DNA from: Candidatus Amarolinea dominans
GTDB lineage: Bacteria; Chloroflexota; Anaerolineae; SSC4; Amarolineaceae
Direction of reading: 5' to 3'
Length of the DNA stretch: 64,000 nt
Assembly (NCBI GenBank): GCA_016719785.1
Contig: JADJYJ010000010.1
Span: forward strand, 1 to 64,000
Shown: positions 1-64,000 of the stretch, piece by piece
Layout: every line of letters begins with the position of its first letter
How positions within the stretch are numbered: the first letter of the stretch is position 1
Notes under the pieces: generated by a model
The model's database searches: none
Seen by the model: the letters and a program-made list of their open reading frames with translations, nothing else
What the model was told of the DNA's origin: nothing
Translations under genes and position numbers: made by a program

Positions 1-18
1 GAATGAAATGAGACAACC

Positions 19-1529
19 ATGAACTGGAAACAGGTTTTGCAGCAGGCTATGGCAGTGACCCTGGTGATGTTGTTCTTGGCTGGATGTGGAAGCGCCATAC
101 CCACTTCGGTCGTCGAAGCTCCGGCTCAAACACCAGAGCCGCCAGCGCCGACCCCACCACCCGCTCCGCCAACACCTGGCTCTGGACCAAAGTCCGGGGC
201 GTCTGGCCTCGGCGACTCCTTGTATCCCGGCTTCGGTAATGGCGGCTATGATGTCCAGCATTATCGCCTTGACTTGACCGTCAGTGATGTTGGCGCCAGT
301 ACCCTAAACGGCGTTGCTACCATCGAAGCAAAGGCGACACAAGATCTGAGCGCTTTCAACCTGGACTTCATCGGTTTCACCATCGCGGGCATCACCGTGG
401 ATGGTCAGCCAGCCGAGTTCAGCCGCAGCGGGCAAGAACTGACGATCACGCCGGCAACGCCACTTGACGCAAACGAGCTCTTCACGGTCGAGGTAACCTA
501 CCACGGCGCACCTGAAGCGATTGAATCGGTTGCGATCCCTGTGCCGACCGGCTGGGTGAATTTTGGCCGGGGAAGCTTCGTGTTGAGCGAACCCGACGGC
601 GCTGCCAATTACTACCCGGTGAACGACCATCCCCTGGACAAAGCGACCTACACCTTCCGCGTCACCGTGCCCAAACCCTTCGCGGTTGCGGCGAATGGAG
701 TGCTGGCTGACACGATTGATCACGGCGATTCCACCACCTTTGTGGGAAGCCCGTGATCCGATACCAAGTTATCTGACCACGGTGAACATCAGCGAGTTCG
801 AAGTCGAAACCGAGGAAGGCCCGAATGGGATACCAATTCGCAACTACTATGCGGTGGGATTGGACGCAGCGATACGCGCACCTTTCGCCCGCCAGGCGGA
901 GATGCTCGCCTTCTTTGGCGAAATTTTCGGCCCGTACCCCTTCGAGGTGTATGGTTCGGTGGTGATGAATACGGAGGTTGGTACCGCCCTGGAAGCGCAG
1001 ACGATGGCGATCTTCGGCGTTGACATAATCAATCTTGAGGACATCTCGTCCGCTGAGCGGATCATCGCTCACGAAGTCGCGCATCAATGGATTGGAAACA
1101 GCGTCAGTCTGGCGGATTGGAGCGACATCTGGCTGAATGAAAGCTTTGCGGCTTATGCGGAGGGGCTGTGGGTTGAACACACAGGGAAGCGAAGCTCTTG
1201 ATGCGTGGGTCAGAGACCGATACGAGCATGTCGTTGAGTCCCGCGAGAAGATGACCCCGCCGGGCAAACCCGCGGCTGACAGCCTGTTCAACGGCGGGGT
1301 GTACGCCTGGGGGGCGCTGGGACTGCACGCGCTGCGGATCGAGGTCGGCGATGAGGCCTTCTTCGCTATTCTGAGAACCTATTTTGACCGCTTCGAGGGT
1401 GGCAATGTCAGGACTGCCGATTTTATCGCCGTGGCGGAAGAGGTCAGCGGACAGGAATTAGGGGCGTTCTTCGATAGCTGGTTGTATAGCGAGGAAATTG
1501 CTCCTATGCCTGCGTTGGGGCTGAAGTAG
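19..1529 (+). pseudogene. M1 family zinc metallopeptidase (aminopeptidase N-like) lipoprotein, split into three frames by two +1 frameshifts
   Basis: ORFs 19-756, 686-1201 and 1137-1529 are consecutive pieces of one protein. Piece 1 has the lipobox LFLAGCGS. Piece 2 has the gluzincin HEVAHQW motif and the downstream NESFAAY Glu. Each piece picks up where the previous one ends in the next frame. Confidence 0.8.
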
Positions 1530-1571
1530 GTACACCACTGATCAAGGCGGTATAACCTCTCAAGTCGCATC

Positions 1572-2512
1572 TCAATTGCTTCGATACGCGGCCACGCGAT
1601 CCTGACGCCGCGCCAATTCGCTCGTGTAGCGCCGGCCCAAGGTGTCAGCATGGGTCGCGATCCACGCGCTGAGCGCGGTTGCGCCGGCCGGTTGGGCATC
1701 CACATAGAGTAGATTCGCCATCAGTCCGGCGATCTCCTCGTGCGTGATGGTCACATCGCCGACCAGCGCGCCAACCGCACGACCGACCCAGTAGCCCACG
1801 GCCGGCGGCATGCCGATCACCGGCCGCCGTGCGCCGATCAAGCGGCCGATGGTCCCCACCATCTCCCGGTAGGTGAACGTTTCGGGGCCGATGGCGTTAA
1901 TGATCGCGTTCTCCCGCGCCGCGCCCTGCACCACGGCCAGGGCAGCCAGGTCATCCACGTAGATCGGTTGCAGCTTGTAGGCGCCGTCGCCGAAGACGCC
2001 GAAGATGGGCAGGCGGCGCAGCAGCCAGGCGATGTTGTTGATAAGGATGTCCTCCTTACCGAAAAGCACCGTGGGCCGCAGGATGGCATACGACAGACCT
2101 GACTCGATCAGCGCCCGCTCCAGCCGGGCCTTGCCGCTGAAGTACTCCAGCGGCGAGTCCTCCGAGGGGTTGGTGATGCTCACATGCACGATCCGCGCCA
2201 CGCCGGCGCGTTTGGCCGCCTCGAAGAGCACGAGTGTATTGCGCACTGCGTCCGCGTGGCGAAAGAGCGGGTGGTTGAAACGTACCCAATAGGTGTTGTA
2301 GAGCACCTCGACCCCCTGCAGCGAGCGCGCCAGCTCGTCAGGCCGGTCGAAGTGGAACGGGTAAATCCGCAGCCGGCCTCCGAACGCGTTGGCGGTCGGT
2401 CGAGTTGGTGAGAGTGATCGTCGGCTGGCCCTGGGCAAGCAGACGTTGCGCAATGCTGCTTGCCGGAATAGCCGAACACGCCGGTGACGGCGTGGATGCG
2501 AGCTTCTGTCAT
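1572..2512 (-). pseudogene. NmrA-like / NAD(P)-dependent epimerase-dehydratase (atypical SDR), frameshifted near the N-terminus
   Basis: ORF 1572-2453 matches the SDR body (VHVSITNP, YxxxK-like region). ORF 2180-2512 starts MTEARIHAVTGVFGYSGKQ, which is the Rossmann GxxGxxG N-terminus, and then goes out of frame after about 20 codons. Confidence 0.7.
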
Positions 2513-4077
2513 TGATTCCTCTGACTTTGTTCAGCCGCCGGTTCTGACTTCCAGTCGCCTATGGCGCGTTTTTCCTTGTCGAAGGCAATGCCGATCAGCA
2601 CCACCGGTTTGCCGCTGGCGCGGTAGGGCTGATCGTAACCGCGCGCCCGAATCTGATCGAGCGCAACCTGCGCGCTGGTCATCTTGAATTCGATGATGTA
2701 GATTCTGTTGGGCAGTTCCAGCACCGCGTCTATACGGCCATGCGCCATGACCTCTTCGGCGTTCACCTCGAAGCCAAGTACGCTGAGGATCAGATAGACC
2801 AGTGAATGGTAGTAGGCTTCCAGCGGAAGATGAATGGTGTGAGGAATGCTGGCAAAGACCGAATTGAGGATCAGCACAAATTCGGCGATGGAATCCCGGC
2901 GCAGCGCCTTCTGCAGCCTGCCTGTCAAGGAAGATGGAAGGGCGCCTACCCGTGGCCCCAGATAATCCGCCAGCAAGTATTGCCTGAAAGCCTGTGCCAC
3001 TTCGTGATTGGGGTAGCCAAGCCGGTATTCGGTGCCAGCGACAGAGGGCAGTCTCTCTCGAATGGTGAGATAGCCGGTCTGAAATAGCAGGGAGACCGCA
3101 TCTATGTGATTCACGTCGGCCGAATCGAGCAACCGGTTGTCGGCATAGATTTCGTCCAGTTCATAGGCGGCCACCTGGTTGCTGCGCAGGAGTTTGATCA
3201 AGAAACTGGGCGTGGCGGTGGCGAACCAGTGATTCTCGAAGCTCTGCAGTTCGAAGAAGACCAGCGTGGAGAAGGGCACATAGAGCGTCTGCTTGCCATC
3301 CCAGGAAAAGCCGTTGTACCAGAAGCGGATGGCCTCCACCATCTCCGCCCGGCTGACGGCGAAGCGTGCGGCCAGGGCTTCGATGCGGTCGGGGAAGTAG
3401 CGCTCCAGTTCCTCCTGCGTATAGCCGACCAGGGTGGCAAAACGCTCGTCCAGGGTGATGTCGAGCAGGTTGTTCAGATCGGAAAAGAGCGACAGCTTGC
3501 CGTACTTGGAGATACCGGTCAGGAAAGTCCAGTGGATATGGTTGGCCGCGGTGGTCTTCAGCACCGAATAGAAATTTTTCAGGGTGGCGATATGCTCGGC
3601 CACCTTCTGCTCGTTCTCCAACAGGTCGGTGATAGCCCGGTCGTATTCGTCAATGAGCAGAACGATTTTTTGCTCGGCTGACAGGCAGACGATCAGTTCC
3701 TGGAATTTATCTTTGTAGTGTTCAGCCTGCAGTTGAACCTGATGCTCGGCGGCCAGGCGATCCAGGTGATTGGTCAGCGCTCGCTCCAACGGCTGTTCGT
3801 GATAGTCCAGATCGTTGAAGTTGATCACCAGCACCGGGCGCGGCCGCCAGTCAACCTTGTCTTCGATCCAAAGCCCGCGGAAAAGCTCACGATGTCCCTG
3901 GAAGAGATGCTGCAGCGTGGAGACCAGCAGCGACTTGCCAAAACGTCGCGGCCGCGATAAGAAGACGAAGGTTCCTGTGTTGATCAGCCGGTAGATCTGC
4001 TCGGTCTTGTCAACGTAGAGGAAATTGCCTTCGCGCAGCGAGTCGAAGAACTGGATACCGATCGGCAGCTTTTGCAT
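2509..4077 (-). CDS. Predicted AAA-ATPase (PF09820-like) with C-terminal PD-(D/E)XK nuclease domain (PF08011-like)
   Basis: N-terminus MQKLPIGIQFFDSLREGNFLYVDKTE and the FGKSLL Walker-like motif are typical of this family. The C-terminal RIDAVLELPNRIYIIEFK is the PD-(D/E)XK core. Start taken at the internal Met. Stop overlaps the epimerase start in an ATGA arrangement. Confidence 0.75.
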   Translation of the reverse strand: MQKLPIGIQFFDSLREGNFLYVDKTEQIYRLINTGTFVFLSRPRRFGKSLLVSTLQHLFQGHRELFRGLWIEDKVDWRPRPVLVINFNDLDYHEQPLERALTNHLDRLAAEHQVQLQAEHYKDKFQELIVCLSAEQKIVLLIDEYDRAITDLLENEQKVAEHIATLKNFYSVLKTTAANHIHWTFLTGISKYGKLSLFSDLNNLLDITLDERFATLVGYTQEELERYFPDRIEALAARFAVSRAEMVEAIRFWYNGFSWDGKQTLYVPFSTLVFFELQSFENHWFATATPSFLIKLLRSNQVAAYELDEIYADNRLLDSADVNHIDAVSLLFQTGYLTIRERLPSVAGTEYRLGYPNHEVAQAFRQYLLADYLGPRVGALPSSLTGRLQKALRRDSIAEFVLILNSVFASIPHTIHLPLEAYYHSLVYLILSVLGFEVNAEEVMAHGRIDAVLELPNRIYIIEFKMTSAQVALDQIRARGYDQPYRASGKPVVLIGIAFDKEKRAIGDWKSEPAAEQSQRNQ

Positions 4078-4230
4078 GGCGGTATTGTAGCACAATTGCG
4101 TCAGAAGTTGGAAATCACCCTCACGATCGGGGTTGATTCGCATCGTTATGATCTGTATCGTGCGGGTATTCCATCCACAGAAAACAGGTCATCAAGCAGG
4201 CAACCGCACTGACTGCCGCCGCCGAGTGAA

Positions 4231-7200
4231 TTAGGGTCGCCCGGCGCTCGCCACCGACGCCGGCCACCAGGACGGCGTCGGAATGGCCCCGCGGCCCGCC
4301 AGCCCGCTGTGGTTGATGGTCACCAGGCGGTCGCCCTGCGAGGCGCCGACGTTGTACGGCGTCGCATTCGGGTCCGGGCCTTGCCCCACTTCAACCCACC
4401 ACATGTAGACTTCGCCTGACGGCCAGCCGGCGGGAATGCCCGTCAGGTTGACGCAAGCCACGTTGCCCAGGAAGGCCGTCGTGGCGGTTTCGCCGGTCAG
4501 CCAGTTGTAGAGCGCCAGCCGGTAGGTGTCGGTGGCTACGCCGCGCGGGGTCCAGCAGAACTGCGCCGGCAGCGTGATCTCGGCCCCATCCTCTGGCGAG
4601 ACCAGTGCGACATCGGCCACGTCGAAGTCTCCGCCCCAGGCCGTCGCGCCTGCGGTGTAGGCGGCCAGCCGGTTGCCCCACCAGCTCCACAGATACCCCT
4701 CGCCAGGGTTGGGGTCGTCGGGGGTGTTCAGATAGCGCACCGCGTAGAACTCGTCCGCGGTCAGCGCCGGCGCGCCGACGAAGAGATAATTGCCGTTTGC
4801 GGCCGTTATCGTCGCGGCCTGTGTGCTCCAATCATCGCCGTTCCAGCGCCGGAGGTCCAGCCGTAAACCGCCCGCGGCCGCGCCGTGCGAGGTGACCCGA
4901 CCGTAGATGCCATTGGCAGACGCTGTGGCTGTGGGGGTAGCGGTGGGCGTGCGCGTACGCGTGGCGGTCGGTGTGTTGGTCGGCGTGCCCGCGGACGCGG
5001 TGGGCGTGCGCGTGGGCGTGACGGTCGGCGTGCGGGTGCGCGTGGCGGTCGGTGTGCTGGTCGGCGTGCCTGCGGACGCGGTGGGCGTGGCGGTCGGTGT
5101 GCCTGCGGACGCGGTGGGCGTGCGCGTCGGGGTACGCGTCGCGGTCGGTGTGCGCGTGGGCGTGCTGGAAGCGGCGGCGGTCGGCGTGACGGTCGCGGTG
5201 GCCGCGCCAGAACGGCAGCCGAAGTCCTGCGCCCAGTAATGTTTGTAAGTGCTTGCTGCGTTGTAGCCGTAGCCGACGCCAATCTCGCAGACCAGGGGAT
5301 TGAGGAGATTGGCGCGATGGGGCGGGCTGTTCAGCCAGGCATTCACCACTGCTTCGGCTGAGTCCTGCCCCCAGGCGATATTCTCAGCAATCGTGTAGTG
5401 CGGCGAGTAACCGAAGCCGACCAATCTCGTGGTCATGTCACGGCCCAGGCGATCAATGTGGTTGGCGCTGATGTAGTTATACGCCGCCATGTCCCCGGCG
5501 AACCAGGCGGACGCATTGCCCAGGTTGGTCTGTGTTTGCAGCGGCGGCAGGCCGTTTTGGCTGCGCGCGGCGTTACTCAGCTCGATGACCCGGCGCACAA
5601 AATCGTTGCTGGTCGTGGTTGGCGTGGCCGTGGGAGTGCGCGTGGGCGTTGGCGTGGGGCCGCCCCCGCCCGCACGCCGCAACAGCGGCAGATACAGGCG
5701 TGGCGACTGCATCCGGAACCGGGCCGCCTGGAAGCTGGTCTGCTGGTCGAAGCTCACGCGGACGCCGAAGGTGTACTCGCCTTCCGGCGAGGTGGGCAGT
5801 CGCCCTTCCAGTGTCAGCGTGTTGGCGCCGGGCGCCAGCGTGCGCGTGCCGCTCTCGGAGAGCGCCGGGATCGCCTGGCGCGCGCATCCACCAGGATCAG
5901 GCTGTAGGTCGCGGTCACATCCTGCCCCACGCGGCCGGCGCTGCTGGCGGTATTGCTGATCACCGCGCGCAGACGGATGGACGCGCCGGGCGTCAGTGCA
6001 ACCGCTGGATTGCCCGCGCCGTCCGTCACCTCGACCGCGGCCATCTGCACAGGCGAGCAGGCGCGCGGGGTCAGGCCGATGTCCAGGTCCGTCACCGGCG
6101 GCGGTACGGTCACGGTGCGGCTCTGCGCGTCGGCGAAGCAGGGCTTGGCGGCCAGCACGTAGAAGCTGCCCGCTGACGTCTGCCAGCCGTAGCGACCGTC
6201 GCTGTTCGTGGCCTGCGGGTTGAGCTGCCCGGAAAGGGCCGGGTTCCAGATCGCGTCGCCCGTGACCGGGTCGCGCTGGTAGAGCGTCACCACCGCGCCT
6301 GGCAAGGGGGCGCTCGTGCTGGCATCGAAGACCTTGCCGGCCGGATCAATGCAGGCCAGCCGGCCGCTCAGCACAGTCTCGGTCATGGTGACGCCATCGG
6401 ACCAGACGACCCGCTTGGTCACGACGACGCCCAGGGCCGTGTTGGGGATGCTCGCCGCGCCGCGGTAGAGTCCGCCGCCGGAAAAATTGGACACACGGGT
6501 CATGACGCCCAGCAGGTTGCCCTGGCTGTCCACCAGGGTGACGCTGCTCGGCGGGTCGCCGTAGATCGGCTCCTCGACTGTGATGCTTGCGTGTGGTACA
6601 CATGAGACCACGAAGGGATAGTTGGCTGAAGTCACCCCGCGCCAGGTGTAGGGGCCGTAGGTGACGGTGGCCGCGCCCAGCCCGCGGCTGACATCCGACC
6701 GCACGGTGAATCCCTGGGCGAGTACGCCTGCCCGGCCGTTGGGATTGGTCACGGTTACATCGCGCGCCTGGCGCCAGGCCCGCGACCAGCGTTCCGCGCA
6801 CGCGCGCGCGGAAGGGCGGCGCTGTCTCGTCGGGCAAGTGCTGAAGGCCCTGCACGATGCTCGACCCCACCGCCGCCTGCAAGCCGGGCTGGAAGAAGTA
6901 GCCCAGGATGGTGACTTCGACGTTGATGCCCGCGCTGGCTGACGCCGGTTCGATGGCATCTACGATCGGGGTCGCGCCGTCGAAACAGCGCGAGAACTCC
7001 GAGGTGTTGCCGTTGGGGTCCGTGGCGGTGGCCGTCATCTGGTCACCGGCCGGCACCGCATTGACGAAGGTGGCCGAGAACGCGGCATTGCCCGAGGCGT
7101 TGGTGGTGGCCGTAGTTGCGCCCAGGAACGTCCCACCCTCGCCGTAACCCGAAGGATCGCAGGTGGGGCTGGCGAAGAATTCCAGCCGATAGCTCTGCGA

Positions 7201-10200
7201 GGGCTGGCTGTTGATGGAGCCGGTCAGGGTCTTGCGGTTGGCGGAGAGGGTCAGCAGCAGCGGGAAGTTCTGCAGGCGGTTGGGGCCATCGTCCGCGTCA
7301 CCGCTGTCGTTGGCCGTCGCCCCGGCCGGCGCCAGGTCGAGGCCCAGGCTGTCGTTGGCGAAGATGCTGTTGACCGCGAAGGTGTTGGTCCGGCCAGAAT
7401 CGGCGAAGACGCCCGCCCCGGCGTTATGGGCGATGACATTGCCTTCGCCCGCTCCCGCGCCGCCGATGTCGTTCTCACTCGCGCCCAGGGTGAAGAAAAC
7501 GCCATGACCATCATTCCCCAGCGCGCTCGTTCCGTCCGCTGCGGCGCCGATGAAATTGCCTTGCACGGTATTTGTGGTTGCGCCCGGCCGCGTCAGTTGG
7601 ATGCCGTCCTCGCCGTTGCCGGAGATGACGTTGCCCGGCTGAGGGCCTGCGCCGCTGCGCGGCCCGCCGATGGTGTTGCCACTGGCGCTGTCAACGGCCA
7701 CGCCCGCACGGGTGTTGCCCAAACTGGCCGCGCCCACCGCGTCCGGGCCGATCAGGTTGCCCAGCACTTTGTTGCCACTGGCGGCCGTGCCATAGATGCC
7801 CACGCCGTTGCCGCTGTTGCCAGAGATGACATTGCCGGGCAGCGCGCCCGCCGGCGCCGCTGCTCCGCCGATGATGTTACCCGGCGCACCCTGCACGACG
7901 ACGCCATCACTCCCGTTGCTCAGAGCGACCGTGCCCGCCGCGTTCACGCCGATGGAATTGCCCAGCACCTTGTTGCCGCTGGCGCCCGCGCCTTCGATCT
8001 TCACACCCGCCTGGCCGTTGGCTGCAATCACGTTGCGCGGCGAGGCGATGCCGACCAACGTTTCGCCGCCGATGGTGTTGCCCGGCGCGCCTTGAAGATA
8101 GACGCCGTTCAGGCCGTTGCCCAGGGCCCGTGTGCCCGTCGCGTCCGTGCCAACCAGGTTGCCCCGCACGACATTGCCCATGGCATTGGGGCCGGCAATC
8201 GCAATGCCGTGCCCTTGCGCGCCGATCAGCCCGTTGCCGGAGATGGTGTTGCCCGGCGCCGACCCCATCACGGTCGTCTCCCGCCAATCGAATTGCGCGG
8301 CGCGTCGAAGATCTTCACGCCATTGGCCCCATTGCCCAGCACCCGCGCCCCGGTTCGATTCGGCCCGATGATGTTGCCCTGCACCCGGTTTTCCGCGGCG
8401 CCGCTCTGGATGGCGACGCCGTCGAGCATGTTGCCCGAAATGATGTTCTCGACGTCGAACCCCGTTCCGCCGATCTGATTGGTGTTCGTTCCCGCGTCCG
8501 TCAGCAGCACGCCGCTGAGCAGATTGGGCAGCGCGTTCTCACCGGCCAGGTCCGTGCCGATCAGGTTGCCCTGCACCGAGCTGTTGGCGGCGGCCAACGA
8601 GATGAGCACACCCACCCCGTGGCCTTCAGCGCCGTCGCCGTTGCCGGAGATCAGATTGCCCGCGAGCGCGGCCGGCGGGTTGTTCGACCCGCCGACGGTG
8701 TTGCCGGGCGCACCGGTGATCTCGACGCCGTGAAAGCCGTTGGGCAGCCGTCTGGCGCCGGTCGCGTCCGCGCCGATGATGTTCCCCAACAGCCTGTTGC
8801 GCGTGGCGCCGCCCGCCAGAATCACGCCGTCCTGCACGTTGCCGGAGATCAGATTGCCGGGCGCCGCGCCGCGGGTTGCCGTAGCCCCGCCAACCGTGTT
8901 GTCGTTCGCCGCGTTGATCTGCACCCCGCTGAGTCCGTTGCCCCTGGCCGTCGCGCCGGCCGCATCCGTGCCGATACGATTGCCGGCCACGGTATTTTGG
9001 GTGGCGCCGTTCTGCAGGCTGATGCCGTATTGGCCGTTCCCGGAAAGCACATTGCCTTCTCCGACGCCCGGCCCGCCGATGGTGTTCGTATTTGCCGCGT
9101 CCACGACCACGCCGCTCTGGCCGTTGCCCAATGCCGTCGTCCCGCTCGCGTCCATGCCAATCCTGTTGCCCTGCACCTTGTTGCGCGCTGCAGCCTCCGC
9201 CAGACGCACGCCGTCCTGACTGTTGGCCGCGATGATGTTGCCCTGGAACGCGGCCGACCCGCCGATGAGATTGAGATCGCTGCCCGCGCTGTAAACTGCC
9301 ACGCCGTGGCGTCCGTTGCCCAGTCGGGCGTTGGCGGTATTGACGCCGATGGCGTTGCCGTAAATGATGTTCTCTGCCGCGCCGTTCTGGATCGTCACGC
9401 CATCCAGCCCGTTGCCGACGATGATGTTGCCCCCATCAACCGCAACCCGCCCCACCTGGTTGGTGCGCGTGCCCGCGCCGTCCAAAATCACGCCGCTGAG
9501 CCGGTTGGGCCGCGCCAGCGTGGCGGTGGCGTCCGCGCCGATGACGTTGCCTTCGATTTTGTTCAGCGTCGAGCCGGCGCTGACGAACACGCCCACGCCG
9601 TTGCCCTGGCTGCCATCGCCGTTGCCCGCGATGACGTTGCCGGGCGCGCTGCCGGCGGGGTTGGCCGGCGCGCCGATGAAGTTGCTGGACGCGTTCTCGA
9701 GCGAGACGCCGTGCTGGCCGTTGCGCACCACCGTCGTGCCATCCGCGGCCAGGCCGATGAAGTTGCCGTAGATGCGGTTGCTGACCGCGCGATCGCTCAG
9801 CAGCACACCGCTGCGACCGTTGCCCGCAATCACGTTGCGCGACTCGCGATCCTCGCCGCCGACCAGGTTGGAGGCTGTGTCGGAACCAACCAGCGCGACG
9901 CCCGCGTTGCGGTTGCCCAGGTTGGCGCTCCCCGCGCTGTTCGTGCCAATCAGGTTGCCCTTGATTTCGACGCCGGTCGTGGTCCCGTGTAGAACAATGC
10001 CGACCCCACTGCCGGCCGCGGCGCTGCCGTTGGCCGCAATCACGTTGCCGGGCGGCGCCCGGCGTGGCGCTGCGCCCGCCGATGAAGTTGACGCCAGCGT
10101 CCGCCACCTCGATGCCGTGCAAATAGTTGCCCAGCGCTCCCCCGGCGCCGGTCAGGCCGATGAAGTTGCCCTGGACACGATTATCTCTGGCGCCGTTGCC

Positions 10201-11835
10201 GATCCACACGCCATCCAACTTGTTGCCGGAGATGACGTTGCCTTCGGCCGCGGTCGTCCCGCCGATCGTGTTTTCCCTGGCGCCGTTGATCTCGACCCCA
10301 TGGCCGGCGTTGCCCGGATCAGGGTGGGCGAACGGCACGGCGCCGATCAGGTTGCCGAGCACGTGATTGCCCGCCGATGTGCCCGAAATATGCACGCCGC
10401 TGCCGGCGTTGCCCGCGATCACGTTCTCCGCGCCGTCGGCCGTGCCGCCAACCTGGTTGTCGAAGCTATTCGCGATGGCGATGCCGGCGCTGCCGTTGCC
10501 CAGAAGCCCTGCGCCCCATTGCAGCCCAACTCTATTGCCCTGGATGCGGTTCCCGTTGGCGCCGGCATACAGATAGATGCCAACGTTCCCGTTGCCGGAG
10601 ACCACGTTGCCTTCCTCCTCCGTATCGCCGCCGATGTCGTTGCCGTTGGCGCCCTGGAACACGATGCCGTAGCTCGTGTTCGGCAGGGCGGCGAGGCCCG
10701 AGCTCGTCAAGCCGATCCCGTTGTTCTGAATAGAGACGCCCGCGGTCCCGTTGTAGAGCAAAACGCCATTGGTGTTGCCGGAGATCAGGTTTCCCTGTCC
10801 CTCCGCGGCCCCCCCTACGTAGTTCTCATTCGCGGCTTGAATGCTGACCCCCGCGCCAGGGCTGTTGCCTAGCGCCTGGTCGCCCGTCTTGTTCGTCCCC
10901 ACGTAGTTGCCATAGATCCGGTTGCCGGTCGTCGCGCCGTTGATGAACACGCCGGTATGGTTGGCGCTGATGACATTCCCCTCTACGCGGTTGTTGGGGG
11001 AGCCGCGAATCTCGATGCCCGAAAGCGCGTTGCCCTTCGCTTGCGTGCCGCTCAGACCAACGCCGATATAGTTGCCGGTAATGATGCTGCCGCCGCCGTC
11101 CAGAATGAAGATTCCAACCTGGAAGCGGTTGATCGCCAGCCCCTTCACCGTGGTGGAACCTGCCCGGATCTCAAGCCCATTGGCCTGGTAGGACGGGGTG
11201 CCGTCCAGCTCGATGACCGGGGCGCCGTTCCAGCCGGGCTGCGTGGTCGCGTCAATGGTCACCGGATCGGTGATGACCGGCAGCCCCGGCCCCTGCATGA
11301 AAATCGTGTGCGGCCCAGGCGGATCAATGGCAAAGGTGATGTCGTCGTGGCCGGGGTTGGCGTTGGCAAGATAAATGGCGGCGTAGAGCGAGTCTGGCCC
11401 GTCGGGGTTGGCGTTGCGCACGATGTAGCCCTGGGGCGCGGCAGATTGGGCGGCCGCTGGCTGCGTTGATTGAAGCGCCGAGAGCAGGCGCGCGGTCGCG
11501 GGAATGCCGCCAACGACCGTCGCGGCCCGAACGCCATCGGCCCAGGTTGAGGCGTAGGCGAGGGGCGCCGACGAGGAGACGACAACCGCGCCGGGCGCGG
11601 TCTTCTTCGACGCCGGCGCTGAAGCGCCGCGGACGACGAAGGTCGTCTGCAGGCCAGCGGGAGCCGGGATGGGTGCGGTTCGACGCGGCCCTTCCGCCGC
11701 AGACTGCGAACCTGCGGTGAATGTCAACATGAGGGAGATCGCCAGAGTAAAGGCAATGTGCCCGGCGCGGGCAGCCAGGCGCAGCAAGGTGTATCGCAGC
11801 GGCATGTATCTTATCATCGTGTTCATGATCACCAT
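4231..11835 (-). pseudogene. Giant (~2,500 aa) secreted parallel beta-helix (PbH1) repeat protein with Cna-B/CarboxypepD_reg-like domain, PT-rich linkers and a C-terminal CAP/SCP/PR-1 domain; split by about 4 frameshifts
   Basis: Five ORFs (9436-11835, 8268-10043, 6346-8271, 5814-6959, 4231-5757) continue one another across frame changes. The N-terminal signal peptide is followed by hundreds of GNxIGxxxxG.../NxIGG beta-helix turns. The CAP domain shows ...[13 protein letters not shown]... and ...YWAQDFG. TPT(A/R)TPT linkers separate the domains. Confidence 0.8.
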
Positions 11836-12150
11836 CTTTCCCAGGGCTTATGCTACACTCACTGCACAATCCGCCGTCGGTAGTTGCCGCGTATTTTGGA
11901 GTTGTTTGACAGAGCGATGAAGAAATCTGACTGCCTCATGGCGGCAGGCGGAAAGGAGCATTCTGTGTGAGAGATAATTTACGGACTTGTATAGCACTAA
12001 TACCGAATTAAGTCAAGTCGGGTTGGAGATGGACAGCAACCCCAAATGTGGGTTTTAGGCAGAATCGGCGCGGTTCGAGTGACTCCCACGATCCGGACCG
12101 GTGCAAGAAGGAGGAAAAGATGAAACACTCGCGCTCGAAGGCGATACACC

Positions 12151-12366
12151 ATGGATAACGAGAGACGAGCGACGATCAGAGAGCGATTAGCCCTGGTCAG
12201 CGACCAGTTGACAACGGGTGACAGCGCGCTGGCTGTCGTCTTGAGCGAGGCGCGCTTGCAGGCGGGGTTGGCGGCCTACGAACGCGCTCGAGCCGATGGC
12301 CTGTGCCATGAAGGCGCCTGGGAATGCGCGCTGGAGGCCATGCAGGCTCCTGCCGCTGAGACCTGA
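12151..12366 (+). CDS. Small hypothetical helical protein, 71 aa or longer; true start possibly the ATG at 12120 after an AGGAGG
   Basis: ORF in the AT-rich leader upstream of the recombinase. A strong RBS, aaggagg, precedes the ATG at 12120 in another frame (MKHSRSKAIHHG*), so a frameshifted 83-aa protein is possible. Confidence 0.3.
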   Translation: MDNERRATIRERLALVSDQLTTGDSALAVVLSEARLQAGLAAYERARADGLCHEGAWECALEAMQAPAAET

Positions 12367-12610
12367 GTATGCGTGCCGCCGTAACTGCTCAGCCAGGCAG
12401 TGAGAATGGTCTCGATAGCGCCCTTCGCGTCCTTGCGACTTGGCGTTATGGTTACAAACGACAAGAAGGTGGTGAAGAGAAGGGACTTGCACTTTGACAA
12501 TCGAATAGAACTTCCTATCTGTTTCGGGCGCAAGCGAGAACGCTGAAGTTACGGTGGCTGAAATGTGCTATCCTGAATAAAGTCATGAGGCGAAATTCAG
12601 GAGGCAGCCA

Positions 12611-12820
12611 ATGAAAGCAAAAACAGAATGGCGAGTACGGATGGAACGCCAAGCCCATCGAGATGCCATGCACAGACTGAAAGCCGCTTATCAGAAATTG
12701 AGTCAAGAAACAGAGCCGAAGGAGGTTCGTAATGAAACAGACAGCTGCGTTGTATGCCCGTGTTTCGACGCAACGCCAGGAAGAGGAGGCCACGATAGCC
12801 AGCCAGGTGGCGGCGATTGA
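12611..12820 (+). CDS. Small basic protein overlapping the recombinase start, possibly a recombinase accessory or regulatory protein
   Basis: AGGAGG lies 7 nt upstream of the ATG at 12611. The ORF reads through the recombinase RBS and start, suggesting translational coupling. Confidence 0.35.
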   Translation: MKAKTEWRVRMERQAHRDAMHRLKAAYQKLSQETEPKEVRNETDSCVVCPCFDATPGRGGHDSQPGGGD

Positions 12821-14307
12821 AGAATGTCCCACCCACGAGGGTACGCCTTGCGAAAGGACTTGTATTTTCTGGACGAGGCGGTGAGCGGGGCGAAATTGGA
12901 TCGTCCGGCGCTGGATCGGTTACGAGACCGAGAAGGTGAAGGCTGTTACCAGGTGGTGATCTGCCTGAGTCCAGATCGGTTGGCAAGGGTGTACATGTTG
13001 CAGGTGCTTCTGCTGGAAGAATTTCGGCAAGCCGGGATACAAATGTTGTTTGTGAACCAGCCTCCGGTGAGCGATAGCCCGCAGAGCCAACTGTTGTTCG
13101 GCATTCAAGGGTTGTTTGCCGAGTATGAACGGGCTGTGATTGCCGAACGGATGCGGCGAGGGCGTCTGCATTGCGCACGTCAGGGAGCAATGGTCAACCC
13201 AAAGACCCCATATGGGTATGATTACGTGCCCAAAACAGGGAGGGAAGGCGGGCGTTGGGAAATCAATGCCGAAGAAGCCAGGGTCGTGCGTCAAATTTAC
13301 GCCTGGTATACCCAATCCGAGCCGATGACTATTCAAGAAATCACAGATCGCTTGAATCGAGACGGCCTCCAACCGCGTCGCGGGAAGTGCTGGCGCAGTA
13401 GCCTGATTGAAACATCCTGCGACAAACCCAATATACCGGATTGGCTTACTACAATCGCACCGAAAAGGTGTATCATGAGGTGGGGCGATTGCGTAAAATT
13501 GGGCATGGCAAGCGTCTTTGCCCGGTGAGTATGCTTCGCCCCACAGAAGAATGGATTGCCATTCCCGTCCCCAGCATTTTGGACAAGGATATCTGGCGCA
13601 TGGCACAAGAACGACTGAAAACGAACCAGCGATTCTCAATGCGCAACAATCGCAACCACCGCTATCTCCTGCGCGGCTTGTTGATTTGCGCCACTTTTAG
13701 CCATACACTCACCGCCCCGCTGGGAATGGCTATTTTTCCTGGCTGTGGCTATGGCGGTGTTCACCGTGCCCCCGATACGCCTGAGCATACCTGCCGCATT
13801 GACGGCAACACCGTTGAAACCCTGGTTTGGAACGCAGTGGTGGAGCTTTTGAAAAATCCCAAACTGATTTCCCAAGCGTGGGGCTGCGATGAAGCTGCCA
13901 ACATCGAGCAAGGTGAGAAAGAGCGGTTGGAAAATCGCTTGCGATCGCTCGACCGTCAGCAAGAACGTCTGCTGGACTTGTACCAAGATGAGCAGATCGA
14001 AAAGCCATCCTACCTGGTGCGCAAACAACGTCTGGATGAGGAGCAAAAAAACATTCAAACGCGCCTTCTGCAAATCGAGCAAGAGGCCAAGTCCGAACAA
14101 ATCAAGCAGGAATTGATCGAAGATTTCCAGCAATATTGCCAGCGTATCCAGGAAAACCTTGCAAATCCCAGCCCGGATTTACAACAGGAAGTGATTCGGT
14201 TGTTAATTGATCACGTTGTTGTCGGAAAAAATGAAATCGTGATCAAGCACATCGTCCCGACCGATGATGATTGTCGTTTGAAACCACAACGTCTTTGCGT
14301 TGAATAA
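12732..14307 (+). pseudogene. Large serine recombinase (resolvase domain + recombinase domain + zinc ribbon/coiled coil), split by two frameshifts
   Basis: GGAGG then ATG at 12732 gives MKQTAALYARVSTQRQ, with the catalytic Ser in the resolvase N-terminus. The frame changes at about 12830, where a GGG homopolymer sits. It continues in ORF 12824-13528 (VFVNQPP..., DRLNRDG) and changes again near 13440 into ORF 13441-14307 (AYYNRTEKV, Cys-containing zinc-ribbon region and a long coiled coil). Confidence 0.8.
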
Positions 14308-14470
14308 CGATTTTTACACAAGGGCGTGGTGCAGGAAAGCGCGCGCTTTCCGAAAAATGAACAAGAAGTGAGCACTGTTCGATCTGTTCACAGAGCATCA
14401 TTCGCGTGTATCCTGGGGTCACTGATGATCGGTACGAGGCCGATGTCAATCACCGGCAGGAGATGCAATC

Positions 14471-15058
14471 ATGACGAACCCAGGCGCCGAGAGACCGCTT
14501 TCCAATTCCAATCCCAACACTCATGCCGCCGTTCTCGACGCCAGCCTGGCCGGTCTGTTGACAGCCCGCGTATACTATTCTTTTACCACCATCTGGCAAC
14601 TCGCCGCACCGGTTGCCCCCATCTGGACGGCGATTACCGAGGTTGAGCGATGGCCGCAGTGGTGGCGGGGGGTCGAGGCGGTCGTCCGCCTGCGCCGCGG
14701 GGACAGCCGCGGGATCGGCGCCGCCCACCACTACACCTGGAAGAGCAAGCTGCCTTATCGTCTCACCTTCGTGATGGAGACAACCTGCATCGAACCGTTC
14801 CGGCGCATCGAGGGCCGCGCCACAGGCGAGTTGGAAGGGACCGGTTACTGGACCTTCAGCGAAGCCAATGGCATCACGACTGCGCGCTACGATTGGAACG
14901 TGACGACCACCAAGCGCTGGATGAATCTCCTGGCGCCGCTCGCGCGACCGTTCTTCGCCTGGAACCACGACATCGTCATGGCGTGGGGCCGCGAAAGGGC
15001 TGTCCGCCTTACTGACTGCGCCCCTGCAAGCCTGGCCTCGACGGCCAGCCAGGCCTGA
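14471..15058 (+). CDS. SRPBCC superfamily protein (polyketide cyclase / dehydrase-like, COQ10-like)
   Basis: [14 protein letters not shown] followed by a beta-grip-like body typical of PF10604/PF03364. Confidence 0.65.
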
Positions 15059-15146
15059 GGTGCGCAGTCAGGGCGGCGCCTCCGCGCAAGACCTGTCGAA
15101 TGGCCGCAAGCGCCATCTTCAATATCCTGGTAACGAGGTATCATCT

Positions 15147-15761
<615 letters not shown>

Positions 15762-15776
15762 TAGGAGCAAGAAACC

Positions 15777-16057
15777 ATGTACGGCACGATTGCACGGATC
15801 AAAATTGACCCGACCAGGATCGAGGAATTGAAGGCGTTGGGTGACAGCATGGGCGTGGCGCCCGGTCAGGTCACGCTTGCGTTTACCAGATGGACGCCGA
15901 CCCCGGCGAGCTGTTCCTGGTGGCTGTGTTCGAGAGCAAGGAGGCCTACTGGGCCAACGCCCAAAGCCCGGAGCAGAGCGAGCGCTTCATGCAGTTGCGC
16001 GCCTTGCTGCTGGCTGACCCCGAATGGCACGACGGCGCGATCGTCAGCGTGGCTTGA
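15777..16057 (+). pseudogene. ABM (antibiotic-biosynthesis-monooxygenase/Dabb-like) small protein, frameshifted at about 15890
   Basis: [23 protein letters not shown]... continues in another frame as YQMDADPGELFLVAVFESKEAYWANAQSPEQSERFMQLRALLLADPEWHDGAIVSVA*. Confidence 0.5.
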
Positions 16058-16078
16058 CGAATTGATTGGGGGCGGGGC

Positions 16079-16264
16079 ATGGCCCATCAGACGATAGAAA
16101 CCGTTATCGTGGGCGGTGGACAGGCCGGGCTGGCAACCAGCTACTGGCTCTGCTGTTGGGTGTCGGGGACGATGCGGCGTTCATCGCCGAACACATCGCC
16201 GCGCGCTGGGACTGACAGAACGCACCTGCTCAGCCGGCGGCGGCCGCAGGCGAGCGCACGATGA
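16079..16264 (+). pseudogene. N-terminal remnant of an FAD-dependent oxidoreductase (flavin monooxygenase-like)
   Basis: MAHQTIETVIVGGGQAGLATSYWL is a GxGxxG FAD-binding start. The remainder is out of frame or absent. A palindromic repeat follows. Confidence 0.4.
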
Positions 16265-16298
16265 GCATCAGCCATTGATTGACCGAAAGAGTGCTGAA

Positions 16299-16385
16299 CT
16301 ATGCTGCAAGCGGGCACGAATTGCGCCTGTTTCCGCCGGCAGAAGAGTGAAGTCTATTCCCACTTGCAGTATACCTCGCCTGTCC
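16299..16385. repeat. Palindromic MITE/REP-like element copy A (about 85 bp, ends TGCAAGCGGG...CC(G/A)CTTGCA)
   Basis: ctatgctgcaagcgggcacgaattgcgcc...gaagtctattcccacttgcagtatacc. A second copy lies at 58341-58417. Confidence 0.7.
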
Positions 16386-16420
16386 GCGCACAGCGCTAAC
16401 CCTGCGCTGGCCGAAGCGCC

Positions 16421-16870
16421 TCAATCGCGCCGCGGCTGGTCGAGCAGGCGGTTGGTCAGCGCGGGGCCGATGATCATGACCAGCGCGGCGATGGCCCGGC
16501 CGGTCTGAGTCACCGCGAAGATGTCGGCGTAGCCCACCGAGGCGCAGGTGGCGATGTAATAGAAGGCATCGGTGTAGGTGGCGATTCTAGGGTTGGCGTG
16601 TTGTTCGGCGCGATAAAAGGCCCACGCGGCCGCTCCGAGGAATTGCACGGCTGCATCGAACGGGTTTTTCGCGACCCAGTCCAAGAGCCGCGCCTCGACA
16701 TGCGTCTTGCGCGCCTGCAGAGACTGCAAGGTGGCTCCGAGATCAGCGCCCGAAACGCCCAGCCACGTCTGCAACAGATCAGGCGCCGGCGTTGGCGTGC
16801 TGGCGGATGCTGCCGGCAGCCGGCGCAGTAAATCGGTCAGCGCTTGCTCTTGTTCTGGGGTCAGCGCCAT
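16421..16870 (-). CDS. Small 2-TM ion-channel family protein (K+-channel pore fold, filter SVGYAD)
   Basis: YYIATCASVGYADIFAVTQTGRAIAALVMIIGP is a pore helix, filter and TM2. It is the last gene of the flotillin operon. Confidence 0.6.
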   Translation of the reverse strand: MALTPEQEQALTDLLRRLPAASASTPTPAPDLLQTWLGVSGADLGATLQSLQARKTHVEARLLDWVAKNPFDAAVQFLGAAAWAFYRAEQHANPRIATYTDAFYYIATCASVGYADIFAVTQTGRAIAALVMIIGPALTNRLLDQPRRD

Positions 16871-17519
16871 GATGATTCCTCGGTCCTCGGTCGCGTCTGC
16901 GCCACTTCGCGGCGGGCTGCAATGCGGTCCTCAGCCTGGGCGATCTGCTCCTGACGCCGGCGCAGCTCGACCTGGATTTCCGCGGTCCGATGATCCTGCT
17001 CGCGCTGTGCCCGCGTCAGCGTTTCCACGGCGCCGGCCGTGCGTTCTCCCACGTTTCCAGGGCCTCGCGCTTTCGTCGCGCCTCAAGCAGGCGGGCCTCC
17101 TGGGTTTGGGCCGTCGCGGTCAGCTCGTCCAGAACCTGGGTGCAGGCCCGCTGCAGCTCTGCCCACTCCTGTACGCGGGCCTGACTTTGTTGCCGTGCGG
17201 CCAGGTGCCGGCGCGCCTGGTCCTCCTCGCCCGCCAGTAGCGCAGCATCCACCGCCGCATCCAGGCGGTTGACCTCGGCCAGGGCGGCTTGCCAGGCTAA
17301 CTCCACGCGCTTGCGCCGGGCCACGGCCGCGTGGCGCTGCGTCTGCAGGTCATCCAGCCGGGTTTGCGCCTCGGCGAGCAGGGCGTTCAGGCGATCGTCG
17401 GCCGCCCGGTCGCGCGACGTTGATCCCCGCGGCCTGTCCGCCCCGGCCTCATCGCCCTCGCCGAACAGGTCCCGCAGGATCGTTTGCCACCACGCGGCCA
17501 GCCATGCCCTCAACTTCAT
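16861..17519 (-). pseudogene. PspA/IM30-like coiled-coil protein, frameshift at about 17040
   Basis: ORF 17016-17519 (MKLRAWLAAWWQTILRDLFGEGDEAG... long heptad coiled coil) continues in ORF 16861-17052 after a frame change. Confidence 0.5.
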
Positions 17520-17545
17520 CGCTCATGACCTCCTGCAGCGACCGG

Positions 17546-19618
17546 TCAATGGGTTGCCATGCGCAGATAGAGGTCCTCGAAGGGCAGGTCGTTGAGCACC
17601 GGCAGCTGCGCCAACGCCCGCTGCGCCTTCTCAACCAGCGTGCGTTCGTCGCCGGACACCTTCTGACCCACCAGGGCTAGAATCTCACCCAGGCTCTTGC
17701 CCTTGACCTTGTTCAAGTCCACGCTCTTCTCGGCCACACGCATCACCTCAGGCACCAGGGCCGCCAGTTCTTCGATGCTGGTGCCCGGCGCCGCGGCCTT
17801 GCCGCTCTCCGTAGCCGCCATGCGCACCAGGCTATCGCCGGCTGGATCGCCAGTCGCCCGGTTGATCAACTGCTGGCCAATCTCCCGCACCGGCTCGGGC
17901 GCGGCCCTGATCACTTCACCGATGCCGTCGGCCAGCGTCACCAGGCGCAGCAGGGAAGCGGCCGCGTTCGGATCGCCGATCAGCTTGATATTCATGGACG
18001 CGAGGGCCGAGCCAAGCGCCTGGGCCTTGGCGATCTCGATGCGTACCTGGGCATCCAGTTGCAGCTTCAGCATTTCCACGCGCTGCGCCACGCCGTCGAA
18101 CGCGGCCAGCGCCTCGGCCTTGGCCTTGGCACTCTCGGCCTCGGCCAGGCCGCGGGCGCGTATCGCCTCGGCCTCGCGCATGGCCGCATCGGCCTTGGCC
18201 TTCATGACATCGGCCTCTGCCAGGCCGACCGCCGACGAGGTCGCCTTCGTGCCCTCCGCGCGCAACTTCGACGCCTCCGCCTCGGCCTGGGCTTGGGTGC
18301 GCAGCGTGTCGGCCTGTTTGAGCGCCGCTTCGGCTTCGGCCGCGGCGATCTCTTTCAAGGCTTTGGCCTGCGCTTCGGCCTCGCGCTGCTTGCGCAGCGC
18401 ATCCAGCTCGATGCGATTCTTCTGTTCGATGACCGCTTTCTGCGCCTCGCGCTCGGCCTCGATCACGCGGATTCTGGCTTCGCGCTGCGCTGTCTGCGTG
18501 GCCTGCACCGTCACCACCGCCTGCGCCGCCTCCTCGCGTGCGGCCGAGACCAGCAGGCGATCCTTCTCGGCGCCCTCGCGTTTTTGCTGCTCGGTCAGAA
18601 CGATGATCTGGCGCTGCTGTTCTGCCATTTCGATGGCCTGGCGTCGCGTCACCTCGGCCCCCATCACCTCTTGCTGTTTGCGCTCATTCTGGATGGCAAG
18701 CTGTTGGTCGCGCTCGATTTCCATCAGCGCCACGGCCCGTTCCTTGGCCACGCGCGCCGCTTCCGATTTTTGTATTTCCTCGTACTCGCGTAGCTCGGCC
18801 TGCGCCTTTTCCACCGCCTGGCTTGTCCGCACCTCGCGTGACTGGGTGGCGGACGCCAGGGCCAGTTCACGATCCAGGTTGAGTCGCAGCCGCGCGGTGT
18901 CGGTATCGCGCTGCTTGATCTCGATCTCCGCGGTGCGTTCGATGTCGTTACGCTCGCGCAGCGCCTGCTGAATGACCTGGGCGTTGGCGCGCGCCACCTG
19001 GGCGCCGAAGACATCATCGGTGCCGAACGATCCCTGCCGCGCGGCGCGCAGGGTCAGCACCGACACCGATTCGAGCACCAGGCCGTTTTCCTCCAGGTCG
19101 GTCTTGAGCCGATTCTGCACCTCCTGGATGAACTTCTCGCGTTCCTGGTGCAGGCTCATCAGCGTGAAGGAGGCCGCCACGTCGCGCAGCGCGCCATCCA
19201 GCTTGGCTTCGACCAGCTGCTTGACCGCGTTGACATCCACCTGCTTGCTGCCGATGGTGCGCGCGGCGTCAATGATACCTTCGACGGTGGGGTTGACTTT
19301 GACGTAAAAGATGGCCTTGATGTCCGCGTACTGCGGGTCTTTGGTGAGAAGGGCGTTGTTTTCGGTGCGTTCGATGTCAATCGCCATCGTGCCCAGGTCA
19401 ACCCAGGTGATTTCATGGATGGCCCGGAACACCCAGGCGCCGCCGTTCATCACCACCTTGGGCGGGTTATTGACCTTTTGCGACAGGCCGCCCGTGCGCA
19501 CGAACGAACGATTGGCCGGCGTTTTGACATAAGAGCGCATGACGGAGCGCACGAGGACCAAGAGGAGCAAGAGCACAACTGCAAGAATCACGGAACCATA
19601 GACAACGGCTATCTGCAT
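17546..19618 (-). CDS. Flotillin-like SPFH/band-7 protein (YqiK/FloT type), 690 aa
   Basis: N-terminal TM, SPFH domain and the very long Ala/Glu/Gln-rich coiled coil (EAEREAQKAV...) typical of bacterial flotillins. Confidence 0.85.
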   Translation of the reverse strand: MQIAVVYGSVILAVVLLLLLVLVRSVMRSYVKTPANRSFVRTGGLSQKVNNPPKVVMNGGAWVFRAIHEITWVDLGTMAIDIERTENNALLTKDPQYADIKAIFYVKVNPTVEGIIDAARTIGSKQVDVNAVKQLVEAKLDGALRDVAASFTLMSLHQEREKFIQEVQNRLKTDLEENGLVLESVSVLTLRAARQGSFGTDDVFGAQVARANAQVIQQALRERNDIERTAEIEIKQRDTDTARLRLNLDRELALASATQSREVRTSQAVEKAQAELREYEEIQKSEAARVAKERAVALMEIERDQQLAIQNERKQQEVMGAEVTRRQAIEMAEQQRQIIVLTEQQKREGAEKDRLLVSAAREEAAQAVVTVQATQTAQREARIRVIEAEREAQKAVIEQKNRIELDALRKQREAEAQAKALKEIAAAEAEAALKQADTLRTQAQAEAEASKLRAEGTKATSSAVGLAEADVMKAKADAAMREAEAIRARGLAEAESAKAKAEALAAFDGVAQRVEMLKLQLDAQVRIEIAKAQALGSALASMNIKLIGDPNAAASLLRLVTLADGIGEVIRAAPEPVREIGQQLINRATGDPAGDSLVRMAATESGKAAAPGTSIEELAALVPEVMRVAEKSVDLNKVKGKSLGEILALVGQKVSGDERTLVEKAQRALAQLPVLNDLPFEDLYLRMATH

Positions 19619-19693
19619 CGTCGGAATCTCCCTGAAACTGGGGCCGGTGGGGTGAGGTGCGCCGGCCTGGCGGAAGCTGTCAAAGAAAAACGT

Positions 19694-20500
19694 TCAGCGA
19701 CCCGCGTCGCGCAGCGGGGGTTGCGCCAGCGTGACGATGTAGCGGCGGTGAACCGGGTCGTAAGTCAACAGGATCACCTCAGAGCCGCGCTTGATGGCTG
19801 CTTCGCCCTGCACGACCGCGAAAATGGTGATCAACGTGTTGCCCGCGTCGCGCAGATGGACCATGCCATACTGGTCGTCCACGAACGGGCTGATGACCGT
19901 GCCGTGGGTACCCACCAGACTCTGCGCGCGACTGGCCGTGGTGCTGATGGGCGGCAGCGCGTGGCCCACCCAGCGCGCCATGCGTGCGGTCACCAGGCTG
20001 CCTATGACCAGCGCGGTCGGCAGCACCGCGAACAGCGCGGGGCCGGGGTACACCCCGGTGGCGCCAGCCAGCAGGCCGTTCAACAGCCAACCCAGCAGGG
20101 CCACCGATTCGAACAGGATCAGTAAGACCACCAGCAGCGGCGCCTTACCCGCGCCCAGGAAAGCCAGCAGCGAAAAACTGCCGGACGCGCCGGCGCCGCT
20201 CTCATGCTCGGCCGCGTGGCCGCCATCCGCCGCGTGATCGAGGTCTGCGCCATGATCGAGGTGAGCGTCGTGATCCAGCCCGGCATCATGATCGAGATGA
20301 ACGTCATGGTCCAGGCCGGCATCGTGATCGAGGTCCGCGCCCTGATCGACGTCCGCGTCGTGGTCTGCATCCCCGTGCGCGTCATCGCCCGCGCCCAGCC
20401 CGGTCAACTGCAGGCCGGCGAGCAGAATCCCCATGGCGAACAGCACCGTGAAAGGCAGGTTATACCAGGCAAAGGCAAAAGCGAGAAGATCACGCAGCAT
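19694..20500 (-). CDS. NfeD-like (YqiJ/DUF1449) membrane protein with OB-fold C-terminus and an internal His/Asp-rich repeat
   Basis: TM helices, a (D/H)HDAGLDH octad repeat and a C-terminal beta-barrel (VISPFVDDQYGMVHL...EVILLTYD). The position directly upstream of flotillin is canonical. Confidence 0.75.
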   Translation of the reverse strand: MLRDLLAFAFAWYNLPFTVLFAMGILLAGLQLTGLGAGDDAHGDADHDADVDQGADLDHDAGLDHDVHLDHDAGLDHDAHLDHGADLDHAADGGHAAEHESGAGASGSFSLLAFLGAGKAPLLVVLLILFESVALLGWLLNGLLAGATGVYPGPALFAVLPTALVIGSLVTARMARWVGHALPPISTTASRAQSLVGTHGTVISPFVDDQYGMVHLRDAGNTLITIFAVVQGEAAIKRGSEVILLTYDPVHRRYIVTLAQPPLRDAGR

Positions 20501-20733
20501 TGCACACCTCAGGCACAGCAGACCCCGTCCGCGCCGACTGACAGAATTTCGACGCCGATCACAGACCGCATTTTACCACCAGGTCGCAGCAGCCGTCAAA
20601 GCAAGTTGAGGACGAGTGCGGAGTTGAGCCAGCGGACGATGTCCCCGCGTGCCGTGGCATACGTGCGCAGACCGCCGGCGTTCCTGTTTGCACAGCACGT
20701 TGATGAGTTCGGTTGTAGACGCTCCGTTTTAGT

Positions 20734-21222
20734 TCAACTCAGTCCCTTTTCAAACATCCCCTGGTAAGGCCCTTCGGCCCCGCAGTGCTGGCAGGGTAGC
20801 GAGACGCCATAGGTGCATTTGTTGCAGCGTTCGCAGTGCCATTCCCGCCAATCCCGACACTGGCCGCAGACCTCACAGTGCCAGGTGCAGCTATCCTGGA
20901 CGACACTCTGCCAGCAAAAAGAGTACCAGTACACCTCGCTGCACCCCTGGCAGGTATAGTCATCGAGCAGCGACCTGAGCGGTACGTGCTCACACCCGCA
21001 CGGCAGTTCGTGTTCCTCTGCCAGCTCCTTCTCCGACAGCTCTTGGAACTCCTCGATATTCTGGATGGCGCAAACAGAAAGGGCGTCAACGTCCACGCCG
21101 TTCAACGGATTGTGGCAGTCGGCGCCGGTGCAGTTCTCGTCGCATGGCTCGTTGTTTTTCAAGCACGCGCAGCGCCTGTTGCGGCAGCCGGTTTTGCAGT
21201 TACAGTGAAATTCCTTCTTCAT
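20734..21222 (-). CDS. Cysteine-rich zinc-finger protein (CXC/CRC-like N-terminal motif + CHY-zinc-finger-like C-terminus), about 162 aa with 23 Cys
   Basis: The N-terminal Cys spacing and the two HCxxCxxC units are laid out under the Cys-rich-protein finding. Start taken at MKKEF after the GAGGAA RBS. Confidence 0.6.
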   Translation of the reverse strand: MKKEFHCNCKTGCRNRRCACLKNNEPCDENCTGADCHNPLNGVDVDALSVCAIQNIEEFQELSEKELAEEHELPCGCEHVPLRSLLDDYTCQGCSEVYWYSFCWQSVVQDSCTWHCEVCGQCRDWREWHCERCNKCTYGVSLPCQHCGAEGPYQGMFEKGLS

Positions 21223-21386
21223 TTCATTCCTCAGTAGTTTTGCACTTTTAACATAGGGCCAGATTGGACGGCCAGCGTTCTCCCGGTTAGAGTTAGGTTC
21301 ATGGTATCTCAACAAGCGTGTCTGGCGAACCACCCGCCAACGTGGCTGGGACCTGACTGGTGGTTGGTGTTGCGGAAACGGGCTGC

Positions 21387-23303
21387 TCAGCCTGGCATGA
21401 ACGGGAAGAACCAGGGCGATGCCTGCACCAGCGGCGTGATGCGCACGACGATCAGGCCGCCGGTGTCAGCCGCCACATAGGCCAGATCGTTCTGCACGTC
21501 CACGCCGCGCGCAGAACCGGGCGCAGCGAACAGGCCGGTGACCAACGGCTGCGCCGGATCGCTCACGTCCACGATCTGCAGGCCGCCGCTGCCGCAGGCC
21601 ACAAAGGCCCAGGACTGCGCCAGGGCCAGGCTGTAGGAATTGCCCGGCAGCGGCATGCTCGCCAGGCGCGCGGGCGCGGTGGGGCTGATGACCGTGGCTG
21701 TCTCCAGACCGACCGTCTGGGCGATGTACGCGACGCCATCGCGCACACGCGCTTCGCCCGCGGCGCCGTCATACGGGTAGGTTGCCAGCAGCAGAGGCGC
21801 CGCCGGATTCGCCAGGCTGAAGATGCGCAGCCCGCGCGGGGAGCGAAAATCGGCCACGTACATCAGATCGCCAACGATGTCCACGCTGCGCGCATCGCGC
21901 AGACCGAGCACGGTGACGAGGGTCGGCGTGGCCGGTTGGCTGACGTTGATGACCGAGAGGCGCGGCCCGTCGGCCACATAGGCCAGGGTGTTGCTGATCG
22001 CCACGTCGAAGGCATAGCCGATCGTGTCGTAACTGCCGAGCAGGGTTGGCTGGCCGGGGTCGGTGACATCGAGAATCTGCAGACCGCTGTCGCCGACCGC
22101 GACATAGGCAAGAGATCCATCCAGCGTGACATTGAGCGGCGATTCGGGCGTGCGATAGAGGCCGAGCGGCGCCGGGTTGGCCGGATCGGTGATGTCCATG
22201 ATCCACAGGCCGTCATCGGCATCGGCCAGGTAGGCGCGAGTTCCGTCAACACGCGTGCGCCGGACCGCGGCCGGTAGATCGAAGGAACTCTCGCGCACCG
22301 GCGCGGCCGGCTGCGACACATCCACGATCACCAGGTTTTGATCCTTGCCTGCGACGAAGGCGTGACCGCTGCTCACCCGCAGCGCGCTGCCGATGGCGGC
22401 ATAGGCGTAGCTGCCTGCCAGCGTCGGCGCGGCGGCGTCCTGGATGTCAACCACTTGCAGCCCATCTTGATCCGCGGCCAGGTAGGCGAACGCGCCGTCC
22501 ACGGCAATTCCCTTGCTGGCGCCGGGAGTCAGCAGGTGGCCGATCTGCGCCGGCACGGCCGGGTCGGTCACGCTGACGATCTCCATGCCGTCCGCGCCCG
22601 CGGCCAGGTAGGCCAGGCCATTGATCACCGTGACCGCTTCCAGGTAGGCCGTGGATTGGTAGGCGCCCATAAGGACAGGGTTGGCCGGATTGGCCGCATC
22701 GAGCAGCAGCATGCTTGTCCCGCGCAACAGGTAGACCATCGTCCCGACCGCTGCCACCTGGCGCGCCTGGCCTGGATAGGCGCCCAACCAGGTCAGGTGA
22801 TCGGCATCAGTCAGGCCGATGATTTGCAGGCTGCCCGTGCTGTCGGTGGCGTAGATACGGCCGGGCGCCAGGGCCAGCCGGCGAATATCACCGCTGGTGT
22901 CGAGTCTGCCGGCCAGCGTAGGGGCCGCGGGTGTGCTGACATCCAGCACCTGCACCCCAGCCTCGCCCAGGGCGACGATCAACAGACTGCCGCTGAGCTG
23001 CACGTCCTGCACCACGGTCGGCAGCGCGGCGCTCTGACCGACCTGCTGCGGTGCGGCCGGGTCGGTGACATCCAACACCAGCACGCGCGGCCCCACGCCG
23101 AGGTACACGTAGGGGCCGGAGGAATCGAGGGCATAGGTGGCGCCGCCGATCTGGCCGATCAACTCGGTGGCAACCGGCGGCAGCAGGGGGCCGGACGGCG
23201 GGGATGTTGGCTGAGTGAGAGGGGAAGCCAATCCACGGCTGGTCCATGCGCCAACCATCAAGAGGGCAACGATGGCCCAGGGAACGAGAAAATTACGACG
23301 CAT
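21387..23303 (-). CDS. Secreted LVIVD-repeat (PF08309) beta-propeller protein
   Basis: Signal peptide, then more than 12 repeats of ...AYVAxxxxGLxIVDVSxPxxP.... Confidence 0.75.
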   Translation of the reverse strand: MRRNFLVPWAIVALLMVGAWTSRGLASPLTQPTSPPSGPLLPPVATELIGQIGGATYALDSSGPYVYLGVGPRVLVLDVTDPAAPQQVGQSAALPTVVQDVQLSGSLLIVALGEAGVQVLDVSTPAAPTLAGRLDTSGDIRRLALAPGRIYATDSTGSLQIIGLTDADHLTWLGAYPGQARQVAAVGTMVYLLRGTSMLLLDAANPANPVLMGAYQSTAYLEAVTVINGLAYLAAGADGMEIVSVTDPAVPAQIGHLLTPGASKGIAVDGAFAYLAADQDGLQVVDIQDAAAPTLAGSYAYAAIGSALRVSSGHAFVAGKDQNLVIVDVSQPAAPVRESSFDLPAAVRRTRVDGTRAYLADADDGLWIMDITDPANPAPLGLYRTPESPLNVTLDGSLAYVAVGDSGLQILDVTDPGQPTLLGSYDTIGYAFDVAISNTLAYVADGPRLSVINVSQPATPTLVTVLGLRDARSVDIVGDLMYVADFRSPRGLRIFSLANPAAPLLLATYPYDGAAGEARVRDGVAYIAQTVGLETATVISPTAPARLASMPLPGNSYSLALAQSWAFVACGSGGLQIVDVSDPAQPLVTGLFAAPGSARGVDVQNDLAYVAADTGGLIVVRITPLVQASPWFFPFMPG

Positions 23304-23415
23304 CTGAAAACGCTTCTCCAAATTCGTAGATTTCTTGTGTCGGGCTGACGGGTGTAAAATGGTGATCAATTCCGAAATCGAACCTCACTCTGCAGGATAG
23401 GGAGCACGGATACGC

Positions 23416-24246
23416 ATGGAGATCACGATTCGCCGTCTTTCGACGTTCGAGGAGTATATCGCGGCCGAGGAGCTGCAGCAGGTCTGCTGGCAGACCGACC
23501 CGATCGACGCGGTGCCGGCCCATCTGCTCTTGACCATTCAGAACGAGGCCGGGCTGGTACTGGGCGCATTCACGCCGCAGGGCGAATTGATCGGTTTTGT
23601 CTTCGGTTTCCTGGGCCGTGAAGGCGATGTGCTCAAGCACTGCTCGCACATGGCCGCGGTCCATCCGTATTATCGCGATCATAACCTGGGCTACCGCCTG
23701 AAACTGGCTCAGCGCAGCTTGATGCTGGAACAGGGGTTGGAGATCTGCACGTGGACCTACGATCCGTTGGAGGCGCGCAACGCGGTGCTCAACATCGCTA
23801 AGTTAGGGGCCACGGCGCGCATCTACAAGCGTAACATCTACGGCCAGCGCCTGGGCGGTCTCAATGCGGCCTTGCCGACGGACCGCTTTCATGTGCGCTG
23901 GGAAGTAAGCAGCGATCGCGCGCTGCACTGTGTGAGTACGGGCCAGCGCGTGATGGCGCCGGTCGCCGGCCAGCCCGAGCAGATGCTGACGCGGGTCATC
24001 ATGCAAGGCGACCTGCCGTTCCTGGCCGCCACCGGGCCGCTTCCTGCCGACGACATCATCGGCGTGCAAATTCCGTCCAGTTTCCAGCGCGTCAAGCGGG
24101 AGAATGTCGAGGCTGCCAGCCACTGGCGCCTGGGCACCCGCGCCCTCTTCGAAAACGCCTTCCGCGCCGGCTACACCGCCGTCAACGTCACCGCCGATGC
24201 CGAGCATCCAGAATCGCTGGCGGTGTATACGTTGGTGAGGGGGTAG
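23416..24246 (+). CDS. GNAT-family N-acetyltransferase (COG3375-like)
   Basis: Acetyl-CoA-binding-like core HCSHMAAVHPYYRDHNLGYRLK. Confidence 0.65.
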   Translation: MEITIRRLSTFEEYIAAEELQQVCWQTDPIDAVPAHLLLTIQNEAGLVLGAFTPQGELIGFVFGFLGREGDVLKHCSHMAAVHPYYRDHNLGYRLKLAQRSLMLEQGLEICTWTYDPLEARNAVLNIAKLGATARIYKRNIYGQRLGGLNAALPTDRFHVRWEVSSDRALHCVSTGQRVMAPVAGQPEQMLTRVIMQGDLPFLAATGPLPADDIIGVQIPSSFQRVKRENVEAASHWRLGTRALFENAFRAGYTAVNVTADAEHPESLAVYTLVRG

Positions 24247-24480
24247 TGCAAAGTGCAAAGTACAAAGTACATAGTGCAAAGTGCAGACGACGTTCCGCCC
24301 TGTTGTCAATGATGAATGCTGAATTCTGAATAGTGCATAGGACGTTCAGCATTCAGCTCTGAGCATTCAGCATTCAGCTCTGAGCATTCAGCATTCAGCT
24401 CTGAGCATTCAGCATTCAGCTCTGAGCATTCAGCATTCCACATTCAGCGTTTTGCACTTCGCACTTTGCACTTTGCACTT
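24247..24480. repeat. Compound repeat between convergent genes: 5x GCAAAGT heptamers, 4x 21-bp unit (gagcattcagcattcagctct), then the inverted heptamer array
   Basis: Read directly: gtgcaaagtgcaaagtacaaagtacatagtgcaaagtgca ... (gagcattcagcattcagctct)x4 ... gttttgcacttcgcactttgcactttgcactt. Confidence 0.85.
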
Positions 24481-24483
24481 CCC

Positions 24484-25890
24484 TTACGGCGGCCAGTTTG
24501 GGGCCAGGCCGCGCTGTTGACGGATGTAGATGCGCAGTTTGGCATAGGCGGGGCGCCAGTGCAGTTCGTCAATCTGGCTTGGCTTCATGATGGACCACCA
24601 GTATTGCTCCTGCGCCTCGGTCCAATCCACGTCCGGCATGTAAACGACGACCATGAGACCGATCCAGGGCTGCCAGTGGGTCTTGGCCCATTCGAAGGCC
24701 TGCACCAGGTAATCGCCCTGCTGCTCCTCCGTCACCGCGTGCCAGTGGTAAGGTGAGTCTGGCCGCGAATCGGTGCTCCAGCCAAATTCCAGCACGGCCA
24801 CCCTCTTGTTGGTATCGCCGTACTTCACCATGATCTTGCGCAGGTCTTCGACACGGCGGAAGGTGAAGAAACGCTCGCCGCCGTACTCGGCCTTGTTGCC
24901 CGCGGCCTCATCCGGGCCGATGCTGGGTGCGGCCCGGAAACCGGCCGCATGCACGCCGAGCACATCGAAGTAACCCGCGCTGTTGCCGCCCATGGCCTGG
25001 TACATCTGCTCCAGATATTTGTCATCGGGAATGGCGATATCGCAGCAGGAGCCGGTGGGCGTCAGACCGGCCGAGATGACCAGGGCCAACGGCGCGCCCT
25101 TCTTGACGCCCGCGTAGGCCGACTTGAGCAGGCGCACATACTCGGTCGCGTTGGGCGGTCGGCAACCCCATTCACCGCCGCCATCGGGCCGATTCAGGTT
25201 CGGTTCATTCCAGATCTGATAGGCCTGAATTTTCCAGGTGTAGCGCTTGGCCACTGCCGACAGAAAATCCTCGAAGTCCTTGTAGTTGTCGGGCGGCCCG
25301 TTGCACGGGAAACCGCCGCCGGCCCATTTGGGCTGACTGTCCACACGCACGATCAGCTTGAGATTGTGCTCGATCGCCTGCTGCACGATGCGGTCGGTGA
25401 CGCTCCAGTCGAACTGACCTTTGCCCGCGCCCTCGATCTCACGCCAGGGGAAATTTTGCTTGACCCAGGTGAACCCGGCGGCCTCCACCAGCCCCAGGTC
25501 GCGGTCGGCAATCTCCGGTCGCCACCAGAGGAACGCCTGCACGCCGAAATCGGGCGATTTGAAGCCGCGGCTGGAATCACCGCCGGCCGGGGGCGGGGTG
25601 GCCGTCGGTTTGACCGGCGCGGGCGTGACGGTCGCCTGATTGGGCGCCGGGGTGACTGTCGCTCCCGTGCCCGCGGTGGGGGTGGCAGTGACCGGCGCCT
25701 GCGTGGCCGTCGGCGGCACAGGGGTAGCGGTCGGCGGTAGGGGGGTGTTGGTCGCGGCCACGGTTGGCGTCTTCGTTGGCGTGGGGGTTGGCGGCGGTGA
25801 CGCGGGGCCGCAGGCCGACAAAATCAGTGTGACAACAACGATTCCGGTCAGCAGGCGCAAGAATCGTCGGTACCTGTTGGATTGCCTCAT
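24484..25890 (-). CDS. Secreted lipoprotein glycoside hydrolase, clan GH-A (GH5-like TIM barrel), with PT-rich linker
   Basis: LILSACG lipobox, a PTPTPT linker, the WNEPN acid/base motif and the nucleophile context LEFGWS. Confidence 0.75.
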   Translation of the reverse strand: MRQSNRYRRFLRLLTGIVVVTLILSACGPASPPPTPTPTKTPTVAATNTPLPPTATPVPPTATQAPVTATPTAGTGATVTPAPNQATVTPAPVKPTATPPPAGGDSSRGFKSPDFGVQAFLWWRPEIADRDLGLVEAAGFTWVKQNFPWREIEGAGKGQFDWSVTDRIVQQAIEHNLKLIVRVDSQPKWAGGGFPCNGPPDNYKDFEDFLSAVAKRYTWKIQAYQIWNEPNLNRPDGGGEWGCRPPNATEYVRLLKSAYAGVKKGAPLALVISAGLTPTGSCCDIAIPDDKYLEQMYQAMGGNSAGYFDVLGVHAAGFRAAPSIGPDEAAGNKAEYGGERFFTFRRVEDLRKIMVKYGDTNKRVAVLEFGWSTDSRPDSPYHWHAVTEEQQGDYLVQAFEWAKTHWQPWIGLMVVVYMPDVDWTEAQEQYWWSIMKPSQIDELHWRPAYAKLRIYIRQQRGLAPNWPP

Positions 25891-25899
25891 CTTTCCTCG

Positions 25900-27321
25900 T
25901 TACTTCGGCATGTTGCGCAGCGCATCATAGGTGGGCCTGCCATAGATCTTGAACGCGCTTTGCTCGCCGGATTCGAAGTTCAAGTTCCACAGGAACATCG
26001 GGCCAACCCAGCCCCAGGAGCGGGCAAGCTCGTAGGCGCGCACAGTCCAGGCGGCCTGTTCGTCGGCCGTGTTGTCGGCTGCATACTCATAGCCAGGATG
26101 CGGGTTGCCGGAAACGGCCCAGCCAAACTCGGTGGGCCAGATGCGCTTGGCGCCGTCGCCATTTGCCAACATGACATTGCGATAGCCCTCCATCGTGCCG
26201 CGGAAGCACCAGGAGTGGTGTCGGTTGTCGAAGGGGCCGCGATAGATGGCGCCGGCATCGGAGACCGAGCGCCAATCGCCGTCCGGCGGGCAGTTGAACC
26301 CGCTGGGGTGCGCGCCGATGGCGTCGGAATAGCTGCGCAGCCCGGCGCGGTACATGGCCGAGAGGTAGGCGACATCATCCATCGCCAGCGGCGCGGGCGC
26401 GCCGGTCGGCGTCAGCGCACCGCTGACCACGATCATGCCCGGGCATGCGCCCTTGATGGCGCGGTAGGCCGCGGCCAGGAGCTGCACGTAACGGCCTGGA
26501 TCAAGCGGTTCCCCGCCCCATTCGTACCACAGGTTTTGTTCGTTCCAGACCTCGATGGCCTGCACGCGGCCGCAGTAGCGGCTGGCAAAGCCGCGCACGA
26601 AGTTGGCATAGGTGCCCGGGTCGGCCGGCGGGCCTTCGACATCGAAGTTGCTGTTGCCAGCCCGCGCCCACTGCGGCGCCTTGACGATGCTGGCGAGGAT
26701 GCTCAGCCCGTTACCGTTGAACTGGCCGATCATGTCGTCCAGGCCGCCGAAGTCCACCTGGCCCGGCTGTCCCTCGAAATCCTTCCAGGGAAGCTGGAAT
26801 TTGATCCAGTTGAAGCCCATGTTCTTGACCGCGCCGATGATGAAGCCCTTGTCTGCGCTGGTCTCTACCTGGATGCCATAGCCAAAGAAGCCGGCCGCGC
26901 GCACGTTGGGCGCGGGCGCGGACACGGTGGTGCGTTTGGCCGTCGTCTGTGGCGGCGGCGCGGGCGCAGCTACCTCGGGTACGGCGCTCAGGCTGCTGTT
27001 GGCTTTCACCAGGGAGGCGCTGACCCAGCCCTGCTTGTCGCCGGTGGTGCAGCAGACCTTGAGCCAGGTGGCGCCCTTGTTCTTACCGATCACTTCCAGC
27101 GAACGGCCGAGCGTGACGCGGCCCAGGATCGTGTAGGCGGTGGAGGGACCAGAGCGTATATTGACCAGATCGCCGGTGACGGTGGCGGTGGGGCCAGAGG
27201 CCAGGGCGGGGCGGGCGACCGGCGCCGGTTGGGGAAGCGCGGCCAATGACACGGCCGGGAGCGCGGTGAGCAGAATCAGTGTGAGAAACAGGGCACGACG
27301 CAGCACGAACAGACGAGACAT
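25900..27321 (-). CDS. Secreted SH3b-domain + GH-A (GH5-like) glycoside hydrolase
   Basis: Start ATG 27319-27321 after AGGAGGA. Signal peptide, SH3b (GDLVNIRSGPSTAYTILGRV...WLKV), then VWNEQN and PTEFGW catalytic motifs. Confidence 0.75.
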   Translation of the reverse strand: MSRLFVLRRALFLTLILLTALPAVSLAALPQPAPVARPALASGPTATVTGDLVNIRSGPSTAYTILGRVTLGRSLEVIGKNKGATWLKVCCTTGDKQGWVSASLVKANSSLSAVPEVAAPAPPPQTTAKRTTVSAPAPNVRAAGFFGYGIQVETSADKGFIIGAVKNMGFNWIKFQLPWKDFEGQPGQVDFGGLDDMIGQFNGNGLSILASIVKAPQWARAGNSNFDVEGPPADPGTYANFVRGFASRYCGRVQAIEVWNEQNLWYEWGGEPLDPGRYVQLLAAAYRAIKGACPGMIVVSGALTPTGAPAPLAMDDVAYLSAMYRAGLRSYSDAIGAHPSGFNCPPDGDWRSVSDAGAIYRGPFDNRHHSWCFRGTMEGYRNVMLANGDGAKRIWPTEFGWAVSGNPHPGYEYAADNTADEQAAWTVRAYELARSWGWVGPMFLWNLNFESGEQSAFKIYGRPTYDALRNMPK

Positions 27322-27335
27322 AGGGTCCTCCTCAC

Positions 27336-27390
27336 GAGAGACTGAGAGACTGAGAGATTGAGAGATTGAGAGATTGAGAGATTGAGATCG
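27336..27390. repeat. 8-bp tandem repeat (gagagact/gagagatt, about 7 copies) in the 5' leader of the GH gene
   Basis: gagagactgagagactgagagattgagagattgagagattgagagattgagatcg, 15-70 nt upstream of the start codon. Confidence 0.85.
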
Positions 27391-27476
27391 CACCTGAAGG
27401 GCGTGACGGCCAGGCCATAGATTAGTACACGAGCAGCAGGAGAGGCGCATCGGATCAGCGCCTCTCCTGCTCGGAT

Positions 27477-30428
27477 TCACTTGGGCATGCGGGCCAGGGC
27501 ATCGTAGGCTGGCCGCCCGGCGATGCCGAACTGCGCCAGCTCCGTGCCCGGGTTGGTGATGCCAAAATTGATATTCCAGAGGAACATGGGGCCAACCCAA
27601 CCCCAGCCACGCGCCATTTGGTAGGCTTGCACCAGCCAGGCGGCCTGCTCTTCGGGGGTGTTGTCGTTGGCATAGCCGTAGTTGTTGTTGAAGGCCGGGC
27701 CGATCGCCCAGCCAAACTCGGTGGGCCAGATGCGCTTGCCGCCGTCGCCGTTGGCGATCATCACGTTGCGGTAGCCTTCCATGGTGCCGCGGAAGCACCA
27801 GGAATGATGATGGTTGTCGAACGGGCCGCGGAAGGAGGCGCTCGGGTCTTGCACCGTGCGCCAGTCGCCGTCAGCCGGGCAGTTGTAGCCGCTGGGGTGT
27901 GCACCGATGGCGTCGGCGTAATTCTTCATGCCGGCGCGGTACATCGCCTGCAGGTATTCGATGTCATCAATGGCCTTGCCGCCGCCGCCGCCCGTGGGCG
28001 TTGGCGCGCCGCTGACCACGATCATGCCCGGACACGCTCCCTTGATGGCGCGGTAGGCCAGTTTCAACATCTCCACATAGCGGCCGGCGTCGAGCGGCTC
28101 GTTGCCCCACTCGTAGTGCAGATTTTGCTCGTTCCACACCTCGATGGCCTGCACGCGGCCGCAGTAGCGCCCCGCGTACGCGCCCACGAAATCGGCGTAG
28201 TCCTGCAAGTTCTGCGGCGGGCCTTCATCCGAATAGCCGTAGGCCGGGTTGCGCGACCAGTTGGGCGCCTTGACGATGCTGGCCAGGATCTTCATGCCGC
28301 CGCCCGCCAGGGTGTTGACGATGTCGTCCATACCGCCCCAACCGTAGTCGCCCTTGCCGCCGCCTTCGAAGTCCTTCCAGGGCGCCTGGAACTTGACCCA
28401 GTCGAAGCCCATGTTGCGGGTGGCGTTGACCACATAACCCAGGTCGGCGCCGCCGTAGACCTGCGCCTGCACGCCGTAGCCAAACCCGGCGCCGCCACTA
28501 GGGCGCGGCGCGGGCGGGTTGTTGGCCGCCGGCGGCGCCGCGGGCGCAGGCGGCCGGGTGGGCGCGGGCGTTGCGGTCGGGGCCGGCGTGGGGGTCGCGG
28601 TCGGTTCCGGCGTGTCGGTTGCCACCGGGGTGTAGGTGGCGACCAGCAGCGCGACTTCACCGGCCGGGCTGACGGGGCGACCGTTTTCCACAATGACTGC
28701 ATTGATCTGATACTGCGCGCCTGGGCTATCCGGCGCCTTGAACGCGTAGACGCTGTTTTCGCTCAGCGGTTGGCTGGAAACATCGGTCACCTGTCCATCA
28801 GCGCCCTTGACGGTCCAACTGATGCCGAATTCGCTCTGCTGCGCCGATGGCGCGCCCTGCTGGAAGGTGGTCAGCATGCGCCACAGTTCCGGATCGGTTG
28901 CAGGCAGATAGTCCAGGGTAGCGCCTTGCAGGTGATACTGATTGACCAGCGCAAACTTGTGGCTCAGGCTGGCGGCATTTTCCAGCCAGACCGTCCGCTC
29001 ATAGCCCTGATCGTCGCGATAGCGATAGGTGTAGGCGCCGATGGCGTCATCGAAAGTCAACTGGCTGGTGGCGCGCTCGGCAATGACCTTGAGATCAATC
29101 TGTTCGCCCGGCGCGGCCACGCCTTTGGTGGCCTGCACCTGGCCGACCAGCGGCTGCAGGGCTTCATCGTAAGCCTTGAGCAGATAGTAGTTGCCCGAAC
29201 GCTCGATGCTGCGGCCGGGCAGCACGATCTGAATCTTGCTGCGGTTGACTTCGCCCACGGCCCATTTGAGCAGGGTGTGCATCTGGCCGTCTGGCGCATA
29301 GGCCTGCGGATTGCTGATGGCCGGGATGCGGAAGGTGTCCACCACCGCGCCCAGCTCACGCCAGAGGTACGGCCCGGTTTCCCAGCGATCCGCCGCCACC
29401 TGGCGCGGCTCCTCCACCCGCACAGAGACCTTCTTGTCCTGGGCGTGCAGCCTTGCGGCCAGTTTGGTCACAAAGGCGACATAGTCCCCCGCCAGTTCGG
29501 CGTTGATCCCGCGGTAGTCCAGGTCAATGCCCTTGTACAGGTTGCTCACCAGCAACTGCTCGATGGCGCTGATCTGCTTTTCCTGCTGCTCCGCGCTGAC
29601 CAGCAAGTTGGCGATCAAATCGGTGCGGATGGAGCCGTCATCGCCAAAGTTACGCAGGGTGGGGACCACCGCAAAGGAACTGGCTGCGTCGGCGGGCAGG
29701 CCCTGTATGCTGCCCTCGATGCCACCGTCACCGGCCAGGCGCAGGCCCACCGGGTTGACCTCCACCAGCGCGCCCTTGCCGGCGTCTGGCAGCGGATTGT
29801 CCGCGGTGACCAGTGCGGCGGCAACCGGCGGCTGCGCGGTGGTCTGCATCACCATGAAGGCCGCGGGGACGGCCGTCAGCTTCGACTCGATCGCGTCATC
29901 CTGCGGCACAATCTGGCTGGGGATGTAAGACCAGGCAGCAGCCTTCGGGTCGTAACCGTAGAGGTCGAGCGTTTCATAAGGTTCGGAGTCGTTGGGGATC
30001 GGTACGTGAATGACAGCCTGGGGCGGCTTGGCGCCGCGCACGCTGGTCTGATAAAGCGGACTGCGCGGGTTGACCGTGTTTGGCAGTTGCTCGGCCGCTT
30101 TGCGCAGTTCCGCACCACCCTCACCGGCCATGAAGGGCTGGCGCGAGATGCTGGTCAGGCGTATCTGCGTCGTGCCTTGCGTCATGGCCTCGGCAGGCAC
30201 CGTGACCGAGGTGCCATCGGAGTCAACCACCGAGCCACCCTGCTCGCCCACGCGGGTGAAGCCTCGGGTCTGGGTGCGCTCGATGAGAGAAACAGGGGGG
30301 AGAATCAGGCTGAAAATGACCAGCCCGGCAATAGCGAGATTCAACAACCAGCTTCCGTTGCGGCTGTTGAACCACCGGGTCAGGTTTGGATAGAGGTCAG
30401 ACGAGTTCGCGGTTTGCTGCATTGACAA
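27477..30428 (-). CDS. Membrane-anchored multidomain glycoside hydrolase: N-terminal TM, GH18-like domain lacking the catalytic Glu, PT linker, C-terminal GH-A (GH5-like) domain
   Basis: TM WLLNLAIAGLVIFSLILPP. The GH18-like motif reads KGIDLDYRG in place of DGxDxDWE. The C-terminal domain is about 60% identical to the neighbour gene (VWNEQNLHYEWG, PTEFGWA). Confidence 0.75.
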   Translation of the reverse strand: MSMQQTANSSDLYPNLTRWFNSRNGSWLLNLAIAGLVIFSLILPPVSLIERTQTRGFTRVGEQGGSVVDSDGTSVTVPAEAMTQGTTQIRLTSISRQPFMAGEGGAELRKAAEQLPNTVNPRSPLYQTSVRGAKPPQAVIHVPIPNDSEPYETLDLYGYDPKAAAWSYIPSQIVPQDDAIESKLTAVPAAFMVMQTTAQPPVAAALVTADNPLPDAGKGALVEVNPVGLRLAGDGGIEGSIQGLPADAASSFAVVPTLRNFGDDGSIRTDLIANLLVSAEQQEKQISAIEQLLVSNLYKGIDLDYRGINAELAGDYVAFVTKLAARLHAQDKKVSVRVEEPRQVAADRWETGPYLWRELGAVVDTFRIPAISNPQAYAPDGQMHTLLKWAVGEVNRSKIQIVLPGRSIERSGNYYLLKAYDEALQPLVGQVQATKGVAAPGEQIDLKVIAERATSQLTFDDAIGAYTYRYRDDQGYERTVWLENAASLSHKFALVNQYHLQGATLDYLPATDPELWRMLTTFQQGAPSAQQSEFGISWTVKGADGQVTDVSSQPLSENSVYAFKAPDSPGAQYQINAVIVENGRPVSPAGEVALLVATYTPVATDTPEPTATPTPAPTATPAPTRPPAPAAPPAANNPPAPRPSGGAGFGYGVQAQVYGGADLGYVVNATRNMGFDWVKFQAPWKDFEGGGKGDYGWGGMDDIVNTLAGGGMKILASIVKAPNWSRNPAYGYSDEGPPQNLQDYADFVGAYAGRYCGRVQAIEVWNEQNLHYEWGNEPLDAGRYVEMLKLAYRAIKGACPGMIVVSGAPTPTGGGGGKAIDDIEYLQAMYRAGMKNYADAIGAHPSGYNCPADGDWRTVQDPSASFRGPFDNHHHSWCFRGTMEGYRNVMIANGDGGKRIWPTEFGWAIGPAFNNNYGYANDNTPEEQAAWLVQAYQMARGWGWVGPMFLWNINFGITNPGTELAQFGIAGRPAYDALARMPK

Positions 30429-30800
30429 AACGCCACTCCTTTCGTAAATTTGTAGTCAGATATGAAAAATGCCTCATACCAGTGCGTGTGCCAACACCCC
30501 GGCGCACTCCATAGGGTACGACGCGGCCGGCGTGACGAACAGCGGTCTCTGGTCGAGGCGCTCATCAGACGAAGGACGATGACTGCCCGTCCACGTTTGA
30601 ATAGGTTCGGCGCACAGCCCTCTCGGCAGAGCAACACAGGGAACTGGGCGCCTACTTGTACGTCTCACATCGGCGTACTCCAACATGGTTGACATTCTAG
30701 CATAGCGATTGGGATTTGGCAAAGTGACAGACGAATGTGACGGCGCCGCCCCAATTCCAGATTTCGCTCGTTTTGCAGTATACTTGGGATCCGGCAGCCA

Positions 30801-30899
30801 CCGATGGAAATCTGATGGAAATCCGATGGAAATCCGATGGAAATCCGATGGAAATCCGATGGAAATCCGATGGAAATCCGATGGAAATCGGCGGAAACC
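30801..30899. repeat. 11-bp tandem repeat CCGATGGAAAT x8 (plus a degenerate 9th) in the divergent intergenic region
   Basis: ccgatggaaatctgatggaaat(ccgatggaaat)x6cggcggaaacc. Confidence 0.9.
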
Positions 30900-31023
30900 T
30901 GCTGAAGCAGATTCGAAACGCCGCCCGCCGCAACCCGCTTCAGCGGGTTTCCAGTCGGATTCATCCGATGCCGGGGGGCAGGTTGAGCAGTAGGTACGCT
31001 TTTTGAGATGATACCGCTACAGG

Positions 31024-32334
31024 ATGTTGTGCATGCCGCGTAAATTCGATTGGACGTTTATCGGCCTGGGTGTGGGCCTGGTTTTCTTGCTTGGCCTGGG
31101 CTTGATCTCGCTCTATGCTTATTTCAGCCTTGATACGACGCCCGCCAACGCACCGGACCTGACCTGGGAGGAACCGTGGCGCGCGGTGGATGGCGCGTTC
31201 GTGCCGCCAGACCTGGGACTGCTGCCCCTGGCCGGCGATGCGGTGGATGACGCCGTGCGCCGGGCGCTGGCGGCTAATGAACTCGATGCTGGCTACGCCC
31301 TGGTGGTGCAGTCGCCTGAACTGACCGATGCTCAGCGCGCCGGCCATCTCCTGCTCCTGAGCAGGTCTTTCATGACCAGCCAGCAGCCCGCCAAGTCAGC
31401 GCTCTGCTTGCGCCTGACCCAGGAGGTGATTGCGCTCAGCCCCGCGCTGCCCGACATCGCACGCGCGGAGACCGCCCTGCAGGTCGCGGAGGGCTGGCGC
31501 AAATTGCAGCAACCGAGCCTGGCACGGGTTAGCCTGGATTTGGCCGAAACCCTCGCCATCAGCAGCACCTACCTGCTCGACCCGCAGCGTGTGGACATCC
31601 TGACGCGTCTGGCTGCCGCGTACATTAAAATGGAAGACCAGCCGCAGGCGCAGGCGCTGCGCCAACTGGCGAGCAAACTACCCCCGCGCAGCGCCCCGCC
31701 CCAGCGTCCGCCTGACCTGGCGCTTGACCGCTGGCGCGCGCCGCTGGCGATTTCCGAGACCCTGACCGCCACCATCGAGGCGCGGCGCGCGACCGTGGAT
31801 GGCCTCATCAACGGGCTGCTGGCGGGCCGTCAACTGACCGATGCGGATGTCATCCGCCTGGAGCCGCAGTTGGTGGCAGAAGACGAGCAGCGCACGGCGT
31901 TCTATCGGCAGATCGCAAGCGATGCCGCGCAGATGCCGGAAACCCAGGCCGCGGCGCAATTGGCACTGACCAACTGGCTGACCTTCAAGTGGCGGGTGGC
32001 GCGGCTGGATCTGCAGGTCAGCCTGGCGCCCGCCTGGGAGGCGCAGCGGGATGAGATCGAGGCGCAACTGGTGGAGGCCAACGCCAACCTGTTTGCCCTC
32101 TACCGCGACCTGGCCAGCGCGCTGCCCGACAGCGATACCGTCAGCCGGGCGCGGTTGGAGGTGCTGCGCGCCGAAATTTTGCGCGGGCGCCTGGGGCTGT
32201 ATCCCGATTATCCATTGGATGAGCTGGTCGCGCGACTGAATGAGGCACAGGCGGGATTGGAGCCAGGCCTCGGCCCGCACGTCGCCCTGCGCAAGGTGGA
32301 TGAACACCTGATCTTCACACTGGCAACCCGGTAG
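31024..32334 (+). CDS. Hypothetical membrane-anchored helical protein
   Basis: N-terminal TM (FIGLGVGLVFLLGLGLISLYAYF) and a long Ala/Leu/Arg-rich helical body. No recognisable motifs. Confidence 0.5.
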   Translation: MLCMPRKFDWTFIGLGVGLVFLLGLGLISLYAYFSLDTTPANAPDLTWEEPWRAVDGAFVPPDLGLLPLAGDAVDDAVRRALAANELDAGYALVVQSPELTDAQRAGHLLLLSRSFMTSQQPAKSALCLRLTQEVIALSPALPDIARAETALQVAEGWRKLQQPSLARVSLDLAETLAISSTYLLDPQRVDILTRLAAAYIKMEDQPQAQALRQLASKLPPRSAPPQRPPDLALDRWRAPLAISETLTATIEARRATVDGLINGLLAGRQLTDADVIRLEPQLVAEDEQRTAFYRQIASDAAQMPETQAAAQLALTNWLTFKWRVARLDLQVSLAPAWEAQRDEIEAQLVEANANLFALYRDLASALPDSDTVSRARLEVLRAEILRGRLGLYPDYPLDELVARLNEAQAGLEPGLGPHVALRKVDEHLIFTLATR

Positions 32335-32345
32335 GACCCAAGAGA

Positions 32346-33215
32346 ATGCCACATACATTGTACATTGTGGGCACGCCGCTGGGCAACGCGGCCGATTGGT
32401 CGCTGCGAGCGCAGCAGGTGCTGGCGGCAACGCCGGTCATTGCGGCCGAGGACACGCGCGTCACCGCGCGGCTGCTGGCCCACTGCGGCATCAGCGGGCC
32501 GCGGCTGCTCACCTACACCGACGCCTTTGCGCCCAAGAAGGCGCAGCGCCAGGCCGAAGTGCTGGCGGCCCTGCAGGCAGGCGATGTCGCGCTGGTGTCG
32601 GACGCCGGGATGCCGGGCATTGCCGATCCCGGTTCCGAACTGGTGCAGGCGGCCATCGCGGCCGGGCATCGGATCGTGCCGGTGCCCGGTCCCTCGGCGG
32701 TGGTAACTGCCCTGGCGGCGTCGGGTTTACCCGGCGAACGTTTCCTCTTCCTGGGCTTCCTGCCCCGTCAGCGCGCTGAGCGGCAGCAACTGCTGCGTCA
32801 GGCCGCGGATGAGCCGGGCGCGCTGGTCTGCTTCGAGGCGCCGCATCGCCTGCTGGACTGCCTGCAAGACCTGGTTGCGGTGTTGGGCGACCGCCGCGTG
32901 ACCCTGGCGCGTGAATTGACCAAGGAGCATGAGGAGATCTGGCACGGTCGCTTGGGCGAGGCGCTGGCACGGTCGCAAACCCAGGCCCCGCGTGGGGAAT
33001 ATGTGATCGTCATCGAAGGCGCGCCGCCCGCGCCGGCCGCGGAGAGCGGCGCCTGGCCGGTTGGTCAGGTGCGCGAGGCGCTCGCCATCCTGGCGCAGGA
33101 AGGGATTGACACCCAGATGGCGCCGCGGCTGGTCGCGCGGCTGGCCGGCTGGCGCAAAAAGGACGTCTACCGCCTGCTGGTGGCAGACAGGGATGCCGCT
33201 GACCCCGAGGGGTGA
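32346..33215 (+). CDS. rsmI: 16S rRNA (cytidine1402-2'-O)-methyltransferase
   Basis: MPHTLYIVGTPLGNAADWSLRA, with AAEDTRVT, VSDAGMPGIADPG and FLGFLP motifs of the RsmI tetrapyrrole-methylase fold. Confidence 0.85.
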   Translation: MPHTLYIVGTPLGNAADWSLRAQQVLAATPVIAAEDTRVTARLLAHCGISGPRLLTYTDAFAPKKAQRQAEVLAALQAGDVALVSDAGMPGIADPGSELVQAAIAAGHRIVPVPGPSAVVTALAASGLPGERFLFLGFLPRQRAERQQLLRQAADEPGALVCFEAPHRLLDCLQDLVAVLGDRRVTLARELTKEHEEIWHGRLGEALARSQTQAPRGEYVIVIEGAPPAPAAESGAWPVGQVREALAILAQEGIDTQMAPRLVARLAGWRKKDVYRLLVADRDAADPEG

Positions 33216-33300
33216 CGCCTGACCGCTATACGCTCGACCGGCTGGCCGACGACTTGCTGGATTTCGCCGAGCCGGCCGACCTGCAGCGCTGGTTTACCCG

Positions 33301-33711
33301 TTACACGACGCAGTAGCCGCACACTGTCTCCCCAGTGAAAGCGAGGCGGCGGCTGGCAAGGGGCGGTTGGAGTAGACGCGACGACGCGATGGCTCCTGCC
33401 GCTCCCTTGTGTTCCTCGCCCCGGTTGCCGACGTAGCTACGCATCCACTCCTGCGCCGACCCCGTCAGGTTGAAGCCCACCGTGCCGCCTGCCACGTCGT
33501 CCAGCACCTGCCCGGTGAAGCGGCGCTGCGTCGGCGTCGTACCGAAGGTGTAGCGGCTCTCGCCCCACGGCTTGTAGCGAATCTCCGACAGCCGGCCGCC
33601 GGTCTCGCTGGCTGTCAGCGCCGTGCTGCCGAGATGATCGGTCGCCAGCCAGCGCACCACCCCGTTGACCCGCAGCGCAATGCGCTGACCCCCGGCCTGG
33701 TAATACATCTT
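33301..33711 (-). pseudogene. Orphan RHS core-end fragment with a short divergent C-terminal tail
   Basis: MYYQAGGQRIALRVNGVVRWLATDHLGSTALTASETGGRLSEIRYKPWGESRYTFGTTPTQRRFTGQ is the conserved RHS C-terminal core. It has no upstream repeats. Confidence 0.55.
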
Positions 33712-33748
33712 CACCTCATCACCTGCCTTGCGAGCAAGACAAACAATC

Positions 33749-34137
33749 CTAATCCTCGAACTGCTCGCGCTGCAGACAATCCTTGTAGACGGCATGCCAG
33801 ACGTATGGCTCAAAGCTGCCGAGATCATCGTCCACGACGAATACGCCATTGACAGGCCTACTCTTGACAATCACGATGTCGGCTTGGTCATACTTATGAC
33901 GGCCGAAGAAGAAAAGATCCGTGATTGTTTCAAGCTTGCCGCCTACGAGATTGGGGCATGGCTGATGGTACCAGGCCTTTCGCTCAGACTCCGGATCGCA
34001 TCGTCGCGCAGCGTCCCCACGGGCACCTGTTTTCTCGCCTCCTCCAACGGCGATGTATAGCATCCAGCTACCAGTGTGACCAACAAGATCACGACACTCA
34101 CTGCTCCCAGTCTGCCGGCAACACTGATATGTTGCAT
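33749..34137 (-). pseudogene. Small lipoprotein directly downstream of RHS-1 (candidate immunity protein), frameshifted
   Basis: ORF 33943-34194 gives signal peptide plus lipobox VILLVTLVAGC. It continues in ORF 33749-34063 in another frame. Confidence 0.4.
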
Positions 34138-34160
34138 AACAAGCCTCCTGGCAGCGTCCA

Positions 34161-36687
34161 TCAGAACCAACGATCCAGCATGAAAAAGTTCCATGCGTGT
34201 GTGATGTCCGTCAACCCCAGGACACGGAATCGAACACCGAGCGCAGCCCCGCGATTTCCGATGCTGACATCTGACCAGCTATTGCGCCAATCGCCATGAA
34301 ATTGCGTGATTTCGCGCCCCGTGTTGAGCAAACTGCCGCCCGGGCCGTACTCCGCCCCCATGGTCAGCGCCCAAGCCCAATGATGCACATTCGCATCGTC
34401 ATCTGAGGTGCCCATGAACGAGGCAGGCAACCCCTGCCGATCAAAATAAACCCAGGTCCGTATGGGATTCCCTGCATTGCTGACCGCCGGCCAAGCGTTT
34501 GGCGCTTCCAAGCGATTGGCTAGACCTCCGAACAGGCTACCAATGTCTCTGGTGAACATACCCTCTTCGCCAGCTTTGTACCAACCGGTCAAGCGTTCCA
34601 GCGCGCTTGGCATGTCATTCCATGACCAGTTAGCAGGTCGGTTGTCTCGGAATACGCTCTCCAGGTTTCCCTGGACGTAGTTACCGTCAGCGTCGTAGAA
34701 GACTGACCAATTCCACTCGCCAGGAAAGGCTATCGAGAACAGACGAATCAAAATGTCTTCGGCCGTCGGCGCACGATGATGCATCTGCTCAAATTCGTCT
34801 TGCCACGCCTGATCCAACGGGTCGTGGCCTGATGGATCGATAAAGCGTAGAGGATTATTCCGGCAGTAAGAGTAGCGATTGAGATTTTGCGGATCGCCAG
34901 GATTGGGTATAATGCTGTCGGGTTGGATCCACCGGTTAAGATAAGGGTCGTAGTATCTGGCGTTGTAGAAATACAACCCAATGCTCGCATCCTCGCGTTG
35001 ACCCGTGAACCGGTAGGTCGTCGGCGTCGCGCCGACGGGCGTCCCTCGATTCTCACCCCACGGCTTGTACCACAACTCCCCCGTGCGCTCACCGCTGGCG
35101 CCATTGGCCGTCACCGTCGTGCTACCCAGGTGATCGCGCAACAGCCAGTACAACACCCCCGCCACGCGCACGGCCACCCGCTGACCGTTGAAATAGTAGT
35201 ATTTCGTGTGCGTCGTCGCGCCGCCAACCACCTTCTTCTCGTACAGGTTGCCGATCGTGGTGACCGTCTCCCCGTTCATCACGCTCTTGACCCGGTTCCC
35301 ATCCGCGTCATACACGAAGCTCGCCGTTGCTGCCCCGCTGATGCTGACCAGGCGATTCTCGTCATCATACGTCAGGGTGTAGGTGTTCCCCCCGATCGTG
35401 CGCCGCCGCATGTTGCCGTTCTGATCGTAACAGTAACTGCTGCCGTTGCTTGTGCTCACCACCGCATGCTTCTTCACCAACGCACCTTCCGGGCAACTGC
35501 CCGCCTGCGCCACCCCGTAGCTGTACGTCCCCTGCCCCGTCTTGCTGATCAGGTTGCCCGCATTGTTGTAGCTGTAGCTCTCATCGTACACCCAGCTCCC
35601 GGTCCCATCGTCGTAGCCCGCGCAAATCGCATCACCCGTGAAGCCGCGCAACAACCGATCCAACCCGTCGTAGCTGAAGCACTGCCGCTGACCGCTATTG
35701 CGCGCATCCACGATCCAGCGCACATTGCCGGCCGTATCGTAGCCATACGTCAAGTCCTGCAAACTGCTGGCATCCGCCGACGTTCCTGCCTTCACCTTCT
35801 GCAGGCGCCCCAGTCCGCCGCTCGCTGTCCAGGGATGGTAGGTGAACGCCATCTGCACCACCGGATTGTTGTTGGTGCTCTGCTTGCCCAGCTTCAACTG
35901 CGTCAGCCTTCCGGCCTCATCATACACCGCATTCCCGCTGCGCACATAATCCACACTGCTGTACATCCGCCCCGGCAGCCCCTGCGCTGTGTACGCCACG
36001 TTGACCGTCTCCGCACTCTGGGTCGGGTAAACCACCCGCAGCACCCGGTCCGCCGAATCATAGGTGTAACCGAGGGTGTACGCCTCCCCATCAATCGTGT
36101 GCGTTTCCGCCGTCACCCGCCCGCGCTTGTCGTATGTCCAACTCGCGCTGTTGTTGACTTCGCCGCCCACATACGCCCTCATCCCGGTGCGCCGACCCTT
36201 GCCGAACTGCGTGGCCCCATCGAACGCATCATAGCTGTAATCGGCCAACACCATCCCGCTGCTGCTGCCGCTCTGCCATTTCTGCGTCAGCCGGTTCCAG
36301 TCCGTCATAGCCAAACCCTATCGTGACATTCCGCGCATCGGTCTGCGCCACCAGGTTCCCGGCCGTGTCGTACGTGTAACTCCACGCACCCATGTCCGGG
36401 TCGTTCATACTCGTCTTGCGCCCCAGCAGGTCGTACGTGATCGTCGTCACCGCCCCATCCGGCCCGGTCATCTGCAGCAGCCGGTCGGCGATGTCGTAAG
36501 CATAGGTCGTCACCCCGTTCGCATTCGCATTCCAGGCCGGCGTCGGACACGTGGCCGTGCCGCTGCCCAGTCGGTCGCCAGCCAGCGGGCGCGGGCGGGG
36601 CGGGGGGCTCGGGGCGCTTTGCGCTGATACCGTCGTCGCCAGAGTGGTAACAAGCATCAACTCTGCCGTGCAAAAAGGGGACATCAA
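34161..36687 (-). pseudogene. RHS/YD-repeat protein (about 840 aa) with signal peptide and about 240-aa C-terminal domain; one frameshift at about 36300
   Basis: ORF 36229-36687 carries the signal peptide and the first YD repeats, and ORF 34161-36314 carries the rest. The core ends ...YRFTGQREDASIGLYFYNARYYDPYLNRWIQPD...RFIDPSGHDP, followed by the C-terminal domain. Confidence 0.8.
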
Positions 36688-36765
36688 ACACCTCCTCTAC
36701 CCTAGATAACGCTACTTTATCACAGCGTTACTTTACCCAACTTTGGTAGTGGTGTCCAGTCCTCA

Positions 36766-37177
36766 TTTCACATCGTACGGTGTCAAATCGAGCAGATTCA
36801 GAGGAATCCACCCTTCAAGAGAACCTGAGGATTTGACAAAGGCCCAGAATTCTTGATCGGTATTTGACCAGGCAAAGTCCCAAATGGTAACTTCTTTGTA
36901 GCATGGCAGAACCCCCAACAGATTACCTCTGTCACCCATGTATGCACTGTTTGGATCTGAAGGCTTGACACCGGGCAGTTCCCAGATACTAATCCCGCCT
37001 GGATCTAATTTCGGATCCCCTGTACATCCAATACTCGCCTTTTTTGGCAGTACTTGTAGTTCGTGTGGTGTTGTTGGTGTTCTCTCGGGGAGGGGTCGGT
37101 TGAGGCGATATCAAGGCGCATCCGTTCAGCGTCAACATAAATAAACACATCGTTATGGTCAATATGGTATTCAGCAT
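36766..37177 (-). pseudogene. Small lipoprotein starting 4 nt after the giant RHS stop (candidate immunity protein), frameshifted
   Basis: MLNTILTITMCLFMLTLNGC lipobox in ORF 36989-37270. After a frame change near 37000 it continues ...GCTGDPKLDPGGISIWELPGVK...WIPLNLLDLTPYDVK* to 36766. Low-GC region. Confidence 0.45.
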
Positions 37178-37181
37178 GGCG

Positions 37182-40100
37182 CTACCTCGCCCACGGCTGA
37201 AAGTAGTACCATGGCACACGATGACCAGGCGAGTTGCTCGCCCAAAGCCCGGATCGCGCATCCACAGCATAAGTCACGGCCAAGCCAACCTCTGCCATGC
37301 TGATGATTCCATCATACAACATGGACCCGTGGCTTACCGCCACATACCCCAAGTTCAGATCGGGATTACTCAACTCGCTGAGAGGGCCATCTCGAAGCCA
37401 ATTGCTGGCGTAACCAGCAGCTGGCCCAAAGAAATACCCCAGGTAAAAAAGTCCTGCGTAATGATGGCTTGGATTGGGGTCATCAACCAATGATGCTCTC
37501 CAGTTGGCTGTGCCTTCGAAGAGAGGTTCATATTGGGCCCATGCAGCGCCAGGGTTGGTTGCCATCTGCCAGGCTGCAGGGATGGCATGGCCAAGCGGTA
37601 CACCTCCCCAAATAAAACCAATGGCTTGGGCGTATAATCCTTCCTCGCCGGGTGCATAATACGAGGCCAGTTGTTGAAGATGAGTAACAAAACGATCCAG
37701 TCCTGCAGATGGAGCGCCTTGCCATGATGTGCTACCTTCCCAGAGTCCTTCCCTATTGGCGTGATACCTTGTCCAATCCTCATCTGTCCACGAACCGTTA
37801 GCCCCACTGCCGGCAAACAAGATCGAAAAGAACCGATCTCGGCGATCTTGGTCAGTTGGCGCACGATCATGCGCGGCGTAGAAGGCTTGCTCCCACGCAG
37901 CATCTATGGGGTCAAATCCACTCGGATCCACAAAACGTAAAGGTCGGTTCCCGACATAGCTGTACCGATTCAAACTTTGCGGATCTTTGCGGCTGGGGAA
38001 TGATCGTATCCGCGGCGAGGAATCGCCCGATGACCGGGTCATACCATCGCGCCTGGTAGAACAGCAACCCTGATCCACTATCCCGCCGCTGCCCCGTGAA
38101 GTTGAACGTCGTCGGCGTCGTGCCCGCCGTGTAACGCGGCGCGCCGTAGGGGTAGTAGCGAATCTCGGTGTTGGTGTTCAACCGATTCCCCGCGCTGTCC
38201 AGCGTCAGCGCGGTGGAGCCGAGATGATCCGTCAGCAGATAGTAGAGTACACCGCCGCTGTTCTCCGCCACGCGTGCGGCGCCAGCGTAATAGTACTTCT
38301 TGACCGTCCCGTTGTCTACTTCGTAAGTGTTCCCTACGAAGACCCGGGTCGCGCCGCTGATGGTCTCCTTGACCCGGTTGCCGTCGCCGTCGTACACGTA
38401 ACTCGCCGTCACGCCCCCGGACATCGCAGTCAGCCGATTCTCCGCGTCGTAGGTCAACGTGATGTCCTGGCTGCCGCTGATGCGCCGGGTGGCGTTGCCA
38501 TTCTGGTCGTACCAGTATTTCTGATAGCCTGCCGTCGTGCCCCCGACATGGGTCACAGCATGCTTGTGTGCGCCATTCTGATAGTAGAGGTTCGTGCCTG
38601 TGCTCTCGAAATTGGTGATGTTGCCCGCATTGCTGTAGGCGTAATTGCGCTGGCTGTAAGCTCCGTAGTTTCCATTGTTGGCAACGCAGGTCCCCCCGCT
38701 CAGCGTGCATGCCGTTTGCAGACGATCCAGTCTGTCATACGTGAAGCGCAGCGCCTGGCTCCCGCCGTACGCCGCCGCATCCGTAATCGTCAGCACGTTG
38801 CCCGCATCATCGTACGTGTAGCTGATGTTCTGCCGGTTATCGTAGTTCGGACTCGTGCCTGCCTTCAGGCTCAGCAGGCGGAAGTTCTCGGCCGCACTGT
38901 AGGCGTACAGTTGTTTCACCACCCCGGTCGTGCTGCCCAGCCAGCGTTCCATCACCTGCCCGCGTTCGTTGTACTGCGTCTTGCCGACATAGTAGGTGCT
39001 GCCGTTGCTGCGCACTGTGTTCAGCAACCCCTGCGTCGTGTACGCATAGTGTACCTGCTCGCCAATCTGACTCGCACTGCCGCCGGGGTATTTCATCCAC
39101 AGCGGCCGATCCGCCGAGTCGTATCCCCACTGTGTCACGAAGGTTCCGCCGCCCGTTCCGTTGATGGCCTTGCTCTCCTGCGTTACCCGTCCGCGGCCGT
39201 CGTAGGTCCAACTCGCGCTGCCGGAGCTGTCGCTCATCCCGGTGCGTCTCCCCTTGCCGGTTGTGCCGCTGTCATACGTGTAACCCACCGCCGTCGCACT
39301 GCATCCACTCGACCCGCTGTAGGTCTTGCCCTTCACCCGGTTGAGGCCATCGTAGCTGAAGGTGATGACGCAACCCCGCGCATCGGTCTGCGTCTGCAGA
39401 TTGCCCGCCGTATCGTAGGTGTAGCTCCACGCACCCATGTCCGGGTCGCTCATGCTGGTCTTGCGGCCGGCCAGGTCGTACCCGATCGTCGTCACCGCCC
39501 CGTCCGGCCCCGTCATCTGCTTCAGCCGGTCGGCCACATCGTAGCTGTAGCTGGCCTGCCCGTAGACCGTCGCTCCCCAGTTCGGCGCAGCCCCCGGCGC
39601 CAGCGTCAGATCATACTGCTTGACACTCGCCAACCGCCCAAAGGCATCGCTCTCCGAGATCGTCTGGTGGTTCAGCTCGTCCAGCATCGCCGTCTGTCGA
39701 TTCTGGTAGTAGGTGCGCACGGTGCTGCCGTCCGCCTGCGTGACCTGCGTCACCCGCCCCAACCGATCGGACGTTGACTGCGTCGCGGCCAGCCCACTCC
39801 AGTTCACCGCCTGGTACGTCACTCCGCTCACCGTACTCGTGTACGGCGCCGAGGCCGCCGCCAGGTTGCCCAGCCCATCGTAGCGCTGGCTCACCAGGCT
39901 CCACTGGCTGCTGCTGTACTCCTTCTGCACCTGCCGCACGCGCCCCAACCCATCGTAGAACGTGCGCTCCTCCAGGTAGGTCGCACTCGCGCTGGCGTCG
40001 CCATTCCCATCATCGCGCAGCAAATGCCGCTGCACATACAACCCCTGGTCCGTCGTGTAGACAATCTTCTCCGTCGCCGGGTTGCTGAACCCCGCCCCCG

Positions 40101-43100
40101 GCTTACGCACCTCCGTCAGCCGGCCAAACGTATCGTACGTATAGAGCGTGACCGCCTCGTTGGCGTCGGTCTCGCTCTGTATTTGTCCCACCAACCCGCT
40201 GCCCCCGCCGTCGCATTCATGCCGTAGCGCGATGGTCGTCGTCAGCGTCGCGCCGCCCAACTGACAGGCCTGCACCGTTACGCTCATCGCATAGGCATGA
40301 AACGTGCTGTCGAAGGCCGTCGTGACCACGCTGCCATTGGCCGCCGTCTCGCTCCAACGGTTGCCCCATTGGTCATAGCCGTAAGCCGTCGACCGCATCC
40401 AGTTCGCGTCACACCCCGTGCCGCCCTGTCCCGCCTGCCACACCTCTCTCACCTGCCCAGCCGTCGGCGCCTGGTTGTACGCCGCATAGCCGCTGTAGTT
40501 GTCGTAGATGGTGCGCGTCTGCCCCTGGCATGTCCCGCTTTCGCTCCCCGCGAACAGCTTCTCCTCCGCCACCCGATTGACGATGTAGGTCGTGCCGTCA
40601 TTGCGTGGGGAATAGACCCGCTTGATCGTTCGGTATGGTATCGTTGGCGCGGCCTCGCTGTATAGCCGGGTCAACAGCAGATTGCCATACGCCGCATCGT
40701 AGGTGTTGACGCTTTTGGTGTAACGCAGCGGCGGGTCCGTGCCGTTGGGGTCCACAACGTATTCGGTCTTGTCTTGCAGATAGACGAAGTGCATCCCGCC
40801 CGGCGTCCCCACGCTGGTCTCGTTCCAGGTCTGCAGCGAACGCGCCAGCAAGTTGTTGGTGACGCCCAAACCCGCACGCGTCTCTGTCTTGGACAGCTTG
40901 CCTTTCCAGCGGTGCTGATTGGTCGTGGTGTGGAACCACTGCTTCAGCCGCGTGTCCGGCTGACCGCTGCCGATCAAGGCGCCGCTCCCTACCAGCGTCA
41001 TTTCCGCTTCGGCAAAGCCCCCCGCCTCGTTGTCCCAGGTCGTCGTGTACCAGTAGCTCGTCACGATGTCCGGATCGCTCCCGCCCCCACGCCGCCGCTC
41101 CTGCTGCACCACCATTCCGCCGCTCGAACCGCCGTACGTAACCTCCACCCGTCCCTGGTAGCCGTTGTTCACCGTCACCATGTGCCCATCCGTCGTGCCG
41201 CTCCCGTAGGTGTAGCTGGTTGGCGGCAGCGCATTGCTGCCGGTCCCATAGTGCGTGATCGTACTCAAGTACAGCCGGCTCTGCGACGGCGCCGCCGGGT
41301 TGATGAACGCCGTCATGCCCAACACCAGTTTGTGCAGCAGCGTATTGTTGGCCATCACCTCCACCCGCTGCAGGTACTTTCGTGTCCAGAAAACCTGGTA
41401 GCCGGTCTCGTCGAAGTGCTGAGCCCGGTCCTCCCGGTTCAGATAGAATAGCTTCAGCTTGAAGGCGCCGTTTGGCCCATAGCTGATCTCCTTCACCCGC
41501 ACCGCACGCACCTGGATGCGCGCATCGGCCGTGTAGTCGCGGTTCCAACAGTCTGCCGGCACATTCACCGCCAACAACGAACCCTCATAGTCATAGCTGA
41601 ACGTCAGACGATTAGGCGTCGTTGGCGTGGTGTCGCGCACCTCGGTCAACACCCACTTGGTGAAGCGATGCACCACCCGCAGTTCCGAAGGCGTCCAGTC
41701 TCCATTGCTGCAATCGCGCACATACAGCGCCGGCTCGAAGTGATAGGTAATGCCGCCCTCGGTCGTCACCTCCCACACCAGGTTGTCCCGGTTGTACAGC
41801 GCCGGCGTCTGGGGCAGATCAATCGTCTTGAAGGGCGTCGGCGTACTGGGGTCAAAACTTCCATCGACTGGATAGTCAGGGTTGGAAGCGGTGGGCCGGC
41901 GAATCTTCAGGAAGGGGTCCTGCACGCTGTAGAAAATCTCGCCGTGTTTCTCCAATTCATGGGTCACGCCGTTCAGGGTCAGGTGTACTTTCCCATGCCG
42001 TCTGGAGTCAAATCGTGCAGGATGTAGCTCAACCCACCGATGTCCCAGCCCCACCCGGCCAGTTGATGATGACCGGCGCCGGCCAGGCTGCGGCTGCTAT
42101 AGTCCAGGCTTAGCCCAGGCGCCAGTCCGCCCGGCCCCGGCGGCGCTGCGATCGGGTAGCTCACGGTCCAGGCCCCGTTGTACAACTGCGACTGCACCCC
42201 TTCGATCCCCGGCGCAGGCTCTGGCACAATGGCGTTGCCTTGCGCAAACAGCGTCAAATGGGTCAGGGTGGTGATCAGCCGCCTTTGCTCCTGATCCATG
42301 CTCGTTGGCAAGACCACCCAACGCCCGTCGGCCGCATCCTGGAAGAACAGCGAAGCGCCCGGTGGCCAGGGCGTTTGCTCATCGCCAGCCGCCGGATCGC
42401 GATAGCGCAGCGTCAACCCCACCGCAAACTGTGTCACCGGCAGTCCCGACATCTCCGTGGCGCTCAACTCGAACAGGAAATCAAGGTTCGCCGGCTGATC
42501 GGGATCGCTCTCGTGCGGGTGTAGCGCACCAGGGTCGGTGCGCTGACCGTACCAGCCGGAATCGTGAGCACCACCCGCCCATCGCTGCTCTGCAACCGGC
42601 TCTCCTGATCAGGCATCACCCACACCTCATCCGGCCCCGGCCCCGGCGTCCAGGTGGCGTCGGCGTCGGCGTACACCCCTCATCATCCTGGCAGGGGTGA
42701 CGGTGCAGCCGTCGGCGTTGGCGTCGCCGTCGGCGTCCAGGTGGCGGTCGGCGTTGGCGTCACTCCTCATCCTCGGTGGCGTGGCCGTCGGCGTCGGTGT
42801 ACACTCCTCATCCTGGCAGGGCGGCGGCTCGGCCGTCGGCGTGGCGGTCGGCGGTTCGGCCGTGGGCGTCGGCGCGCAGTCCTCGCCCAGGCAGGGCGCC
42901 GCGGTGATCGTGATCGCAGCGCTGGCCGTCACCCCTGCGCCCACCTCCTCGCTCACGATGGCCGCGGTGTTGGTGATGACCTGCCCGCTGACCGCACCCA
43001 GCGCCTGCGCCTGGAACGTGCCGGTCAGCGTCGCGCCCGCGGCCAGTTGGCCGATGACCCACTCCAGCCGGCGCTCGGCCTCCAGGTAGCTGAAATCCCC

Positions 43101-43322
43101 CTCCCCGGCCGGCCAATAGGCCAGCTCCAGCGGCAGGGTATCGCTCACCACCAGCCCGCTCAGGGCGCGGTCGGCCAGGGTGTTGGTGATGACCACGGTG
43201 TAGGTGACCACCCCGGCCGGCTCGACCTGCCGCGGTGCCGCGGCCAGCGTCAACTGCACCGGCGCAGGCGCGGGCGTCGCACCAGGATCGGAAATGAGAT
43301 CGAAATTGGGATCAGGGGACAT
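37182..43322 (-). pseudogene. Giant (about 2,040 aa) RHS/YD-repeat polymorphic-toxin-like protein: DUF11/CARDB-like domain, PT linker, SpvB-like N-terminal region, YD repeats, RHS core, about 270-aa C-terminal domain; about 4 frameshifts
   Basis: Pieces 42627-43322 (DUF11, TPTPTATP), 42464-42676, 41979-42467 (GWGWDIGGLSYI) and 37912-42054 (dozens of YD repeats; YYYAGAARV...LTDHLGSTAL...FTGQRRDSGSGLLFYQARWYDPVIGRF). These are followed by 37182-38078 (PxxxxDPSGFDP then the C-terminal domain). The shift at about 42005 occurs in a gggaaag run. Confidence 0.85.
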
Positions 43323-43345
43323 GGGTTTAGTAGCGGTATTTATCT

Positions 43346-43357
43346 GGGGGGGGGGGG
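43346..43357. repeat. Homopolymeric G12 tract (C12 on the RHS coding strand) about 25 bp upstream of the giant RHS start
   Basis: tatctggggggggggggtagcagc. Confidence 0.85.
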
Positions 43358-43726
43358 GTAGCAGCAGCCGCCGTGGAAAAGAGCAGGCTGAATACTACCA
43401 ACAGATGAACCAACGACGACAGGCGCGGCGCGAGCCGGCCGCGAGCAGAATGTCGAGAAGAGAGGAGAGAGAAAGTAGAACACCAGCGTAACATGACAAC
43501 GGACTCCTTTCGTGCAGCAATCGAAACGGCTGGGGTCAGGGACATTTTCCTGACTGCTGTAAGGAGGTCGCGGGCGGGAGAGAGAACTCTCGCCGGGGAC
43601 TTCCGACGGCGGGAGACGACTCGGAAGGCGGGGGGCATGCTTGTGGCTGGTCACAGCATACCACGCGCGCGGCGATCTGTCAAGAGGCAAATTCGGGTGA
43701 CGACAGGGAGTCACGAAGGAACCAAG

Positions 43727-43952
43727 GAATACTCCTTTGTGTCTTGGCGTCCCTGTGTGACCAAGAAAGAAATCTCACACAAAGACACGAAGAACACAAA
43801 GGAATCAGAGAATACTCCTTTGTGTCTTGGCGTCCCTGTGTGAGCAAATCCCGTTAACGCAAAAGACGCCAGAGGCGCAGGAGACGCAAGGGTTACTTGA
43901 AAACCCTTTGCGTCCCGGCGTCTTGGCGTCCCGGCACCCCGGCGTTGAAAAA
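43727..43952. repeat. Cluster of short GC-rich repeats (core TTGGCGYCCC): a 34-bp direct repeat x2 plus a 70-bp element related to 59547-59594
   Basis: gaatactcctttgtgtcttggcgtccctgtgtga occurs at 43727 and 43811. gagacgcaagggttacttgaaaaccctttgcgtcccggcgtcttggcgtcccggcaccccggcgttgaaaaa compares with gagacgcaagggctttttcttggcgccccggcgccccggcgttaaaat at 59547. Confidence 0.75.
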
Positions 43953-43961
43953 ATGGAACTA

Positions 43962-44576
43962 TCAGGCCATTGCGGCTGCGAAGCGCTTGCTGACCTCGTC
44001 CCAGTTGACGGTGTTCCACCACGCGGCCAGGTAGTCGGGCCGGCGGTTCTGATACTTCAGGTAGTAGGCATGTTCCCACACGTCAATGCCCAGGATCGGG
44101 GTGTGCCCGTCCATCAGGGGGCTGTCCTGGTTGGCTGTGCTATAGGCGGCGAGCTTGTGCTTGCCGTCCACCACTAGCCATGACCAGCCGCTGCCAAAAC
44201 GGGTAACGCCGTTCTGCGTGACCTTGGTCTTGAAATCGGCAAAGCTGTTGAACGTGCCGGCAATGGCCTCGGCCAGCGCGCCGGTCGGTTCCCCGCGGCC
44301 GCCGGGAGCCATGATCTCCCAAAATAGCTTGTGATTGTGATGCCCGCCGCCGTTGTTGCGCACAGCCGTGCGGATGCTCTCCGGCACGCCGGCGATCTCA
44401 GCCAGCAGGGCCTCCAGCGGTTTCTCGGCCAGTTCGGGCGCATTGGCCAGCGCGTTGTTCAGGTTGGTGACATAGGCCTGATGATGCTTGTCGTGGTGAA
44501 TCTGCATCGTCAGTTCATCAATGAATGGTTCCAGTGCGTTGTATGCATAGGGTAAAGGTGGAAGCGTATGAGCCAT
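43962..44576 (-). CDS. sodA: Fe/Mn superoxide dismutase
   Basis: [10 protein letters not shown], a GGGHHNH-containing helix, and [18 protein letters not shown], which is the metal-ligand Asp/His signature. Confidence 0.9.
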
Positions 44577-44805
44577 CGGTGATTTCTCCTTCGTTCTGTT
44601 TTCTTTCGTGATTGTTCGGAACAGCCATCATTTTACTACAATGCGCCGGTGTTGTCAACTTTAGCAACACTAATGTTGCTTTACTCGCAATCAGATAGAG
44701 CCTTTGCGCCCTCGCGTCTTCGCGTTGAAATATCTTCCCGTCAGCAAACCATGCTCCGCCGCGGACAGCGCCGTCACGCCGGAGGCGTGACCTACGGGGG
44801 GAGCG

Positions 44806-46347
44806 TCAGAAGGCAGCGTCGGCAAACGTACACACCTGGCTGAGGCGGCCCACACGGCGGGCCATGTGCAGCTCGGGCCACGGTTCGCCCAAAATGCCGT
44901 CATGAATCGCCCAACTGCGCCCGCGCACGGTGCGGCCGGCGTCCAGCGGCCGGAAAGTGCTGCCATCCAGGCGGCCGGCCAGGTCGCCGTCGCGAAAGCG
45001 CCGATCGAGGTCTTCCATGAATCGCTGACCGGTCAGGTAGAAAAAGCCCCAGCGCTCCAGCAGGATGGCGTTGTGATAGGCCAGCGGCTGGGCAAAGATG
45101 TACTGCTTGCCCCACGCGGCCGCCAACCGTTCGACGCGCGGCAGCAGGCGGCGGCTGACCAGCCCCAGCCCGGCGCGCACCTGCCCGGGCGTCAGGCCGG
45201 CGCGCAGAGCGGCCTCTTCTGCAGCCAGATTGCGCGCCACTAACCCCAACAGCGTGGGATGTCCTGCGCTGTCGTAATCAATGTCGAACCGCTCTGCGTC
45301 CAGGTTGTTGACCACCACCAGGTAGATTTGCAACTGGCCGTTGCTGGTCTCGCCAAAGTGCAGGAGCAGCGCCGGGTCTTGATCCCCGCGCTGGCGCCAG
45401 ATCGTCAGTTCGACCATGGCGCTGTTGGCGTTGGTGGCCAGGCGCAGGGCGAAGTCGCCATGCCGGTCGCGCAGTGACTGTTCGTCAATCTCACAGGTGG
45501 TCAGCAGCAGGTTGGGAATCAAAGGGCGAAAGGCCTTGATCTGCTCAGGCAACGGCAACTGGCACAGGTCGCGTAAGGAAACATACTGGGCGCCTGGGGC
45601 GGGTGCTTCTGTCTCAGGCAAGGCCGGCGGCGGCGGCTGGTGCGGCCTTTGAACTTTCAGCGCACGCAGATAGGGCGGCAGCGCGCTGTTGTGTTCAAGG
45701 TCATCCAGAATGTGACGCGCCATCGTCTGCACTTGGGGTTTCCAATGGGTGCTGAACGGCTCTGCCAACGCCCGTATCTGCGCCTGCCACGGGCGACCAG
45801 ATGCACTGCCCGCCAGGGTGCGAATCCCCTCCAACATGCCGTCCACCTGGTGCGTGTTGGCCTGATGGCCGATGGCCTGCGCCAGCTCCTCCCAGGCTTC
45901 TTGTAGCAGGTCTTGATCGCCGGCCATCAGCCGCGCCAGGGTCTGCGCGGCAAAGGCGCGGGCGGCAGCGCTGCGCTGATCCCACAGGGCGCGGCGCAGC
46001 GCTGCCATCTCCGGCGCGCTGCGCAGAGGTTTCAAGCTCCAGTCGGCCACCGCCTCCAGCGCGCGCACGACATCCCGATGCGCATCGAGGTCGTCCCAGT
46101 CGGTCAGCGCGGCCAGCAGTTGCGGGACCACCGGCGCCAGTGTGGCCGGCCGGTGCAGGCCAATGTCGGCCAGCCTGGCCGCGGCCTGCGCTTGCCGGTC
46201 CTTGTCGTCGCCGTGCAGCAGCGCGACGACATCGGGTAAGGCCAGATCGCCAACCGAGACAGTCGGCGCCTGTATCGCGGCCGATTCATCCCCTGACGCG
46301 ACGGCAAGCGTGCTTTCCTCCAGGACAGTCATTCCAGGTGTCGTCAT
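44806..46347 (-). CDS. Hypothetical protein (N-terminal helical-repeat region, C-terminal alpha/beta domain)
   Basis: Intact 513-aa ORF with no diagnostic motifs recognised. Confidence 0.5.
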   Translation of the reverse strand: MTTPGMTVLEESTLAVASGDESAAIQAPTVSVGDLALPDVVALLHGDDKDRQAQAAARLADIGLHRPATLAPVVPQLLAALTDWDDLDAHRDVVRALEAVADWSLKPLRSAPEMAALRRALWDQRSAAARAFAAQTLARLMAGDQDLLQEAWEELAQAIGHQANTHQVDGMLEGIRTLAGSASGRPWQAQIRALAEPFSTHWKPQVQTMARHILDDLEHNSALPPYLRALKVQRPHQPPPPALPETEAPAPGAQYVSLRDLCQLPLPEQIKAFRPLIPNLLLTTCEIDEQSLRDRHGDFALRLATNANSAMVELTIWRQRGDQDPALLLHFGETSNGQLQIYLVVVNNLDAERFDIDYDSAGHPTLLGLVARNLAAEEAALRAGLTPGQVRAGLGLVSRRLLPRVERLAAAWGKQYIFAQPLAYHNAILLERWGFFYLTGQRFMEDLDRRFRDGDLAGRLDGSTFRPLDAGRTVRGRSWAIHDGILGEPWPELHMARRVGRLSQVCTFADAAF

Positions 46348-46552
46348 AGGTCATTCCCCTTCTCCGGCGGTCGAAAATCTATTCTTGCTGACTGATTTTA
46401 GTGTAACATACATGACGCAGTGCGTCAAGCACCGCGTAAAGCCCCAAATTGCCTTGTGTGTCAATTTGGAGTAAACTCCCCCAATCCATCGTCTGCCCCC
46501 AACCGCCCATCGGCGCTGCAAAGCCCGATTCCATCTGCTGGAGGAATTCATC

Positions 46553-47953
46553 GTGCGTCCGCCTGCTGAAGCAACCGAAAAGGTCCCTCTCGTCACCAAA
46601 TTGGCGTTCGGCGCGGGAGATGTCGGCCCCGCCATCGCCACCGCCATCATGTCCTTTTTCCTGCTCTTTTTCCTGACCGACGTGGCCCGCCTTAATCCCG
46701 CCGTGGCCGGCGTCATCCTGCTGCTCACCAAAATCTGGGATTCTGTCAATGATCCCATTGTGGGTGTGCTTTCGGACCGCATCAAGACGCGCTGGGGCCG
46801 CCGCCGGCCCTGGTTCCTGTTCGGCGCCATTCCCTTCGGCCTGACCTTTTTCCTGCTCTTTCTTGTACCGCAGGTCAGCAACAATGGCAAATTCTGGTAC
46901 TACCTGGTCGTCTCTCTGCTCCTGGACACCGCCTTCACGGTGGTCAACGTGCCGTACACCGCGCTGACGCCCGAACTGACGCGTGATTACGACGAGCGCA
47001 CCAGCCTGAACTCCTTTCGCTTTGCCTTCTCCATCGGCAGCGGCCTGATTGCCGCGGTCCTGCATCCCCTCATCGTCAACGCCGTGCAGCCGAGCATGGG
47101 CATCCAGGGCGCCTATGCCGTGTCGGCCGGCGTCTGGGCCATCTGCGCCACCCTGCCCTTCTTCTTCGCCTTCTGGGGCACCTACGAACGCCATCAGGAG
47201 TCGGAACAGGAGGAGATCCCGTTCTTCGATGGCCTCAAGATCACCTTCAGAAATCGCGCCTTTCGTTATGTTACCGGCATCTACCTGCTCTCCTGGCTGG
47301 TGGTGCAAACAGTCTCCACCATCGTCATCTACTACATGACCTACTGGCTGCGCCAGCCCGGCCTGGTGCCGGTGGTGATTCTGGCGGTGCAGGGCAGCGC
47401 GCTCATCTGGCTCTTCATCTGGACGGCCGTCAGCCGCCGCACCGGCAAGAAAGGCGTCTACTACCGCGGCATGATCTTCTGGATCGTCGTGGCCTTCGCC
47501 CTCTTCCTGGTGCAGCCGGACTGGCCCAGTTGGGTCATCATCGCGCTGGGCGCGCTGGCCGGCGTTGGCGTGGCCACGGCCTACCTGGTGCCCTGGGCCA
47601 TGCTGCCCGACGTGATCGAGCTGGACGAACTGGAAACCGGCAAGCGGCGTGAGGGCGCGTTTTACGGCTTCTTCGTACTCTTGCAGAAGCTCGGCCTGGC
47701 GCTCGGCCTCTTCCTGGTCAGCCAGGTGCTCAACTGGACCGGTTACATCACGCCGCCCGAAGGCGCCACCACACTCATCGTGCAGCCGGACAGCACGCTG
47801 CTCGCCATTCGTCTGATGATCGGCCCCATTCCCGCCTTCATCCTGGCGGCCGGCATCTACCTGGTGTACAAATTCCCCATCACCAAAGAAAATCATGAAG
47901 AAACGCTGCGGGAATTGGCGCGGCGCCGCGCCGCAACGACACTCTCAGCCTGA
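46553..47953 (+). CDS. MFS transporter, glycoside-pentoside-hexuronide (GPH):cation symporter family
   Basis: 12 TM helices. The RIKTRWGRRRPWFLFGAIPFG motif is diagnostic of GPH/MelB-like symporters. Confidence 0.8.
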   Translation: MRPPAEATEKVPLVTKLAFGAGDVGPAIATAIMSFFLLFFLTDVARLNPAVAGVILLLTKIWDSVNDPIVGVLSDRIKTRWGRRRPWFLFGAIPFGLTFFLLFLVPQVSNNGKFWYYLVVSLLLDTAFTVVNVPYTALTPELTRDYDERTSLNSFRFAFSIGSGLIAAVLHPLIVNAVQPSMGIQGAYAVSAGVWAICATLPFFFAFWGTYERHQESEQEEIPFFDGLKITFRNRAFRYVTGIYLLSWLVVQTVSTIVIYYMTYWLRQPGLVPVVILAVQGSALIWLFIWTAVSRRTGKKGVYYRGMIFWIVVAFALFLVQPDWPSWVIIALGALAGVGVATAYLVPWAMLPDVIELDELETGKRREGAFYGFFVLLQKLGLALGLFLVSQVLNWTGYITPPEGATTLIVQPDSTLLAIRLMIGPIPAFILAAGIYLVYKFPITKENHEETLRELARRRAATTLSA

Positions 47954-48072
47954 CCAACGCATGAAGAATCTCAGCAAGAATCGCAACATCACCATCCTGT
48001 TCTTCACCATGATCGTGGTCATGCTCGGTTTTGGAATAATGGCCCATTCATTTTCATTATTAGCGAGGTATC

Positions 48073-48783
48073 ATGACACCAACCTTCAATGGTACACTGG
48101 CGCTGCTAGGCGCCGGCGAATATCTACCAGTCGTCGAAGCGATAGACCGCTTCTTGCTCAGCCGCTTGCCCGCGCCCCAGCGTGTGGTCTGCCTACCCAC
48201 GGCGGCCGGCGCGGAGAGCGAGGAGCGCCTGCGCTATTGGGCCGATTTGGGCATCAACCACTTCACCCGCCTGGGTGCAGAGGTGCAGTCACTGCCCGTA
48301 TTTGATCGCGCCAGCGCCCAAGATACCCGCCTGGCCGACCAGGTGGCCGAGGCCAACTTCGTCTACCTGTCCGGCGGCAGAGCCACCTACCTGTACGATG
48401 TTCTCGTGGGCACCCCGGTCTTCGACGCCATCATGTACGTCCTGGACACCGGCGGGGTCGTGGCCGGCTGCAGCGCCGGCGCCATGATCTGGGGCGAGCA
48501 CATTCCCCGCTTCCCACCGCCGCCCGTCTGTCAGCCCGGCTTGGCCTATCTGCCCAACGCCATCATCCTGCCGCACTTCGACGAGATATCGCACCTCATG
48601 ACCAACATCCTGCACTTTGTCCTGGGCAACGGGCATACGCTCGTGGGCATTGACTGCAACACCGCCCTGATCTGCATGGATAGCATCTTGACGGTCGCGG
48701 GCAGCGGCGGGGTAACGGTGTGGGACGCCAGTCGCAAGGAGCGTTACACCGCCGGAGAGACCGTGAGCCTGCCCACAAGCTGA
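48073..48783 (+). CDS. Peptidase S51 / class-I glutamine-amidotransferase-like protein (dipeptidase E / cyanophycinase family)
   Basis: VYLSGGRATYLYDVL...AGCSAGAMIWGE with the nucleophile Ser in context, and ILPHFD. Confidence 0.6.
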   Translation: MTPTFNGTLALLGAGEYLPVVEAIDRFLLSRLPAPQRVVCLPTAAGAESEERLRYWADLGINHFTRLGAEVQSLPVFDRASAQDTRLADQVAEANFVYLSGGRATYLYDVLVGTPVFDAIMYVLDTGGVVAGCSAGAMIWGEHIPRFPPPPVCQPGLAYLPNAIILPHFDEISHLMTNILHFVLGNGHTLVGIDCNTALICMDSILTVAGSGGVTVWDASRKERYTAGETVSLPTS

Positions 48784-48793
48784 AAGGCGACCA

Positions 48794-50551
48794 ATGACCA
48801 ACCACTCTCAACTCTCGCCAACGGGCGCACAACCCTGGTGGCAAACGACCGTCTTCTACCAAATCTACCCGCGCAGCTTTGCCGATAGTAACGGCGACGG
48901 CATCGGCGACCTGGCCGGCATCAACAGTCGCCTCGACTATCTGCAAGACCTGGGCATCGGCGCGATCTGGCTTTCGCCGCATTACCCCTCGCCCCTGCTG
49001 GATTGCGGCTATGACGTGGCCGACTACACCGGCGTGGCGCCAGAGTACGGCACGCTCGACGATTTCACGCACTTCCTCGACGCCGCCCATCAGCGTGACA
49101 TCCGTGTGGTGCTCGACCTGGTGCTCAACCACACCTCCGATCAGCACCCCTGGTTCCAGGACGCCCGCCGCGGCCGTCAGCAGCCGCATCACGATTGGTA
49201 CGTCTGGCATCCCGGCCGCGACGGCGGGCCGCCCAATAACTGGAACTCAGCCTTTGGCGGTTCGGCCTGGGAATTTGTGCCAGAGCTGGGCCTCTACTAC
49301 TACCATTACTTCCTCAAGCAGCAGCCCGACCTCAACTGGCGCCATCCGGCTGTCAGGCAGGCGATGTTCGCGGCCGCGCGTTTCTGGCTCGACCTGGGCG
49401 TGGACGGCTTCCGCCTGGATGCCATCAACACCCTCTTCGAAGACCCTGCGCTGACCGATCATACCACGCAGATGAGTCAGCGTGATCTGTTCGCGCTGAT
49501 GGCCCTGGCCTCCAGCGACGAGCAGCGCCAGCAGGTCGTCGAGCAATGGCGCCTGATGTACCAGCACCAGGTGGATCAGCCGGGCGTCCATGCGCTGATG
49601 TCCGATCTGCGCACGATGATTGACGCCTATCCCGGCGCCATGCTCGTGGGCGAAACGGACGACATCGCCTACATGGGCAACGGCCACAACGAGTTGCACC
49701 TGGTTTTCAATTTTCCGCTCATGCAAACCGAGCGCCTGACGCCAGCCTGGGTACGCGCCAATCAGGCCGCTCGCCTGACCGCACTGCCCGCCGGCGGTTG
49801 GCCGTGCAACACCCTGGGCAACCATGACTCGTCCCGCGTCTACACCCGTTTTGGCAACGGCAAACACGACGCGGCGCTGGCGCGGCTCTCGGCTGCCCTG
49901 GTGCTGACCCTGCAAGGCACCCCGTTTCTCTACAACGGCGAGGAGATCGGCATGACCGACCTGCTGCTCGACGACGTCAGTCAGTTCCGCGACCTGCTCG
50001 GCCTGCAGCTCTACCAGATGGCGCACGCGGAGTTCGGCTTGCCGGCGGAGGTCGCCGTGGCGCATGCGGCCCATCATGGGCGCGACAAATGTCGCACGCC
50101 GCTGCAATGGACGCCTGCGCCCCAGGCCGGCTTCTGTCCGCCCAGCGTGCAGCCCTGGCTGCCGGTCAACCCCAACGCGGCCCAGGTGGTCAACGTGGCC
50201 GAGCAGGCTGACGACCCTGCTTCGCTGCTCAACTTCTATCGCCGCCTGCTGGCCGTGCGCCGGCAAACCCCCGCGCTACAAACGGGCGCCTACGTCCCGC
50301 TGCACGAATCGGCCGACACTTATCTCGCCTTCCTGCGTCAGCTCGACCAGACGGAGGCAAGTTGCCTGGTGGTGCTCAACATGGCGGACCAGGCCCAAGA
50401 CCTGACCTTCGATCTGGCGGCCGGACAGGTGCAATGCCTGTTTTCCAGCCACGAGCGCCCGGCCGGCCCGCAGGCCCTGCGCCATCTGACACTGGCGCCG
50501 TTCGAGGTTTTCATCGGCGCATTGAATCGAAAATCCCAAGTTAGATTGTGA
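48794..50551 (+). CDS. GH13 alpha-glucosidase / oligo-1,6-glucosidase-like
   Basis: WWQTTVFYQIYPRSFADSNGDGIGDLAGI, DLVLNHTSDQHPWF, GVDGFRLDAI and GETD are the conserved GH13 regions I-IV. Confidence 0.85.
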   Translation: MTNHSQLSPTGAQPWWQTTVFYQIYPRSFADSNGDGIGDLAGINSRLDYLQDLGIGAIWLSPHYPSPLLDCGYDVADYTGVAPEYGTLDDFTHFLDAAHQRDIRVVLDLVLNHTSDQHPWFQDARRGRQQPHHDWYVWHPGRDGGPPNNWNSAFGGSAWEFVPELGLYYYHYFLKQQPDLNWRHPAVRQAMFAAARFWLDLGVDGFRLDAINTLFEDPALTDHTTQMSQRDLFALMALASSDEQRQQVVEQWRLMYQHQVDQPGVHALMSDLRTMIDAYPGAMLVGETDDIAYMGNGHNELHLVFNFPLMQTERLTPAWVRANQAARLTALPAGGWPCNTLGNHDSSRVYTRFGNGKHDAALARLSAALVLTLQGTPFLYNGEEIGMTDLLLDDVSQFRDLLGLQLYQMAHAEFGLPAEVAVAHAAHHGRDKCRTPLQWTPAPQAGFCPPSVQPWLPVNPNAAQVVNVAEQADDPASLLNFYRRLLAVRRQTPALQTGAYVPLHESADTYLAFLRQLDQTEASCLVVLNMADQAQDLTFDLAAGQVQCLFSSHERPAGPQALRHLTLAPFEVFIGALNRKSQVRL

Positions 50552-50638
50552 CGCAAGTTGGCAACTGGCGCCCCTGGCGTTTTCTGCGAAATCGCCCCCG
50601 CAGGAGCATGAGCGACTGACCGGAAAAGCGCAGGCCAT

Positions 50639-53008
50639 CTACCGGTTGATGCTGTTGTAGCTGGCCAGCCACTGTCCACTCTTGAGCGTCTCCGCCACGG
50701 CTACCAGTGGTTGGTTAGACTGAATCCGTACCGAACCTGTCCAGTTGCCGCCCAAAGAAATCGTAGCACAATGGTTGCGGGTATTGCGGCTGAGCGATCT
50801 GCCCGCGACGATCGTCAAGTTCGACTCCTGGAACGTCAGCGTGCCGTTCTGGTCGTAGTAATAGATGTCCACGTCAGTGGCATTGCTGGTAGTTGGATTC
50901 TGGATGCGCAAGATGGAGTACTGATCCCACTGGTTTTCACTGGACGGGCAAGAAGTGTAGGCGGTGTTCTTCTGGTAGACACCCGGCAGGTAGGTGTTCG
51001 TGCTCGCCAGTCCGCTGTGAACGCCGGTATAGGCGCCAGCCACGTTGTTGTCCGGCCGGAGGGTGATCTGCGCTACTGCCAGCGGCTGATTGGACTCAAC
51101 AATGACAGCGCCTGCCCATGCGCCTCCCAGAACACTGTAGACGCTGGCCTCGACATTGCCACCCGTCTTGGTGTTGAAGCCTTTGGCCGCATTCGGTGTG
51201 ATGGTTTGACCGGAGATGGTCAGGTCTTCGTTGCCGGTAGCGGCATTGCGATAGCGCAGGGTCACGTTGGCATTGCTGCTGCCCAGGTTTTGCACGATGG
51301 TGATCGAGAAGCCCTGCCAGCTTCCTGCGTTGGGATTGCAGTCGGTGCAACGCCGCTCTATGGAAGGTGCAAAGACCGGCCGTGCGCCACCGCTGACGCC
51401 GTTGTAAGCCGCCACATACCAGCGCCAGTAGTTGGTCAGCACAGAAGTGATGAGCTGGCCGTTGGTCGAGGTAACCTTGACTGCTCCGGTCCAGTTGCAG
51501 CCGGCCAACGTTCCGCATTGAGTATTGTAGTAGTCCGTCTGCCTCAGATCCGGCACTGCACCGCCTGGATCACGCAAGTCGTAATTGCGAAAGCCGTTCG
51601 CTACCAGGGTGTCGGAGCGCGTGAAGTCGGTCACGCCGCCGCGGTTGATGTACGTGAGCTCCAGGCTGGCGGCCGCGGTGGTCGTGTTTTGCACCATGAA
51701 GCGGGAATACTGGACGAAAGGCACGCCGTGGGTGACCGGATCCGGGTAGTAGACGGCGTAAGGCAGGTACATCGCAGCGCTACCCGCGTCGAAAGCGCTG
51801 TAGGCGACTGCCGCGTTGCCATCCCCATAATCGCCGCCGCTATAGCGATTCTCCACGATCACGGCCTGGTCCTGGCTGGCCACCGCCAGGGTTGAGCCGC
51901 GACAAAAGGCGCAATAGTTGGAGAAACGCACCTCCCTGGTGCTGTTGAGCGCAATGAAGTCGGTATTCTGCCGGTGTACCCAGTCGTCAGCGAGCAAGCT
52001 GGTGTTGACTTGGGCTACCTTGGCCTGGCTGTTGTTGCGCACCAGGATGGTCGAGTTCCAGCCGTAGTAGTTGGATAGGATGTCCGGCAGATAGGCGGGA
52101 TACAGACCAATGAAGGTGGTCCGGCCCGCGACGAAGGTGTGGTTGCCCAGGTCTTCATAGAGGGTGTCGTTAGGATAGCGAGCATAGAGGTGGTAGGTCC
52201 CCGGCTGCACGTCGGTGGTACCAAAATTCTCCACCACCAAGTCGTCCGCATTGGCCCAGGTGTAGGCATAGGTCTGTGACCAACCATAGCTCCCCCAAGT
52301 GGCATTGGCAGGTTTTTGTATGCCATGAATTCGCAATCCGCCGACTGGGTTTCCATTGGCATCGGTCACTTTGCCTACTGCGTTCGCTGTTTGGGTCCCG
52401 CCGTTATTGAATGATTCAAGCCAGAGTTCAGGGTTCCGCGACCGGGCCTCTGAGTCGAGTGTGTTAGGCTCCAGCTGTCTGTCTGACTCAGGATGAACAA
52501 CAATCTGCTGGTGTAGGTGATTTCCCTGCGAGTAACTACCGGTGTCGTCCACTTCACCGATCTTGGTTTGGCCAGCGTATACGACGTTGCCCACCTGTAC
52601 TGGTACACTCCATTGTTTGAGATGAAGATACACGGAGTAGACGTAAGCCATCTGTTGCGATGTACGATCATAGTGTCGCTGATTGTGACGCACGAGCGCA
52701 AAATTGCCCCAAGCGGTGCTTCTGTCTCCATCCGGTCTATCTTCACGCAGTTGGACAACCGTACCGTCTGCGACAGCGTATACGCTGGTGCCGTTTGGGT
52801 AGGGAAAGTCGATGCCTTTATGCGTGCTTCCACCGGACTCCTCAGCATACAAATAATACTGGTTGATCTTTCCACCATTGTCAGTGATCGGGCGTCGAAT
52901 TTGGTATGCTGCGTAAATGTCACCAATAAGCGCTGCCATCAGTAACACCAGGAATGCAGCGATAAGTACACTTATTCTGAACTGCTTTTCTACGAGTGTG
53001 TTTGTCAT
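50639..53008 (-). CDS. Membrane-anchored M23/LytM-family metallopeptidase with large C-terminal domain of unknown function (copy 1)
   Basis: N-terminal TM, HKGIDFPYP...GNHLHQQI (HxxxD...HxH M23 motifs), then a 550-aa Asn/Thr/Tyr-rich beta domain. Confidence 0.8.
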   Translation of the reverse strand: MTNTLVEKQFRISVLIAAFLVLLMAALIGDIYAAYQIRRPITDNGGKINQYYLYAEESGGSTHKGIDFPYPNGTSVYAVADGTVVQLREDRPDGDRSTAWGNFALVRHNQRHYDRTSQQMAYVYSVYLHLKQWSVPVQVGNVVYAGQTKIGEVDDTGSYSQGNHLHQQIVVHPESDRQLEPNTLDSEARSRNPELWLESFNNGGTQTANAVGKVTDANGNPVGGLRIHGIQKPANATWGSYGWSQTYAYTWANADDLVVENFGTTDVQPGTYHLYARYPNDTLYEDLGNHTFVAGRTTFIGLYPAYLPDILSNYYGWNSTILVRNNSQAKVAQVNTSLLADDWVHRQNTDFIALNSTREVRFSNYCAFCRGSTLAVASQDQAVIVENRYSGGDYGDGNAAVAYSAFDAGSAAMYLPYAVYYPDPVTHGVPFVQYSRFMVQNTTTAAASLELTYINRGGVTDFTRSDTLVANGFRNYDLRDPGGAVPDLRQTDYYNTQCGTLAGCNWTGAVKVTSTNGQLITSVLTNYWRWYVAAYNGVSGGARPVFAPSIERRCTDCNPNAGSWQGFSITIVQNLGSSNANVTLRYRNAATGNEDLTISGQTITPNAAKGFNTKTGGNVEASVYSVLGGAWAGAVIVESNQPLAVAQITLRPDNNVAGAYTGVHSGLASTNTYLPGVYQKNTAYTSCPSSENQWDQYSILRIQNPTTSNATDVDIYYYDQNGTLTFQESNLTIVAGRSLSRNTRNHCATISLGGNWTGSVRIQSNQPLVAVAETLKSGQWLASYNSINR

Positions 53009-53020
53009 TGCTCTTGCCTC

Positions 53021-54403
53021 CTAATAGTCTAACGAAGAAAGAACGATGAAATCAGGCGTTGCTGAAAGCCCGGTTTGCACTCCAATGCTCAGCGAGAGAG
53101 TCCACACCCTCCTTAAATCAGTAACATAGATCAGTTGGGTGCCATCTGGAGACCAGGTCGCCAGCCATTCGTTGCTGGCGCTCGTAAAATTCGAGGTTAG
53201 ATGTTTCAGCTCGGTTCCTGTCCTATCGATAAGCCACAGGTCGGTAAGGGGTTGGGGCTCTTCATAATATCGAATTCCGGTAAATACAATCCAATTTCCA
53301 TCAGGAGACCAACGGGGAATCCCCGCGGTCACGTCAATGTCTCGCGTGAGTTGGGTTTGTCTGGATCCATCAGGGTTCATAATCCACAAGTTGTAAGGAT
53401 AATCAGGACCTGATCTCTCGCCTAACAGAGAGACATACAGAATCTTATCGCCATTAGGCGACCATTGTGGAAAGTACAGTTCCGGTGCCTGTGGTGACAC
53501 CAGCACAGGAACAGATCCTCCACCGTCTGCCTCAACGACCACCATCGTGGCAGACCGCCGAAAAACACTGTCCACCAAGACCAAACGCTGTCCACCGGGC
53601 GCCCAAGCGAAATTGACGGCTTTATGTTCATTTTCTCGATCAACCGGATAAATCTCGCCTCGATCCCCGGTCGCCACATCCACAATCCACAAGCCCTGAG
53701 TCCGAGTACTGTGATAGGCGATGCGCGCGCCGCCAGGAGACCAAACCGGTTCGATTCCACCCTGCACCAGCTGCCGCAAGATCCCCATTCGAAGATCGAA
53801 TAGATAGATGCTATATTCGGGTGCTTCACCTTTACTTAAGGATGTCCGACTTTCTACGTTGCTCAATACTAAGGCAAGTTGAGTTCCATCTGGTGACGGA
53901 TTGGCCCATGTGTCAACACCCATATCTTGGCTGGCTAAAAAGAGTGGCACTTGGGCGTGAACATCTATTAGCACGCGCTCGCTCGTACCATCATTGCGGA
54001 TAGCGCGAATAAGATTACCGGTACGAAAAGCAATCGTATACGATGCGGTCTGTCCCGGTGGCAGCGGAATGATGGGCGGTACCGCGGTGGGGATGCGGGT
54101 CACCACCGGCGTGGGCAGCCGCGTGGGCACAGGCGGAATGGTGGGCGTCGGTCGCCGGGTCGGTGGGGGCGGCTCGATCCACAGCGTGGGGACAGGCGTC
54201 GGTGTCTGGATAGGAGACTGGAATAGTGATACGATAGGTCCCGTTGTGCTGCTTGGCATCGCCTGCGGCTGCGCGACTTCAGTCAGCGGCTCTGGCGTGA
54301 CACTTGGCGGCCACCCGGGCCCGCAACTGGCTAACACAACCAGCAGACCGGCCAACAGCAGCGCCCCCAGTGCGATAGTCAATCTCATGTGCAACCCATT
54401 CAT
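53021..54403 (-). CDS. TolB-like WD40/PD40 beta-propeller lipoprotein with Pro/Thr-rich N-terminal linker (copy 1)
   Basis: LVVLASCG lipobox, PTPT linker, repeated WSPDG...I.F/Y blades (PD40 repeats). Confidence 0.75.
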   Translation of the reverse strand: MNGLHMRLTIALGALLLAGLLVVLASCGPGWPPSVTPEPLTEVAQPQAMPSSTTGPIVSLFQSPIQTPTPVPTLWIEPPPPTRRPTPTIPPVPTRLPTPVVTRIPTAVPPIIPLPPGQTASYTIAFRTGNLIRAIRNDGTSERVLIDVHAQVPLFLASQDMGVDTWANPSPDGTQLALVLSNVESRTSLSKGEAPEYSIYLFDLRMGILRQLVQGGIEPVWSPGGARIAYHSTRTQGLWIVDVATGDRGEIYPVDRENEHKAVNFAWAPGGQRLVLVDSVFRRSATMVVVEADGGGSVPVLVSPQAPELYFPQWSPNGDKILYVSLLGERSGPDYPYNLWIMNPDGSRQTQLTRDIDVTAGIPRWSPDGNWIVFTGIRYYEEPQPLTDLWLIDRTGTELKHLTSNFTSASNEWLATWSPDGTQLIYVTDLRRVWTLSLSIGVQTGLSATPDFIVLSSLDY

Positions 54404-54608
54404 GGCTTGTCCTCCTCAGGTCAGAGTGTCGCAAATCAATCGGTCGCCCAACCGGGCGGTTATGATGGGCGGCAGTTCCATCACACCCTAAAGTATAGCA
54501 CGGAGGTGGCTACAAACTGGCTACAAATGGGTGTTTTTAGGGGAAAAAATCAACGAGTTTTGGAGCAGTTTGGCGCCATGTCAAGGCTCGATGTGACGCG
54601 GCCGTTGC

Positions 54609-54637
54609 TTGACACTCATAAACATTTCGTTTATGAT
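54609..54637 (+). promoter_or_regulatory. Consensus sigma70-type promoter of higBA (TTGACA-17-TATGAT), giving a near-leaderless transcript
   Basis: cttgacactcataaacatttcgtttatgatat, with the -10 about 8 nt upstream of the GTG at 54645. Confidence 0.55.
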
Positions 54638-54644
54638 ATATCTT

Positions 54645-54926
54645 GTGATTCAATCATTCGCTGATGACGAAACGGAATACTTCTACACCACCGGCAGGTC
54701 ACGCCGTCTCCCAACCGAGATTCGCGCTCGTGCAGCGATGCGGCTCACACAACTGAATGCATCCACGCGCATCGAGGATCTACACCTACCACCGTCGAAC
54801 CGCTTAGAGGCACTGAGGCATGACCGCAGCGGACAGTGGAGCATCCGCATCAATGACCAGTGGCGGGTCTGTTTTCGTTTCGAGAATGGCGACGCTATTG
54901 ACGTCGAAATCGTTGATTATCACTGA
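54645..54926 (+). CDS. higB: HigB-type toxin (RelE/ParE superfamily, killer protein)
   Basis: (M)IQSFADDETEYFYTTGRSRRLPTEIRARAAMRLTQLNASTRIEDLHLPPSNRLEALRHDRSGQWSIRINDQWRVCFRFENGDAIDVEIVDYH matches the HigB consensus closely. Start assigned to GTG. Confidence 0.8.
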   Translation: MIQSFADDETEYFYTTGRSRRLPTEIRARAAMRLTQLNASTRIEDLHLPPSNRLEALRHDRSGQWSIRINDQWRVCFRFENGDAIDVEIVDYH

Positions 54927-54938
54927 GAAGAGGTTGTT

Positions 54939-55298
54939 ATGATCAGTAGTGGTTTGCCGCCCATTCACCCCGGCGAGTTTCTGCTTGAGATACTGCATGA
55001 ACTTGGCATTTCACAGGCACAGTTTGCGCGCGCCATTGGCGTATCGCCTATGCGCGTGTCGTATGTCGTCAATCGCACACGCCCGGTGACGGCGGAACTT
55101 GCACTGCTTTTCGGTCGCGCACTGGACCAATCGCCGCAATACTGGCTCAATCTACAAGCGGCTTACGACCTGAAGACTGCTGAGATAGCTATCGGCCAGC
55201 AGTTGCTGACCGTTGCCCAGTTGGCGCCTGCTAGACAGGCCAATACACCTGTTGGCTTGCGCGAAGGCCGTTCGCCAGCAGGGTGTCGGTGCGCGTGA
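54939..55298 (+). CDS. higA: HigA-type antitoxin (HTH_XRE)
   Basis: IHPGEFLLEILHELGISQAQFARAIGVSPMRVSYVVNRTRPVTAELALLFGRALDQSPQYWLNLQAAYDL. The ORF tail reads antisense through the truncated M23 copy, so the true C-terminus is probably near 55240. Confidence 0.8.
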   Translation: MISSGLPPIHPGEFLLEILHELGISQAQFARAIGVSPMRVSYVVNRTRPVTAELALLFGRALDQSPQYWLNLQAAYDLKTAEIAIGQQLLTVAQLAPARQANTPVGLREGRSPAGCRCA

Positions 55299-56697
55299 AG
55301 TCGGTCACACCGCCGCGGTTGATGTACGTGAGCTGCAGGCTGGCGGCTGCGGTGGTGGCGTTTTGCACCGTGAAGCGGGAATACTGGACGAAAGGCACGC
55401 CGCCGGTGACCGCATCCGGGTAGTAGACGGCATAGGGTAGGTACATCGCGGCGCTACCCGCGTCGAAAGCACTGTACGCAACCGCCGCGCTGCCATCCCC
55501 ATAATCGCCGCCGCTATAGCGATTCTCCACGATCACGGCCTGGTCCTGGCTGCTCACCGCCAGGCTGGAGCCCCGACAATAGAAGCAATAGTTGGAGAAG
55601 CGCACCTCCCTGGTGCCGTTGAGCGCAATGAAGTCGGTATTCTGTCGGTCTACCCCGTACTCATCGTCGGCGAGCAAGCTGGTGTTGACCTGGGCTACCT
55701 TCACCTGGCTGTTGTTGCGCACCAGGATGGTCGAGTTCCAGCCGTAGTAGTTGGATAGAACGTCCGGCAGATAAGCGGGATACAGTCCGATGAAGGTGGT
55801 TCGACCCGCCACAAAGGTGTGGTTGCCCAGGTCTTCATACAGGGCGCCGTTGGGATAGCGCGCATAGAGATGGTAGGTACCCGGTTGAACATCCGTAGTG
55901 CCAAAATTCTCCACAAGCAGGTCGTCCGCATTGGCCCAGGCGTAGGCATAGGTCTGTGCTGTCAGGAAATTGTGCGCCGGGTCCCCTTCCGCTGCCAGGG
56001 GCTTCTCCATTCCCCAGATCAGCTTGCCGCCAACAGGATTACCGTTGACATCGGTGAGTTTGCCTATCGCGCTGGTCGTCTGAACACCGCTATTATTGAA
56101 CGCTTCCAACCACAGCTCAGGATTGCGCGAGGTGTTTTGCGACCACTCCCAATCCTCTGGGTCAGTACGGTTGAGATCCGTGGAAAGATTGACCTGCAGG
56201 TGAAGATGAGAAAGGGTGCTATTACCCGTGCTATTGGACTGGGCAATTACCTGTCCGGCACTGACAGTATCATCAACATTGACGCTTATGCTGTTATACT
56301 TCAGATGCGCGTAGATTGAGTACACATAGGCCATTTGACCCACTGCACGATCGTAGTGCATTCGAGCATGCCGTATCATCACGTAGTTGCCAAATGCACC
56401 CTCTGTGTTTTGATTGTCACGCACATCCTCGTTAACGGCCATTACTCTTCCATCATCGGTAGACCGAACATTGGTACCTGTTCCATGCCGGAAGTCTACA
56501 CCTCTATGAACTTGGCCACCAGATTCTTCTCCATACAAGTAGACTTGATTGACGATGCCACCGTTATCAGTGATGGGCCTTCGGATAGAATAGGCAGCAT
56601 ATACGGTTATGACCATAAGAGCCGCAGTAACAGCAAGAATAAGCAAGCCATAGATGACGTAATGTCGTGGGTGAGAATGCTTGATCATAAGAATCAC
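55231..56697 (-). CDS. M23/LytM-family metallopeptidase paralog (copy 2), truncated at the 3' end by the higBA insertion
   Basis: Close to copy 1 through ...TRTDTLLANG, then 11 unrelated codons and a stop inside the higA region. It lacks the last about 300 aa of copy 1. Confidence 0.7.
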   Translation of the reverse strand: MILMIKHSHPRHYVIYGLLILAVTAALMVITVYAAYSIRRPITDNGGIVNQVYLYGEESGGQVHRGVDFRHGTGTNVRSTDDGRVMAVNEDVRDNQNTEGAFGNYVMIRHARMHYDRAVGQMAYVYSIYAHLKYNSISVNVDDTVSAGQVIAQSNSTGNSTLSHLHLQVNLSTDLNRTDPEDWEWSQNTSRNPELWLEAFNNSGVQTTSAIGKLTDVNGNPVGGKLIWGMEKPLAAEGDPAHNFLTAQTYAYAWANADDLLVENFGTTDVQPGTYHLYARYPNGALYEDLGNHTFVAGRTTFIGLYPAYLPDVLSNYYGWNSTILVRNNSQVKVAQVNTSLLADDEYGVDRQNTDFIALNGTREVRFSNYCFYCRGSSLAVSSQDQAVIVENRYSGGDYGDGSAAVAYSAFDAGSAAMYLPYAVYYPDAVTGGVPFVQYSRFTVQNATTAAASLQLTYINRGGVTDFTRTDTLLANGLRASQQVYWPV

Positions 56698-56768
56698 CTC
56701 TTGAATGAGAGCCTTGCATTGTCAGTGACTTCCACACAGGTTCTGATTGTGCGCCGATGAGTCGAAAT

Positions 56769-58142
56769 CTATCGCAAGAGAAGAAACGATACGACATCGT
56801 GATCCCAGGCTTGCCTGAGTGAACCGTCTCTGAGGGTCACATCCCAAATCCCGTCGCCTTCCCTGTAGAATACTATCCGCTGCCCATCCGGTGTCCAGAC
56901 TGGGTTCAGGTCAGTAGCAGGGTCATTATTCAGGCGTGCGAGTGCATTCCCATCATTGCTAATCAGCCAAAGGTCATATTGATAGGGTTCGCCTTCCAAT
57001 AGATTCGTTCCTGCAAAAGCAATCCAATTGCCATCCGGCGACCAGACTGGTGCGCCGCCGCCAGCGCTCATGTTTCGAGTCAACTGCCGCTGTACTCCGG
57101 TGTCTGCTTCGACAATCCAAATGCTAAGCGGTCGTCCGGGAGTTAGTCGTTCACCTTTCCTTGATCGGAACAAAACGTCCTTACCAGTAGGAGACCACTC
57201 GAGACCCAAGGCGTTCATCTCCATTGAAACTACTTGACGAGACTCGCCGCCATTGCCCACATTGACGATCCAAATACCCCCTACATTGGCGACACCGCCC
57301 CAGTTCTTCACCACGGCGATTCTCTGCGCATCGGGTGACCATGTGAACCAATCGGCCTGATGCTCGGTTTCGGGATAGCCTACAGCGAACAGTTCTTGAG
57401 TGTCCCCTGTGGCCACATCTACCACCCACAACCCCTGGGTTCGGGTGCTGCGATAGGCAATGCGAGCACCATCCGGTGACCACACCGGCTTGACGCCGTC
57501 TTCCACCAGCAATCGCAGGTCCCTGGTCGCCGGATCGAGGAGATAGATGGCGAATTCAACCTGTTTCCCCCTCGGTAACGTATCGAGGTTCTCGAAATCG
57601 CTTGCCACCAGCGCCAGTCGGCTGCCATCGGGCGCAGGACTGGCCCAGGTGCCCACCAGGAAGCTGCGGTCAACCAGAAAGCGCGATAATTGGGCAGGAA
57701 TGTCTATCACCACCCGGTCGTTGCGGCCGTCGCTGTCCACGGCTCGCACCACACTGCCCTCTCGATAGACGATGGTGTATGGTTCCGGCTCTCCCGGTGG
57801 CAGCGGAATGATGGGCGGCACCGCGGTAGGGATGCGGGTCACCACCGGCGTGGGCAGCCGCGTGGGCACAGGCGGAATGGTGGGCGTCGGTCGCCGGGTC
57901 GGTGGGGGCGGCTCGATCCACGGCGTGGGGATAGGCGTCGGCGTCTGGATAGGAGACTGGAATAGTGATACGATAGGTCCCGCTGTGCTGCTTGGCATCG
58001 CTTGCGGCTGCGCGACCTCAGTCAGCGGCTCTGGCGTGACACTTGGCGGCCACCCGGGCCCGCAACTGGCTAACACAACCAGCAGACCGGCCAACAGCAG
58101 CGCCCCCAGTGCGATAGTCAATCTCATGTGCAACCCATTCAT
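56769..58142 (-). CDS. TolB-like WD40/PD40 beta-propeller lipoprotein (copy 2)
   Basis: The first about 110 aa and the upstream 80 bp are identical to copy 1. The propeller is about 55% identical. Confidence 0.75.
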   Translation of the reverse strand: MNGLHMRLTIALGALLLAGLLVVLASCGPGWPPSVTPEPLTEVAQPQAMPSSTAGPIVSLFQSPIQTPTPIPTPWIEPPPPTRRPTPTIPPVPTRLPTPVVTRIPTAVPPIIPLPPGEPEPYTIVYREGSVVRAVDSDGRNDRVVIDIPAQLSRFLVDRSFLVGTWASPAPDGSRLALVASDFENLDTLPRGKQVEFAIYLLDPATRDLRLLVEDGVKPVWSPDGARIAYRSTRTQGLWVVDVATGDTQELFAVGYPETEHQADWFTWSPDAQRIAVVKNWGGVANVGGIWIVNVGNGGESRQVVSMEMNALGLEWSPTGKDVLFRSRKGERLTPGRPLSIWIVEADTGVQRQLTRNMSAGGGAPVWSPDGNWIAFAGTNLLEGEPYQYDLWLISNDGNALARLNNDPATDLNPVWTPDGQRIVFYREGDGIWDVTLRDGSLRQAWDHDVVSFLLLR

Positions 58143-58340
58143 GGCTTGTCCTCCTCAGATCAGAATGTCGCAAATCAATCGGTCGCCCAACCGGGCGGTT
58201 ATGATGGGCGGCAGTTCCATCATAACCTAACCCGGCCAAGCCGGGATCGAACAGGATGATCTCTGCCACGAATTTTCACGAATTGGCCCCTTTGCCTTCG
58301 TGAGCATGGTTCAGACGATCCAAGGTAATGCAACTGAATG

Positions 58341-58417
58341 CTATACTGCAAGCGGGAATAGACTTCGCTTTTCCGCCTAAGGAAAAAGGCGCAATTCGTG
58401 CCCGCTTGCAGTATATC
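58341..58417. repeat. Palindromic MITE/REP-like element copy B
   Basis: ctatactgcaagcgggaatagacttcgcttttccgcctaaggaaaaaggcgcaattcgtgcccgcttgcagtatatc. The ends and subterminal blocks match copy A at 16299-16385. Confidence 0.7.
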
Positions 58418-58718
58418 AGAAGTACAACTGCCAGGGGTAGATCATCCGATCCTCGGCGGGGCGCCCGTACAGCCCCACGACTCGATAATCCTCCACCTCA
58501 GCCACAGCATCACCGACGGCGGCGCCAGCAGCCTTCAGCAGGGGAGGTGTCCCATGCGGAAAAGTGAGCTTGGTCTCGATCAGTAGGGTGACTCCTGGCT
58601 GGCGCACGATAAAGTCAACCTCGCGCTTGTCGGTGGTCCGCCAGTAACCTACCTGCTGGCTGCCGTAGCGTTTGAGCAGTTCCGTGTAGACGCTGGTCTC
58701 GAAGACCGCTCCCACCAC
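58416..58718 (-). pseudogene. C-terminal remnant of a DUF4143-type (AAA-ATPase-associated) protein
   Basis: ...YWRTTDKREVDFIVRQPGVTLLIETK resembles the DUF4143 C-terminal domain. There is no N-terminal ATPase part. Confidence 0.4.
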
Positions 58719-58842
58719 TTTAATCCTATTTTTCTTAAAGTCAACTCTTATTTTTATATGATGCGAATCGGACAGGAACAGGTTGCGCCGTGGCGCCTTT
58801 TCGTGATAGAATAAGATGAGACAGGGGAAACATAATCAATCC

Positions 58843-59484
58843 ATGAATTCAATCGTCCCAACAACGCTCCTTTTCATCCGTCATGGCGAGACCGACGCCA
58901 ACGTCAACGGCCAGTTGGAAGGCGCCACCGACAGGCCGCTCAACGCCACCGGGCAGGCGCAAGCCCAAGCCCTGGCCGCCCGCCTGCTGAGCGAAAACCG
59001 GCCTATCCAGGTCATCTACAGCAGTTCGCTGACCCGCGCCCGGCAGACGGCCGCCGCCCTGGCTACGGCGCTCGGCGAACTGCCGGTGCAGGTTGACCCC
59101 GACTTGTCTGAGTATCGCTTGGGCGAGTGGGACGGCTTGACCTTGGAGGAACTGCGCGACGAGAAACAGATGTGGGTGCGCACGGCAAGCGACCCGCATT
59201 TTGCTCCGCCCGGCGGTGAGTCGGCCATGCAGTTCGGCTTGCGCCTCGTGCGCGCCGTGCGCGCCATCCTCAGCCGCCACCCAGGCCAGACCGTCGCCAT
59301 CTTCAGTCACGGCGGCGCCCTGGCCACCGTGCTGGCCCTGCTCCTGGAAAACCAGGGCAATCGCTGGCCTGGGTACCAGATGGACAACTGCGGTATCAGC
59401 GAGGTGGTGTTCGAACCGGCGCCGCGCCTCGTGCGCATGAATGATGTCGGTCATATCGGAGAAATGCTGAACGAGGAACGCTGA
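58843..59484 (+). CDS. Histidine phosphatase family protein (phosphoglycerate-mutase-like)
   Basis: LLFIRHGETDANV has the RHG catalytic His, and SHGGAL contains the second His. Confidence 0.75.
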   Translation: MNSIVPTTLLFIRHGETDANVNGQLEGATDRPLNATGQAQAQALAARLLSENRPIQVIYSSSLTRARQTAAALATALGELPVQVDPDLSEYRLGEWDGLTLEELRDEKQMWVRTASDPHFAPPGGESAMQFGLRLVRAVRAILSRHPGQTVAIFSHGGALATVLALLLENQGNRWPGYQMDNCGISEVVFEPAPRLVRMNDVGHIGEMLNEER

Positions 59485-59546
59485 ACGCTGCGGTCGCGCA
59501 AGGAGCGTTGGGCAAGCGGACTCTAACGCAAGGGCGCAAAGGTGCA

Positions 59547-59594
59547 GAGACGCAAGGGCTTTTTCTTGGCGCCCCGGCGCCCCGGCGTTAAAAT
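59547..59594. repeat. Intergenic GC-rich repeat related to the 43880-43952 element
   Basis: gagacgcaagggctttttcttggcgccccggcgccccggcgttaaaat. Confidence 0.65.
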
Positions 59595-59625
59595 CGGCAT
59601 CGCCCCTCGCGGCAGATGCCCCTCA

Positions 59626-60354
59626 TCAGGAAGTGGGCATTGGCGCGCGGCTTTTGCCGAGATAGGCCTCTACAATGGCTGGGTCTGCGCGTAACTGGGC
59701 GGCCGGCCCTTGCTGCACGATGTGCCCGCTCTCCAGGACATAGGCGTAGTCGGCGATCTGCAGAGCCTTGCGCGCGTTCTGTTCCACCAGGAGAATGGTT
59801 GCGCCTTGCGCTTTCAAATCGGCGATGATGCGGAAAATCTCCTGCACCAGCAGCGGCGCCAGCCCCAGCGACGGTTCATCCATCATCACCAGGCGTGGCC
59901 GCGCCATCAACGCGCGGCCGATGGCTAACATTTGCTGTTCGCCGCCGGAGAGCGAACCGGCCTCCTGGCGCCGCCGCTCACGCAGCCGCGGAAAGCGCTG
60001 AAAGGTCGCCTCCAGGTCGGCGTGAATGTGGGCGCGGTCACGCCGCCGGTTGGCGCCCAACAGCAGATTTTCTTCCACGCTCAGCGGCGCCAGGATTTGG
60101 CGGCCTTCGGGCACCTGCACCAGGCCCAGGGCAGCCACCCGATCCGCGCGCCAGCCTGTAATATCCTGCGCGTCGAACGTGATGCGGCCCTCGCGCGGGG
60201 CCAACAGCCCGCTGATCGTGTTCAGGGTGGTGGATTTGCCCGCGCCATTGGCGCCCACCAGCGCGACCACGCTGCCCTGTGCCACCGTGAATGTGATGCC
60301 CTTCAGCGCGGCAATCGCACCGTAGGCTGTCTGTAGATTCGTCACCGTGAGCAT
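59626..60354 (-). CDS. livF: Branched-chain amino acid ABC transporter ATP-binding protein
   Basis: Walker A GANGAGKST, signature LSGGEQQML. Start taken at MLTVTNL. The ORF is open to 60390. Confidence 0.85.
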   Translation of the reverse strand: MLTVTNLQTAYGAIAALKGITFTVAQGSVVALVGANGAGKSTTLNTISGLLAPREGRITFDAQDITGWRADRVAALGLVQVPEGRQILAPLSVEENLLLGANRRRDRAHIHADLEATFQRFPRLRERRRQEAGSLSGGEQQMLAIGRALMARPRLVMMDEPSLGLAPLLVQEIFRIIADLKAQGATILLVEQNARKALQIADYAYVLESGHIVQQGPAAQLRADPAIVEAYLGKSRAPMPTS

Positions 60355-60382
60355 GATCTCGCTACGCCTCGGTCTCTTTATT

Positions 60383-60433
60383 GCCTTCATTGGCCTTCAT
60401 TGACCTTCATTGGCCTTCATCGCCTTCATTGCC
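60383..60433. repeat. 9-bp tandem repeat (CCTTCATTG x about 5.5) spanning the livG stop / livF start junction
   Basis: ttgccttcattggccttcattgaccttcattggccttcatcgccttcattgccc. On the coding strand this is CAATGAAGG, giving an ATG plus GAAGG in each unit. Confidence 0.85.
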
Positions 60434-61195
60434 CAAATAGGCCTCGATGACGCGGGGGTCATGACGCACCTGGTCCGGCGTCCCGGCGGCGATGGTGCGG
60501 CCAAAGTTGAGCACCACCACCTGATCGCAGATGCTCATGATCAAATCCATGTGATGTTCGATGACCAACAGGGTCAGGCCGGCCGCGCGCAGTTCCAGCA
60601 GGAGATGCGCCAGTTGCTCAGTTTCCGCGGCGATCATGCCGGCCGCCGGTTCATCGAGCAGCAGCAGCCGTGGCTCCAGCGCCAGGGCGCGCGCCATTTC
60701 CACGCGGCGCTGATCACCATAGGAGAGCGCCCCGGCCGCGGCCGCCGCCAGGTGCTCCACGCGCAACCGGCGCAGGAGGCCCAGGGCGGCGGCCTGCGTC
60801 GCCTGCTCCGCGCGCCGGCTGCGCGGCAGACGCAGCAGCGTCTCGATGATGGCGCCCGGCTGGCGCAGGTGGTGGCCGACCATGACATTCTCCAGCACCG
60901 ACAGGTCGCCAAACAGGCGGATGTTCTGAAAGGTGCGGCCGATGCCACAACGGGCAATGTCATGCGCAGGCAGGCCGCTGATCACCGCGCCGTCGAAGGT
61001 GATGCGCCCGCTGTTGACCGGAGTCAGCCCGCTGATGATGTTGATGAGCGTGGTCTTGCCGGCTCCATTCGGCCCAATCAAACCACAAATGGCGCCGGCC
61101 ATGACATCGAAGGAGACATGATCGAGCGCGGTCAGGCCACCAAACTGGCGGCTGACATCGGCGACGCGCAGCAGCGTCTGGGTGCGATCAGGCAT
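60407..61195 (-). CDS. livG: Branched-chain amino acid ABC transporter ATP-binding protein
   Basis: Walker A GPNGAGKTT, signature LSYGDQRRVE. Confidence 0.85.
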   Translation of the reverse strand: MPDRTQTLLRVADVSRQFGGLTALDHVSFDVMAGAICGLIGPNGAGKTTLINIISGLTPVNSGRITFDGAVISGLPAHDIARCGIGRTFQNIRLFGDLSVLENVMVGHHLRQPGAIIETLLRLPRSRRAEQATQAAALGLLRRLRVEHLAAAAAGALSYGDQRRVEMARALALEPRLLLLDEPAAGMIAAETEQLAHLLLELRAAGLTLLVIEHHMDLIMSICDQVVVLNFGRTIAAGTPDQVRHDPRVIEAYLGNEGDEGQ

Positions 61196-61201
61196 GGCCC
61201 C

Positions 61202-62128
61202 TCACTCCTGCGCCGCGGCGGGCACGCGTGACCAGAAGCGCAGGCGGCGCCAAAAGTGTGGATCGGCCAGCCCGCGCGGCAAATAGATGATGGCCAGCAT
61301 GATGACCAAGCCGTTGATCACTTCGCGCTGCGCCCGCAAAAAACGCAGGGTCTCCGGCAGGGTTGACAGTAGAATGGCGCCCAGGATCGGGCCGGCCCAG
61401 TGGGTCATGCCGCCGAGCACCGCGTAGGCCAGAATGTCCACGGCGCGGCCGAAGACATAGTTGCGCGGATCAATCACGCGTACGATGGGGGTGCTCAAGG
61501 CGCCGGCGCCGGCGGCCAACGCCGCGCCGAGGACGAAGACGAGCAGCTTGTAGCGCACCACCTGGATGCCGAGGGTTGACGCGGCTGCTTCATCCAGGCG
61601 GATGGCGGCCATCAAGCGGCCGTAGCGTGAATGCTGCAGGGTGGCCAGCAGGTAAATGCAGGCCAGGACGTAGAGCAGGATCGGCCAGGTGGTGTGCGGC
61701 AGGCCGAGGATGATCTGTGGCGTGCGGTAGGTGAGGGTGATGCCTTCGGCGCCGTTGAAAATAGTCAGGTCGGGCTGGCCGCTGAAGGCGCGCAGCAGTT
61801 TGTCGCCATTGAGGGCGATAATGCGCACGATCTCGCCAAAGCCCAGGGTGGCAATCGCCAGGTAGATGTCGCGCAGGCGCAGGATGATCAAGCCGAAGGG
61901 TACGGCCAGCAGCACGCCGATGAGCATGGCCAGGGCCAGCCCGGCGCCCAGCGGCAGCCTCGTTTGCGTGGCGACGATGGCGGCCGTGTAGGCGCCGATC
62001 GCCATGAAGCCGGCATTGGACAGGGAGAGCAGGCCGGTTGCAAGGGTCAGGTAGATGCTCAGCCCCAGGGCGATGTTGATGAGGGTGAAGTTGACGAGGG
62101 AGATGTGGTTGCTGATGAACGCAGGCAT
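61202..62128 (-). CDS. livM: Branched-chain amino acid ABC transporter permease
   Basis: 8-10 TM helices. Position and size are canonical for LivM. Confidence 0.8.
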   Translation of the reverse strand: MPAFISNHISLVNFTLINIALGLSIYLTLATGLLSLSNAGFMAIGAYTAAIVATQTRLPLGAGLALAMLIGVLLAVPFGLIILRLRDIYLAIATLGFGEIVRIIALNGDKLLRAFSGQPDLTIFNGAEGITLTYRTPQIILGLPHTTWPILLYVLACIYLLATLQHSRYGRLMAAIRLDEAAASTLGIQVVRYKLLVFVLGAALAAGAGALSTPIVRVIDPRNYVFGRAVDILAYAVLGGMTHWAGPILGAILLSTLPETLRFLRAQREVINGLVIMLAIIYLPRGLADPHFWRRLRFWSRVPAAAQE

Positions 62129-62142
62129 GTCTCAACTCCTCA

Positions 62143-63198
62143 TCAGGCGCGTACGCTGCTGCTGCGGCCGAGGATGCCGCTGGGACGCACGAGCAGGACC
62201 AAGATGAGCAGGGCAAAGACGAAGGCATCGCGGAAGCTGCTGTCAAGGTAGGCCACACTCAAGACACGAATCATGCCCACCAGAAAGGCCGCCACGGCCG
62301 CGCCGCCGATGCTGCCCATGCCGCCCACGATGATGACGGTCAGCCCGGCCAGTTCCACCTCGTTGCCCATGGTTGGCTCCAGGCGGTTGAAGGCCAGGCC
62401 CAGCAGTACGCCGGCCGCGCCGGCCAGCGCACCAGAGAGGAAAAATGTCTGCGCCACCACCCAGTCTACGTTGATGCCGAGCAGGCGGGCCGTGCGTTCA
62501 TTCCAGGCGATGGCGCGAATGGCGCGCCCCAGGGATGTGCGTTCGATGAGCAGGCGCAGGGTGAGCATCAGGCTGAGGGCAAGGACAAGAACCAGAACCT
62601 GAATCGGCGCAATGACCGCGCGCCCGAAGAGGGACAGGGGGGCGGTGGGGAAAATCTCAGGGGGAAAGCGGGAGACCTGCGCACCAAAAACGCCCTGCGC
62701 CACGCTGATGAAGATGATGGACGCGCCGATCGAGGAAATCATCGGCGCCAGGCGCGGCACCGGCGCCTGGCGCAGCGGCCGGATCGCGCGATAGTCAAGC
62801 ACGATGCCGGCCAGCGCCAGCGCGGCGCCGGCGCCGAGCAGGATCATCCCCCAGGGCGCGGGCCAGGCGCCGATGATGCCGAGCAGTAAAAGGATGAAGC
62901 CGGCCCAGAGCACCAGGCCGCCCATCGTCAAGCTGCGTAGCGGTTTGAACGCGAGGCGATCGAGCAGAATCGCCAGCAGGCCCGCGCCGATCATGGCTAG
63001 CGGAATAGAAACCCACAGCGGCCAGCCCAACTGCGTGACACACAAGAACGCGATGAACGCGCCCCACATGTAGTTGGCGCCGTGTGCCAGGTTGACGATA
63101 TCGAGCACCCCAAAGACCAGGGTGTAGCCCATGGCAAACAGTGCCAGGGCAGCCCCTTGCCAGATACCGTTGATGAGCTGCTGTGGGAGTTGTTCCAT
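62143..63198 (-). CDS. livH: Branched-chain amino acid ABC transporter permease
   Basis: Polytopic permease with the EAA-like loop region, upstream of livM. Confidence 0.8.
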   Translation of the reverse strand: MEQLPQQLINGIWQGAALALFAMGYTLVFGVLDIVNLAHGANYMWGAFIAFLCVTQLGWPLWVSIPLAMIGAGLLAILLDRLAFKPLRSLTMGGLVLWAGFILLLLGIIGAWPAPWGMILLGAGAALALAGIVLDYRAIRPLRQAPVPRLAPMISSIGASIIFISVAQGVFGAQVSRFPPEIFPTAPLSLFGRAVIAPIQVLVLVLALSLMLTLRLLIERTSLGRAIRAIAWNERTARLLGINVDWVVAQTFFLSGALAGAAGVLLGLAFNRLEPTMGNEVELAGLTVIIVGGMGSIGGAAVAAFLVGMIRVLSVAYLDSSFRDAFVFALLILVLLVRPSGILGRSSSVRA

Positions 63199-63215
63199 AA
63201 CTGTGCCAGTCTGCC

Positions 63216-64000
63216 CTACTTGAACAGATCGAACTTGCCGTCCTTGACCACCTGCACGATCGGGGCATGCACAGGGTCGCGGCTGGCGGCGAAGGAGAAC
63301 TTACCGAGCACGGTGTCCGCGTCCTTGACCTGTGCCAGGGTATCGCGAATTGCCTGCCCCTCCGCCTTGCCTGCGTTCTTGATGGCCGAGGCCATGATGT
63401 AGACCGCGGCATAGGCCTGCGCGGCGAACTGGTCGGGATTGGCGCCGTACTTGGCGTTGTAGGCCTTGACGAAATCCTGGTTGCCAGGCGCGTCGGAGTT
63501 GACGAACCAGGCCGCGCCGGAGATGGCGCCCTCAGCGGCCGCGCCGGCCAACTGCGCCAGTTTGGGCGAGTTGAAGCCGTTGCCGCCAATGAAACGAACG
63601 CTATCGGGAATGCCGAGCTGTCGGCCCTGGGACATGATGCCCGCCGCTTCTTCTGCCAGCGCGGAGACCACGATGGCCTCGGGGTTCAGCGACTTGATCT
63701 TGGTCAACTGCGCCGAGAAGTCGGTGTCACCTTTTTTGAACGTCTCGGTGGTCAAGATCTCGATGCCTTCGGCGTCCAGGGCAGCCTTGAAGGCATCATA
63801 GCCGCTCTTGGTAAAGGCGTCGTCGTCACCGTAGAGAACGGCCACCCGCTTGTAGCCCAGCTTGGCTTTGGTCATCTTGATCGTGTTGGGAATCACGGAC
63901 GCCTCAGGCAAGCTGTTGCGGAAGATGAAATCGCCAATTTCGACGATGCCGGCGGCCGTGTTGGAGGTGGCCAGCACCACTACCTTCTTCTCCTGGGCGA
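63216..64000 (-). CDS. ABC transporter substrate-binding protein, LivJ/LivK (type I periplasmic binding fold) family; partial, N-terminus beyond window end
   Basis: ORF 63216-63980 continues to the window edge. It has the PBP1 fold pattern (VVLATSNTAAGIVEIGDFIFRNSLPEA...). Confidence 0.75.
   Translation of the reverse strand, partial: AQEKKVVVLATSNTAAGIVEIGDFIFRNSLPEASVIPNTIKMTKAKLGYKRVAVLYGDDDAFTKSGYDAFKAALDAEGIEILTTETFKKGDTDFSAQLTKIKSLNPEAIVVSALAEEAAGIMSQGRQLGIPDSVRFIGGNGFNSPKLAQLAGAAAEGAISGAAWFVNSDAPGNQDFVKAYNAKYGANPDQFAAQAYAAVYIMASAIKNAGKAEGQAIRDTLAQVKDADTVLGKFSFAASRDPVHAPIVQVVKDGKFDLFK

What the first reader, a model, noticed from the sequence alone, without database searches (positions are those of the whole stretch)
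30801..30899. Eight perfect copies of an 11-bp repeat (CCGATGGAAAT) in a divergent promoter region
The period of 11 bp is about one helical turn, so every copy presents the same face of the DNA. This matches iteron-like arrays or stacked binding sites for a regulator acting on one or both flanking divergent genes (GH at 30428 and hypothetical at 31024). An array this regular is also prone to copy-number change, which would act as a tunable promoter spacer. It is not a CRISPR array, because there are no spacers.
Basis: seen in the sequence. Interest (0 to 1): 0.55.

Follow-up and report, generated by a model that had tools for sequence, protein, structure and literature searches.

The report
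Strain-variable 11-bp repeat in gene leader
This is a real, young tandem repeat whose copy number runs from 1 to 12 among strains of one wastewater filament species (Candidatus Amarolinea dominans); it most likely lies in the transcribed leader of a gene rather than serving as a regulator-binding array, so it is a useful strain marker but an ordinary kind of element.

Summary
The array is real (window 30801-30888), but it is not eight perfect copies. It has 7 x CCGATGGAAAT, one CTGATGGAAAT (unit 2), and a degenerate ninth unit (30889-30899).

The host is a Chloroflexota filament, Ca. Amarolinea dominans. Fifteen conspecific assemblies with complete arrays have flanks at least 99% identical. 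They carry 1, 4, 5, 7, 8, 9, 10 or 12 units, in 10 distinct allele structures. This is a true VNTR that changes in 11-bp steps, and apparently also in 22-bp steps.

Seven sister species (61-87% protein identity) keep the gene order and a strongly conserved divergent-promoter block, but none has the array.

The block ends at an invariant TTGyAGTATAsT (-10-like TATACT, 30779-30784), 17 bp before the array. The array therefore most likely sits at about +10 to +108 of the leader of a TPR-like membrane protein-rsmI operon. It is at least 79 bp upstream of the -35 of the GH18-like gene's promoter.

Nothing supports an iteron or operator role. RNA modelling predicts no effect of copy number on ribosome-site access.

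Best reading: a slippage-driven hypervariable repeat with at most a graded effect on expression. It is a new member of a known kind, of modest interest.

The parts
30801..30888 (+). VNTR proper: 8 head-to-tail 11-bp units (7 x CCGATGGAAAT, plus unit 2 = CTGATGGAAAT at 30812-30822)
   Evidence: copy number 1-12 in conspecific assemblies
30889..30899 (+). Degenerate ninth unit CGGCGGAAACC at the 3' boundary. A second haplotype, CGGCGGCTGAAATGGCGGAAACC, occurs in other strains. GGAAACC is also the start of the left arm of the downstream hairpin.
30773..30784 (+). TTGCAGTATACT: -10-like TATACT (30779-30784) of the plus-strand operon. It is nearly invariant (TTGyAGTATAsT) in 8 species down to 61% protein identity. 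Conservation stops 1-3 bp after it. The homologous site in L035 belongs to a 10/12 sigma-70 match (TTGGCA-17-TATAGT).
30752..30758 (+). CAATTCC: invariant in the seven Amarolinea-clade sequences and absent in the 61% relative. It overlaps a poor -35 (TTCCAG 30755-30760, 18-bp spacer). It may be an activator or operator site.
   Evidence: inference for function
30694..30722 (-). Promoter-like site of the GH18-like gene: TTGCCA-17-(TG)TAGAAT, 10/12. The -35 hexamer is invariant in 8 species. The -10 varies at one position (TAGAAT or TTAGAA-type A/G in L003 and L035).
30785..31010 (+). About 226-bp species-specific segment (array plus hairpins) with no alignable homologue in sister species, which have 41-78 bp here. 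No other copy exists in the window.
30893..30952 (+). Strong hairpin directly after the array: arms 30893-30913 and 30932-30952, 86% complementary, with no U-run after it
30955..30968 (+). Small hairpin TCGGATTCATCCGA. It contains a solitary partial unit, ATCCGATG (30963-30970).
   Evidence: (read from sequence)
31021..31035 (+). Conserved Shine-Dalgarno AGGA (31021-31024) and start codon ATG 31033
31033..32334 (+). 433-aa lineage-restricted protein with an N-terminal membrane helix and a TPR-like all-alpha solenoid. It has no Pfam or NCBIfam family.
32346..33215 (+). rsmI (16S rRNA C1402 2'-O-methyltransferase), 11 nt after the 433-aa gene and probably in the same operon
27477..30422 (-). Divergent GH18-like 981-aa gene, with a leader of about 265 nt (30423-30687) that is conserved and non-coding

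Best explanation
This is an evolutionarily young, hypermutable tandem repeat (VNTR). I do not think it is a dedicated protein-binding array.

Origin (inferred): the unit CCGATGGAAAT expanded by replication slippage from a single copy that already lay among degenerate look-alikes (CCGATGGAAAT-CGGCGGCTGAAAT-GGCGGAAACC). This happened inside the 5' leader region of the operon 'TPR-like membrane protein + rsmI' of Ca. Amarolinea dominans. The array now gains and loses units in 11-bp steps, and apparently also in 22-bp steps.

Position (inferred from conservation): the array starts 17 bp after the conserved -10 hexamer TATACT. It is therefore most likely transcribed as about +10 to +108 of a leader of about 240 nt. 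It lies about 114-212 bp upstream of the inferred start of the divergent GH18 transcript.

Behaviour in RNA (modelled): the array is predicted to pair with itself into an autonomous imperfect rod that grows with each unit. It carries one AUG per unit, in all three frames. Predicted access to the ribosome site of the main gene does not change with copy number.

Consequence (inferred): at most a graded, modest effect on leader length, stability or translation. It is not an on/off switch and not regulator stacking.

Shown: the array, its polymorphism, its absence in sister species, and the conserved promoter block. Inferred: the transcription start, slippage as the mechanism, and the weakness of any effect.
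For: Polymorphism: complete alleles of 1, 4, 4, 5, 7, 8, 8, 8, 9 (x5), 10 and 12 units occur in 15 assemblies including the window. They form 10 distinct structures, marked by C->T variant units ('.t......', '.t.t.....', '.t.t.t......') and by two 3' boundary haplotypes. Flanks are 99.0-99.8% identical over 2-5 kb, and most gapped positions in those alignments fall at the array.

Youth and dispensability: no array exists in L001-L005, L039 or L035 (61-87% protein identity), although gene order is the same. There is a single-unit allele, L022.

Position: TTGyAGTATAsT is nearly invariant in 8 species. Conservation ends just after it and resumes at the SD and ATG. The homologous hexamer in L035 is part of a 10/12 sigma-70 match. 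Sister species have only 41-78 bp of unalignable sequence between the hexamer and the SD/ATG region, which leaves little room for another promoter.

RNA modelling: the array folds on itself (-32.4 kcal/mol, z = -2.3). Mean unpaired probability of the SD-AUG region stays at 0.37-0.39 for 4-14 units.

Control: an imperfect 10-bp array in the same window is identical in 10 conspecific contigs, including assemblies that differ at the 11-bp array.

Context: four intergenic regions of this 64-kb window carry short tandem arrays.
Against: No transcript data exist, so the start site is inferred only from conservation. The -35 in this species is poor (TTCCAG, 18-bp spacer), and the scan tool did not call a plus-strand promoter there.

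Most alleles come from short-read metagenome assemblies, which can miscount repeats. Arrays of 110-132 bp approach read length.

Such high allele diversity could also reflect selection for variability, as in a contingency locus. My data cannot separate neutral from selected variation.

Thermodynamic folding says nothing about effects through RNA decay, upstream AUGs or DNA curvature.
Confidence: 0.6

Rival explanations
1. Adaptive contingency or 'rheostat' locus. Unit number sets a heritable, graded expression level of the downstream membrane-protein/rsmI operon, or of the divergent GH18-like gene. The 7-bp repeats upstream of Haemophilus hmw1A/hmw2A and the AGAT repeats in the Moraxella uspA2 5' UTR work this way. 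Variability itself would be selected.
For: There are 10 allele structures in 15 assemblies against near-identical flanks. The array lies between a conserved promoter and the RBS. Units are pure, which keeps the slippage rate high. In the precedents, more 7-bp repeats give less hmwA mRNA (PMC2424069), and 6-23 AGAT copies in the uspA2 5' UTR give an optimum at 18 (Attia and Hansen 2006, as summarised in PMC4679880). The predicted DNA bend of about 90 degrees grows with copy number.
Against: The downstream genes are a TPR-like membrane-anchored protein and the housekeeping rsmI, not typical contingency targets. Predicted RBS accessibility is flat with copy number. Because AUGs occur in all three frames, adding or removing units should change the upstream reading frames only modestly (the variant unit introduces one early stop). 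The 1-unit allele and the array-less sister species show that the array is dispensable. No expression data exist.
Confidence: 0.25
2. Stacked binding sites for a DNA-binding regulator or an iteron-like array. One protein would bind per unit on one face of the helix and control one or both divergent promoters.
For: The period of 11 bp is close to one helical turn. There is weak similarity between the unit and a conserved promoter element: CAGATTTCGCTCG (30758-30770) is 85% complementary to CGATGGAAATCTG.
Against: The array is absent in all sister species whose regulatory block is otherwise conserved. Copy number runs from 1 to 12 within the species. There are only 3 one-mismatch hits elsewhere in 64 kb against about 1 expected, and none is in a promoter context that I could identify. 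No rep, partition or regulator gene is adjacent. Units are contiguous and only 11 bp long, unlike iterons of 17-22 bp.
Confidence: 0.06
3. RNA-level titration element. The transcribed array supplies 8 AUGGA (ANGGA-type) motifs followed by a GC-rich hairpin, like CsrB/RsmY. It would sequester a CsrA-like protein or ribosomes, with capacity set by unit number.
For: There is a full-length but sub-threshold match to Rfam RsmY at 30826-30952 on the plus strand: 17.2 bits, E 0.03-0.08, gathering score 57. Each unit has GGA about 7 nt upstream of an AUG.
Against: The score is far below the family threshold, and such hits are mostly chance. No U-run follows the hairpin. The MFE model buries the motifs in a self-paired rod. 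The element is absent from sister species. Whether the genome encodes CsrA was not tested.
Confidence: 0.04
4. Assembly artefact. The apparent copy-number differences, or the array itself, would come from mis-assembly of short reads.
For: Logan unitigs break inside or at the array (L011-L015). Most alleles come from short-read MAGs.
Against: The array is present in the 64-kb window and in contigs of 34 kb and 126 kb (L021 and L023). The same allele recurs in independent assemblies (9-unit '.t.t.....' four times, 4-unit twice). Alleles differ in internal marker units and in the boundary haplotype, which simple collapse would not create.
Confidence: 0.03

Closest known systems
7-bp tandem repeats upstream of Haemophilus influenzae hmw1A/hmw2A (graded 'rheostat' repeats)
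   Same: Both are pure short tandem units in the upstream region of a gene. Copy number differs widely between strains (9-28 there, 1-12 here) and changes by whole units (PMC2424069).
   Different: There, repeat number is experimentally linked to mRNA level and the gene encodes a surface adhesin. Here no expression data exist, the unit is 11 bp, the host is an environmental Chloroflexota filament, and the downstream genes are a TPR-like membrane protein and rsmI.
AGAT repeats in the 5' untranslated region of Moraxella catarrhalis uspA2
   Same: Both are strain-variable tandem repeats located, by inference here, inside the transcribed leader rather than between -35 and -10 (PMC4679880 citing Attia and Hansen 2006).
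   Different: That repeat is a 4-bp unit with a demonstrated optimum of 18 copies for expression. Here the leader location is inferred from conservation of the -10, and modelling predicts no change in RBS access.
Abundant intergenic short direct repeats of filamentous bacteria (TAACTGA heptamers of Beggiatoaceae and cyanobacteria; cyanobacterial STRR, the latter from my own knowledge)
   Same: The same window carries several intergenic arrays of 7-, 8-, 10-, 11- and 21-bp units, some abutting ribosome sites. Relatives have shorter intergenic regions without the repeats, as described for Bacteroidetes cases in PMC4679880.
   Different: Those families reuse one heptamer at hundreds of loci. The 11-bp unit here occurs at a single locus in the window. 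Genome-wide distribution could not be tested.
MLVA/MIRU-type VNTR markers (from my own knowledge)
   Same: It is an intergenic tandem repeat with many alleles in one species and conserved flanks, so it is usable for strain typing.
   Different: MIRU units are 40-100 bp. This unit is 11 bp and perfectly homogenised.
Plasmid and phage iterons
   Same: Both consist of directly repeated units with roughly helical phasing.
   Different: There is no replication initiator gene and no origin context. Units are 11 bp and contiguous. The array is not conserved between relatives, and copy number ranges from 1 to 12.
CsrB/RsmY-type GGA-repeat sponge RNAs
   Same: Repeated AUGGA motifs are followed by a GC-rich hairpin, and there is a weak full-length Rfam RsmY alignment.
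   Different: The score is 17.2 bits against a gathering score of 57. There is no U-run terminator. The element is not conserved and sits in an mRNA leader. The presence of CsrA is unknown.

Membership tests
VNTR / simple-sequence repeat generated by slipped-strand mispairing | Head-to-tail, near-identical short units | tested here: met
   8.1 copies, period 11, 97% matches, score 171; read directly
VNTR / simple-sequence repeat generated by slipped-strand mispairing | Copy number differs between conspecific genomes while the flanks stay the same | tested here: met
   1-12 units in 15 complete alleles; flanks 99.0-99.8% identical
VNTR / simple-sequence repeat generated by slipped-strand mispairing | Length changes occur in whole units | tested here: met
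   Distances from TATACT to ATG differ by multiples of 11 bp. The marker-unit patterns suggest that 22-bp steps also occur. The only other length difference is a 12-bp insertion at the 3' boundary that defines the second haplotype.
Contingency / phase-variable expression locus | The repeat lies inside the promoter, leader or reading frame of the controlled gene | tested here: inconclusive
   The array lies 17 bp downstream of a conserved -10-like hexamer and 133 bp upstream of the SD. No transcript map is available.
Contingency / phase-variable expression locus | Copy number changes the expression of the gene | not testable with these tools
   Only a thermodynamic proxy was available. Unpaired probability of the RBS is flat at 0.37-0.39 for 4-14 units.
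Iterons | Located in a replication origin next to a cognate initiator gene | tested here: not met
   The neighbours are a GH18-like gene, a TPR-like membrane protein, rsmI and an SH3-domain protein. The context is chromosomal and syntenic in 8 species.
Iterons | Array conserved among related replicons | tested here: not met
   Absent in all seven sister species
Operator array of a transcription factor | Sites conserved in orthologous promoters | tested here: not met
   The conserved block ends before the array, and the array segment has no homologue in sister species.
Operator array of a transcription factor | The same motif occurs upstream of other genes (a regulon) | tested here: inconclusive
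   Only 64 kb could be searched. There are 3 one-mismatch hits outside the array against about 1 expected.
CsrB/RsmY family (Rfam RF00195, clan CL00106) | Reaches the Rfam gathering score | tested here: not met
   17.2 bits against 57; no hit at all in gathering mode
CsrB/RsmY family (Rfam RF00195, clan CL00106) | The genome encodes the partner protein CsrA/RsmA | not tested
   Only the window and short loci were available. Literature searches gave nothing usable.
CRISPR array | Repeats separated by unique spacers of similar length | tested here: not met
   Units are contiguous with no spacers.
Dispersed heptamer repeat families (STRR / TAACTGA type) | The same unit is reused as tandem sets at many intergenic loci of the genome | tested here: inconclusive
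   The unit occurs at one locus only in the window. The whole genome is not available. Other arrays in the window use different units.

The most novel reading that the evidence does not exclude
The array is a heritable, copy-number-tunable RNA element. Transcribed from the conserved TATACT promoter, its 1-12 AUGGA-containing units plus the terminal hairpin (30893-30952) would act as a titration platform for a CsrA-like RNA-binding protein or for initiating ribosomes. Slippage would then set a strain-specific dose of a post-transcriptional regulator in an environmental Chloroflexota filament.
Probability: 0.04. Interest if true: 0.7.

Novelty: new member of a known kind. Interest (0 to 1): 0.3.

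Why it matters
Ca. Amarolinea is a main cause of filamentous bulking in wastewater plants, and its strains are hard to tell apart. A single locus with at least 10 alleles on flanks that are at least 99% identical is a ready-made marker. It could be used to track strains and population turnover in metagenomes and long reads.

Biologically, it documents fast repeat turnover in the leader of an operon in an uncultured Chloroflexota, in a genome stretch that is unusually rich in intergenic short tandem arrays. If copy number were shown to affect expression, contingency-type regulation would extend from host-associated pathogens to a free-living filament. As it stands, nothing requires that.

Tried and rejected
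- **Known RNA families and tRNAs:** Rfam in gathering mode on the whole window and ARAGORN both found nothing. Rfam in E-value mode gave only sub-threshold hits: RsmY at 17.2 bits, plus miRNA models that simply match the hairpin.
- **Coding potential:** All six frames are open through the array, and ORFs of 78-99 aa cross it. I rejected them as genes. Alleles differ by 11 bp (a frameshift), sister species lack the segment, and the plus-strand ORFs start upstream of the conserved -10.
- **Mobile element (MITE) idea for the 226-bp species-specific segment:** No second copy exists in the window, and I saw no terminal inverted repeats. The start of the segment (CCGGCAGCC) is still homologous to the sister-species leaders. 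This could not be tested genome-wide.
- **Copy number gating the ribosome site through RNA structure:** Modelled for 0-14 units, with a flat result.
- **Special intrinsic DNA curvature:** The array ranks in the top 0.06% of the window, but 26% of permuted-unit arrays are as curved. The wedge parameters were recalled from Bolshoy 1991 from memory.
- **Search for the same repeat elsewhere:** A 22-mer scan of metagenomes found one further allele of this locus (L019, 10 units) and three unrelated contigs with similar arrays (L016-L018). I have no base rate, so I draw no inference from them.
- **Structured RNA in the GH18 leader:** alifold found only 2 covarying pairs.
- **Failed exact-protein look-ups:** the 436-aa start, the 468-aa GH5-like gene and the 276-aa gene. 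As a result, strain variation of the heptamer/21-mer arrays at 24245-24481 could not be measured.
- **Literature:** No paper describes this repeat, or STRR-like repeats in Chloroflexota.
- **Function of the 433-aa protein:** The AlphaFold model is confident (pLDDT 87), but Foldseek against the PDB gives only generic TPR-like matches (best E = 0.03).

Full report
**1. The observation**

The sequence at 30801-30899 reads ccgatggaaat ctgatggaaat (ccgatggaaat)x6 cggcggaaacc. Tandem Repeats Finder reports 30801-30889, period 11, 8.1 copies, 97% matches, score 171. A search for CCGATGGAAAT with up to one mismatch gives 11 hits in the window against 1.06 expected, and none of 100 shuffles reaches 11. 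Eight of those hits are contiguous at 30801-30888.

The array is therefore real and far beyond chance. It is seven perfect units plus one C->T variant (unit 2), followed by a degenerate ninth unit, not eight perfect copies.

The array lies in a 610-bp intergenic region between two divergent genes:
- A GH18-like gene on the minus strand (27477-30422; Pfam Glyco_hydro_18 just at threshold).
- A hypothetical gene on the plus strand.

The true start of the plus-strand gene is ATG 31033, preceded by AGGA. Sister species align only from that codon. The exact 433-aa product is on record, whereas the 436-aa one is not.

**2. Organism and neighbours**

Relatives of the 433-aa protein are found only in Anaerolineae/Chloroflexota MAGs, including Ca. 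Amarolinea aalborgensis. The 90% cluster that holds the window's protein is named Ca. Amarolinea dominans by UniRef and NCBI.

The protein family is tiny, with 13 clusters in 5.8 billion sequences. It matches no Pfam or NCBIfam model. A confident AlphaFold model (pLDDT 87) shows an N-terminal membrane helix and a TPR-like helical solenoid, with only generic TPR-like matches in the PDB.

Eleven nucleotides downstream lies rsmI (TIGR00096, 235 bits). The window has no tRNA and no Rfam family at gathering score.

**3. Comparison with sister species**

Seven other species keep the arrangement GH18-like (minus) / 433-aa gene (plus) / rsmI:

| Locus | Protein identity to window |
|---|---|
| L001 | 87% |
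| L003 | 81% |
| L002 | 80% |
| L005 | 78% |
| L004 | 77% |
| L039 | 74% |
| L035 | 61% |

In the alignments (A1; A4), everything from the GH18 start codon up to TTGCAGTATACT (30773-30784) is strongly conserved. Conservation then stops within 1-3 bp and resumes only at the SD and ATG.

None of the seven species has the array. By BLAST, window 30785-31010 (226 bp) has no counterpart in L001 or L002, which carry 78 and 41 bp there. The segment has no second copy in the window. The array is therefore a recent, species-specific addition.

**4. Position relative to the promoters**

*Minus strand.* The scan finds TTGCCA-17-TAGAAT with an upstream TG (30722..30694, 10/12). The same site is found in L002 and L035. 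Its -35 hexamer is invariant across the eight species, and its -10 differs at one position in two of them. That puts the GH18 transcript start near 30687. It leaves a leader of about 265 nt that is conserved and non-coding, since it carries 2-nt indels.

*Plus strand.* The motif TTGyAGTATAsT is nearly invariant in all eight species. In the most distant one, it is the -10 of a 10/12 sigma-70 match, TTGGCA-17-TATAGT. Sister species have little sequence between this hexamer and the SD/ATG region, so there is little room for another promoter.

I therefore infer that TATACT (30779-30784) is the -10 of the plus-strand operon and that the start site is near 30791. The array would then occupy about +10 to +108 of a leader of about 240 nt.

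This is an inference. The -35 in this species is poor (TTCCAG, 18-bp spacer), the tool did not call the site in the window, and there are no transcript data. On either reading, the array is not between -35 and -10 of any promoter. It is at least 79 bp upstream of the GH18 -35.

**5. Copy-number variation**

Exact-protein look-ups and one metagenome scan retrieved the same locus from many assemblies. Flanks are 99.0-99.8% identical to the window over 2-5 kb, and most gapped positions in those alignments fall at the array.

Complete arrays found, where '.' is a CCGATGGAAAT unit and 't' is a CTGATGGAAAT unit:

| Units | Locus or loci | Structure / note |
|---|---|---|
| 1 | L022 | single unit |
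| 4 | L025, L027 | .... |
| 5 | L010 | ..... |
| 7 | L006 | .t.t... |
| 8 | window, L020 | .t...... |
| 8 | L021 (34-kb contig) | all C units |
| 9 | L007, L008, L009, L024 | .t.t..... |
| 9 | L023 (126-kb contig) | .t......., other boundary haplotype |
| 10 | L019 | .......... |
| 12 | L026 | .t.t.t...... |

That is 10 allele structures in 15 genomes. The pattern of variant units suggests that two-unit (22-bp) duplications occur at the 5' end, alongside single-unit changes.

Two 3' boundary haplotypes exist: CGGCGGAAACC and CGGCGGCTGAAATGGCGGAAACC. The second was seen independently in NCBI, ENA and Logan data.

The one-unit allele reads CCGATGGAAAT-CGGCGGCTGAAAT-GGCGGAAACC. This looks like the ancestral state: one unit among degenerate look-alikes.

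Logan unitigs break at the array (L011-L015), as expected for a repeat longer than k.

Recurrence of identical alleles, internal markers and presence on long contigs all argue against an assembly artefact. Read-level confirmation is still missing.

As a control, an imperfect 10-bp array at 60376-60431 is identical in ten conspecific contigs. Three of those come from assemblies that differ at the 11-bp array.

**6. What the array might do**

*DNA level.* A wedge model (parameters recalled from Bolshoy et al. 1991) predicts a bend of about 90 degrees over 121 bp. That ranks in the top 0.06% of 121-bp segments in the window. However, 26% of arrays made from permuted units are as curved. This is a property of any 11-bp period, not of this unit.

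*RNA level.* Several results bear on this:
- The array folds on itself into an imperfect rod (-32.4 kcal/mol, z = -2.3).
- A strong hairpin follows at 30893-30952.
- Modelling leaders with 0-14 units leaves the unpaired probability of the SD-AUG region at 0.37-0.39 from 4 units upward. No structural gating of translation is predicted.
- Each unit carries an AUG with GGA about 7 nt upstream. The resulting upstream frames end at 30815, 30905, 30993 or 31006, all before the main start. Because all three frames are populated, adding a unit should change this picture only modestly.

*Rfam.* In E-value mode, Rfam gives a full-length but weak RsmY alignment: 17.2 bits against a gathering score of 57, E = 0.03-0.08. 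It is driven by the AUGGA motifs and the terminal hairpin. I treat this as a lead only.

**7. Genomic habit**

The same 64 kb holds other intergenic short tandem arrays:
- Heptamers and a perfect 21-mer at 24245-24481, whose outer arrays are inverted complements.
- An 8-mer at 27336-27387 abutting a ribosome site. It is shared in position with sister species L001 and identical in L019.
- The 10-mer at 60376-60431.

Each uses a different unit. The 11-bp unit is confined to its one locus in the window. This fits a lineage prone to generating such arrays. Similar abundance of intergenic short repeats has been described in other filamentous bacteria (PMC4679880).

**8. Verdict**

The iteron or operator reading fails the conservation tests, and the 'promoter spacer' reading does not fit the position.

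The best-supported account is a young, slippage-driven VNTR in the probable 5' leader of the TPR-like-protein/rsmI operon, with at most a graded effect on expression (confidence 0.6).

The main rival is an adaptive rheostat, like the hmwA 7-bp repeats (PMC2424069) or the uspA2 AGAT repeats, at about 0.25.

It is a new member of a known kind. Its practical value is as a strain marker for a bulking filament. Interest: 0.3.

Noticed in passing
window 24245-24481: A complex block of short tandem arrays lies between two convergent genes: (AGTGCAA)x~6, a perfect 21-mer (TTCAGCATTCAGCTCTGAGCA)x4.5 and (TTTGCAC)x4. The outer heptamer arrays are inverted complements of each other (31-37-nt arms, 81-91%), so the block could fold into a very long hairpin. 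A short-read contig (L041) ends inside it.
   Followed up: partly
window 27336-27387: An 8-bp array (GAGAGACT x2, GAGAGATT x4.5) lies directly upstream of the SD and ATG (27321, minus strand) of an SH3-domain gene. Sister species L001 has a GAGACTGA array at the same place (at its contig end). The array is identical in conspecific contig L019.
   Followed up: partly
window 60376-60431: An imperfect 10-bp array (CAATGAAGGC on the minus strand, about 5 units) lies between two ABC-transporter ATPase genes. Its first units encode the C-terminus of the upstream protein. It is invariant in 10 conspecific contigs and was used as a stability control.
   Followed up: yes
window 30423-30687 (minus strand): The GH18-like gene has a non-coding leader of about 265 nt that is highly conserved across six species. 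It sits behind a conserved TTGCCA-17-TG-TAGAAT promoter and contains 2-nt indels, with a conserved GAGGCAUUUUU about 45 nt before the start codon. There is no Rfam match, and alifold found only 2 covarying pairs. It is a candidate cis-regulatory RNA of unknown class.
   Followed up: partly
L016 (JGI24669J20092_10024600), L017 (OMKS01013195.1), L018 (Ga0315281_10122646): Unrelated metagenome contigs carry 11-bp arrays with nearly the same unit: L016 in an AT-rich organism with more than 25 units of AGTCCGATGGA variants, L017 with 3.5 units in a divergent intergenic region near a cold-shock gene, and L018 with TCCGATGGAAA/TCCGATGTAA units. I cannot tell whether this is convergence or chance without a base rate for 11-bp arrays.
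   Followed up: no
window 28561-28614 (inside the GH18-like gene): This is a 78% G+C, 24-bp-period repeat in coding sequence (a Gly/Ala/Pro-type linker). All short-read contigs of the locus (L006-L010) break there.
   Followed up: no
window 30758-30770 versus the array units: CAGATTTCGCTCG lies between the CAATTCC element and the TATACT hexamer and is only partly conserved across species. It is 85% complementary to the unit junction CGATGGAAATCTG. The similarity is short and may be chance, but it is the only link between the array and the conserved block.
   Followed up: no
window 4940-5195 and 42708-42874: These are long G+C-rich degenerate repeats (periods 12-81 and 6-40) inside large ORFs, probably repetitive low-complexity protein regions. 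They were not examined.
   Followed up: no

Follow-up and report, generated by a model that had tools for sequence, protein, structure and literature searches.

The minus strand between positions 33301 and 43700 of the window, which is the whole stretch of 64 kb analysed, carries an RHS (YD-repeat) polymorphic-toxin island flanked by two housekeeping genes, rsmI and sodA. The island is an ordinary bacterial toxin-and-antidote locus with the standard RHS layout. Its two C-terminal domains, CT1 and CT2, constitute one undescribed protein family without a known fold, and their neighbours Imm1 and Imm2 are mutually unrelated exported lipoproteins, putatively SH3-like in one case and putatively BamE/BLIP-like in the other. 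Four features typical of Rhs/YD-repeat polymorphic toxins were found, namely YD repeats, a core with a terminal DPxG motif, a C-terminal domain that varies and has an adjacent immunity gene, and orphan cassettes. A first-pass annotation of this DNA had described five elements on the minus strand in an rhs-CT/immunity/orphan arrangement. These elements are present near the positions given there, with matches to DUF11 (1e-10), RHS_repeat, YD_repeat_2x and Rhs_assc_core, and the arrangement was read correctly; no T6SS or T7SS trafficking domain was detected. The low-GC patch it mentioned is also real, since GC content drops to 0.52-0.55 over the CT and immunity genes compared to 0.62-0.70. None of the elements is contained in an intact ORF, and at least 11 frame breaks are present in 10 kb. 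Taken together with the readings of cassettes, toxins and frameshifts given below, the island is probably a Sec-exported RHS locus of a Candidatus Amarolinea-like filamentous bacterium of the Chloroflexota from wastewater.

The main RHS would be one gene of about 2,100 codons, specifying a signal peptide, a DUF11 domain, a Pro/Thr linker, the YD shell, a core ending in DPSGF, and CT1. A promoter-like site (TTGACA-17 nt-TATGCT with an upstream TG, 43655 to 43683, minus strand as all features below) matches the consensus at 10 of 12 positions, and the island has no other strong site; it was called by consensus match alone, and shuffled sequence yields at least as many sites in total. Between this site and an ATG at 43494, an AGGAG ribosome-binding site is located. 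The ATG opens the signal-peptide ORF (43359 to 43494; MLRWCSTFSLLSSRHSARGRLAPRLSSLVHLLVVFSLLFSTAAAAT...), which continues in frame into the DUF11 domain in contig L023. In the window, it is out of frame with the DUF11 ORF owing to a run of 13 C residues. The start of the main gene had been placed at 43322; the true start is further upstream, the signal-peptide ORF behind the C13 run having been missed. Next follow a DUF11 (CARDB-like) surface domain (42790 to 43322; Pfam DUF11 1.2e-10, NCBIfam B_ant_repeat) and a Pro/Thr-rich linker (42500 to 42789), which had to be read in three frames. The linker consists of three PCQDEEC-TPTPT units falling in different frames, so that at least four single-base shifts must be present. 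A beta-rich region (41990 to 42499) with a frame break at about 41990 contains the weak SpvB-like motif GWGWDIGGLSYI. While the DUF11/CARDB-like domain and the linker of the earlier description were confirmed, the SpvB match reached only 17.5-19.5 bits, below the Pfam threshold of 22, and covers profile positions 4-46 only; a family member, P0037, scores 28.7 bits.

The YD-repeat shell extends from 38158 to 41989 (RHS_repeat 1.4e-32, YD_repeat_2x 1.5e-21, and tblastn with full-length homologues). It is followed by the RHS-associated core (37914 to 38157), which ends with PLRFVDPSGF and is interrupted by a single additional base at about 37989. Positions 1-52 and 49-75 of TIGR03696 (Rhs_assc_core) match two separate ORFs, and the split is also seen in alignments to contigs L002, L010 and L011. 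The start of the toxin domains is marked by PLRFVDPSGF directly before CT1 and by PLRFIDPSGH directly before CT2. The giant RHS protein of about 2,040 amino acids predicted earlier is therefore not continuous in the window: the main RHS is distributed over at least four listed ORFs in three frames (43322-42627, 42467-41979, 42054-37912 and 38078-37182), with at least eight frame breaks. L023 and L024 carry intact alleles, and an intact allele exists for each site that was compared.

Further frame breaks affect Imm1 (at about 37081), RHS2 (at about 36297) and Imm2 (33981). Short-read contigs with 88-99% identity, derived from other samples, are in frame at 41990, 37989, 37081 and 33981 as well as at the C run; these five of the at least 11 sites could be compared with such near-identical contigs. 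At about 41990, for example, the window reads TACACC and L024 TACCACC. The window itself matches a metagenome-assembled genome (MAG) with the locus tag IPM84. Since the five testable sites are in frame elsewhere and the window is part of a MAG, the frame breaks most likely reflect consensus errors made when long reads from a population were assembled, not gene decay. Assembly error, and not a biological cause, is thus also the best explanation of the frame-shifted pieces that the first-pass annotation had proposed to merge. A truly decaying, non-functional locus, in which selection was lost and genuine frameshift mutations then accumulated, is quite improbable. It would account for the clustering of at least 11 breaks within 10 kb next to intact housekeeping genes of 1.4-2.4 kb, a density about ten times that of the flanking genes, and for the broken state of other long accessory genes of the window, a giant beta-helix gene and a gene for a serine recombinase. 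Moreover, the stub at 33301 to 33711 and a junction remnant at about 36560 to 36700 are truly degenerate. On the other hand, all breaks examined are single-base length changes, not accompanied by stop codons or larger deletions, and at these positions near-identical alleles from at least five short-read assemblies, independent of each other, are unbroken. Two breaks coincide with sites at which the population is polymorphic (one an A/G SNP, the other a 6-nt indel), as in a muddled consensus, and one is an A4-to-A3 homopolymer change. In addition, dN/dS values determined against L002 are about 0.2 (CT1, 0.20; Imm1, 0.18). That long genes elsewhere in the window are interrupted too is likewise in line with a functional locus and assembly error.

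The C13 run (43346 to 43358, poly-Pro codons) is located at the boundary of signal peptide and mature protein and is the sole C/G homopolymer of at least 10 nt in the 64 kb. Runs of 9, 12 or 15 C residues would be in frame, 13 are not. No two of the three assemblies agree on its length: the window has C13, L023 C9 and L024 C11. Such a unique tract near the 5' end of the coding sequence for a surface toxin could indicate phase variation by slippage, with C9, C12 and C15 as ON and C11 and C13 as OFF states, and an adjacent 21-nt repeat in the signal-peptide region varies in copy number as well. However, Nanopore consensus sequences and Illumina contigs of low coverage (1.6-2.5x) fail at long homopolymers, and the three lengths may therefore all be errors. 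The C11 of L024 does not keep the signal-peptide ORF in frame, but another frame is open through the run. Phase variation, which would be compatible with the reading of the locus as a whole, appears unlikely.

The second RHS element, RHS2, comprises shell and core (34824 to 36569, frame break at about 36297) and CT2. It had been taken for a shorter RHS that has a signal peptide of its own. RHS2 as an independent secreted protein was rejected, since L024 contains the same sequence as the 3' end of a full-length RHS gene. The apparent signal peptide was rejected as well; it is decayed orphan-junction sequence read out of frame. This remnant (KYYxAGGQRIA...RWLATD, 36560 to 36700) was identified by aligning its DNA to the starts of the orphans in the window, L010 and L013. 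RHS2 and the main RHS are collinear, about 3.05 kb apart. RHS2 shows two RHS_repeat matches in Pfam (2.4e-14 and 7.8e-12) and shares 93.7% identity with the 3' portion of the intact RHS gene in L024. Judged by these alignments, RHS2 is a 5'-truncated cassette that was once the 3' end of the main rhs gene and has been displaced. The last element is an orphan stub (33301 to 33711) with the core start KMYYQAGGQRIALRVNG...RRFTGQ, which is 94% identical to the 5' end of an orphan in L016. Here, the earlier annotation of an orphan core fragment with a different tail holds for the core start and for the unrelated sequence behind it, but not for a CT: the core stops short after RRFTGQ, and within 33301 to 33711 neither a DPxG motif nor a toxin domain is present.

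Comparisons with other contigs revealed a mosaic of cassettes. The CT1-Imm1 pair of the main gene is in orphan position in L001 and L002, and the same cassettes occupy main or orphan positions in different genomes. In L011, the similarity between strains stops precisely at PLRFVDPSG, and in L024 it stops where the core ends. The downstream part consists of a displaced shell, core and CT2, its own Imm2, and then a dead core stub. It may represent a silent reservoir, from which homologous recombination in shell and core DNA would swap a cassette into the expressed gene. Enterobacterial Rhs/RhsI loci of E. coli, Salmonella and Dickeya reportedly contain orphan rhs-CT/rhsI cassettes. The island resembles them in the YD shell, the core ending in DPxG, the variable C-terminal toxin and the immunity gene directly downstream, as well as in 5'-truncated orphans sharing core and shell DNA exchanged by homologous recombination. 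It differs in the host, a member of the Chloroflexota, in the toxin family, which is undescribed, and in immunity proteins that are exported lipoproteins instead of cytosolic proteins. Unlike enterobacterial Rhs, it also has no PAAR, VgrG or T6SS context and possesses a Sec signal peptide together with a DUF11 domain.

A T6SS-delivered Rhs effector should be indicated by a PAAR/VgrG-binding N-terminus and by T6SS or chaperone genes. Pfam searches with all N-terminal pieces of the main RHS yielded only DUF11 and weak SpvB matches, and beside the island no T6SS or chaperone genes were found, the neighbours being housekeeping genes. Likewise, an LXG or WXG100 domain, expected at the N-terminus of a T7SS toxin, gave no Pfam match; a Sec-type signal peptide is found there instead. 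WapA/WapI of Bacillus subtilis is a Sec-dependent, wall-associated YD-repeat toxin system for contact-dependent inhibition. As in WapA/WapI, a signal peptide, a surface-retention module, a YD shell, a polymorphic toxin and an adjacent immunity gene are combined, and no specialised secretion system is needed. WapA has cell-wall-binding repeats, which are replaced in the island by DUF11 and the Pro/Thr linker, and WapA toxins are tRNases with cytosolic immunity proteins, while the island has lipoproteins. In proteins of the TcdB/TcaC class, whose hosts include Chloroflexi, a signal peptide is followed by SpvB and a beta-propeller before the RHS repeats (Zhang et al. 2012, PMC3482391). The main RHS shares with this class (compare the TcB-TcC cocoon of Tc toxins) the signal peptide, present in the ORF from 43494 and in the in-frame fusion in L023; the motif before its YD shell is SpvB-like, with a match below threshold. 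A propeller domain gave no match in the Pfam profile search, and no TcA-like gene was found among the ORFs of at least 200 amino acids in the 64-kb window.

CT1 is a predicted toxin domain of 243 residues (37182 to 37913, stop included), and CT2 is a paralogue of 220 residues (34161 to 34823, stop included). The domains had been treated as two separate unknowns, but they are members of one family, with 32% identity (BLASTP, E 1e-19), and CT2 retains all family-invariant residues in two alignments. The family includes 23 close homologues and, at E<=1e-3, 292 cluster representatives, in which the domain is always C-terminal. An RHS core precedes it in 168 of 169 members. Among the ten longest members, nine could be classified by Pfam, all of them as RHS proteins. 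As noted in the first-pass annotation, the domains match no recognised toxin: searches of CT1 and CT2 against Pfam (including Tox- and Ntox- families), NCBIfam and PHROGs gave no significant match, and the predicted model has no relative by fold in the PDB. The AlphaFold model is confident (pLDDT 92.3, pTM 0.91) and all-alpha. Near-invariant residues are W7, Y86, H150, H151, R174, D185 and G189, and the putative active site likely consists of His150-His151, Arg174, Asp185, Tyr86 and Glu90. Motif and fold comparisons favour no particular chemistry.

The gene for Imm1 (36766 to 37177, frame break at about 37081) starts 4 nt past the CT1 stop. It specifies a lipoprotein with the lipobox LNGC and a putatively SH3-like C-terminal domain, the latter based on a weak SH3_3 match of the L004 homologue only (E 0.051). 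P0170, with 135 residues and 99% identity, is an intact version of Imm1. Imm2 (33749 to 34137, one A missing at 33981) starts 23 nt past the CT2 stop and has the lipobox VAGC and a conserved pair of cysteines. Its predicted model resembles BLIP, OsmE and BamE, as well as BtiO, a T6SS immunity protein of Bacteroides fragilis; its assignment to the BamE/OsmE/BLIP-like lipoproteins, which combine a fold of two helices and four strands with a lipobox, is tentative. The linkage to RHS genes suggested before was confirmed in homologous loci. Imm1-type proteins are encoded downstream of CT homologues in L001, L002, L004, L005, L006 and L010-L014, Imm2 follows CT2 at the identical 23-nt spacing in eight contigs, and in total CT-immunity synteny at 4 or 23 nt is kept in more than 15 loci. 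Pairing is not one-to-one, because a close CT homologue in L003 (68% identical) is followed by a different small membrane protein; other partners are also found in L008 and L009. Homologues of Imm1 and Imm2 are lipoproteins or possess signal anchors, and the partners in other cassettes of related RHS genes are likewise lipoproteins or membrane proteins.

The location of the immunity proteins is the single argument for the site of action: because Imm1 and Imm2 are exported and lipid-anchored, the toxin should act outside the cytoplasmic membrane. Zhang et al. (2012, PMC3482391) point out that secreted or transmembrane immunity proteins accompany those toxins for which action at the cell surface is predicted. 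Action in the cytoplasm of the target, for instance on nucleic acids or nucleotides, with the lipoproteins as passengers or in docking or export, is very unlikely, even though the RHS toxins characterised so far are mostly nucleases, deaminases or ADP-ribosyltransferases acting in the cytoplasm (Zhang et al. 2012, PMC3482391), His-His pairs are often found in nucleases, and CT pairing is loose. The small gene is found at its fixed spacing past the CT stop across species and moves with the CT cassette, no ORF for a cytosolic immunity candidate is located between CT and lipoprotein genes, and every type of partner is exported or membrane-anchored. A membrane-inserting or pore-forming toxin, whose insertion is stopped by the lipoproteins, is improbable as well. 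All segments of CT1 and CT2 are below transmembrane hydrophobicity (maximal 19-residue Kyte-Doolittle means of 1.29 and 0.98; GRAVY -0.3 to -0.4), conservation is strongest at the polar His-His, Arg, Asp and Tyr residues, as is typical of a catalytic site, and no similarity to pore domains of the colicin type was found.

The CT domain is most likely an enzyme that attacks neighbouring cells at their envelope or at the outer face of their cytoplasmic membrane, and in kin cells the lipoprotein would block it there. The more specific reading is tentative and may well not hold: a new-fold enzyme with a His-His/Arg/Asp/Tyr centre would kill by attacking the envelope from outside, at peptidoglycan, a lipid-linked precursor or a membrane lipid; one toxin fold would have elicited two lipoprotein inhibitors of unrelated structure, and expression might be switched by poly-C slippage. 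If attack on the envelope is true, a Sec-secreted RHS protein would need no membrane-crossing machinery in filamentous Chloroflexota, which are devoid of an outer membrane. In Streptococcus intermedius, the LXG toxin TelC degrades lipid II from outside, and its immunity protein TipC is membrane-bound. TelC is delivered by a T7SS and the island's toxin by Sec and RHS, and no sequence or fold similarity was detected. The analogy is functional only and comprises the absence of a classical outer membrane, action at the outer face, and surface-anchored immunity.

RHS-type sequence occupies the minus strand between rsmI (32346-33215, plus strand) and sodA (43962-44576, minus strand), and the island is flanked by housekeeping genes. 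Profile searches of this strand detected a DUF11 domain (ORF 43322-42627), an SpvB match below threshold (ORF 42467-41979), strong RHS/YD repeats (ORFs 42054-37912, 36687-36229, and 36314-34161), and the RHS-associated core. GC content is 0.52-0.55 across the toxin and immunity segments versus 0.62-0.70 elsewhere. By these profiles and the GC dip, the five elements listed in the first-pass annotation are present: a main RHS gene, a first lipoprotein gene (Imm1), a second, shorter RHS (RHS2), a second lipoprotein gene (Imm2), and an orphan stub. Its core reading of the island stood, while four details had to be corrected. Scans for tRNA genes and Rfam families in the 64-kb window gave no hits.

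A promoter-like sequence, TTGACA-17-TATGCT, was found by sequence match at 43683-43655 (minus strand), and an AGGAG ribosome-binding site is also located upstream of the ORF for the signal peptide. This ORF starts with MLRWCSTF...LLVVFSLLFSTAAAAT, a Sec-type signal peptide, and precedes DUF11. Behind a poly-C run specifying poly-Pro lies DUF11, then a linker in which the unit PCQDEEC-TPTPT occurs three times. The next region is beta-rich and homologous to the N-terminal end of the RHS in a Caldilinea contig (L001); it is followed by the motif GWGWDIGGLSYI, the YD shell, the core, and the toxin domain CT1. The core ends with PLRFVDPSGF, and CT1 comprises the 243 residues that follow. No PAAR, VgrG, LXG, or WXG domains were detected in the main gene by profile search. 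The SpvB region remained under the Pfam threshold even when joined across its frameshift.

None of the five elements has a continuous reading frame. For the main gene, reading-frame comparison placed breaks on the minus strand at the C13 run (43346-43358), at four or more sites in the Pro/Thr linker (around 42790-42500), and near 41990; a further one near 37989 lies inside the core, where the TIGR03696 profile is divided over two ORFs. Breaks on the same strand are also found in Imm1 (near 37081), RHS2 (near 36297), and Imm2 (33981). They could indicate real recent decay of the locus or errors in the consensus. Five break sites can be compared with independent short-read contigs of other samples, which keep the frame at every one. 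At 37989, the window reads CCGCAAAGATCCG, and two related contigs read CCGCAAGATCCG (L010) and CCGCAAAATCCG (L011); the extra base coincides with an A/G polymorphism and, from the sequences, looks like two alleles fused in one consensus. At 37081, the window has one base more than the short allele of a 6-nt indel polymorphism seen in the others (ETQIPTTP versus ETPTTP). At 33981, A3 in the window corresponds to A4 in five contigs with 95-98% identity, and at 41990, TACACC corresponds to TACCACC in L024, a short-read relative, with otherwise near-identical flanks. The C13 run is C9 in another short-read relative, L023, so that the signal peptide and DUF11 share one frame. In L024, the RHS ORF runs for about 2,240 codons without interruption. 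Against the copy in Ca. Amarolinea aalborgensis (L002, 90.5% nucleotide identity), the two frameshifts of the window are the only internal indels over 1.35 kb, and the dN/dS values are 0.20 (CT1) and 0.18 (Imm1). Consensus errors concentrated in strain-variable DNA are therefore the most likely cause of the breaks, and real recent decay is improbable.

A database protein named 'MAG: hypothetical protein IPM84_12980 [Anaerolineae bacterium]' has exactly the sequence of the 104-residue ORF at 33749-34063, which shows that the window belongs to a metagenome-assembled genome. We attribute IP-prefixed locus tags to the activated-sludge MAGs that Singleton et al. (2021) assembled from Nanopore reads. 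In that study, CANU assembly was followed by Racon, medaka, and one round of Illumina polishing, and the authors caution that each of their MAGs is a chimeric bin of a population and that platform errors affect the sequences (Singleton et al. 2021; PMC8012365). The island provides a worked example of long-read MAG consensus errors accumulating in strain-variable loci and imitating pseudogenes. Frame breaks were also observed in the Caldilinea sp. assembly GCA_026003635.1: the 1988-residue main RHS (L001 926-6892) loses its frame shortly ahead of the core, and an orphan (L001 8382-9426) is split at '...SPDS|IVPEPGN'. RHS loci in MAGs seem to be generally prone to such breaks.

The C13 run is the only run of at least ten C/G residues in the 64-kb window and separates the signal peptide from the mature RHS. 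Its length varies across three assemblies (C13 in the window, C9 and in frame in L023, C11 in L024). It may be an ON/OFF phase-variation tract, but homopolymer error explains the lengths equally well. Two further repeats were observed nearby. A perfect 31-nt direct repeat, CACAGGGACGCCAAGACACAAAGGAGTATTC, is located just upstream of the promoter-like site (43727-43757 and 43810-43840, minus strand, 83 nt apart). A 21-nt unit of seven codons, TCTTCTACTTTCTCTTTTCTA, in the n-region of the signal peptide differs in copy number between the window (about 43440-43490), L023 (about 4700-4760), and L024 (about 6600-6700).

RHS2 had been regarded as a separate short RHS with its own signal peptide. It is collinear with the final 1.6 kb or so of the shell of the main gene; identity is 75-82%, and the offset stays at about 3.05 kb throughout. 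In the intact RHS of L024, the 5' 4.2 kb are 88% identical to the main gene of the window (43480-39333), and the ORF then runs on with 93.7% identity to RHS2 (36569-34872). Its C-terminus (reverse strand, about 8340-9355) is another toxin, whose HExxH motif (HTVVHELAHIIDWH) resembles that of metallopeptidases, followed by another lipoprotein (MSKFVAILLLSVILAGC...). Since the L024 ORF joins the 5' part of the window gene to the RHS2 sequence, the main gene of the window has taken up a recombined cassette at about 39.3-39.6 kb. The incoming cassette comprised a new 3' part of the shell, the core, CT1, and Imm1, and shifted the old 3' end, RHS2 with its toxin domain CT2 and Imm2, downstream. By comparison with L024, RHS2 is the displaced 3' end of the main gene, a worked example of such an end turning into an orphan cassette. 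The supposed signal peptide resulted from a wrong frame; its DNA can be aligned to the usual start of orphans (KYYQAGGQRIALR...RWLATD), which comes after Imm1 in L010 and L013 and also opens the orphan stub of the window (33711-33301). This stub does carry the RHS core start, as annotated, but stops after RRFTGQ without a toxin.

The cassettes are also found in different contexts. CT1-Imm1 is attached to the main gene in the window and is an orphan in Caldilinea (L001) and Ca. A. aalborgensis (L002); in six or more contigs, CT2-Imm2 is an orphan with two tyrosine recombinases beside it. PLRFVDPSG is the exact point at which L011 becomes similar to the window. At the level of alignments, these placements and the L011 breakpoint directly indicate cassette mobility. 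In L015-L020, the two tyrosine recombinase genes are convergent, specify 527 and 295 residues, and are located about 180 nt downstream of Imm2; they may take part in cassette mobility.

The two toxin domains, CT1 and CT2, are homologues (32% identity, E 1e-19). A word-indexed search revealed 23 close relatives, the top one a Caldilinea protein with 82% identity, and an exhaustive profile search yielded 292 cluster representatives (clusters defined at 50% identity), 173 of them at E<=1e-10. The domain is C-terminal in all. Pfam classifies nine of the ten longest members as RHS proteins; P0126, the remaining one, lacks any Pfam match and is also the lone exception among 169 retrieved members, the other 168 having an RHS core in front of the CT domain. 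All eight loci from a motif-restricted genome scan belong to Chloroflexota (Amarolinea, Caldilineaceae, Promineifilaceae, and Anaerolineales). Among 170 sequences, W7, Y86, H150, H151, R174, D185, and G189 are near-invariant, and E90 is conserved in 81%; CT2 retains every near-invariant residue.

The family has no match in Pfam, NCBIfam, or PHROGs. An AlphaFold2 model of the domain is all-alpha with 12 helices and confident (pLDDT 92.3, pTM 0.91), and neither a sequence profile search of the PDB (best E 0.9) nor Foldseek (best E 0.75) gave a convincing relative of solved structure. These searches bear out the earlier remark that the CT domains lack a recognised toxin fold. A sizeable, undescribed toxin family is thereby defined, without known fold and absent from Pfam, NCBIfam, and PDB; with the confident model and the short list of candidate catalytic residues, it is directly testable. 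Hydropathy shows the domain to be hydrophilic overall without a transmembrane-grade segment; therefore, an enzyme is favoured, and a pore-former was ranked low. Lysines are scarce in both domains (none in CT1, 37185-37913, and one in CT2, 34164-34823, beside 12-16 Arg and 25-28 Asp plus Glu), which may be an effect of high GC content.

P0126 carries a LysM-like N-terminal head, which is also present in L009, an Anaerolineales MAG. In L009 (8969-18755), three paralogues share a near-identical LysM-like head of 200-340 residues and differ in their C-termini; only one has the CT family, and downstream of the first lies a small membrane protein. The arrangement looks like a LysM-headed polymorphic-toxin set. 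The head was rejected as a clue to a peptidoglycan target; because two paralogues combine it with other C-termini, it is a carrier module that says nothing about the substrate.

With the extra base removed, Imm1 is a 137-residue lipoprotein with the lipobox LNGC; an intact form of 135 residues (P0170) is 99% identical. Proteins with an Imm1-type C-terminal domain come after CT homologues in L001, L002, L004, L005, L006, and L010-L014, in L005 as a tandem pair on a signal anchor. Profile evidence for family membership is limited to one weak SH3_3 match. Imm2, with the missing base at 33981 restored, is a 129-residue lipoprotein with the lipobox VAGC and two more invariant cysteines, and its 23-nt spacing from CT2 is the same in eight contigs. 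Homology between Imm1 and Imm2 was tested and rejected; the alignment is confined to the signal peptides, and the families are otherwise unrelated. Pairing is not strict: a CT with 68% identity in L003 has a different, membrane-anchored partner of 145 residues, and a third partner type is common to L008 and L009. Every CT partner is either exported or anchored in the membrane, and this also holds for the partners found with other cassettes of related RHS genes. Where a toxin is predicted to act at the cell surface, its immunity protein is secreted or transmembrane, and a lipoprotein, found just once, is exceptional among polymorphic-toxin immunity proteins (Zhang et al. 2012; PMC3482391). From the location of the partners and this pattern, we infer a site of action for the toxin outside the cytoplasmic membrane.

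At the sequence level, the island has every feature of Rhs toxin-immunity loci that include orphans and does not qualify as encoding T6SS- or T7SS-delivered toxins. The layout of the main gene matches the Sec-dependent 'TcdB/TcaC' class, with the SpvB match of the window below threshold; this class is listed for Chloroflexi (Zhang et al. 2012; PMC3482391). In its way of working, the locus is closest to Bacillus WapA/WapI and the Sec/SpvB class of the same authors. RHS islands of this layout are textbook, and the locus itself adds little; the novelty is the toxin family and the lipoprotein immunity proteins, not the system.

A mechanism can be proposed along these lines. The RHS protein would be exported by Sec and retained at the surface via DUF11 and the linker, with CT1 enclosed in the YD shell. 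The aspartyl protease of the core would cleave after DPSGF, as is established for RHS proteins. Contact with a neighbouring filament would free the toxin onto the target envelope, where a putative His-His/Arg/Asp/Tyr centre could hydrolyse or modify an envelope component. Kin cells would be protected by the lipoprotein binding the toxin on the outer side of the membrane. The downstream CT2-Imm2 cassette, if expressed, would keep Imm2 available and could recombine into the expressed gene; a weak promoter-like site is present at 36758-36730. The poly-C run might add ON/OFF switching. Exported lipoprotein immunity with two unrelated folds points to envelope-directed killing in Chloroflexota, which would include bulking filaments of wastewater plants. 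To our knowledge, cell-cell antagonism in this phylum has not been studied.

Broken frames were also observed outside the island, in other long accessory genes. A giant right-handed beta-helix/NosD-like surface protein (5814-11835, minus strand) is represented by four overlapping ORFs in differing frames, and the tail of ORF 9436-11835 is Arg-rich and out of frame; this gene is probably another casualty of assembly indels. A large serine recombinase (12824-14307, plus strand), lacking its N-terminal catalytic part, is spread over two frames (12824-13528 and 13441-14307) and is either a mobile-element remnant or an assembly error.

Follow-up and report, generated by a model that had tools for sequence, protein, structure and literature searches.

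Two ancient paralogous C-terminal domains in a putative Sec-exported RHS toxin locus of Candidatus Amarolinea dominans

The window analysed here is a stretch of 64,000 nucleotides of Candidatus Amarolinea dominans (contig JADJYJ010000010.1, positions 1 to 64,000). On its minus strand, a full-length RHS gene (RHS1) ending in the C-terminal domain CT1 is followed by the lipoprotein gene Imm1, a 5'-truncated orphan RHS gene (RHS2) ending in CT2, a second lipoprotein gene, Imm2, and a core remnant. The features are as follows.

42015..43494 (-): RHS1 N-terminal region with signal peptide, DUF11/CLIPPER domain, Pro/Thr-rich linker and SpvB-like segment, from three-frame translation
37914..42054 (-): RHS1 shell and core, with RHS_repeat (E 1.4e-32), YD_repeat and TIGR03696 Rhs_assc_core matches
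37985..37997 (-): frameshift at the RHS1 core end (ADTIIPQP / KDPQSLNRY), dividing a 1380-aa ORF from the CT1-bearing ORF; the sister strain L023 is continuous here
37914-37928 (-): DPSGF motif, RHS1 core end
37185..37913 (-): CT1, 243-aa C-terminal domain, from BLASTP against CT2 and the family profile; stop codon 37182-37184
37452-37466 (-): His-His motif of CT1
36763..37177 (-): Imm1, lipoprotein, about 137 aa (MLNTILTITMCLFMLTLNGC...), C-terminal part SH3-like; candidate immunity for CT1
34824..36525 (-): orphan RHS2, 5'-truncated RHS core fragment with RHS_repeat and TIGR03696 matches
36331..36498 (-): high-identity patch at the 5' end of orphan RHS2, 85% DNA identity to RHS1 39376-39543, gapless (blastn)
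34824-34838 (-): DPSGH motif, RHS2 core end
34164..34823 (-): CT2, 220-aa C-terminal domain, from BLASTP and the family profile; stop codon 34161-34163
34371-34385 (-): His-His motif of CT2
33749..34137 (-): Imm2, 129-aa lipoprotein with lipobox LVAGC and two more invariant Cys, candidate CT2 immunity
33485..33708 (-): third RHS core remnant, truncated (MYYQAGGQRIALRVNG...VLDDVAGG), from translation; breaks off before the core end

The domain order in the full-length RHS gene is signal peptide, DUF11, SpvB-like segment and RHS shell. RHS1 starts with a predicted Sec-type signal peptide (MLRWCSTF...LVHLLVVFSLLFSTAAAA), and its N-terminal region matches DUF11 with an E-value of 1.2e-10 and, weakly, SpvB (E 0.0025, 17.5 bits versus a Pfam cut-off of 22 bits); a 'faint' SpvB match is also on record for a Caldilinea homologue. 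The same region is a single 476-aa ORF in the sister strain L023 and is broken by frameshifts in the present assembly. RHS/YD repeats (PF05593, TIGR01643) are present in the RHS proteins of the locus. For RHS2 the profile matches reach E 7.8e-12 with PF05593 (RHS_repeat) and E 6.6e-24 with TIGR03696; in RHS1 the TIGR03696 match is divided over two ORFs at the frameshift (model positions 1-52 and 49-75). The RHS2 core fragment exhibits 42% amino acid identity to residues 905-1351 of RHS1, and the 168-nt high-identity patch is a possible recombination anchor. With 94% DNA identity, the third core remnant resembles the core preceding the CT2 cassette in another metagenome (L021). The interval 34161-38078 considered in the first-pass annotation is bounded by the RHS2 stop and the start of the CT1-bearing ORF and excludes Imm2 and nearly all of the RHS1 core.

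That annotation spoke of two RHS proteins. Neither protein is an intact ORF here, RHS1 being frameshifted and RHS2 both truncated and frameshifted. RHS1 contains at least three frame changes, one of them 24 codons upstream of DPSGF; its N-terminal frameshift at GGGAAAG was placed by reading two overlapping frames. One frameshift is found in RHS2 near 36298 (GG run) and one in Imm1 in a C-run near 37083-37090, and Imm2 shows a one-base deletion in an A-run at 33976-33979. All five localised frameshifts occur at short single-base runs (A3, C4, GG, GGG/AAA) and are probably assembly errors in the metagenome-assembled genome. If they were real, the locus would be a decaying pseudogene array, and none of its proteins, neither RHS protein nor lipoprotein, would be made in this strain. 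Five frameshifts in about 9 kb with every gene of the locus hit, as well as the truncated 104-aa Imm2 ORF in the deposited MAG annotation, would be in accordance with such decay, which we nevertheless regard as unlikely. The L021 sequence, 98% identical, departs from the A-run of the window by exactly one A, and its Imm2 is intact. L023 keeps its frame at the sites affected in the window and loses it at others where the window is unshifted, and the same kind of fragmentation is seen in an unrelated giant beta-helix gene of the window. Together with the location in single-base runs, this fits indel errors of long-read assembly.

Pairwise BLASTP aligns 176 residues of CT1 and CT2 at 32% identity (E 1e-19). 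The three peptide pairs quoted earlier for a collinear similarity of roughly 30-40% were all found in the minus-strand translations and aligned by BLASTP. The pairwise alignment places the similarity wholly behind the DPSG motif and the end of the RHS core model; a similarity confined to a core extension, followed by unrelated CT domains, is thus not what we find. In the 717-aa RHS2 ORF, TIGR03696 covers residues 416-497 and CT2 begins at residue 498, so the similarity is not a core extension. Since the family profile covers positions 1-221 of CT1 (E 1e-69) and 1-222 of CT2, the homology comprises the whole domain. No DNA-level similarity between the two CT regions is left in blastn, and they therefore do not stem from a recent duplication or gene conversion. 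As judged from their sequences, CT1 and CT2 are paralogues of ancient origin (31-32% identity) and belong to two clades of one undescribed domain superfamily.

This superfamily comprises at least 321 cluster representatives (50% identity) at E<=1e-3 and 177 at E<=1e-10. Of the 88 matches preceded by more than 60 residues, 86 show RHS core-end motifs; the domain lies at the protein end, followed by a median of 13 residues. By this context its place is almost exclusively behind the DPxG motif that ends Chloroflexota RHS cores. All 20 homologous genome loci belong to Chloroflexota MAGs with the exception of one low-coverage contig labelled Leptolyngbya; since a 15-sequence CT2-clade alignment was used as query, the genome scan is biased towards this clade. 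Near-invariant across 205 sequences are W7, Y82, H147, H148, D185 and G189, and R170 is 95% conserved. The His-His doublet is conserved with S or V before it (N-P-S-H-H and N-V-H-H-W motifs). Searches of both CTs and 59 family members against Pfam, NCBIfam and PDB sequences gave no match, and none of the 59 matched a Pfam toxin model at E<=1. The profile search of the CTs likewise returned no curated family; nearly all of their relatives are RHS C-termini, and those with a named source all come from Chloroflexota. The AlphaFold (AF2) model of CT2 is all-alpha with a pLDDT of 94.7, and no structural neighbours of the CT model were found in the PDB. The earlier impression of one unfamiliar domain family used twice is in line with these results, the domain spanning about 220-245 aa and being without a counterpart in Pfam, NCBIfam or the PDB in either sequence or predicted fold. 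In the literature on Rhs in connection with Chloroflexi or Amarolinea, we found no description of the CT1/CT2 family.

Behind both CTs a lipoprotein gene follows closely, Imm1 beginning 5 nt past the CT1 stop and Imm2 23 nt past the CT2 stop. As already recognised in the first-pass annotation, a different small lipoprotein accompanies each CT: BLASTP shows no relationship between Imm1 and Imm2 (E 0.51). The Imm1 orthologue in L023 is intact with 135 aa. Imm1 homologues lie 3' of CT1-clade genes at the loci L022, L029 and L031 and are fused in P0025; a weak SH3_3 match was obtained on the L022 homologue, not on Imm1 of the window itself. In the Imm2 family the lipobox Cys and two further Cys are invariant. 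Imm2 may have a BLIP/OsmE/BamE-like fold and was compared with BLIP-like proteins and OsmE/BamE (SmpA_OmlA) lipoproteins, the BLIP/BamE-OsmE module being alpha-alpha-beta-beta-beta(-beta) and exported or lipid-anchored. Of the 20 homologous loci, 17 have a small ORF with lipobox, signal peptide or N-terminal anchor 3' of the CT. Toxin distances and downstream immunity distances correlate within the CT2 clade over a continuous range (Mantel r 0.89, p 2e-4, 15 loci), although simple linkage of two adjacent genes would give the same correlation. Imm1 and Imm2 are candidate cognate immunity proteins for CT1 and CT2, and CT1 and CT2 very likely represent toxin/immunity cassettes of one new family.

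The lipoprotein gene after each CT suggests that the toxin acts outside the cytoplasm, and we consider an extracytoplasmic target likely. Between an enzyme and a pore-former, we slightly favour the enzyme. As a membrane-permeabilising toxin, pore-forming or depolarising, the CT would be counteracted by lipoproteins that block its insertion; this appears rather improbable. The GRAVY values of the two CTs are -0.44 and -0.31, and the highest 19-residue Kyte-Doolittle hydropathy amounts to 0.98 in CT2 and 1.29 in CT1. As no 19-residue window exceeds 1.3, the CTs are without a hydrophobic hairpin. The invariant positions carry polar or charged side chains (Y, H, H, R, D), as is typical of active sites, and no similarity to colicin or Bcl-2-type pore domains rises above noise. 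Further, Imm1 and Imm2 are globular lipoproteins and not polytopic membrane proteins. A colicin-type pore-forming domain was rejected in view of the low hydropathy, the lack of a structural match and the globular lipoprotein immunities.

It had also been suggested that the family might diversify through point mutations instead of CT exchange, with CT1 and CT2, on this reading, duplicated within the lineage. Several observations are compatible with it. At only 42% identity, the RHS2 core fragment has diverged from RHS1 to a degree similar to that of the CTs. Two CT2-type cassettes with 94.5% identity, whose immunities differ more, occur at the L003 locus, and within the CT2 clade toxin and immunity genes diverge together. 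The suggestion is, however, largely refuted by the clade structure: the CT identity matrix separates CT1 and CT2 cleanly into two clades, and their nearest relatives in other genomes show 82-86% identity, compared to 31% between the two. Besides, their immunities are non-homologous, and the CT/Imm cassettes have a GC content of 0.55/0.47 and 0.56/0.545 versus 0.61-0.62 for the cores. In the sister strain L023, whose flanks are 99% identical, an unrelated CT and immunity occupy the orphan position, with the breakpoint about 40 codons ahead of DPSGH; this replacement by itself indicates that cassette swapping operates. The same CT2 cassette is found on a different core in L021. About six downstream gene pairs of a Caldilinea orphan array have the layout of CT/immunity modules, but only one CT there matches the family profile. 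Taken together, these comparisons indicate that cassette swapping is active in this lineage, and diversification by point mutation in its place is improbable. The co-occurrence of CT1 and CT2 is best read as two separate cassette acquisitions.

As a whole, we interpret the region as what is probably a Sec-exported RHS polymorphic-toxin locus of Anaerolineae (Chloroflexota) that acquired CT1 and CT2, both of the new family, as cassettes. In the mechanism we propose, the RHS shell would enclose the CT of about 25 kDa, and autoproteolysis at DPSG would free it. Its target would be located at the outer face of the neighbour's cytoplasmic membrane or in the neighbour's wall. There the CT would most likely act as an enzyme employing Tyr82, His147-His148, Arg170 and Asp185 (with Glu86), a role suggested by conservation alone. 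The producer would be protected by the cognate membrane-anchored lipoprotein binding the toxin outside the cytoplasm. CT1 and CT2 would have been brought together by cassette acquisition, not by in-place duplication, and inside a clade toxin and immunity would drift together afterwards. A cytoplasm-acting HNH/EndoVII 'SHH/AHH/WHH' nuclease, with lipoproteins unrelated to immunity, would match the conserved His-His doublet with preceding S or V, but is extremely improbable: no Pfam toxin model matches at E<=1 among 59 members, the model is all-alpha with His-His at a helix N-terminus and not in a beta-beta-alpha metal finger (on these grounds of Pfam and fold Tox-SHH, AHH, WHH and GHH domains were all rejected), and the genes downstream are exported throughout and diverge in step with the CT.

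The general scheme of polymorphic toxins includes a TcdB/TcaC-type, Sec-exported RHS class (Zhang et al. 2012, PMC3482391). An SpvB-like segment near the N-terminus would be compatible with this class, with the SpvB match below the Pfam cut-off; a TcA-like partner gene was not seen near the locus. A predicted signal peptide, RHS/YD shell and polymorphic CT in bacteria without T6SS are shared with TcdB/TcaC-type proteins and with WapA of Bacillus subtilis. WapA CTs are tRNases with cytoplasmic immunity, whereas the immunities here are exported lipoproteins. Enterobacterial Rhs toxins with orphan rhs-CT/rhsI modules were reportedly found in E. coli, Salmonella and Dickeya by Jackson in 2009 and Koskiniemi in 2013 and 2014. 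Common to these and the present locus are the YD/RHS shell, the DPxG core end, a variable CT with a small immunity gene behind it, 5'-truncated orphan modules further downstream, CT/immunity tips of lower GC and strain-to-strain CT replacement with a breakpoint in the conserved core end. In contrast to the enterobacterial systems, delivery is apparently Sec-dependent (signal peptide, DUF11, SpvB-like N-terminus) and involves neither PAAR nor VgrG, main and orphan core share only 42% identity except for the 168-nt patch at 85%, the CT fold is undescribed, and the immunities are exported lipoproteins instead of cytoplasmic proteins.

Periplasm-acting T6SS pairs, such as the Tae4-family Ssp1/Ssp2 with Rap1a/Rap2a in Serratia, Tse1-Tsi1 and Tle-Tli, have lipoprotein or periplasmic immunity. 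Similar to these, paralogous effectors of one family occur in one genome with their own immunity each, and the immunity is exported or lipid-anchored, which would imply a target outside the cytoplasm as in the T6SS pairs. The CT differs in being related neither by sequence nor by fold to amidase, muramidase or lipase effectors, and in its delivery route.

More tentatively, a new CT enzyme fold might attack the Chloroflexota envelope extracytoplasmically, with at least three unrelated exported inhibitor families recruited against different clades. These might be a BLIP/BamE-like, an SH3-like and a Cys-rich membrane-anchored protein. If true, this would offer a natural system for how one toxin scaffold escapes and re-acquires immunity; homologous toxins are here paired with non-homologous antidotes in one system. 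The confident model, the few near-invariant polar residues and the exported immunities make a new envelope-targeting activity a directly testable hypothesis. The cassette-swapping view of RHS evolution is not overturned, the locus being otherwise ordinary in this respect. RHS toxins have been catalogued mostly from Proteobacteria and Firmicutes, and the CT1/CT2 family adds a sizeable toxin domain family tied to Chloroflexota, with no curated family or structural relative and at least 321 cluster representatives at 50% identity. Among its carriers are relatives of Candidatus Amarolinea, filamentous bacteria of activated sludge.

Homology between the C-terminal domains of the main RHS gene (RHS1) and of the 5'-truncated orphan RHS fragment (RHS2) was confirmed by BLASTP. 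In the 176 residues aligned, CT1 and CT2 are 32% identical (E 1e-19); the alignment takes in all three motif pairs quoted in the first-pass annotation, whose observation on the two domains was correct. No similarity is left between the CT1 and CT2 regions at the DNA level. Since the RHS-associated core model (NCBIfam) stops at residue 497 of the RHS2 ORF, with CT2 starting at 498, and the family profile spans practically the full length of both domains, the similarity is not an extension of the core. All relevant genes of the locus lie on the minus strand and are listed below.

Features of the RHS locus in the window
From 43494, minus: N-terminus of RHS1, signal-peptide-like; then DUF11, a linker rich in Pro and Thr, and a segment with weak SpvB similarity
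37912-42054, minus: RHS-repeat ORF of RHS1, 1380 aa
37182-38078, minus: terminal ORF of RHS1, 298 aa, beyond a frameshift; end of the RHS core, DPSGF and CT1
37185-37913, minus: CT1, 243 aa, C-terminal domain after DPSGF
36763-37177, minus: lipoprotein gene Imm1, beginning 5 nt past the CT1 stop
About 36525-34824, minus: orphan fragment RHS2, 5'-truncated, ending in DPSGH, then CT2
34164-34823, minus: CT2, 220 aa, C-terminal domain after DPSGH
33749-34137, minus: second lipoprotein gene, Imm2, downstream of CT2
33485-33708, minus: further truncated RHS core remnant, beyond Imm2

RHS1 is interrupted by at least three frame changes, and RHS2, Imm1 and Imm2 by one apiece. Short single-base runs occur at all five localised frameshift sites, which lie near window positions 33977, 36298, 37085, 37990 and 42000. 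The run in Imm2 differs by exactly one A from that of L021, a metagenome contig with a nearly identical CT2 cassette, where the ORF is intact (129 aa). The sister-strain MAG L023 is in frame at the shifted sites of the window and has shifts of its own at sites that are in frame in the window. Translation of the frameshifted Imm2 gene gives a 104-aa product (P0217, 33749-34063, minus strand) identical to the annotated IPM84_12980, a hypothetical protein of an 'Anaerolineae bacterium' MAG, so the frameshift is already present in the deposited record. Elsewhere in the window, four overlapping ORFs in different frames (5814-11835, minus strand) all show Beta_helix/NosD matches and probably represent one giant beta-helix surface protein broken by frameshifts, which supports indel errors in the assembly. 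We consider assembly indels the likely origin of the frameshifts in the RHS locus.

A word-indexed search with both CTs as queries returned 70 clusters. When 1.84 billion representatives were searched exhaustively with a profile, 321 matched at E<=1e-3, of which 177 reached E<=1e-10. The domain invariably stands at the C-terminal end, where a median of 13 residues follow it; RHS core-end motifs precede it in 86 of the 88 matches with enough upstream sequence. Named sources all belong to the Chloroflexota (Caldilinea, Anaerolineae, Thermoflexales, Promineifilaceae, Ktedonobacterales and Candidatus Amarolinea), with the sole exception of a contig binned as Leptolyngbya at 1.1x coverage. None of 59 family members has a sequence match in Pfam, NCBIfam or the PDB, in accordance with the earlier view of one unfamiliar domain family used twice. 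Judged by sequence, CT1 and CT2 represent a new, uncharacterised family of predicted RHS toxin domains, present twice in one locus and accompanied by exported candidate immunity proteins. The AlphaFold2 model from the 59-sequence alignment is confident (pLDDT 94.7, pTM 0.92) and consists of eleven helices. Across 205 sequences W7, Y82, H147, H148 and D185 are essentially invariant, followed by G189 (98%), R170 (95%) and E86 (87%). A third, more distant clade exhibits a linker of 30-50 residues past DPxGH and the motif NQSHHYAG.

Of 20 related genome loci, 17 encode, directly 3' of the CT, a small protein that bears a lipobox, a signal peptide or an anchor at the N-terminus. As the first-pass annotation had stated, each CT in the window is followed by a different lipoprotein, Imm1 and Imm2 being mutually unrelated (E 0.51). 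Lipoproteins with an SH3-like tail follow the CT1-clade genes in the window and in four related loci (L022, L023, L029, L031), and are fused in the protein P0025; at one further locus, L028, a different Cys-rich anchored protein follows the CT1-clade gene. Partners in the CT2 clade share the pattern 'AWYHQPC...DLFFFG...VVIV.S', and in their alignment the lipobox Cys and two further Cys are invariant. The latter two likely form a disulfide, a feature that would be consistent with a location outside the cytoplasm. Because the candidate immunity proteins are exported, we argue that the toxins would act outside the cytoplasm. An enzyme is favoured over a pore-former, since the domain is predicted to be soluble (GRAVY -0.31 to -0.44), hydropathy of CT1 and CT2 reveals no hydrophobic hairpin and the invariant residues are polar.

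As to how the family diversifies, the first-pass annotation had raised the possibility of point mutation instead of CT swapping; its interpretation as a whole is partly supported, this part of it is not. In favour of the idea, toxin and immunity distances within the CT2 clade are strongly correlated (Mantel r 0.89, p 2e-4, 15 loci), although linkage alone could account for this. Likewise, an Anaerolineales orphan array (L003) carries two CT2-clade cassettes (910-2093 and 5734-7047) that are 94.5% identical, their lipoprotein genes appearing by eye more diverged than the toxins. The stretch between them contains two cassettes with a different type of CT (SGRFGDDMH...).

Against it stands the evidence for cassette displacement. 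The CT sequences split into two clean clades: identity to CT1 and to CT2 is 48-82% and 23-31%, respectively, in the CT1 clade, and 22-33% and 38-86% in the CT2 clade. Each CT in the window is therefore far closer to genes of other genomes than to its neighbour. The GC content of the CT/Imm cassettes (0.55/0.47 and 0.56/0.545) is below that of the cores (0.61-0.62) and of the whole window (0.623). In L023 (GCA_016704685.1) the flanks are 99% identical to the window and RHS1, CT1 and Imm1 are kept, whereas the orphan matches only down to window position 34945, from where an unrelated CT and a candidate transmembrane immunity protein follow. In L021 the nearly identical CT2 cassette is joined to a core known in the window only as a remnant at 33485-33694. 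In a Caldilinea array just one CT matches the family profile, and about six downstream gene pairs show a CT/immunity-like layout. Within RHS2, a 168-nt patch has 85% identity to RHS1, the remaining core 42% at the protein level. Taken together, this is the classical picture of cassette displacement, and the RHS system housing the family is otherwise an ordinary, cassette-swapping one.

Comparison of window 33749-34979 with L021 623-1883 revealed a single synonymous change in the 660 nt of CT2, whereas 17 codons differ in the 390 nt of Imm2 (10 synonymous, 7 non-synonymous). This sharp change in divergence at the gene boundary suggests a recombination breakpoint between toxin and immunity gene. 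The L021 cassette is immediately followed by a pair of tyrosine recombinase (Phage_integrase) genes (2035-4502), and similar pairs flank a CT1-clade gene in the related loci L031 and L032. The L023 orphan RHS (18221-20615) bears a Gly-rich unrelated CT of ~270 aa past DPAGL, with a transmembrane helix at the N-terminus of its candidate immunity protein.

Further genes on the minus strand of the window were noted. Without relation to the RHS locus are an AAA-ATPase_like protein with a PD-(D/E)XK domain (PDDEXK_9, 2509-4143) and an adjoining CAP/SCP-domain protein (4231-5757). On the low-coordinate (downstream) side of the RHS locus, about 3 kb from its end, the region 25900-30428 contains large ORFs that match SH3_3 and, weakly, GH18. 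They lie beside a GH5-like gene and possibly encode exported envelope- or polysaccharide-active proteins. Two paralogous Peptidase_M23 proteins are encoded at 50639-53008 and 55231-56697; sister-strain DNA homologous to the former gene is also ~90% identical to window 55261-55958, within the latter.

Follow-up and report, generated by a model that had tools for sequence, protein, structure and literature searches.

The window, the whole stretch of 64,000 nt from Candidatus Amarolinea dominans that was analysed, carries on its minus strand an RHS gene adjacent to a superoxide dismutase (SOD) gene, sodA. Its features are collected in Table 1, and related loci and proteins are referred to by L and P numbers. 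The 1,380-aa piece of the RHS gene has RHS/YD repeats (PF05593 at 1.4e-32, TIGR01643 at 1.5e-21), and the RHS-associated core (TIGR03696) begins in the 1,380-aa piece and ends in the 298-aa piece; since the core domain is shared between them, the pieces constitute a single RHS gene, interrupted in the assembly. Its reading frame is broken by an in-frame stop at 42629 and by shifts near 42697, 42658, 42518, 41985 and 37989, with a further break at about 42779, such that the single RHS ORF of ~2,040 aa described in the initial annotation is instead found as four minus-strand pieces. What is annotated as a 231-aa "DUF11 protein" (P0003, 100% identical to the DUF11 segment of the window) is a cut-off central portion of a far longer gene for a secreted RHS protein.

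Table 1. Features of the window and states of the poly-C tract in the alleles compared. Positions are those of the window; alleles are identified by locus.
Feature	Position or locus	Strand	Remarks
Promoter-like site (TTGACA, 17-nt spacer, TG-TATGCT)	43655-43683	-	10/12 matches, extended -10
Conserved 5'UTR, ~150 nt	43495-43648	-	Transcription start placed from the promoter alone
Shine-Dalgarno (SD) AAAGGAG	43504-43510	-	9 nt before ATG 43494; kept in all cassettes, including distant orthologue L023
True gene 5' end as assembled	43327-43494	-	ATG 43494, predicted signal peptide MLRWCSTFSLLSSRHSARGRLAPRLSSLVHLLVVFSLLFSTAAAA, TPPPP, DKYRY, TAA (43329-43327)
CT-rich 21-nt repeat region	43456-43482	-	STFSLLS unit; signal-peptide n-region
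Poly-C tract	43346-43358	-	C13 on the coding strand, G13 on the plus strand
DUF11/CLIPPER-domain segment with Pro/Thr-Cys linker repeats	42627-43322	-	PF01345, 1.2e-10; 231 aa; ends at in-frame stop 42629-42627
RHS gene remainder, three frames	37182-42608	-	
First piece of the remainder	42608->41979	-	SpvB-like, weakly
Second piece of the remainder	42054->37912	-	1,380 aa; RHS repeats and first part of Rhs_assc_core
Third piece of the remainder	38078->37182	-	298 aa; end of core and C-terminal variable region
Orphan RHS C-terminal fragment	34161-36573	-	Downstream of the main RHS
Allele C9	L011, L013, L014, L015		In frame
Allele C12	L021		In frame
Allele C11 with the following AG missing	L001		In frame
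Allele C13	Window		Out of frame
Allele C16	L006		Out of frame
Allele C11	L012		Out of frame
Allele C9+A7	L022		Out of frame
Allele C6TC9 (interrupted, total 16 nt)	L004		Out of frame
Allele CCTCCTC7 (interrupted, total 13 nt)	L016		Out of frame
Allele C6ACTCC (interrupted, total 11 nt)	L017, L024		Out of frame

The orphan fragment is 95% identical to L012 1093-2719, the C-terminal third of an intact RHS, and by its sequence appears to be a case of classic RHS C-terminal displacement or orphan-module shuffling; its reading frame changes near 36297. Downstream of the RHS gene, where a cognate immunity gene would be expected, the small ORFs at 36229-36691 have no Pfam hit. Within the RHS gene, the Cys/Pro/Thr linker at 42627-42860 (minus strand) is built of PCLGEDC / PCQDEEC...TPTPTATP units whose repeat number varies among alleles (at one site, 61 nt in the window, 3 nt in L001 and 24 nt in L012). 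Short-read contigs break at this linker, and long-read copies lose frame there.

The poly-C tract lies at the 5' end of this gene (plus-strand context ...TTATCT GGGGGGGGGGGGG TAGCAGC...) and is the only homopolymer of at least 8 nt in the 64-kb window. The G/C runs of the window number 321 four-mers, 53 five-mers, 12 six-mers and 1 seven-mer, each added base cutting the count ~4-5-fold; there are no runs of 8-12 nt and then the one 13-mer. A G13 occurs in 0/100 dinucleotide-preserving shuffles of the window. The tract is far beyond chance and non-random. In ~250 kb of related DNA, all G/C runs of at least 9 nt sit at the same site of the cassette described below. The initial annotation had noted a homopolymer of 12 G about 25 bp upstream of the RHS start codon. 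The observation is real, yet the run was miscounted (13, not 12) and mislocated relative to the gene: it does lie 23 nt 5' of ATG 43322, but this ATG is not the gene start.

On the minus strand, the upstream frame that enters the tract holds GAAAGGAGTCCGTTGTC-ATG, where the ATG is 43494. The peptide MLRWCSTFSLLSSRHSARGRLAPRLSSLVHLLVVFSLLFSTAAAA that follows combines an Arg-rich, positively charged n-region with a hydrophobic core of 16 residues and an AAA motif, and is predicted by inspection and hydropathy to be a Sec-type signal peptide. The tract forms codons 46-50 of the CDS starting at 43494, directly after this signal peptide. As assembled, C13 encodes T-P-P-P-P and throws the downstream gene out of frame, and the product from ATG 43494 is truncated at 55 aa. 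Removal of one C gives ...AAAATPPPQINTATKPMSPDPNF..., which continues into the DUF11 ORF without a frame change; provided that the assembly is correct, mending the tract alone would extend the product only to 286 aa. The start region at 43495-43499 (minus strand) has overlapping TTG and ATG starts (TTGTCATG) in two frames behind one SD.

The signal peptide itself varies in length. Its n-region includes a 21-nt unit that is present once in the window, ~2 times in L011/L014, ~3 times in L005 and ~4 times in L012, always in frame; the tandem repeat codes for (S-T-F-S-F-L-S)n (L005 11083-11200; L012 about 6560-6660, minus strand). In clean contigs, the distance from the ATG to DUF11 less the tract length equals 159 + n x 21. 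The signal-peptide indels other than the tract are thus multiples of 21 nt, which argues that the region is under coding constraint. The 21-nt repeat represents a second hypervariable element within the cassette.

A search for sigma-70-like promoters gave a sole candidate, at 43683-43655 and ~300 nt upstream of the tract, and no promoter-like hexamers were found around the tract. The site is kept in all 14 Amarolinea-type cassette copies listed, with single-base changes in the -35 of L012 (TTAACA) and the -10 of L024 (TGTGCT), and is missing in the distant L023. The 5'UTR of ~150 nt is strongly conserved among paralogous cassettes and partially in L023. It includes a hairpin (GUCAGG...CCUGAC) at 43535-43554, and in the consensus fold CCUCCUU (43561-43567) is predicted to pair with the SD AAAGGAG (43504-43510); the 5'UTR may be an SD-sequestering regulatory leader. 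This fold receives no covariation support because all of the paired bases are invariant, and an Rfam scan of 43250-44000 returned only sub-threshold noise of miRNA-like hairpins. Two 53-nt direct repeats (43712-43764 and 43795-43847), which are 90% identical, each hairpin-forming and the source of sub-threshold miRNA-like Rfam hits, occupy part of the interval from the sodA terminator to the RHS promoter and may be a REP/MITE-like element. They correspond to the "repeat-rich leader" of the initial annotation and are upstream of the promoter.

Comparison to a distant orthologue places the tract within the coding sequence. L023/P0012, which shares 51% identity with the in-frame N-terminus of the window (alignment A1; 53% by local BLASTP), has retained the SD, the ATG and the signal peptide, from which it continues uninterrupted into DUF11. 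At the position of the tract it has GCC ATT CCT GTG CAA, with no homopolymer, and at the position of the window Met-43322 it has Leu. Because L023 reads through without a homopolymer, the tract is a derived feature inside an ancestral coding sequence, and because this orthologue is continuous from the signal peptide into DUF11, ATG 43322 is an internal Met. Similarly, gene callers fused the signal peptide to DUF11 where the tract is in frame (L001, 476 aa; P0001, P0002 and P0008), and homologous N-termini are joined in frame in P0001, P0002, P0012 and P0013. The 231-aa ORF of the window was annotated separately because its tract is out of frame. The TAA of the 55-aa ORF lies 4 nt before ATG 43322, and an independent 55-aa leader peptide followed by re-initiation at this ATG was considered; it was rejected as the main reading, as the orthologue and the in-frame alleles represent a single continuous protein. 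Plus-strand ORFs overlapping the tract and alternative upstream frames have no Pfam match, and thus there is no gene on the other strand.

These relationships bear on the mechanism suggested in the initial annotation, in which ATG 43322 is the start of the RHS gene and the tract, as part of its promoter or 5'UTR, modulates the initiation of transcription or translation. The proximity of the tract to the ATG that opens the 231-aa ORF, and the call of this ORF by the annotators of the source MAG (P0003), are consistent with that scheme. The region before 43322 has no SD, however, and the conserved promoter, SD and ATG are all upstream of the tract; the homopolymer-free orthologue is continuous across the position of ATG 43322, and the in-frame alleles are called as fused proteins. 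Homopolymers that switch a promoter or 5'UTR separate the -35 hexamer from the -10, precede the promoter or form part of the untranslated leader, whereas the tract of the window is 136 nt downstream of the start codon. Modulation of promoter spacing or of a 5'UTR is therefore highly improbable. The tract instead has the hallmarks of an intragenic simple-sequence repeat: a G/C homopolymer longer than the ~8 nt minimum, within a CDS near its 5' end, with a repeat number that switches between a full-length ORF and a premature stop. From its position, such a tract would act by translational frameshift and premature termination.

The same locus was retrieved from other assemblies via the neighbouring superoxide dismutase protein, with flank identities of 99.1-99.7%. 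In at least six different genomic contexts, RHS genes begin with one and the same block (promoter, 5'UTR of ~150 nt, SD/ATG, signal peptide, C tract and DUF11), which is therefore a paralogous cassette. The tract was compared among 14 alleles of the Candidatus Amarolinea dominans type, which are paralogues or derive from different strains rather than from a clonal lineage and are known as consensus assemblies; the frame was scored against the conserved signal-peptide core. By this measure, 6/14 alleles are in frame and 8/14 are out (Table 1). A 4-nt offset in the n-region shifts the SD-ATG of L013 and L021 out of register with the core, which in these two alleles can be read in frame only from the overlapping TTG start. 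The C11, C13 and C16 states lead to a TAA within 1-6 codons of the tract. Two states are found in one MAG, GCA_049661785.1, which includes L006 (C16, OFF) and L021 (C12, ON). The suggestion of the initial annotation that the tract is prone to slippage and toggles expression ON and OFF thus agrees with the alleles, in which lengths differ (9, 11, 12, 13, 16 and interrupted) between conserved flanks and toggle the reading frame, although part of this polymorphism could be technical. Among GTDB representative genomes, an exact DNA-pattern scan for the tract flanks gave no match, and a protein-alignment scan gave three distant DUF11 matches only, none of which was informative.

The source of the assemblies is relevant to how these lengths are read. 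A long-read study yielded MAGs of Candidatus Amarolinea dominans, and by their accession series L001, L013, L017 and L024 presumably belong to this MAG set. In the long-read assemblies, every multi-copy RHS copy is fragmented by 1-nt indels and the single-copy flanks are clean; likewise, the window and L001 differ by many 1-nt indels in the RHS region and by few in the flanks. The warning of the initial annotation that the tract length is unreliable in this assembly is well taken on these grounds. Within a public contig of the same MAG set, L007 782-3988 (GCA_016718485.1, JADKDF010000076.1) consists of ~3.2 kb of nearly pure poly-C, clearly an assembly artefact and a caution for homopolymers of the set, and some of the lengths come from contigs of low coverage (L011 at 2.5x and L012 at 1.6x). 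Homopolymer and repeat regions of long-read MAGs are not to be taken at face value, and some of the allele length differences may be technical. Taken to its limit, this argument would have the true tract in frame (e.g., C12 or C15), the gene simply ON and the length differences reduced to homopolymer miscalls. That extreme is unlikely, as C6TC9, CCTCCTC7 and C6ACTCC (the latter in two assemblies), with totals of 16, 13 and 11 nt, are hard to miscall and are out of frame, and as short contigs, presumably short-read, have pure tracts of 9, 9, 9, 11, 12 and 16 nt as well as C9+A7, in all three frames. The interrupted and short-contig tracts therefore point to real frame-shifting length variation in the family, even if the count in the window is wrong.

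Real variation may also be that of a decaying gene. The RHS next to the SOD gene could be a pseudogene, or an emerging one, in which a C9 coding for TPPQ expanded and drifted after selection was lost, leaving a tract that is mutable and switches nothing. In addition to its in-frame stop, the window RHS has at least four private frame breaks at sites that are alike in L001 and L012. Those three alleles of the SOD-adjacent locus that deserve most trust (13, 16 and 16 with a T) lie in a single OFF frame; one of these is interrupted (by the T of L004), and L006 has GTG in place of the internal ATG. By its sequence, the SOD-adjacent copy looks more like a fixed-OFF gene than one that is actively switching. 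Interrupted OFF tracts occur elsewhere (L016, L017 and L024), and L015/L016 is a truncated RHS remnant; each of the four interrupted alleles (three different sequences) is OFF, which suggests that some copies are locked off or decaying. By contrast, 11 kb of flanking genes are intact and the 1-nt indels that riddle multi-copy RHS genes of long-read assemblies form the pattern of unpolished repeats, such that the extra frame breaks and the C13 count of the window may be either errors of this kind or decay of this copy. The DUF11 segment past the tract is intact in every allele seen. In the short-read L012, moreover, the RHS ORF behind the out-of-frame C11 is intact over ~2,080 aa (2,153 aa with the signal peptide) and includes DUF11, an SpvB-like region, RHS repeats, a ..VFVDPSGY.. 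motif and an HExxH-containing tail, which fits a recent or reversible frameshift and not old decay. Decay of the SOD-adjacent gene is, on this evidence, rather unlikely as the explanation of the tract.

The preferred reading, to which a probability of roughly 0.5 is assigned, is that the tract is an intragenic slipped-strand contingency switch in the RHS CDS; its place in the ancestral coding sequence, the frame consequences and the length polymorphism of the alleles are evident from the sequences compared, while slippage, reversibility and an adaptive role would be the properties expected of such a switch. The gene would encode a Sec-type secreted DUF11-SpvB-like-RHS polymorphic toxin with a hypermutable poly-C simple-sequence repeat within its CDS. 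Transcription would proceed from the conserved TTGACA/TATGCT promoter and translation would begin at the SD-ATG 43494. With C9, C12 or C15, the signal peptide would be in frame (..AAAATPP(P)QINTATKPMSPDP..) with the DUF11/RHS body and the gene ON; with other lengths, a TAA 1-6 codons past the tract would end translation and the gene would be OFF. Slipped-strand mispairing during replication would alter the C count and make the ON and OFF states heritable and, in principle, reversible. The copy in the window would be OFF (C13), with further frame breaks as assembled, and is possibly defunct. As several RHS loci are headed by the same cassette, the toxins could switch independently, in the manner of a family of contingency loci.

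An OFF tract in the DNA need not preclude all expression, and slippage on the poly-proline codons or the C run could possibly give some product from OFF alleles. Slippage of tRNA-Pro by +1 on CCC-C is established biochemistry, and precisely one +1 shift, or an mRNA lacking one C, would put the OFF state of the SOD-adjacent locus (13, 16) back in frame; several alleles also hold this same OFF frame ahead of an intact downstream DUF11 ORF. Recoding, by which slips of RNA polymerase on the C run or of the ribosome on CCC-C would yield some full-length RHS from OFF DNA, is nonetheless very unlikely to account for the tract, given that no stimulatory element was identified and that the OFF alleles fall in both wrong frames, L012, L017 and L024 requiring -1 or +2.

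The slippage-switch mechanism itself is well known, and what would be new is the organism, the RHS cargo and the multi-copy cassette. The closest likeness is to the nanH3 sialidase of Gardnerella piotii, a secreted or cell-wall protein in which a poly-C of 8-14 nt lies right after the signal peptide, C9 and C12 lead to the full-length enzyme, other lengths lead to a short peptide of the signal peptide only, and heterogeneity within a strain is demonstrated by cloning (Kurukulasuriya et al., bioRxiv 10.1101/2020.09.16.300947). In Candidatus Amarolinea, C9, C12 and C15 would similarly be ON and the OFF product would be a 55-aa signal peptide stub. The two differ in that nanH3 encodes a sialidase of Actinomycetota of the human vagina, whereas the Amarolinea gene encodes an RHS polymorphic toxin of uncultured environmental Chloroflexota and belongs to a multi-copy cassette. 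Intragenic poly-G/C contingency loci are also described from Campylobacter jejuni, Neisseria meningitidis and Bordetella pertussis (PMC8355987, PMC5084427, PMC1891110). Shared with these are G/C tracts of at least 8 nt towards the 5' end of genes whose products are secreted or lie at the cell surface, lengths that toggle the frame between strains and the presence of several loci per genome. Unlike these host-associated pathogens, for which switching rates are measured, Amarolinea lives freely as filaments in sludge and the case for it is made by sequence comparison; furthermore, its tract spread with a duplicated promoter/signal-peptide cassette and did not originate gene by gene. Homopolymer switches of promoter spacers and 5'UTRs, such as the Bordetella fim poly-C and Neisseria porA, opc and nspA (PMC6389960), likewise have a homopolymer close to the 5' end of a virulence or surface gene and mutate by slipped-strand mispairing. 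Those tracts lie between or upstream of the -35/-10 elements and tune transcription; by contrast, the Amarolinea tract is ~300 nt downstream of the promoter-like site and in the CDS.

The RHS genes share with RHS/YD polymorphic toxin loci the RHS repeats, a core with a DPxGY motif, a variable C-terminal domain and an orphan fragment, which here matches the C-terminus in L012. They differ in having a Sec-type signal peptide, DUF11 and Cys/Pro/Thr linkers and in being without the PAAR/T6SS-type N-termini of proteobacterial Rhs. No homopolymer frame switch is described among the matches listed from the literature on Rhs genes, and a literature search found nothing that ties Amarolinea or Chloroflexota to phase variation.

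Slipped-strand contingency loci have to date been characteristic of host-adapted pathogens, and Candidatus Amarolinea is a free-living filamentous member of the Chloroflexota that dominates bulking activated sludge. If the tract truly switches, it would extend such loci to the Chloroflexota and to RHS polymorphic toxins of a process-relevant wastewater organism, and would point to bet-hedging in inter-bacterial antagonism. A tentative extension, possible though on balance doubtful, is that Candidatus Amarolinea maintains multiple copies of secreted RHS toxins under a mobile cassette with a 21-nt repeat and a poly-C switch, by which cells or filaments express different subsets in a contingency system for inter-bacterial competition, in an environmental lineage that is not pathogenic.

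The occupancy of the locus varies among strains (L002 7157-14074 and L010 1835-9062; L003 10905-13979 and L005 11083-11317). Some strains have a MalT-like/TPR gene after sodA and no RHS. In other strains, the cassette promoter and signal-peptide n-region run into a gene for a Tricorn/PD40-like lipoprotein with a LAVAC lipobox, accompanied by an M23 peptidase and a YD protein; the fusion may be a product of recombination within the signal peptide or an assembly chimera. Elsewhere in the window, a gene pair for a Tricorn/PD40-like lipoprotein (460 or 457 aa) and an M23 peptidase (789 or 488 aa) is duplicated in tandem at 50639-54403 and 55231-58142 (minus strand), with near-identical N-termini and conserved upstream regions.
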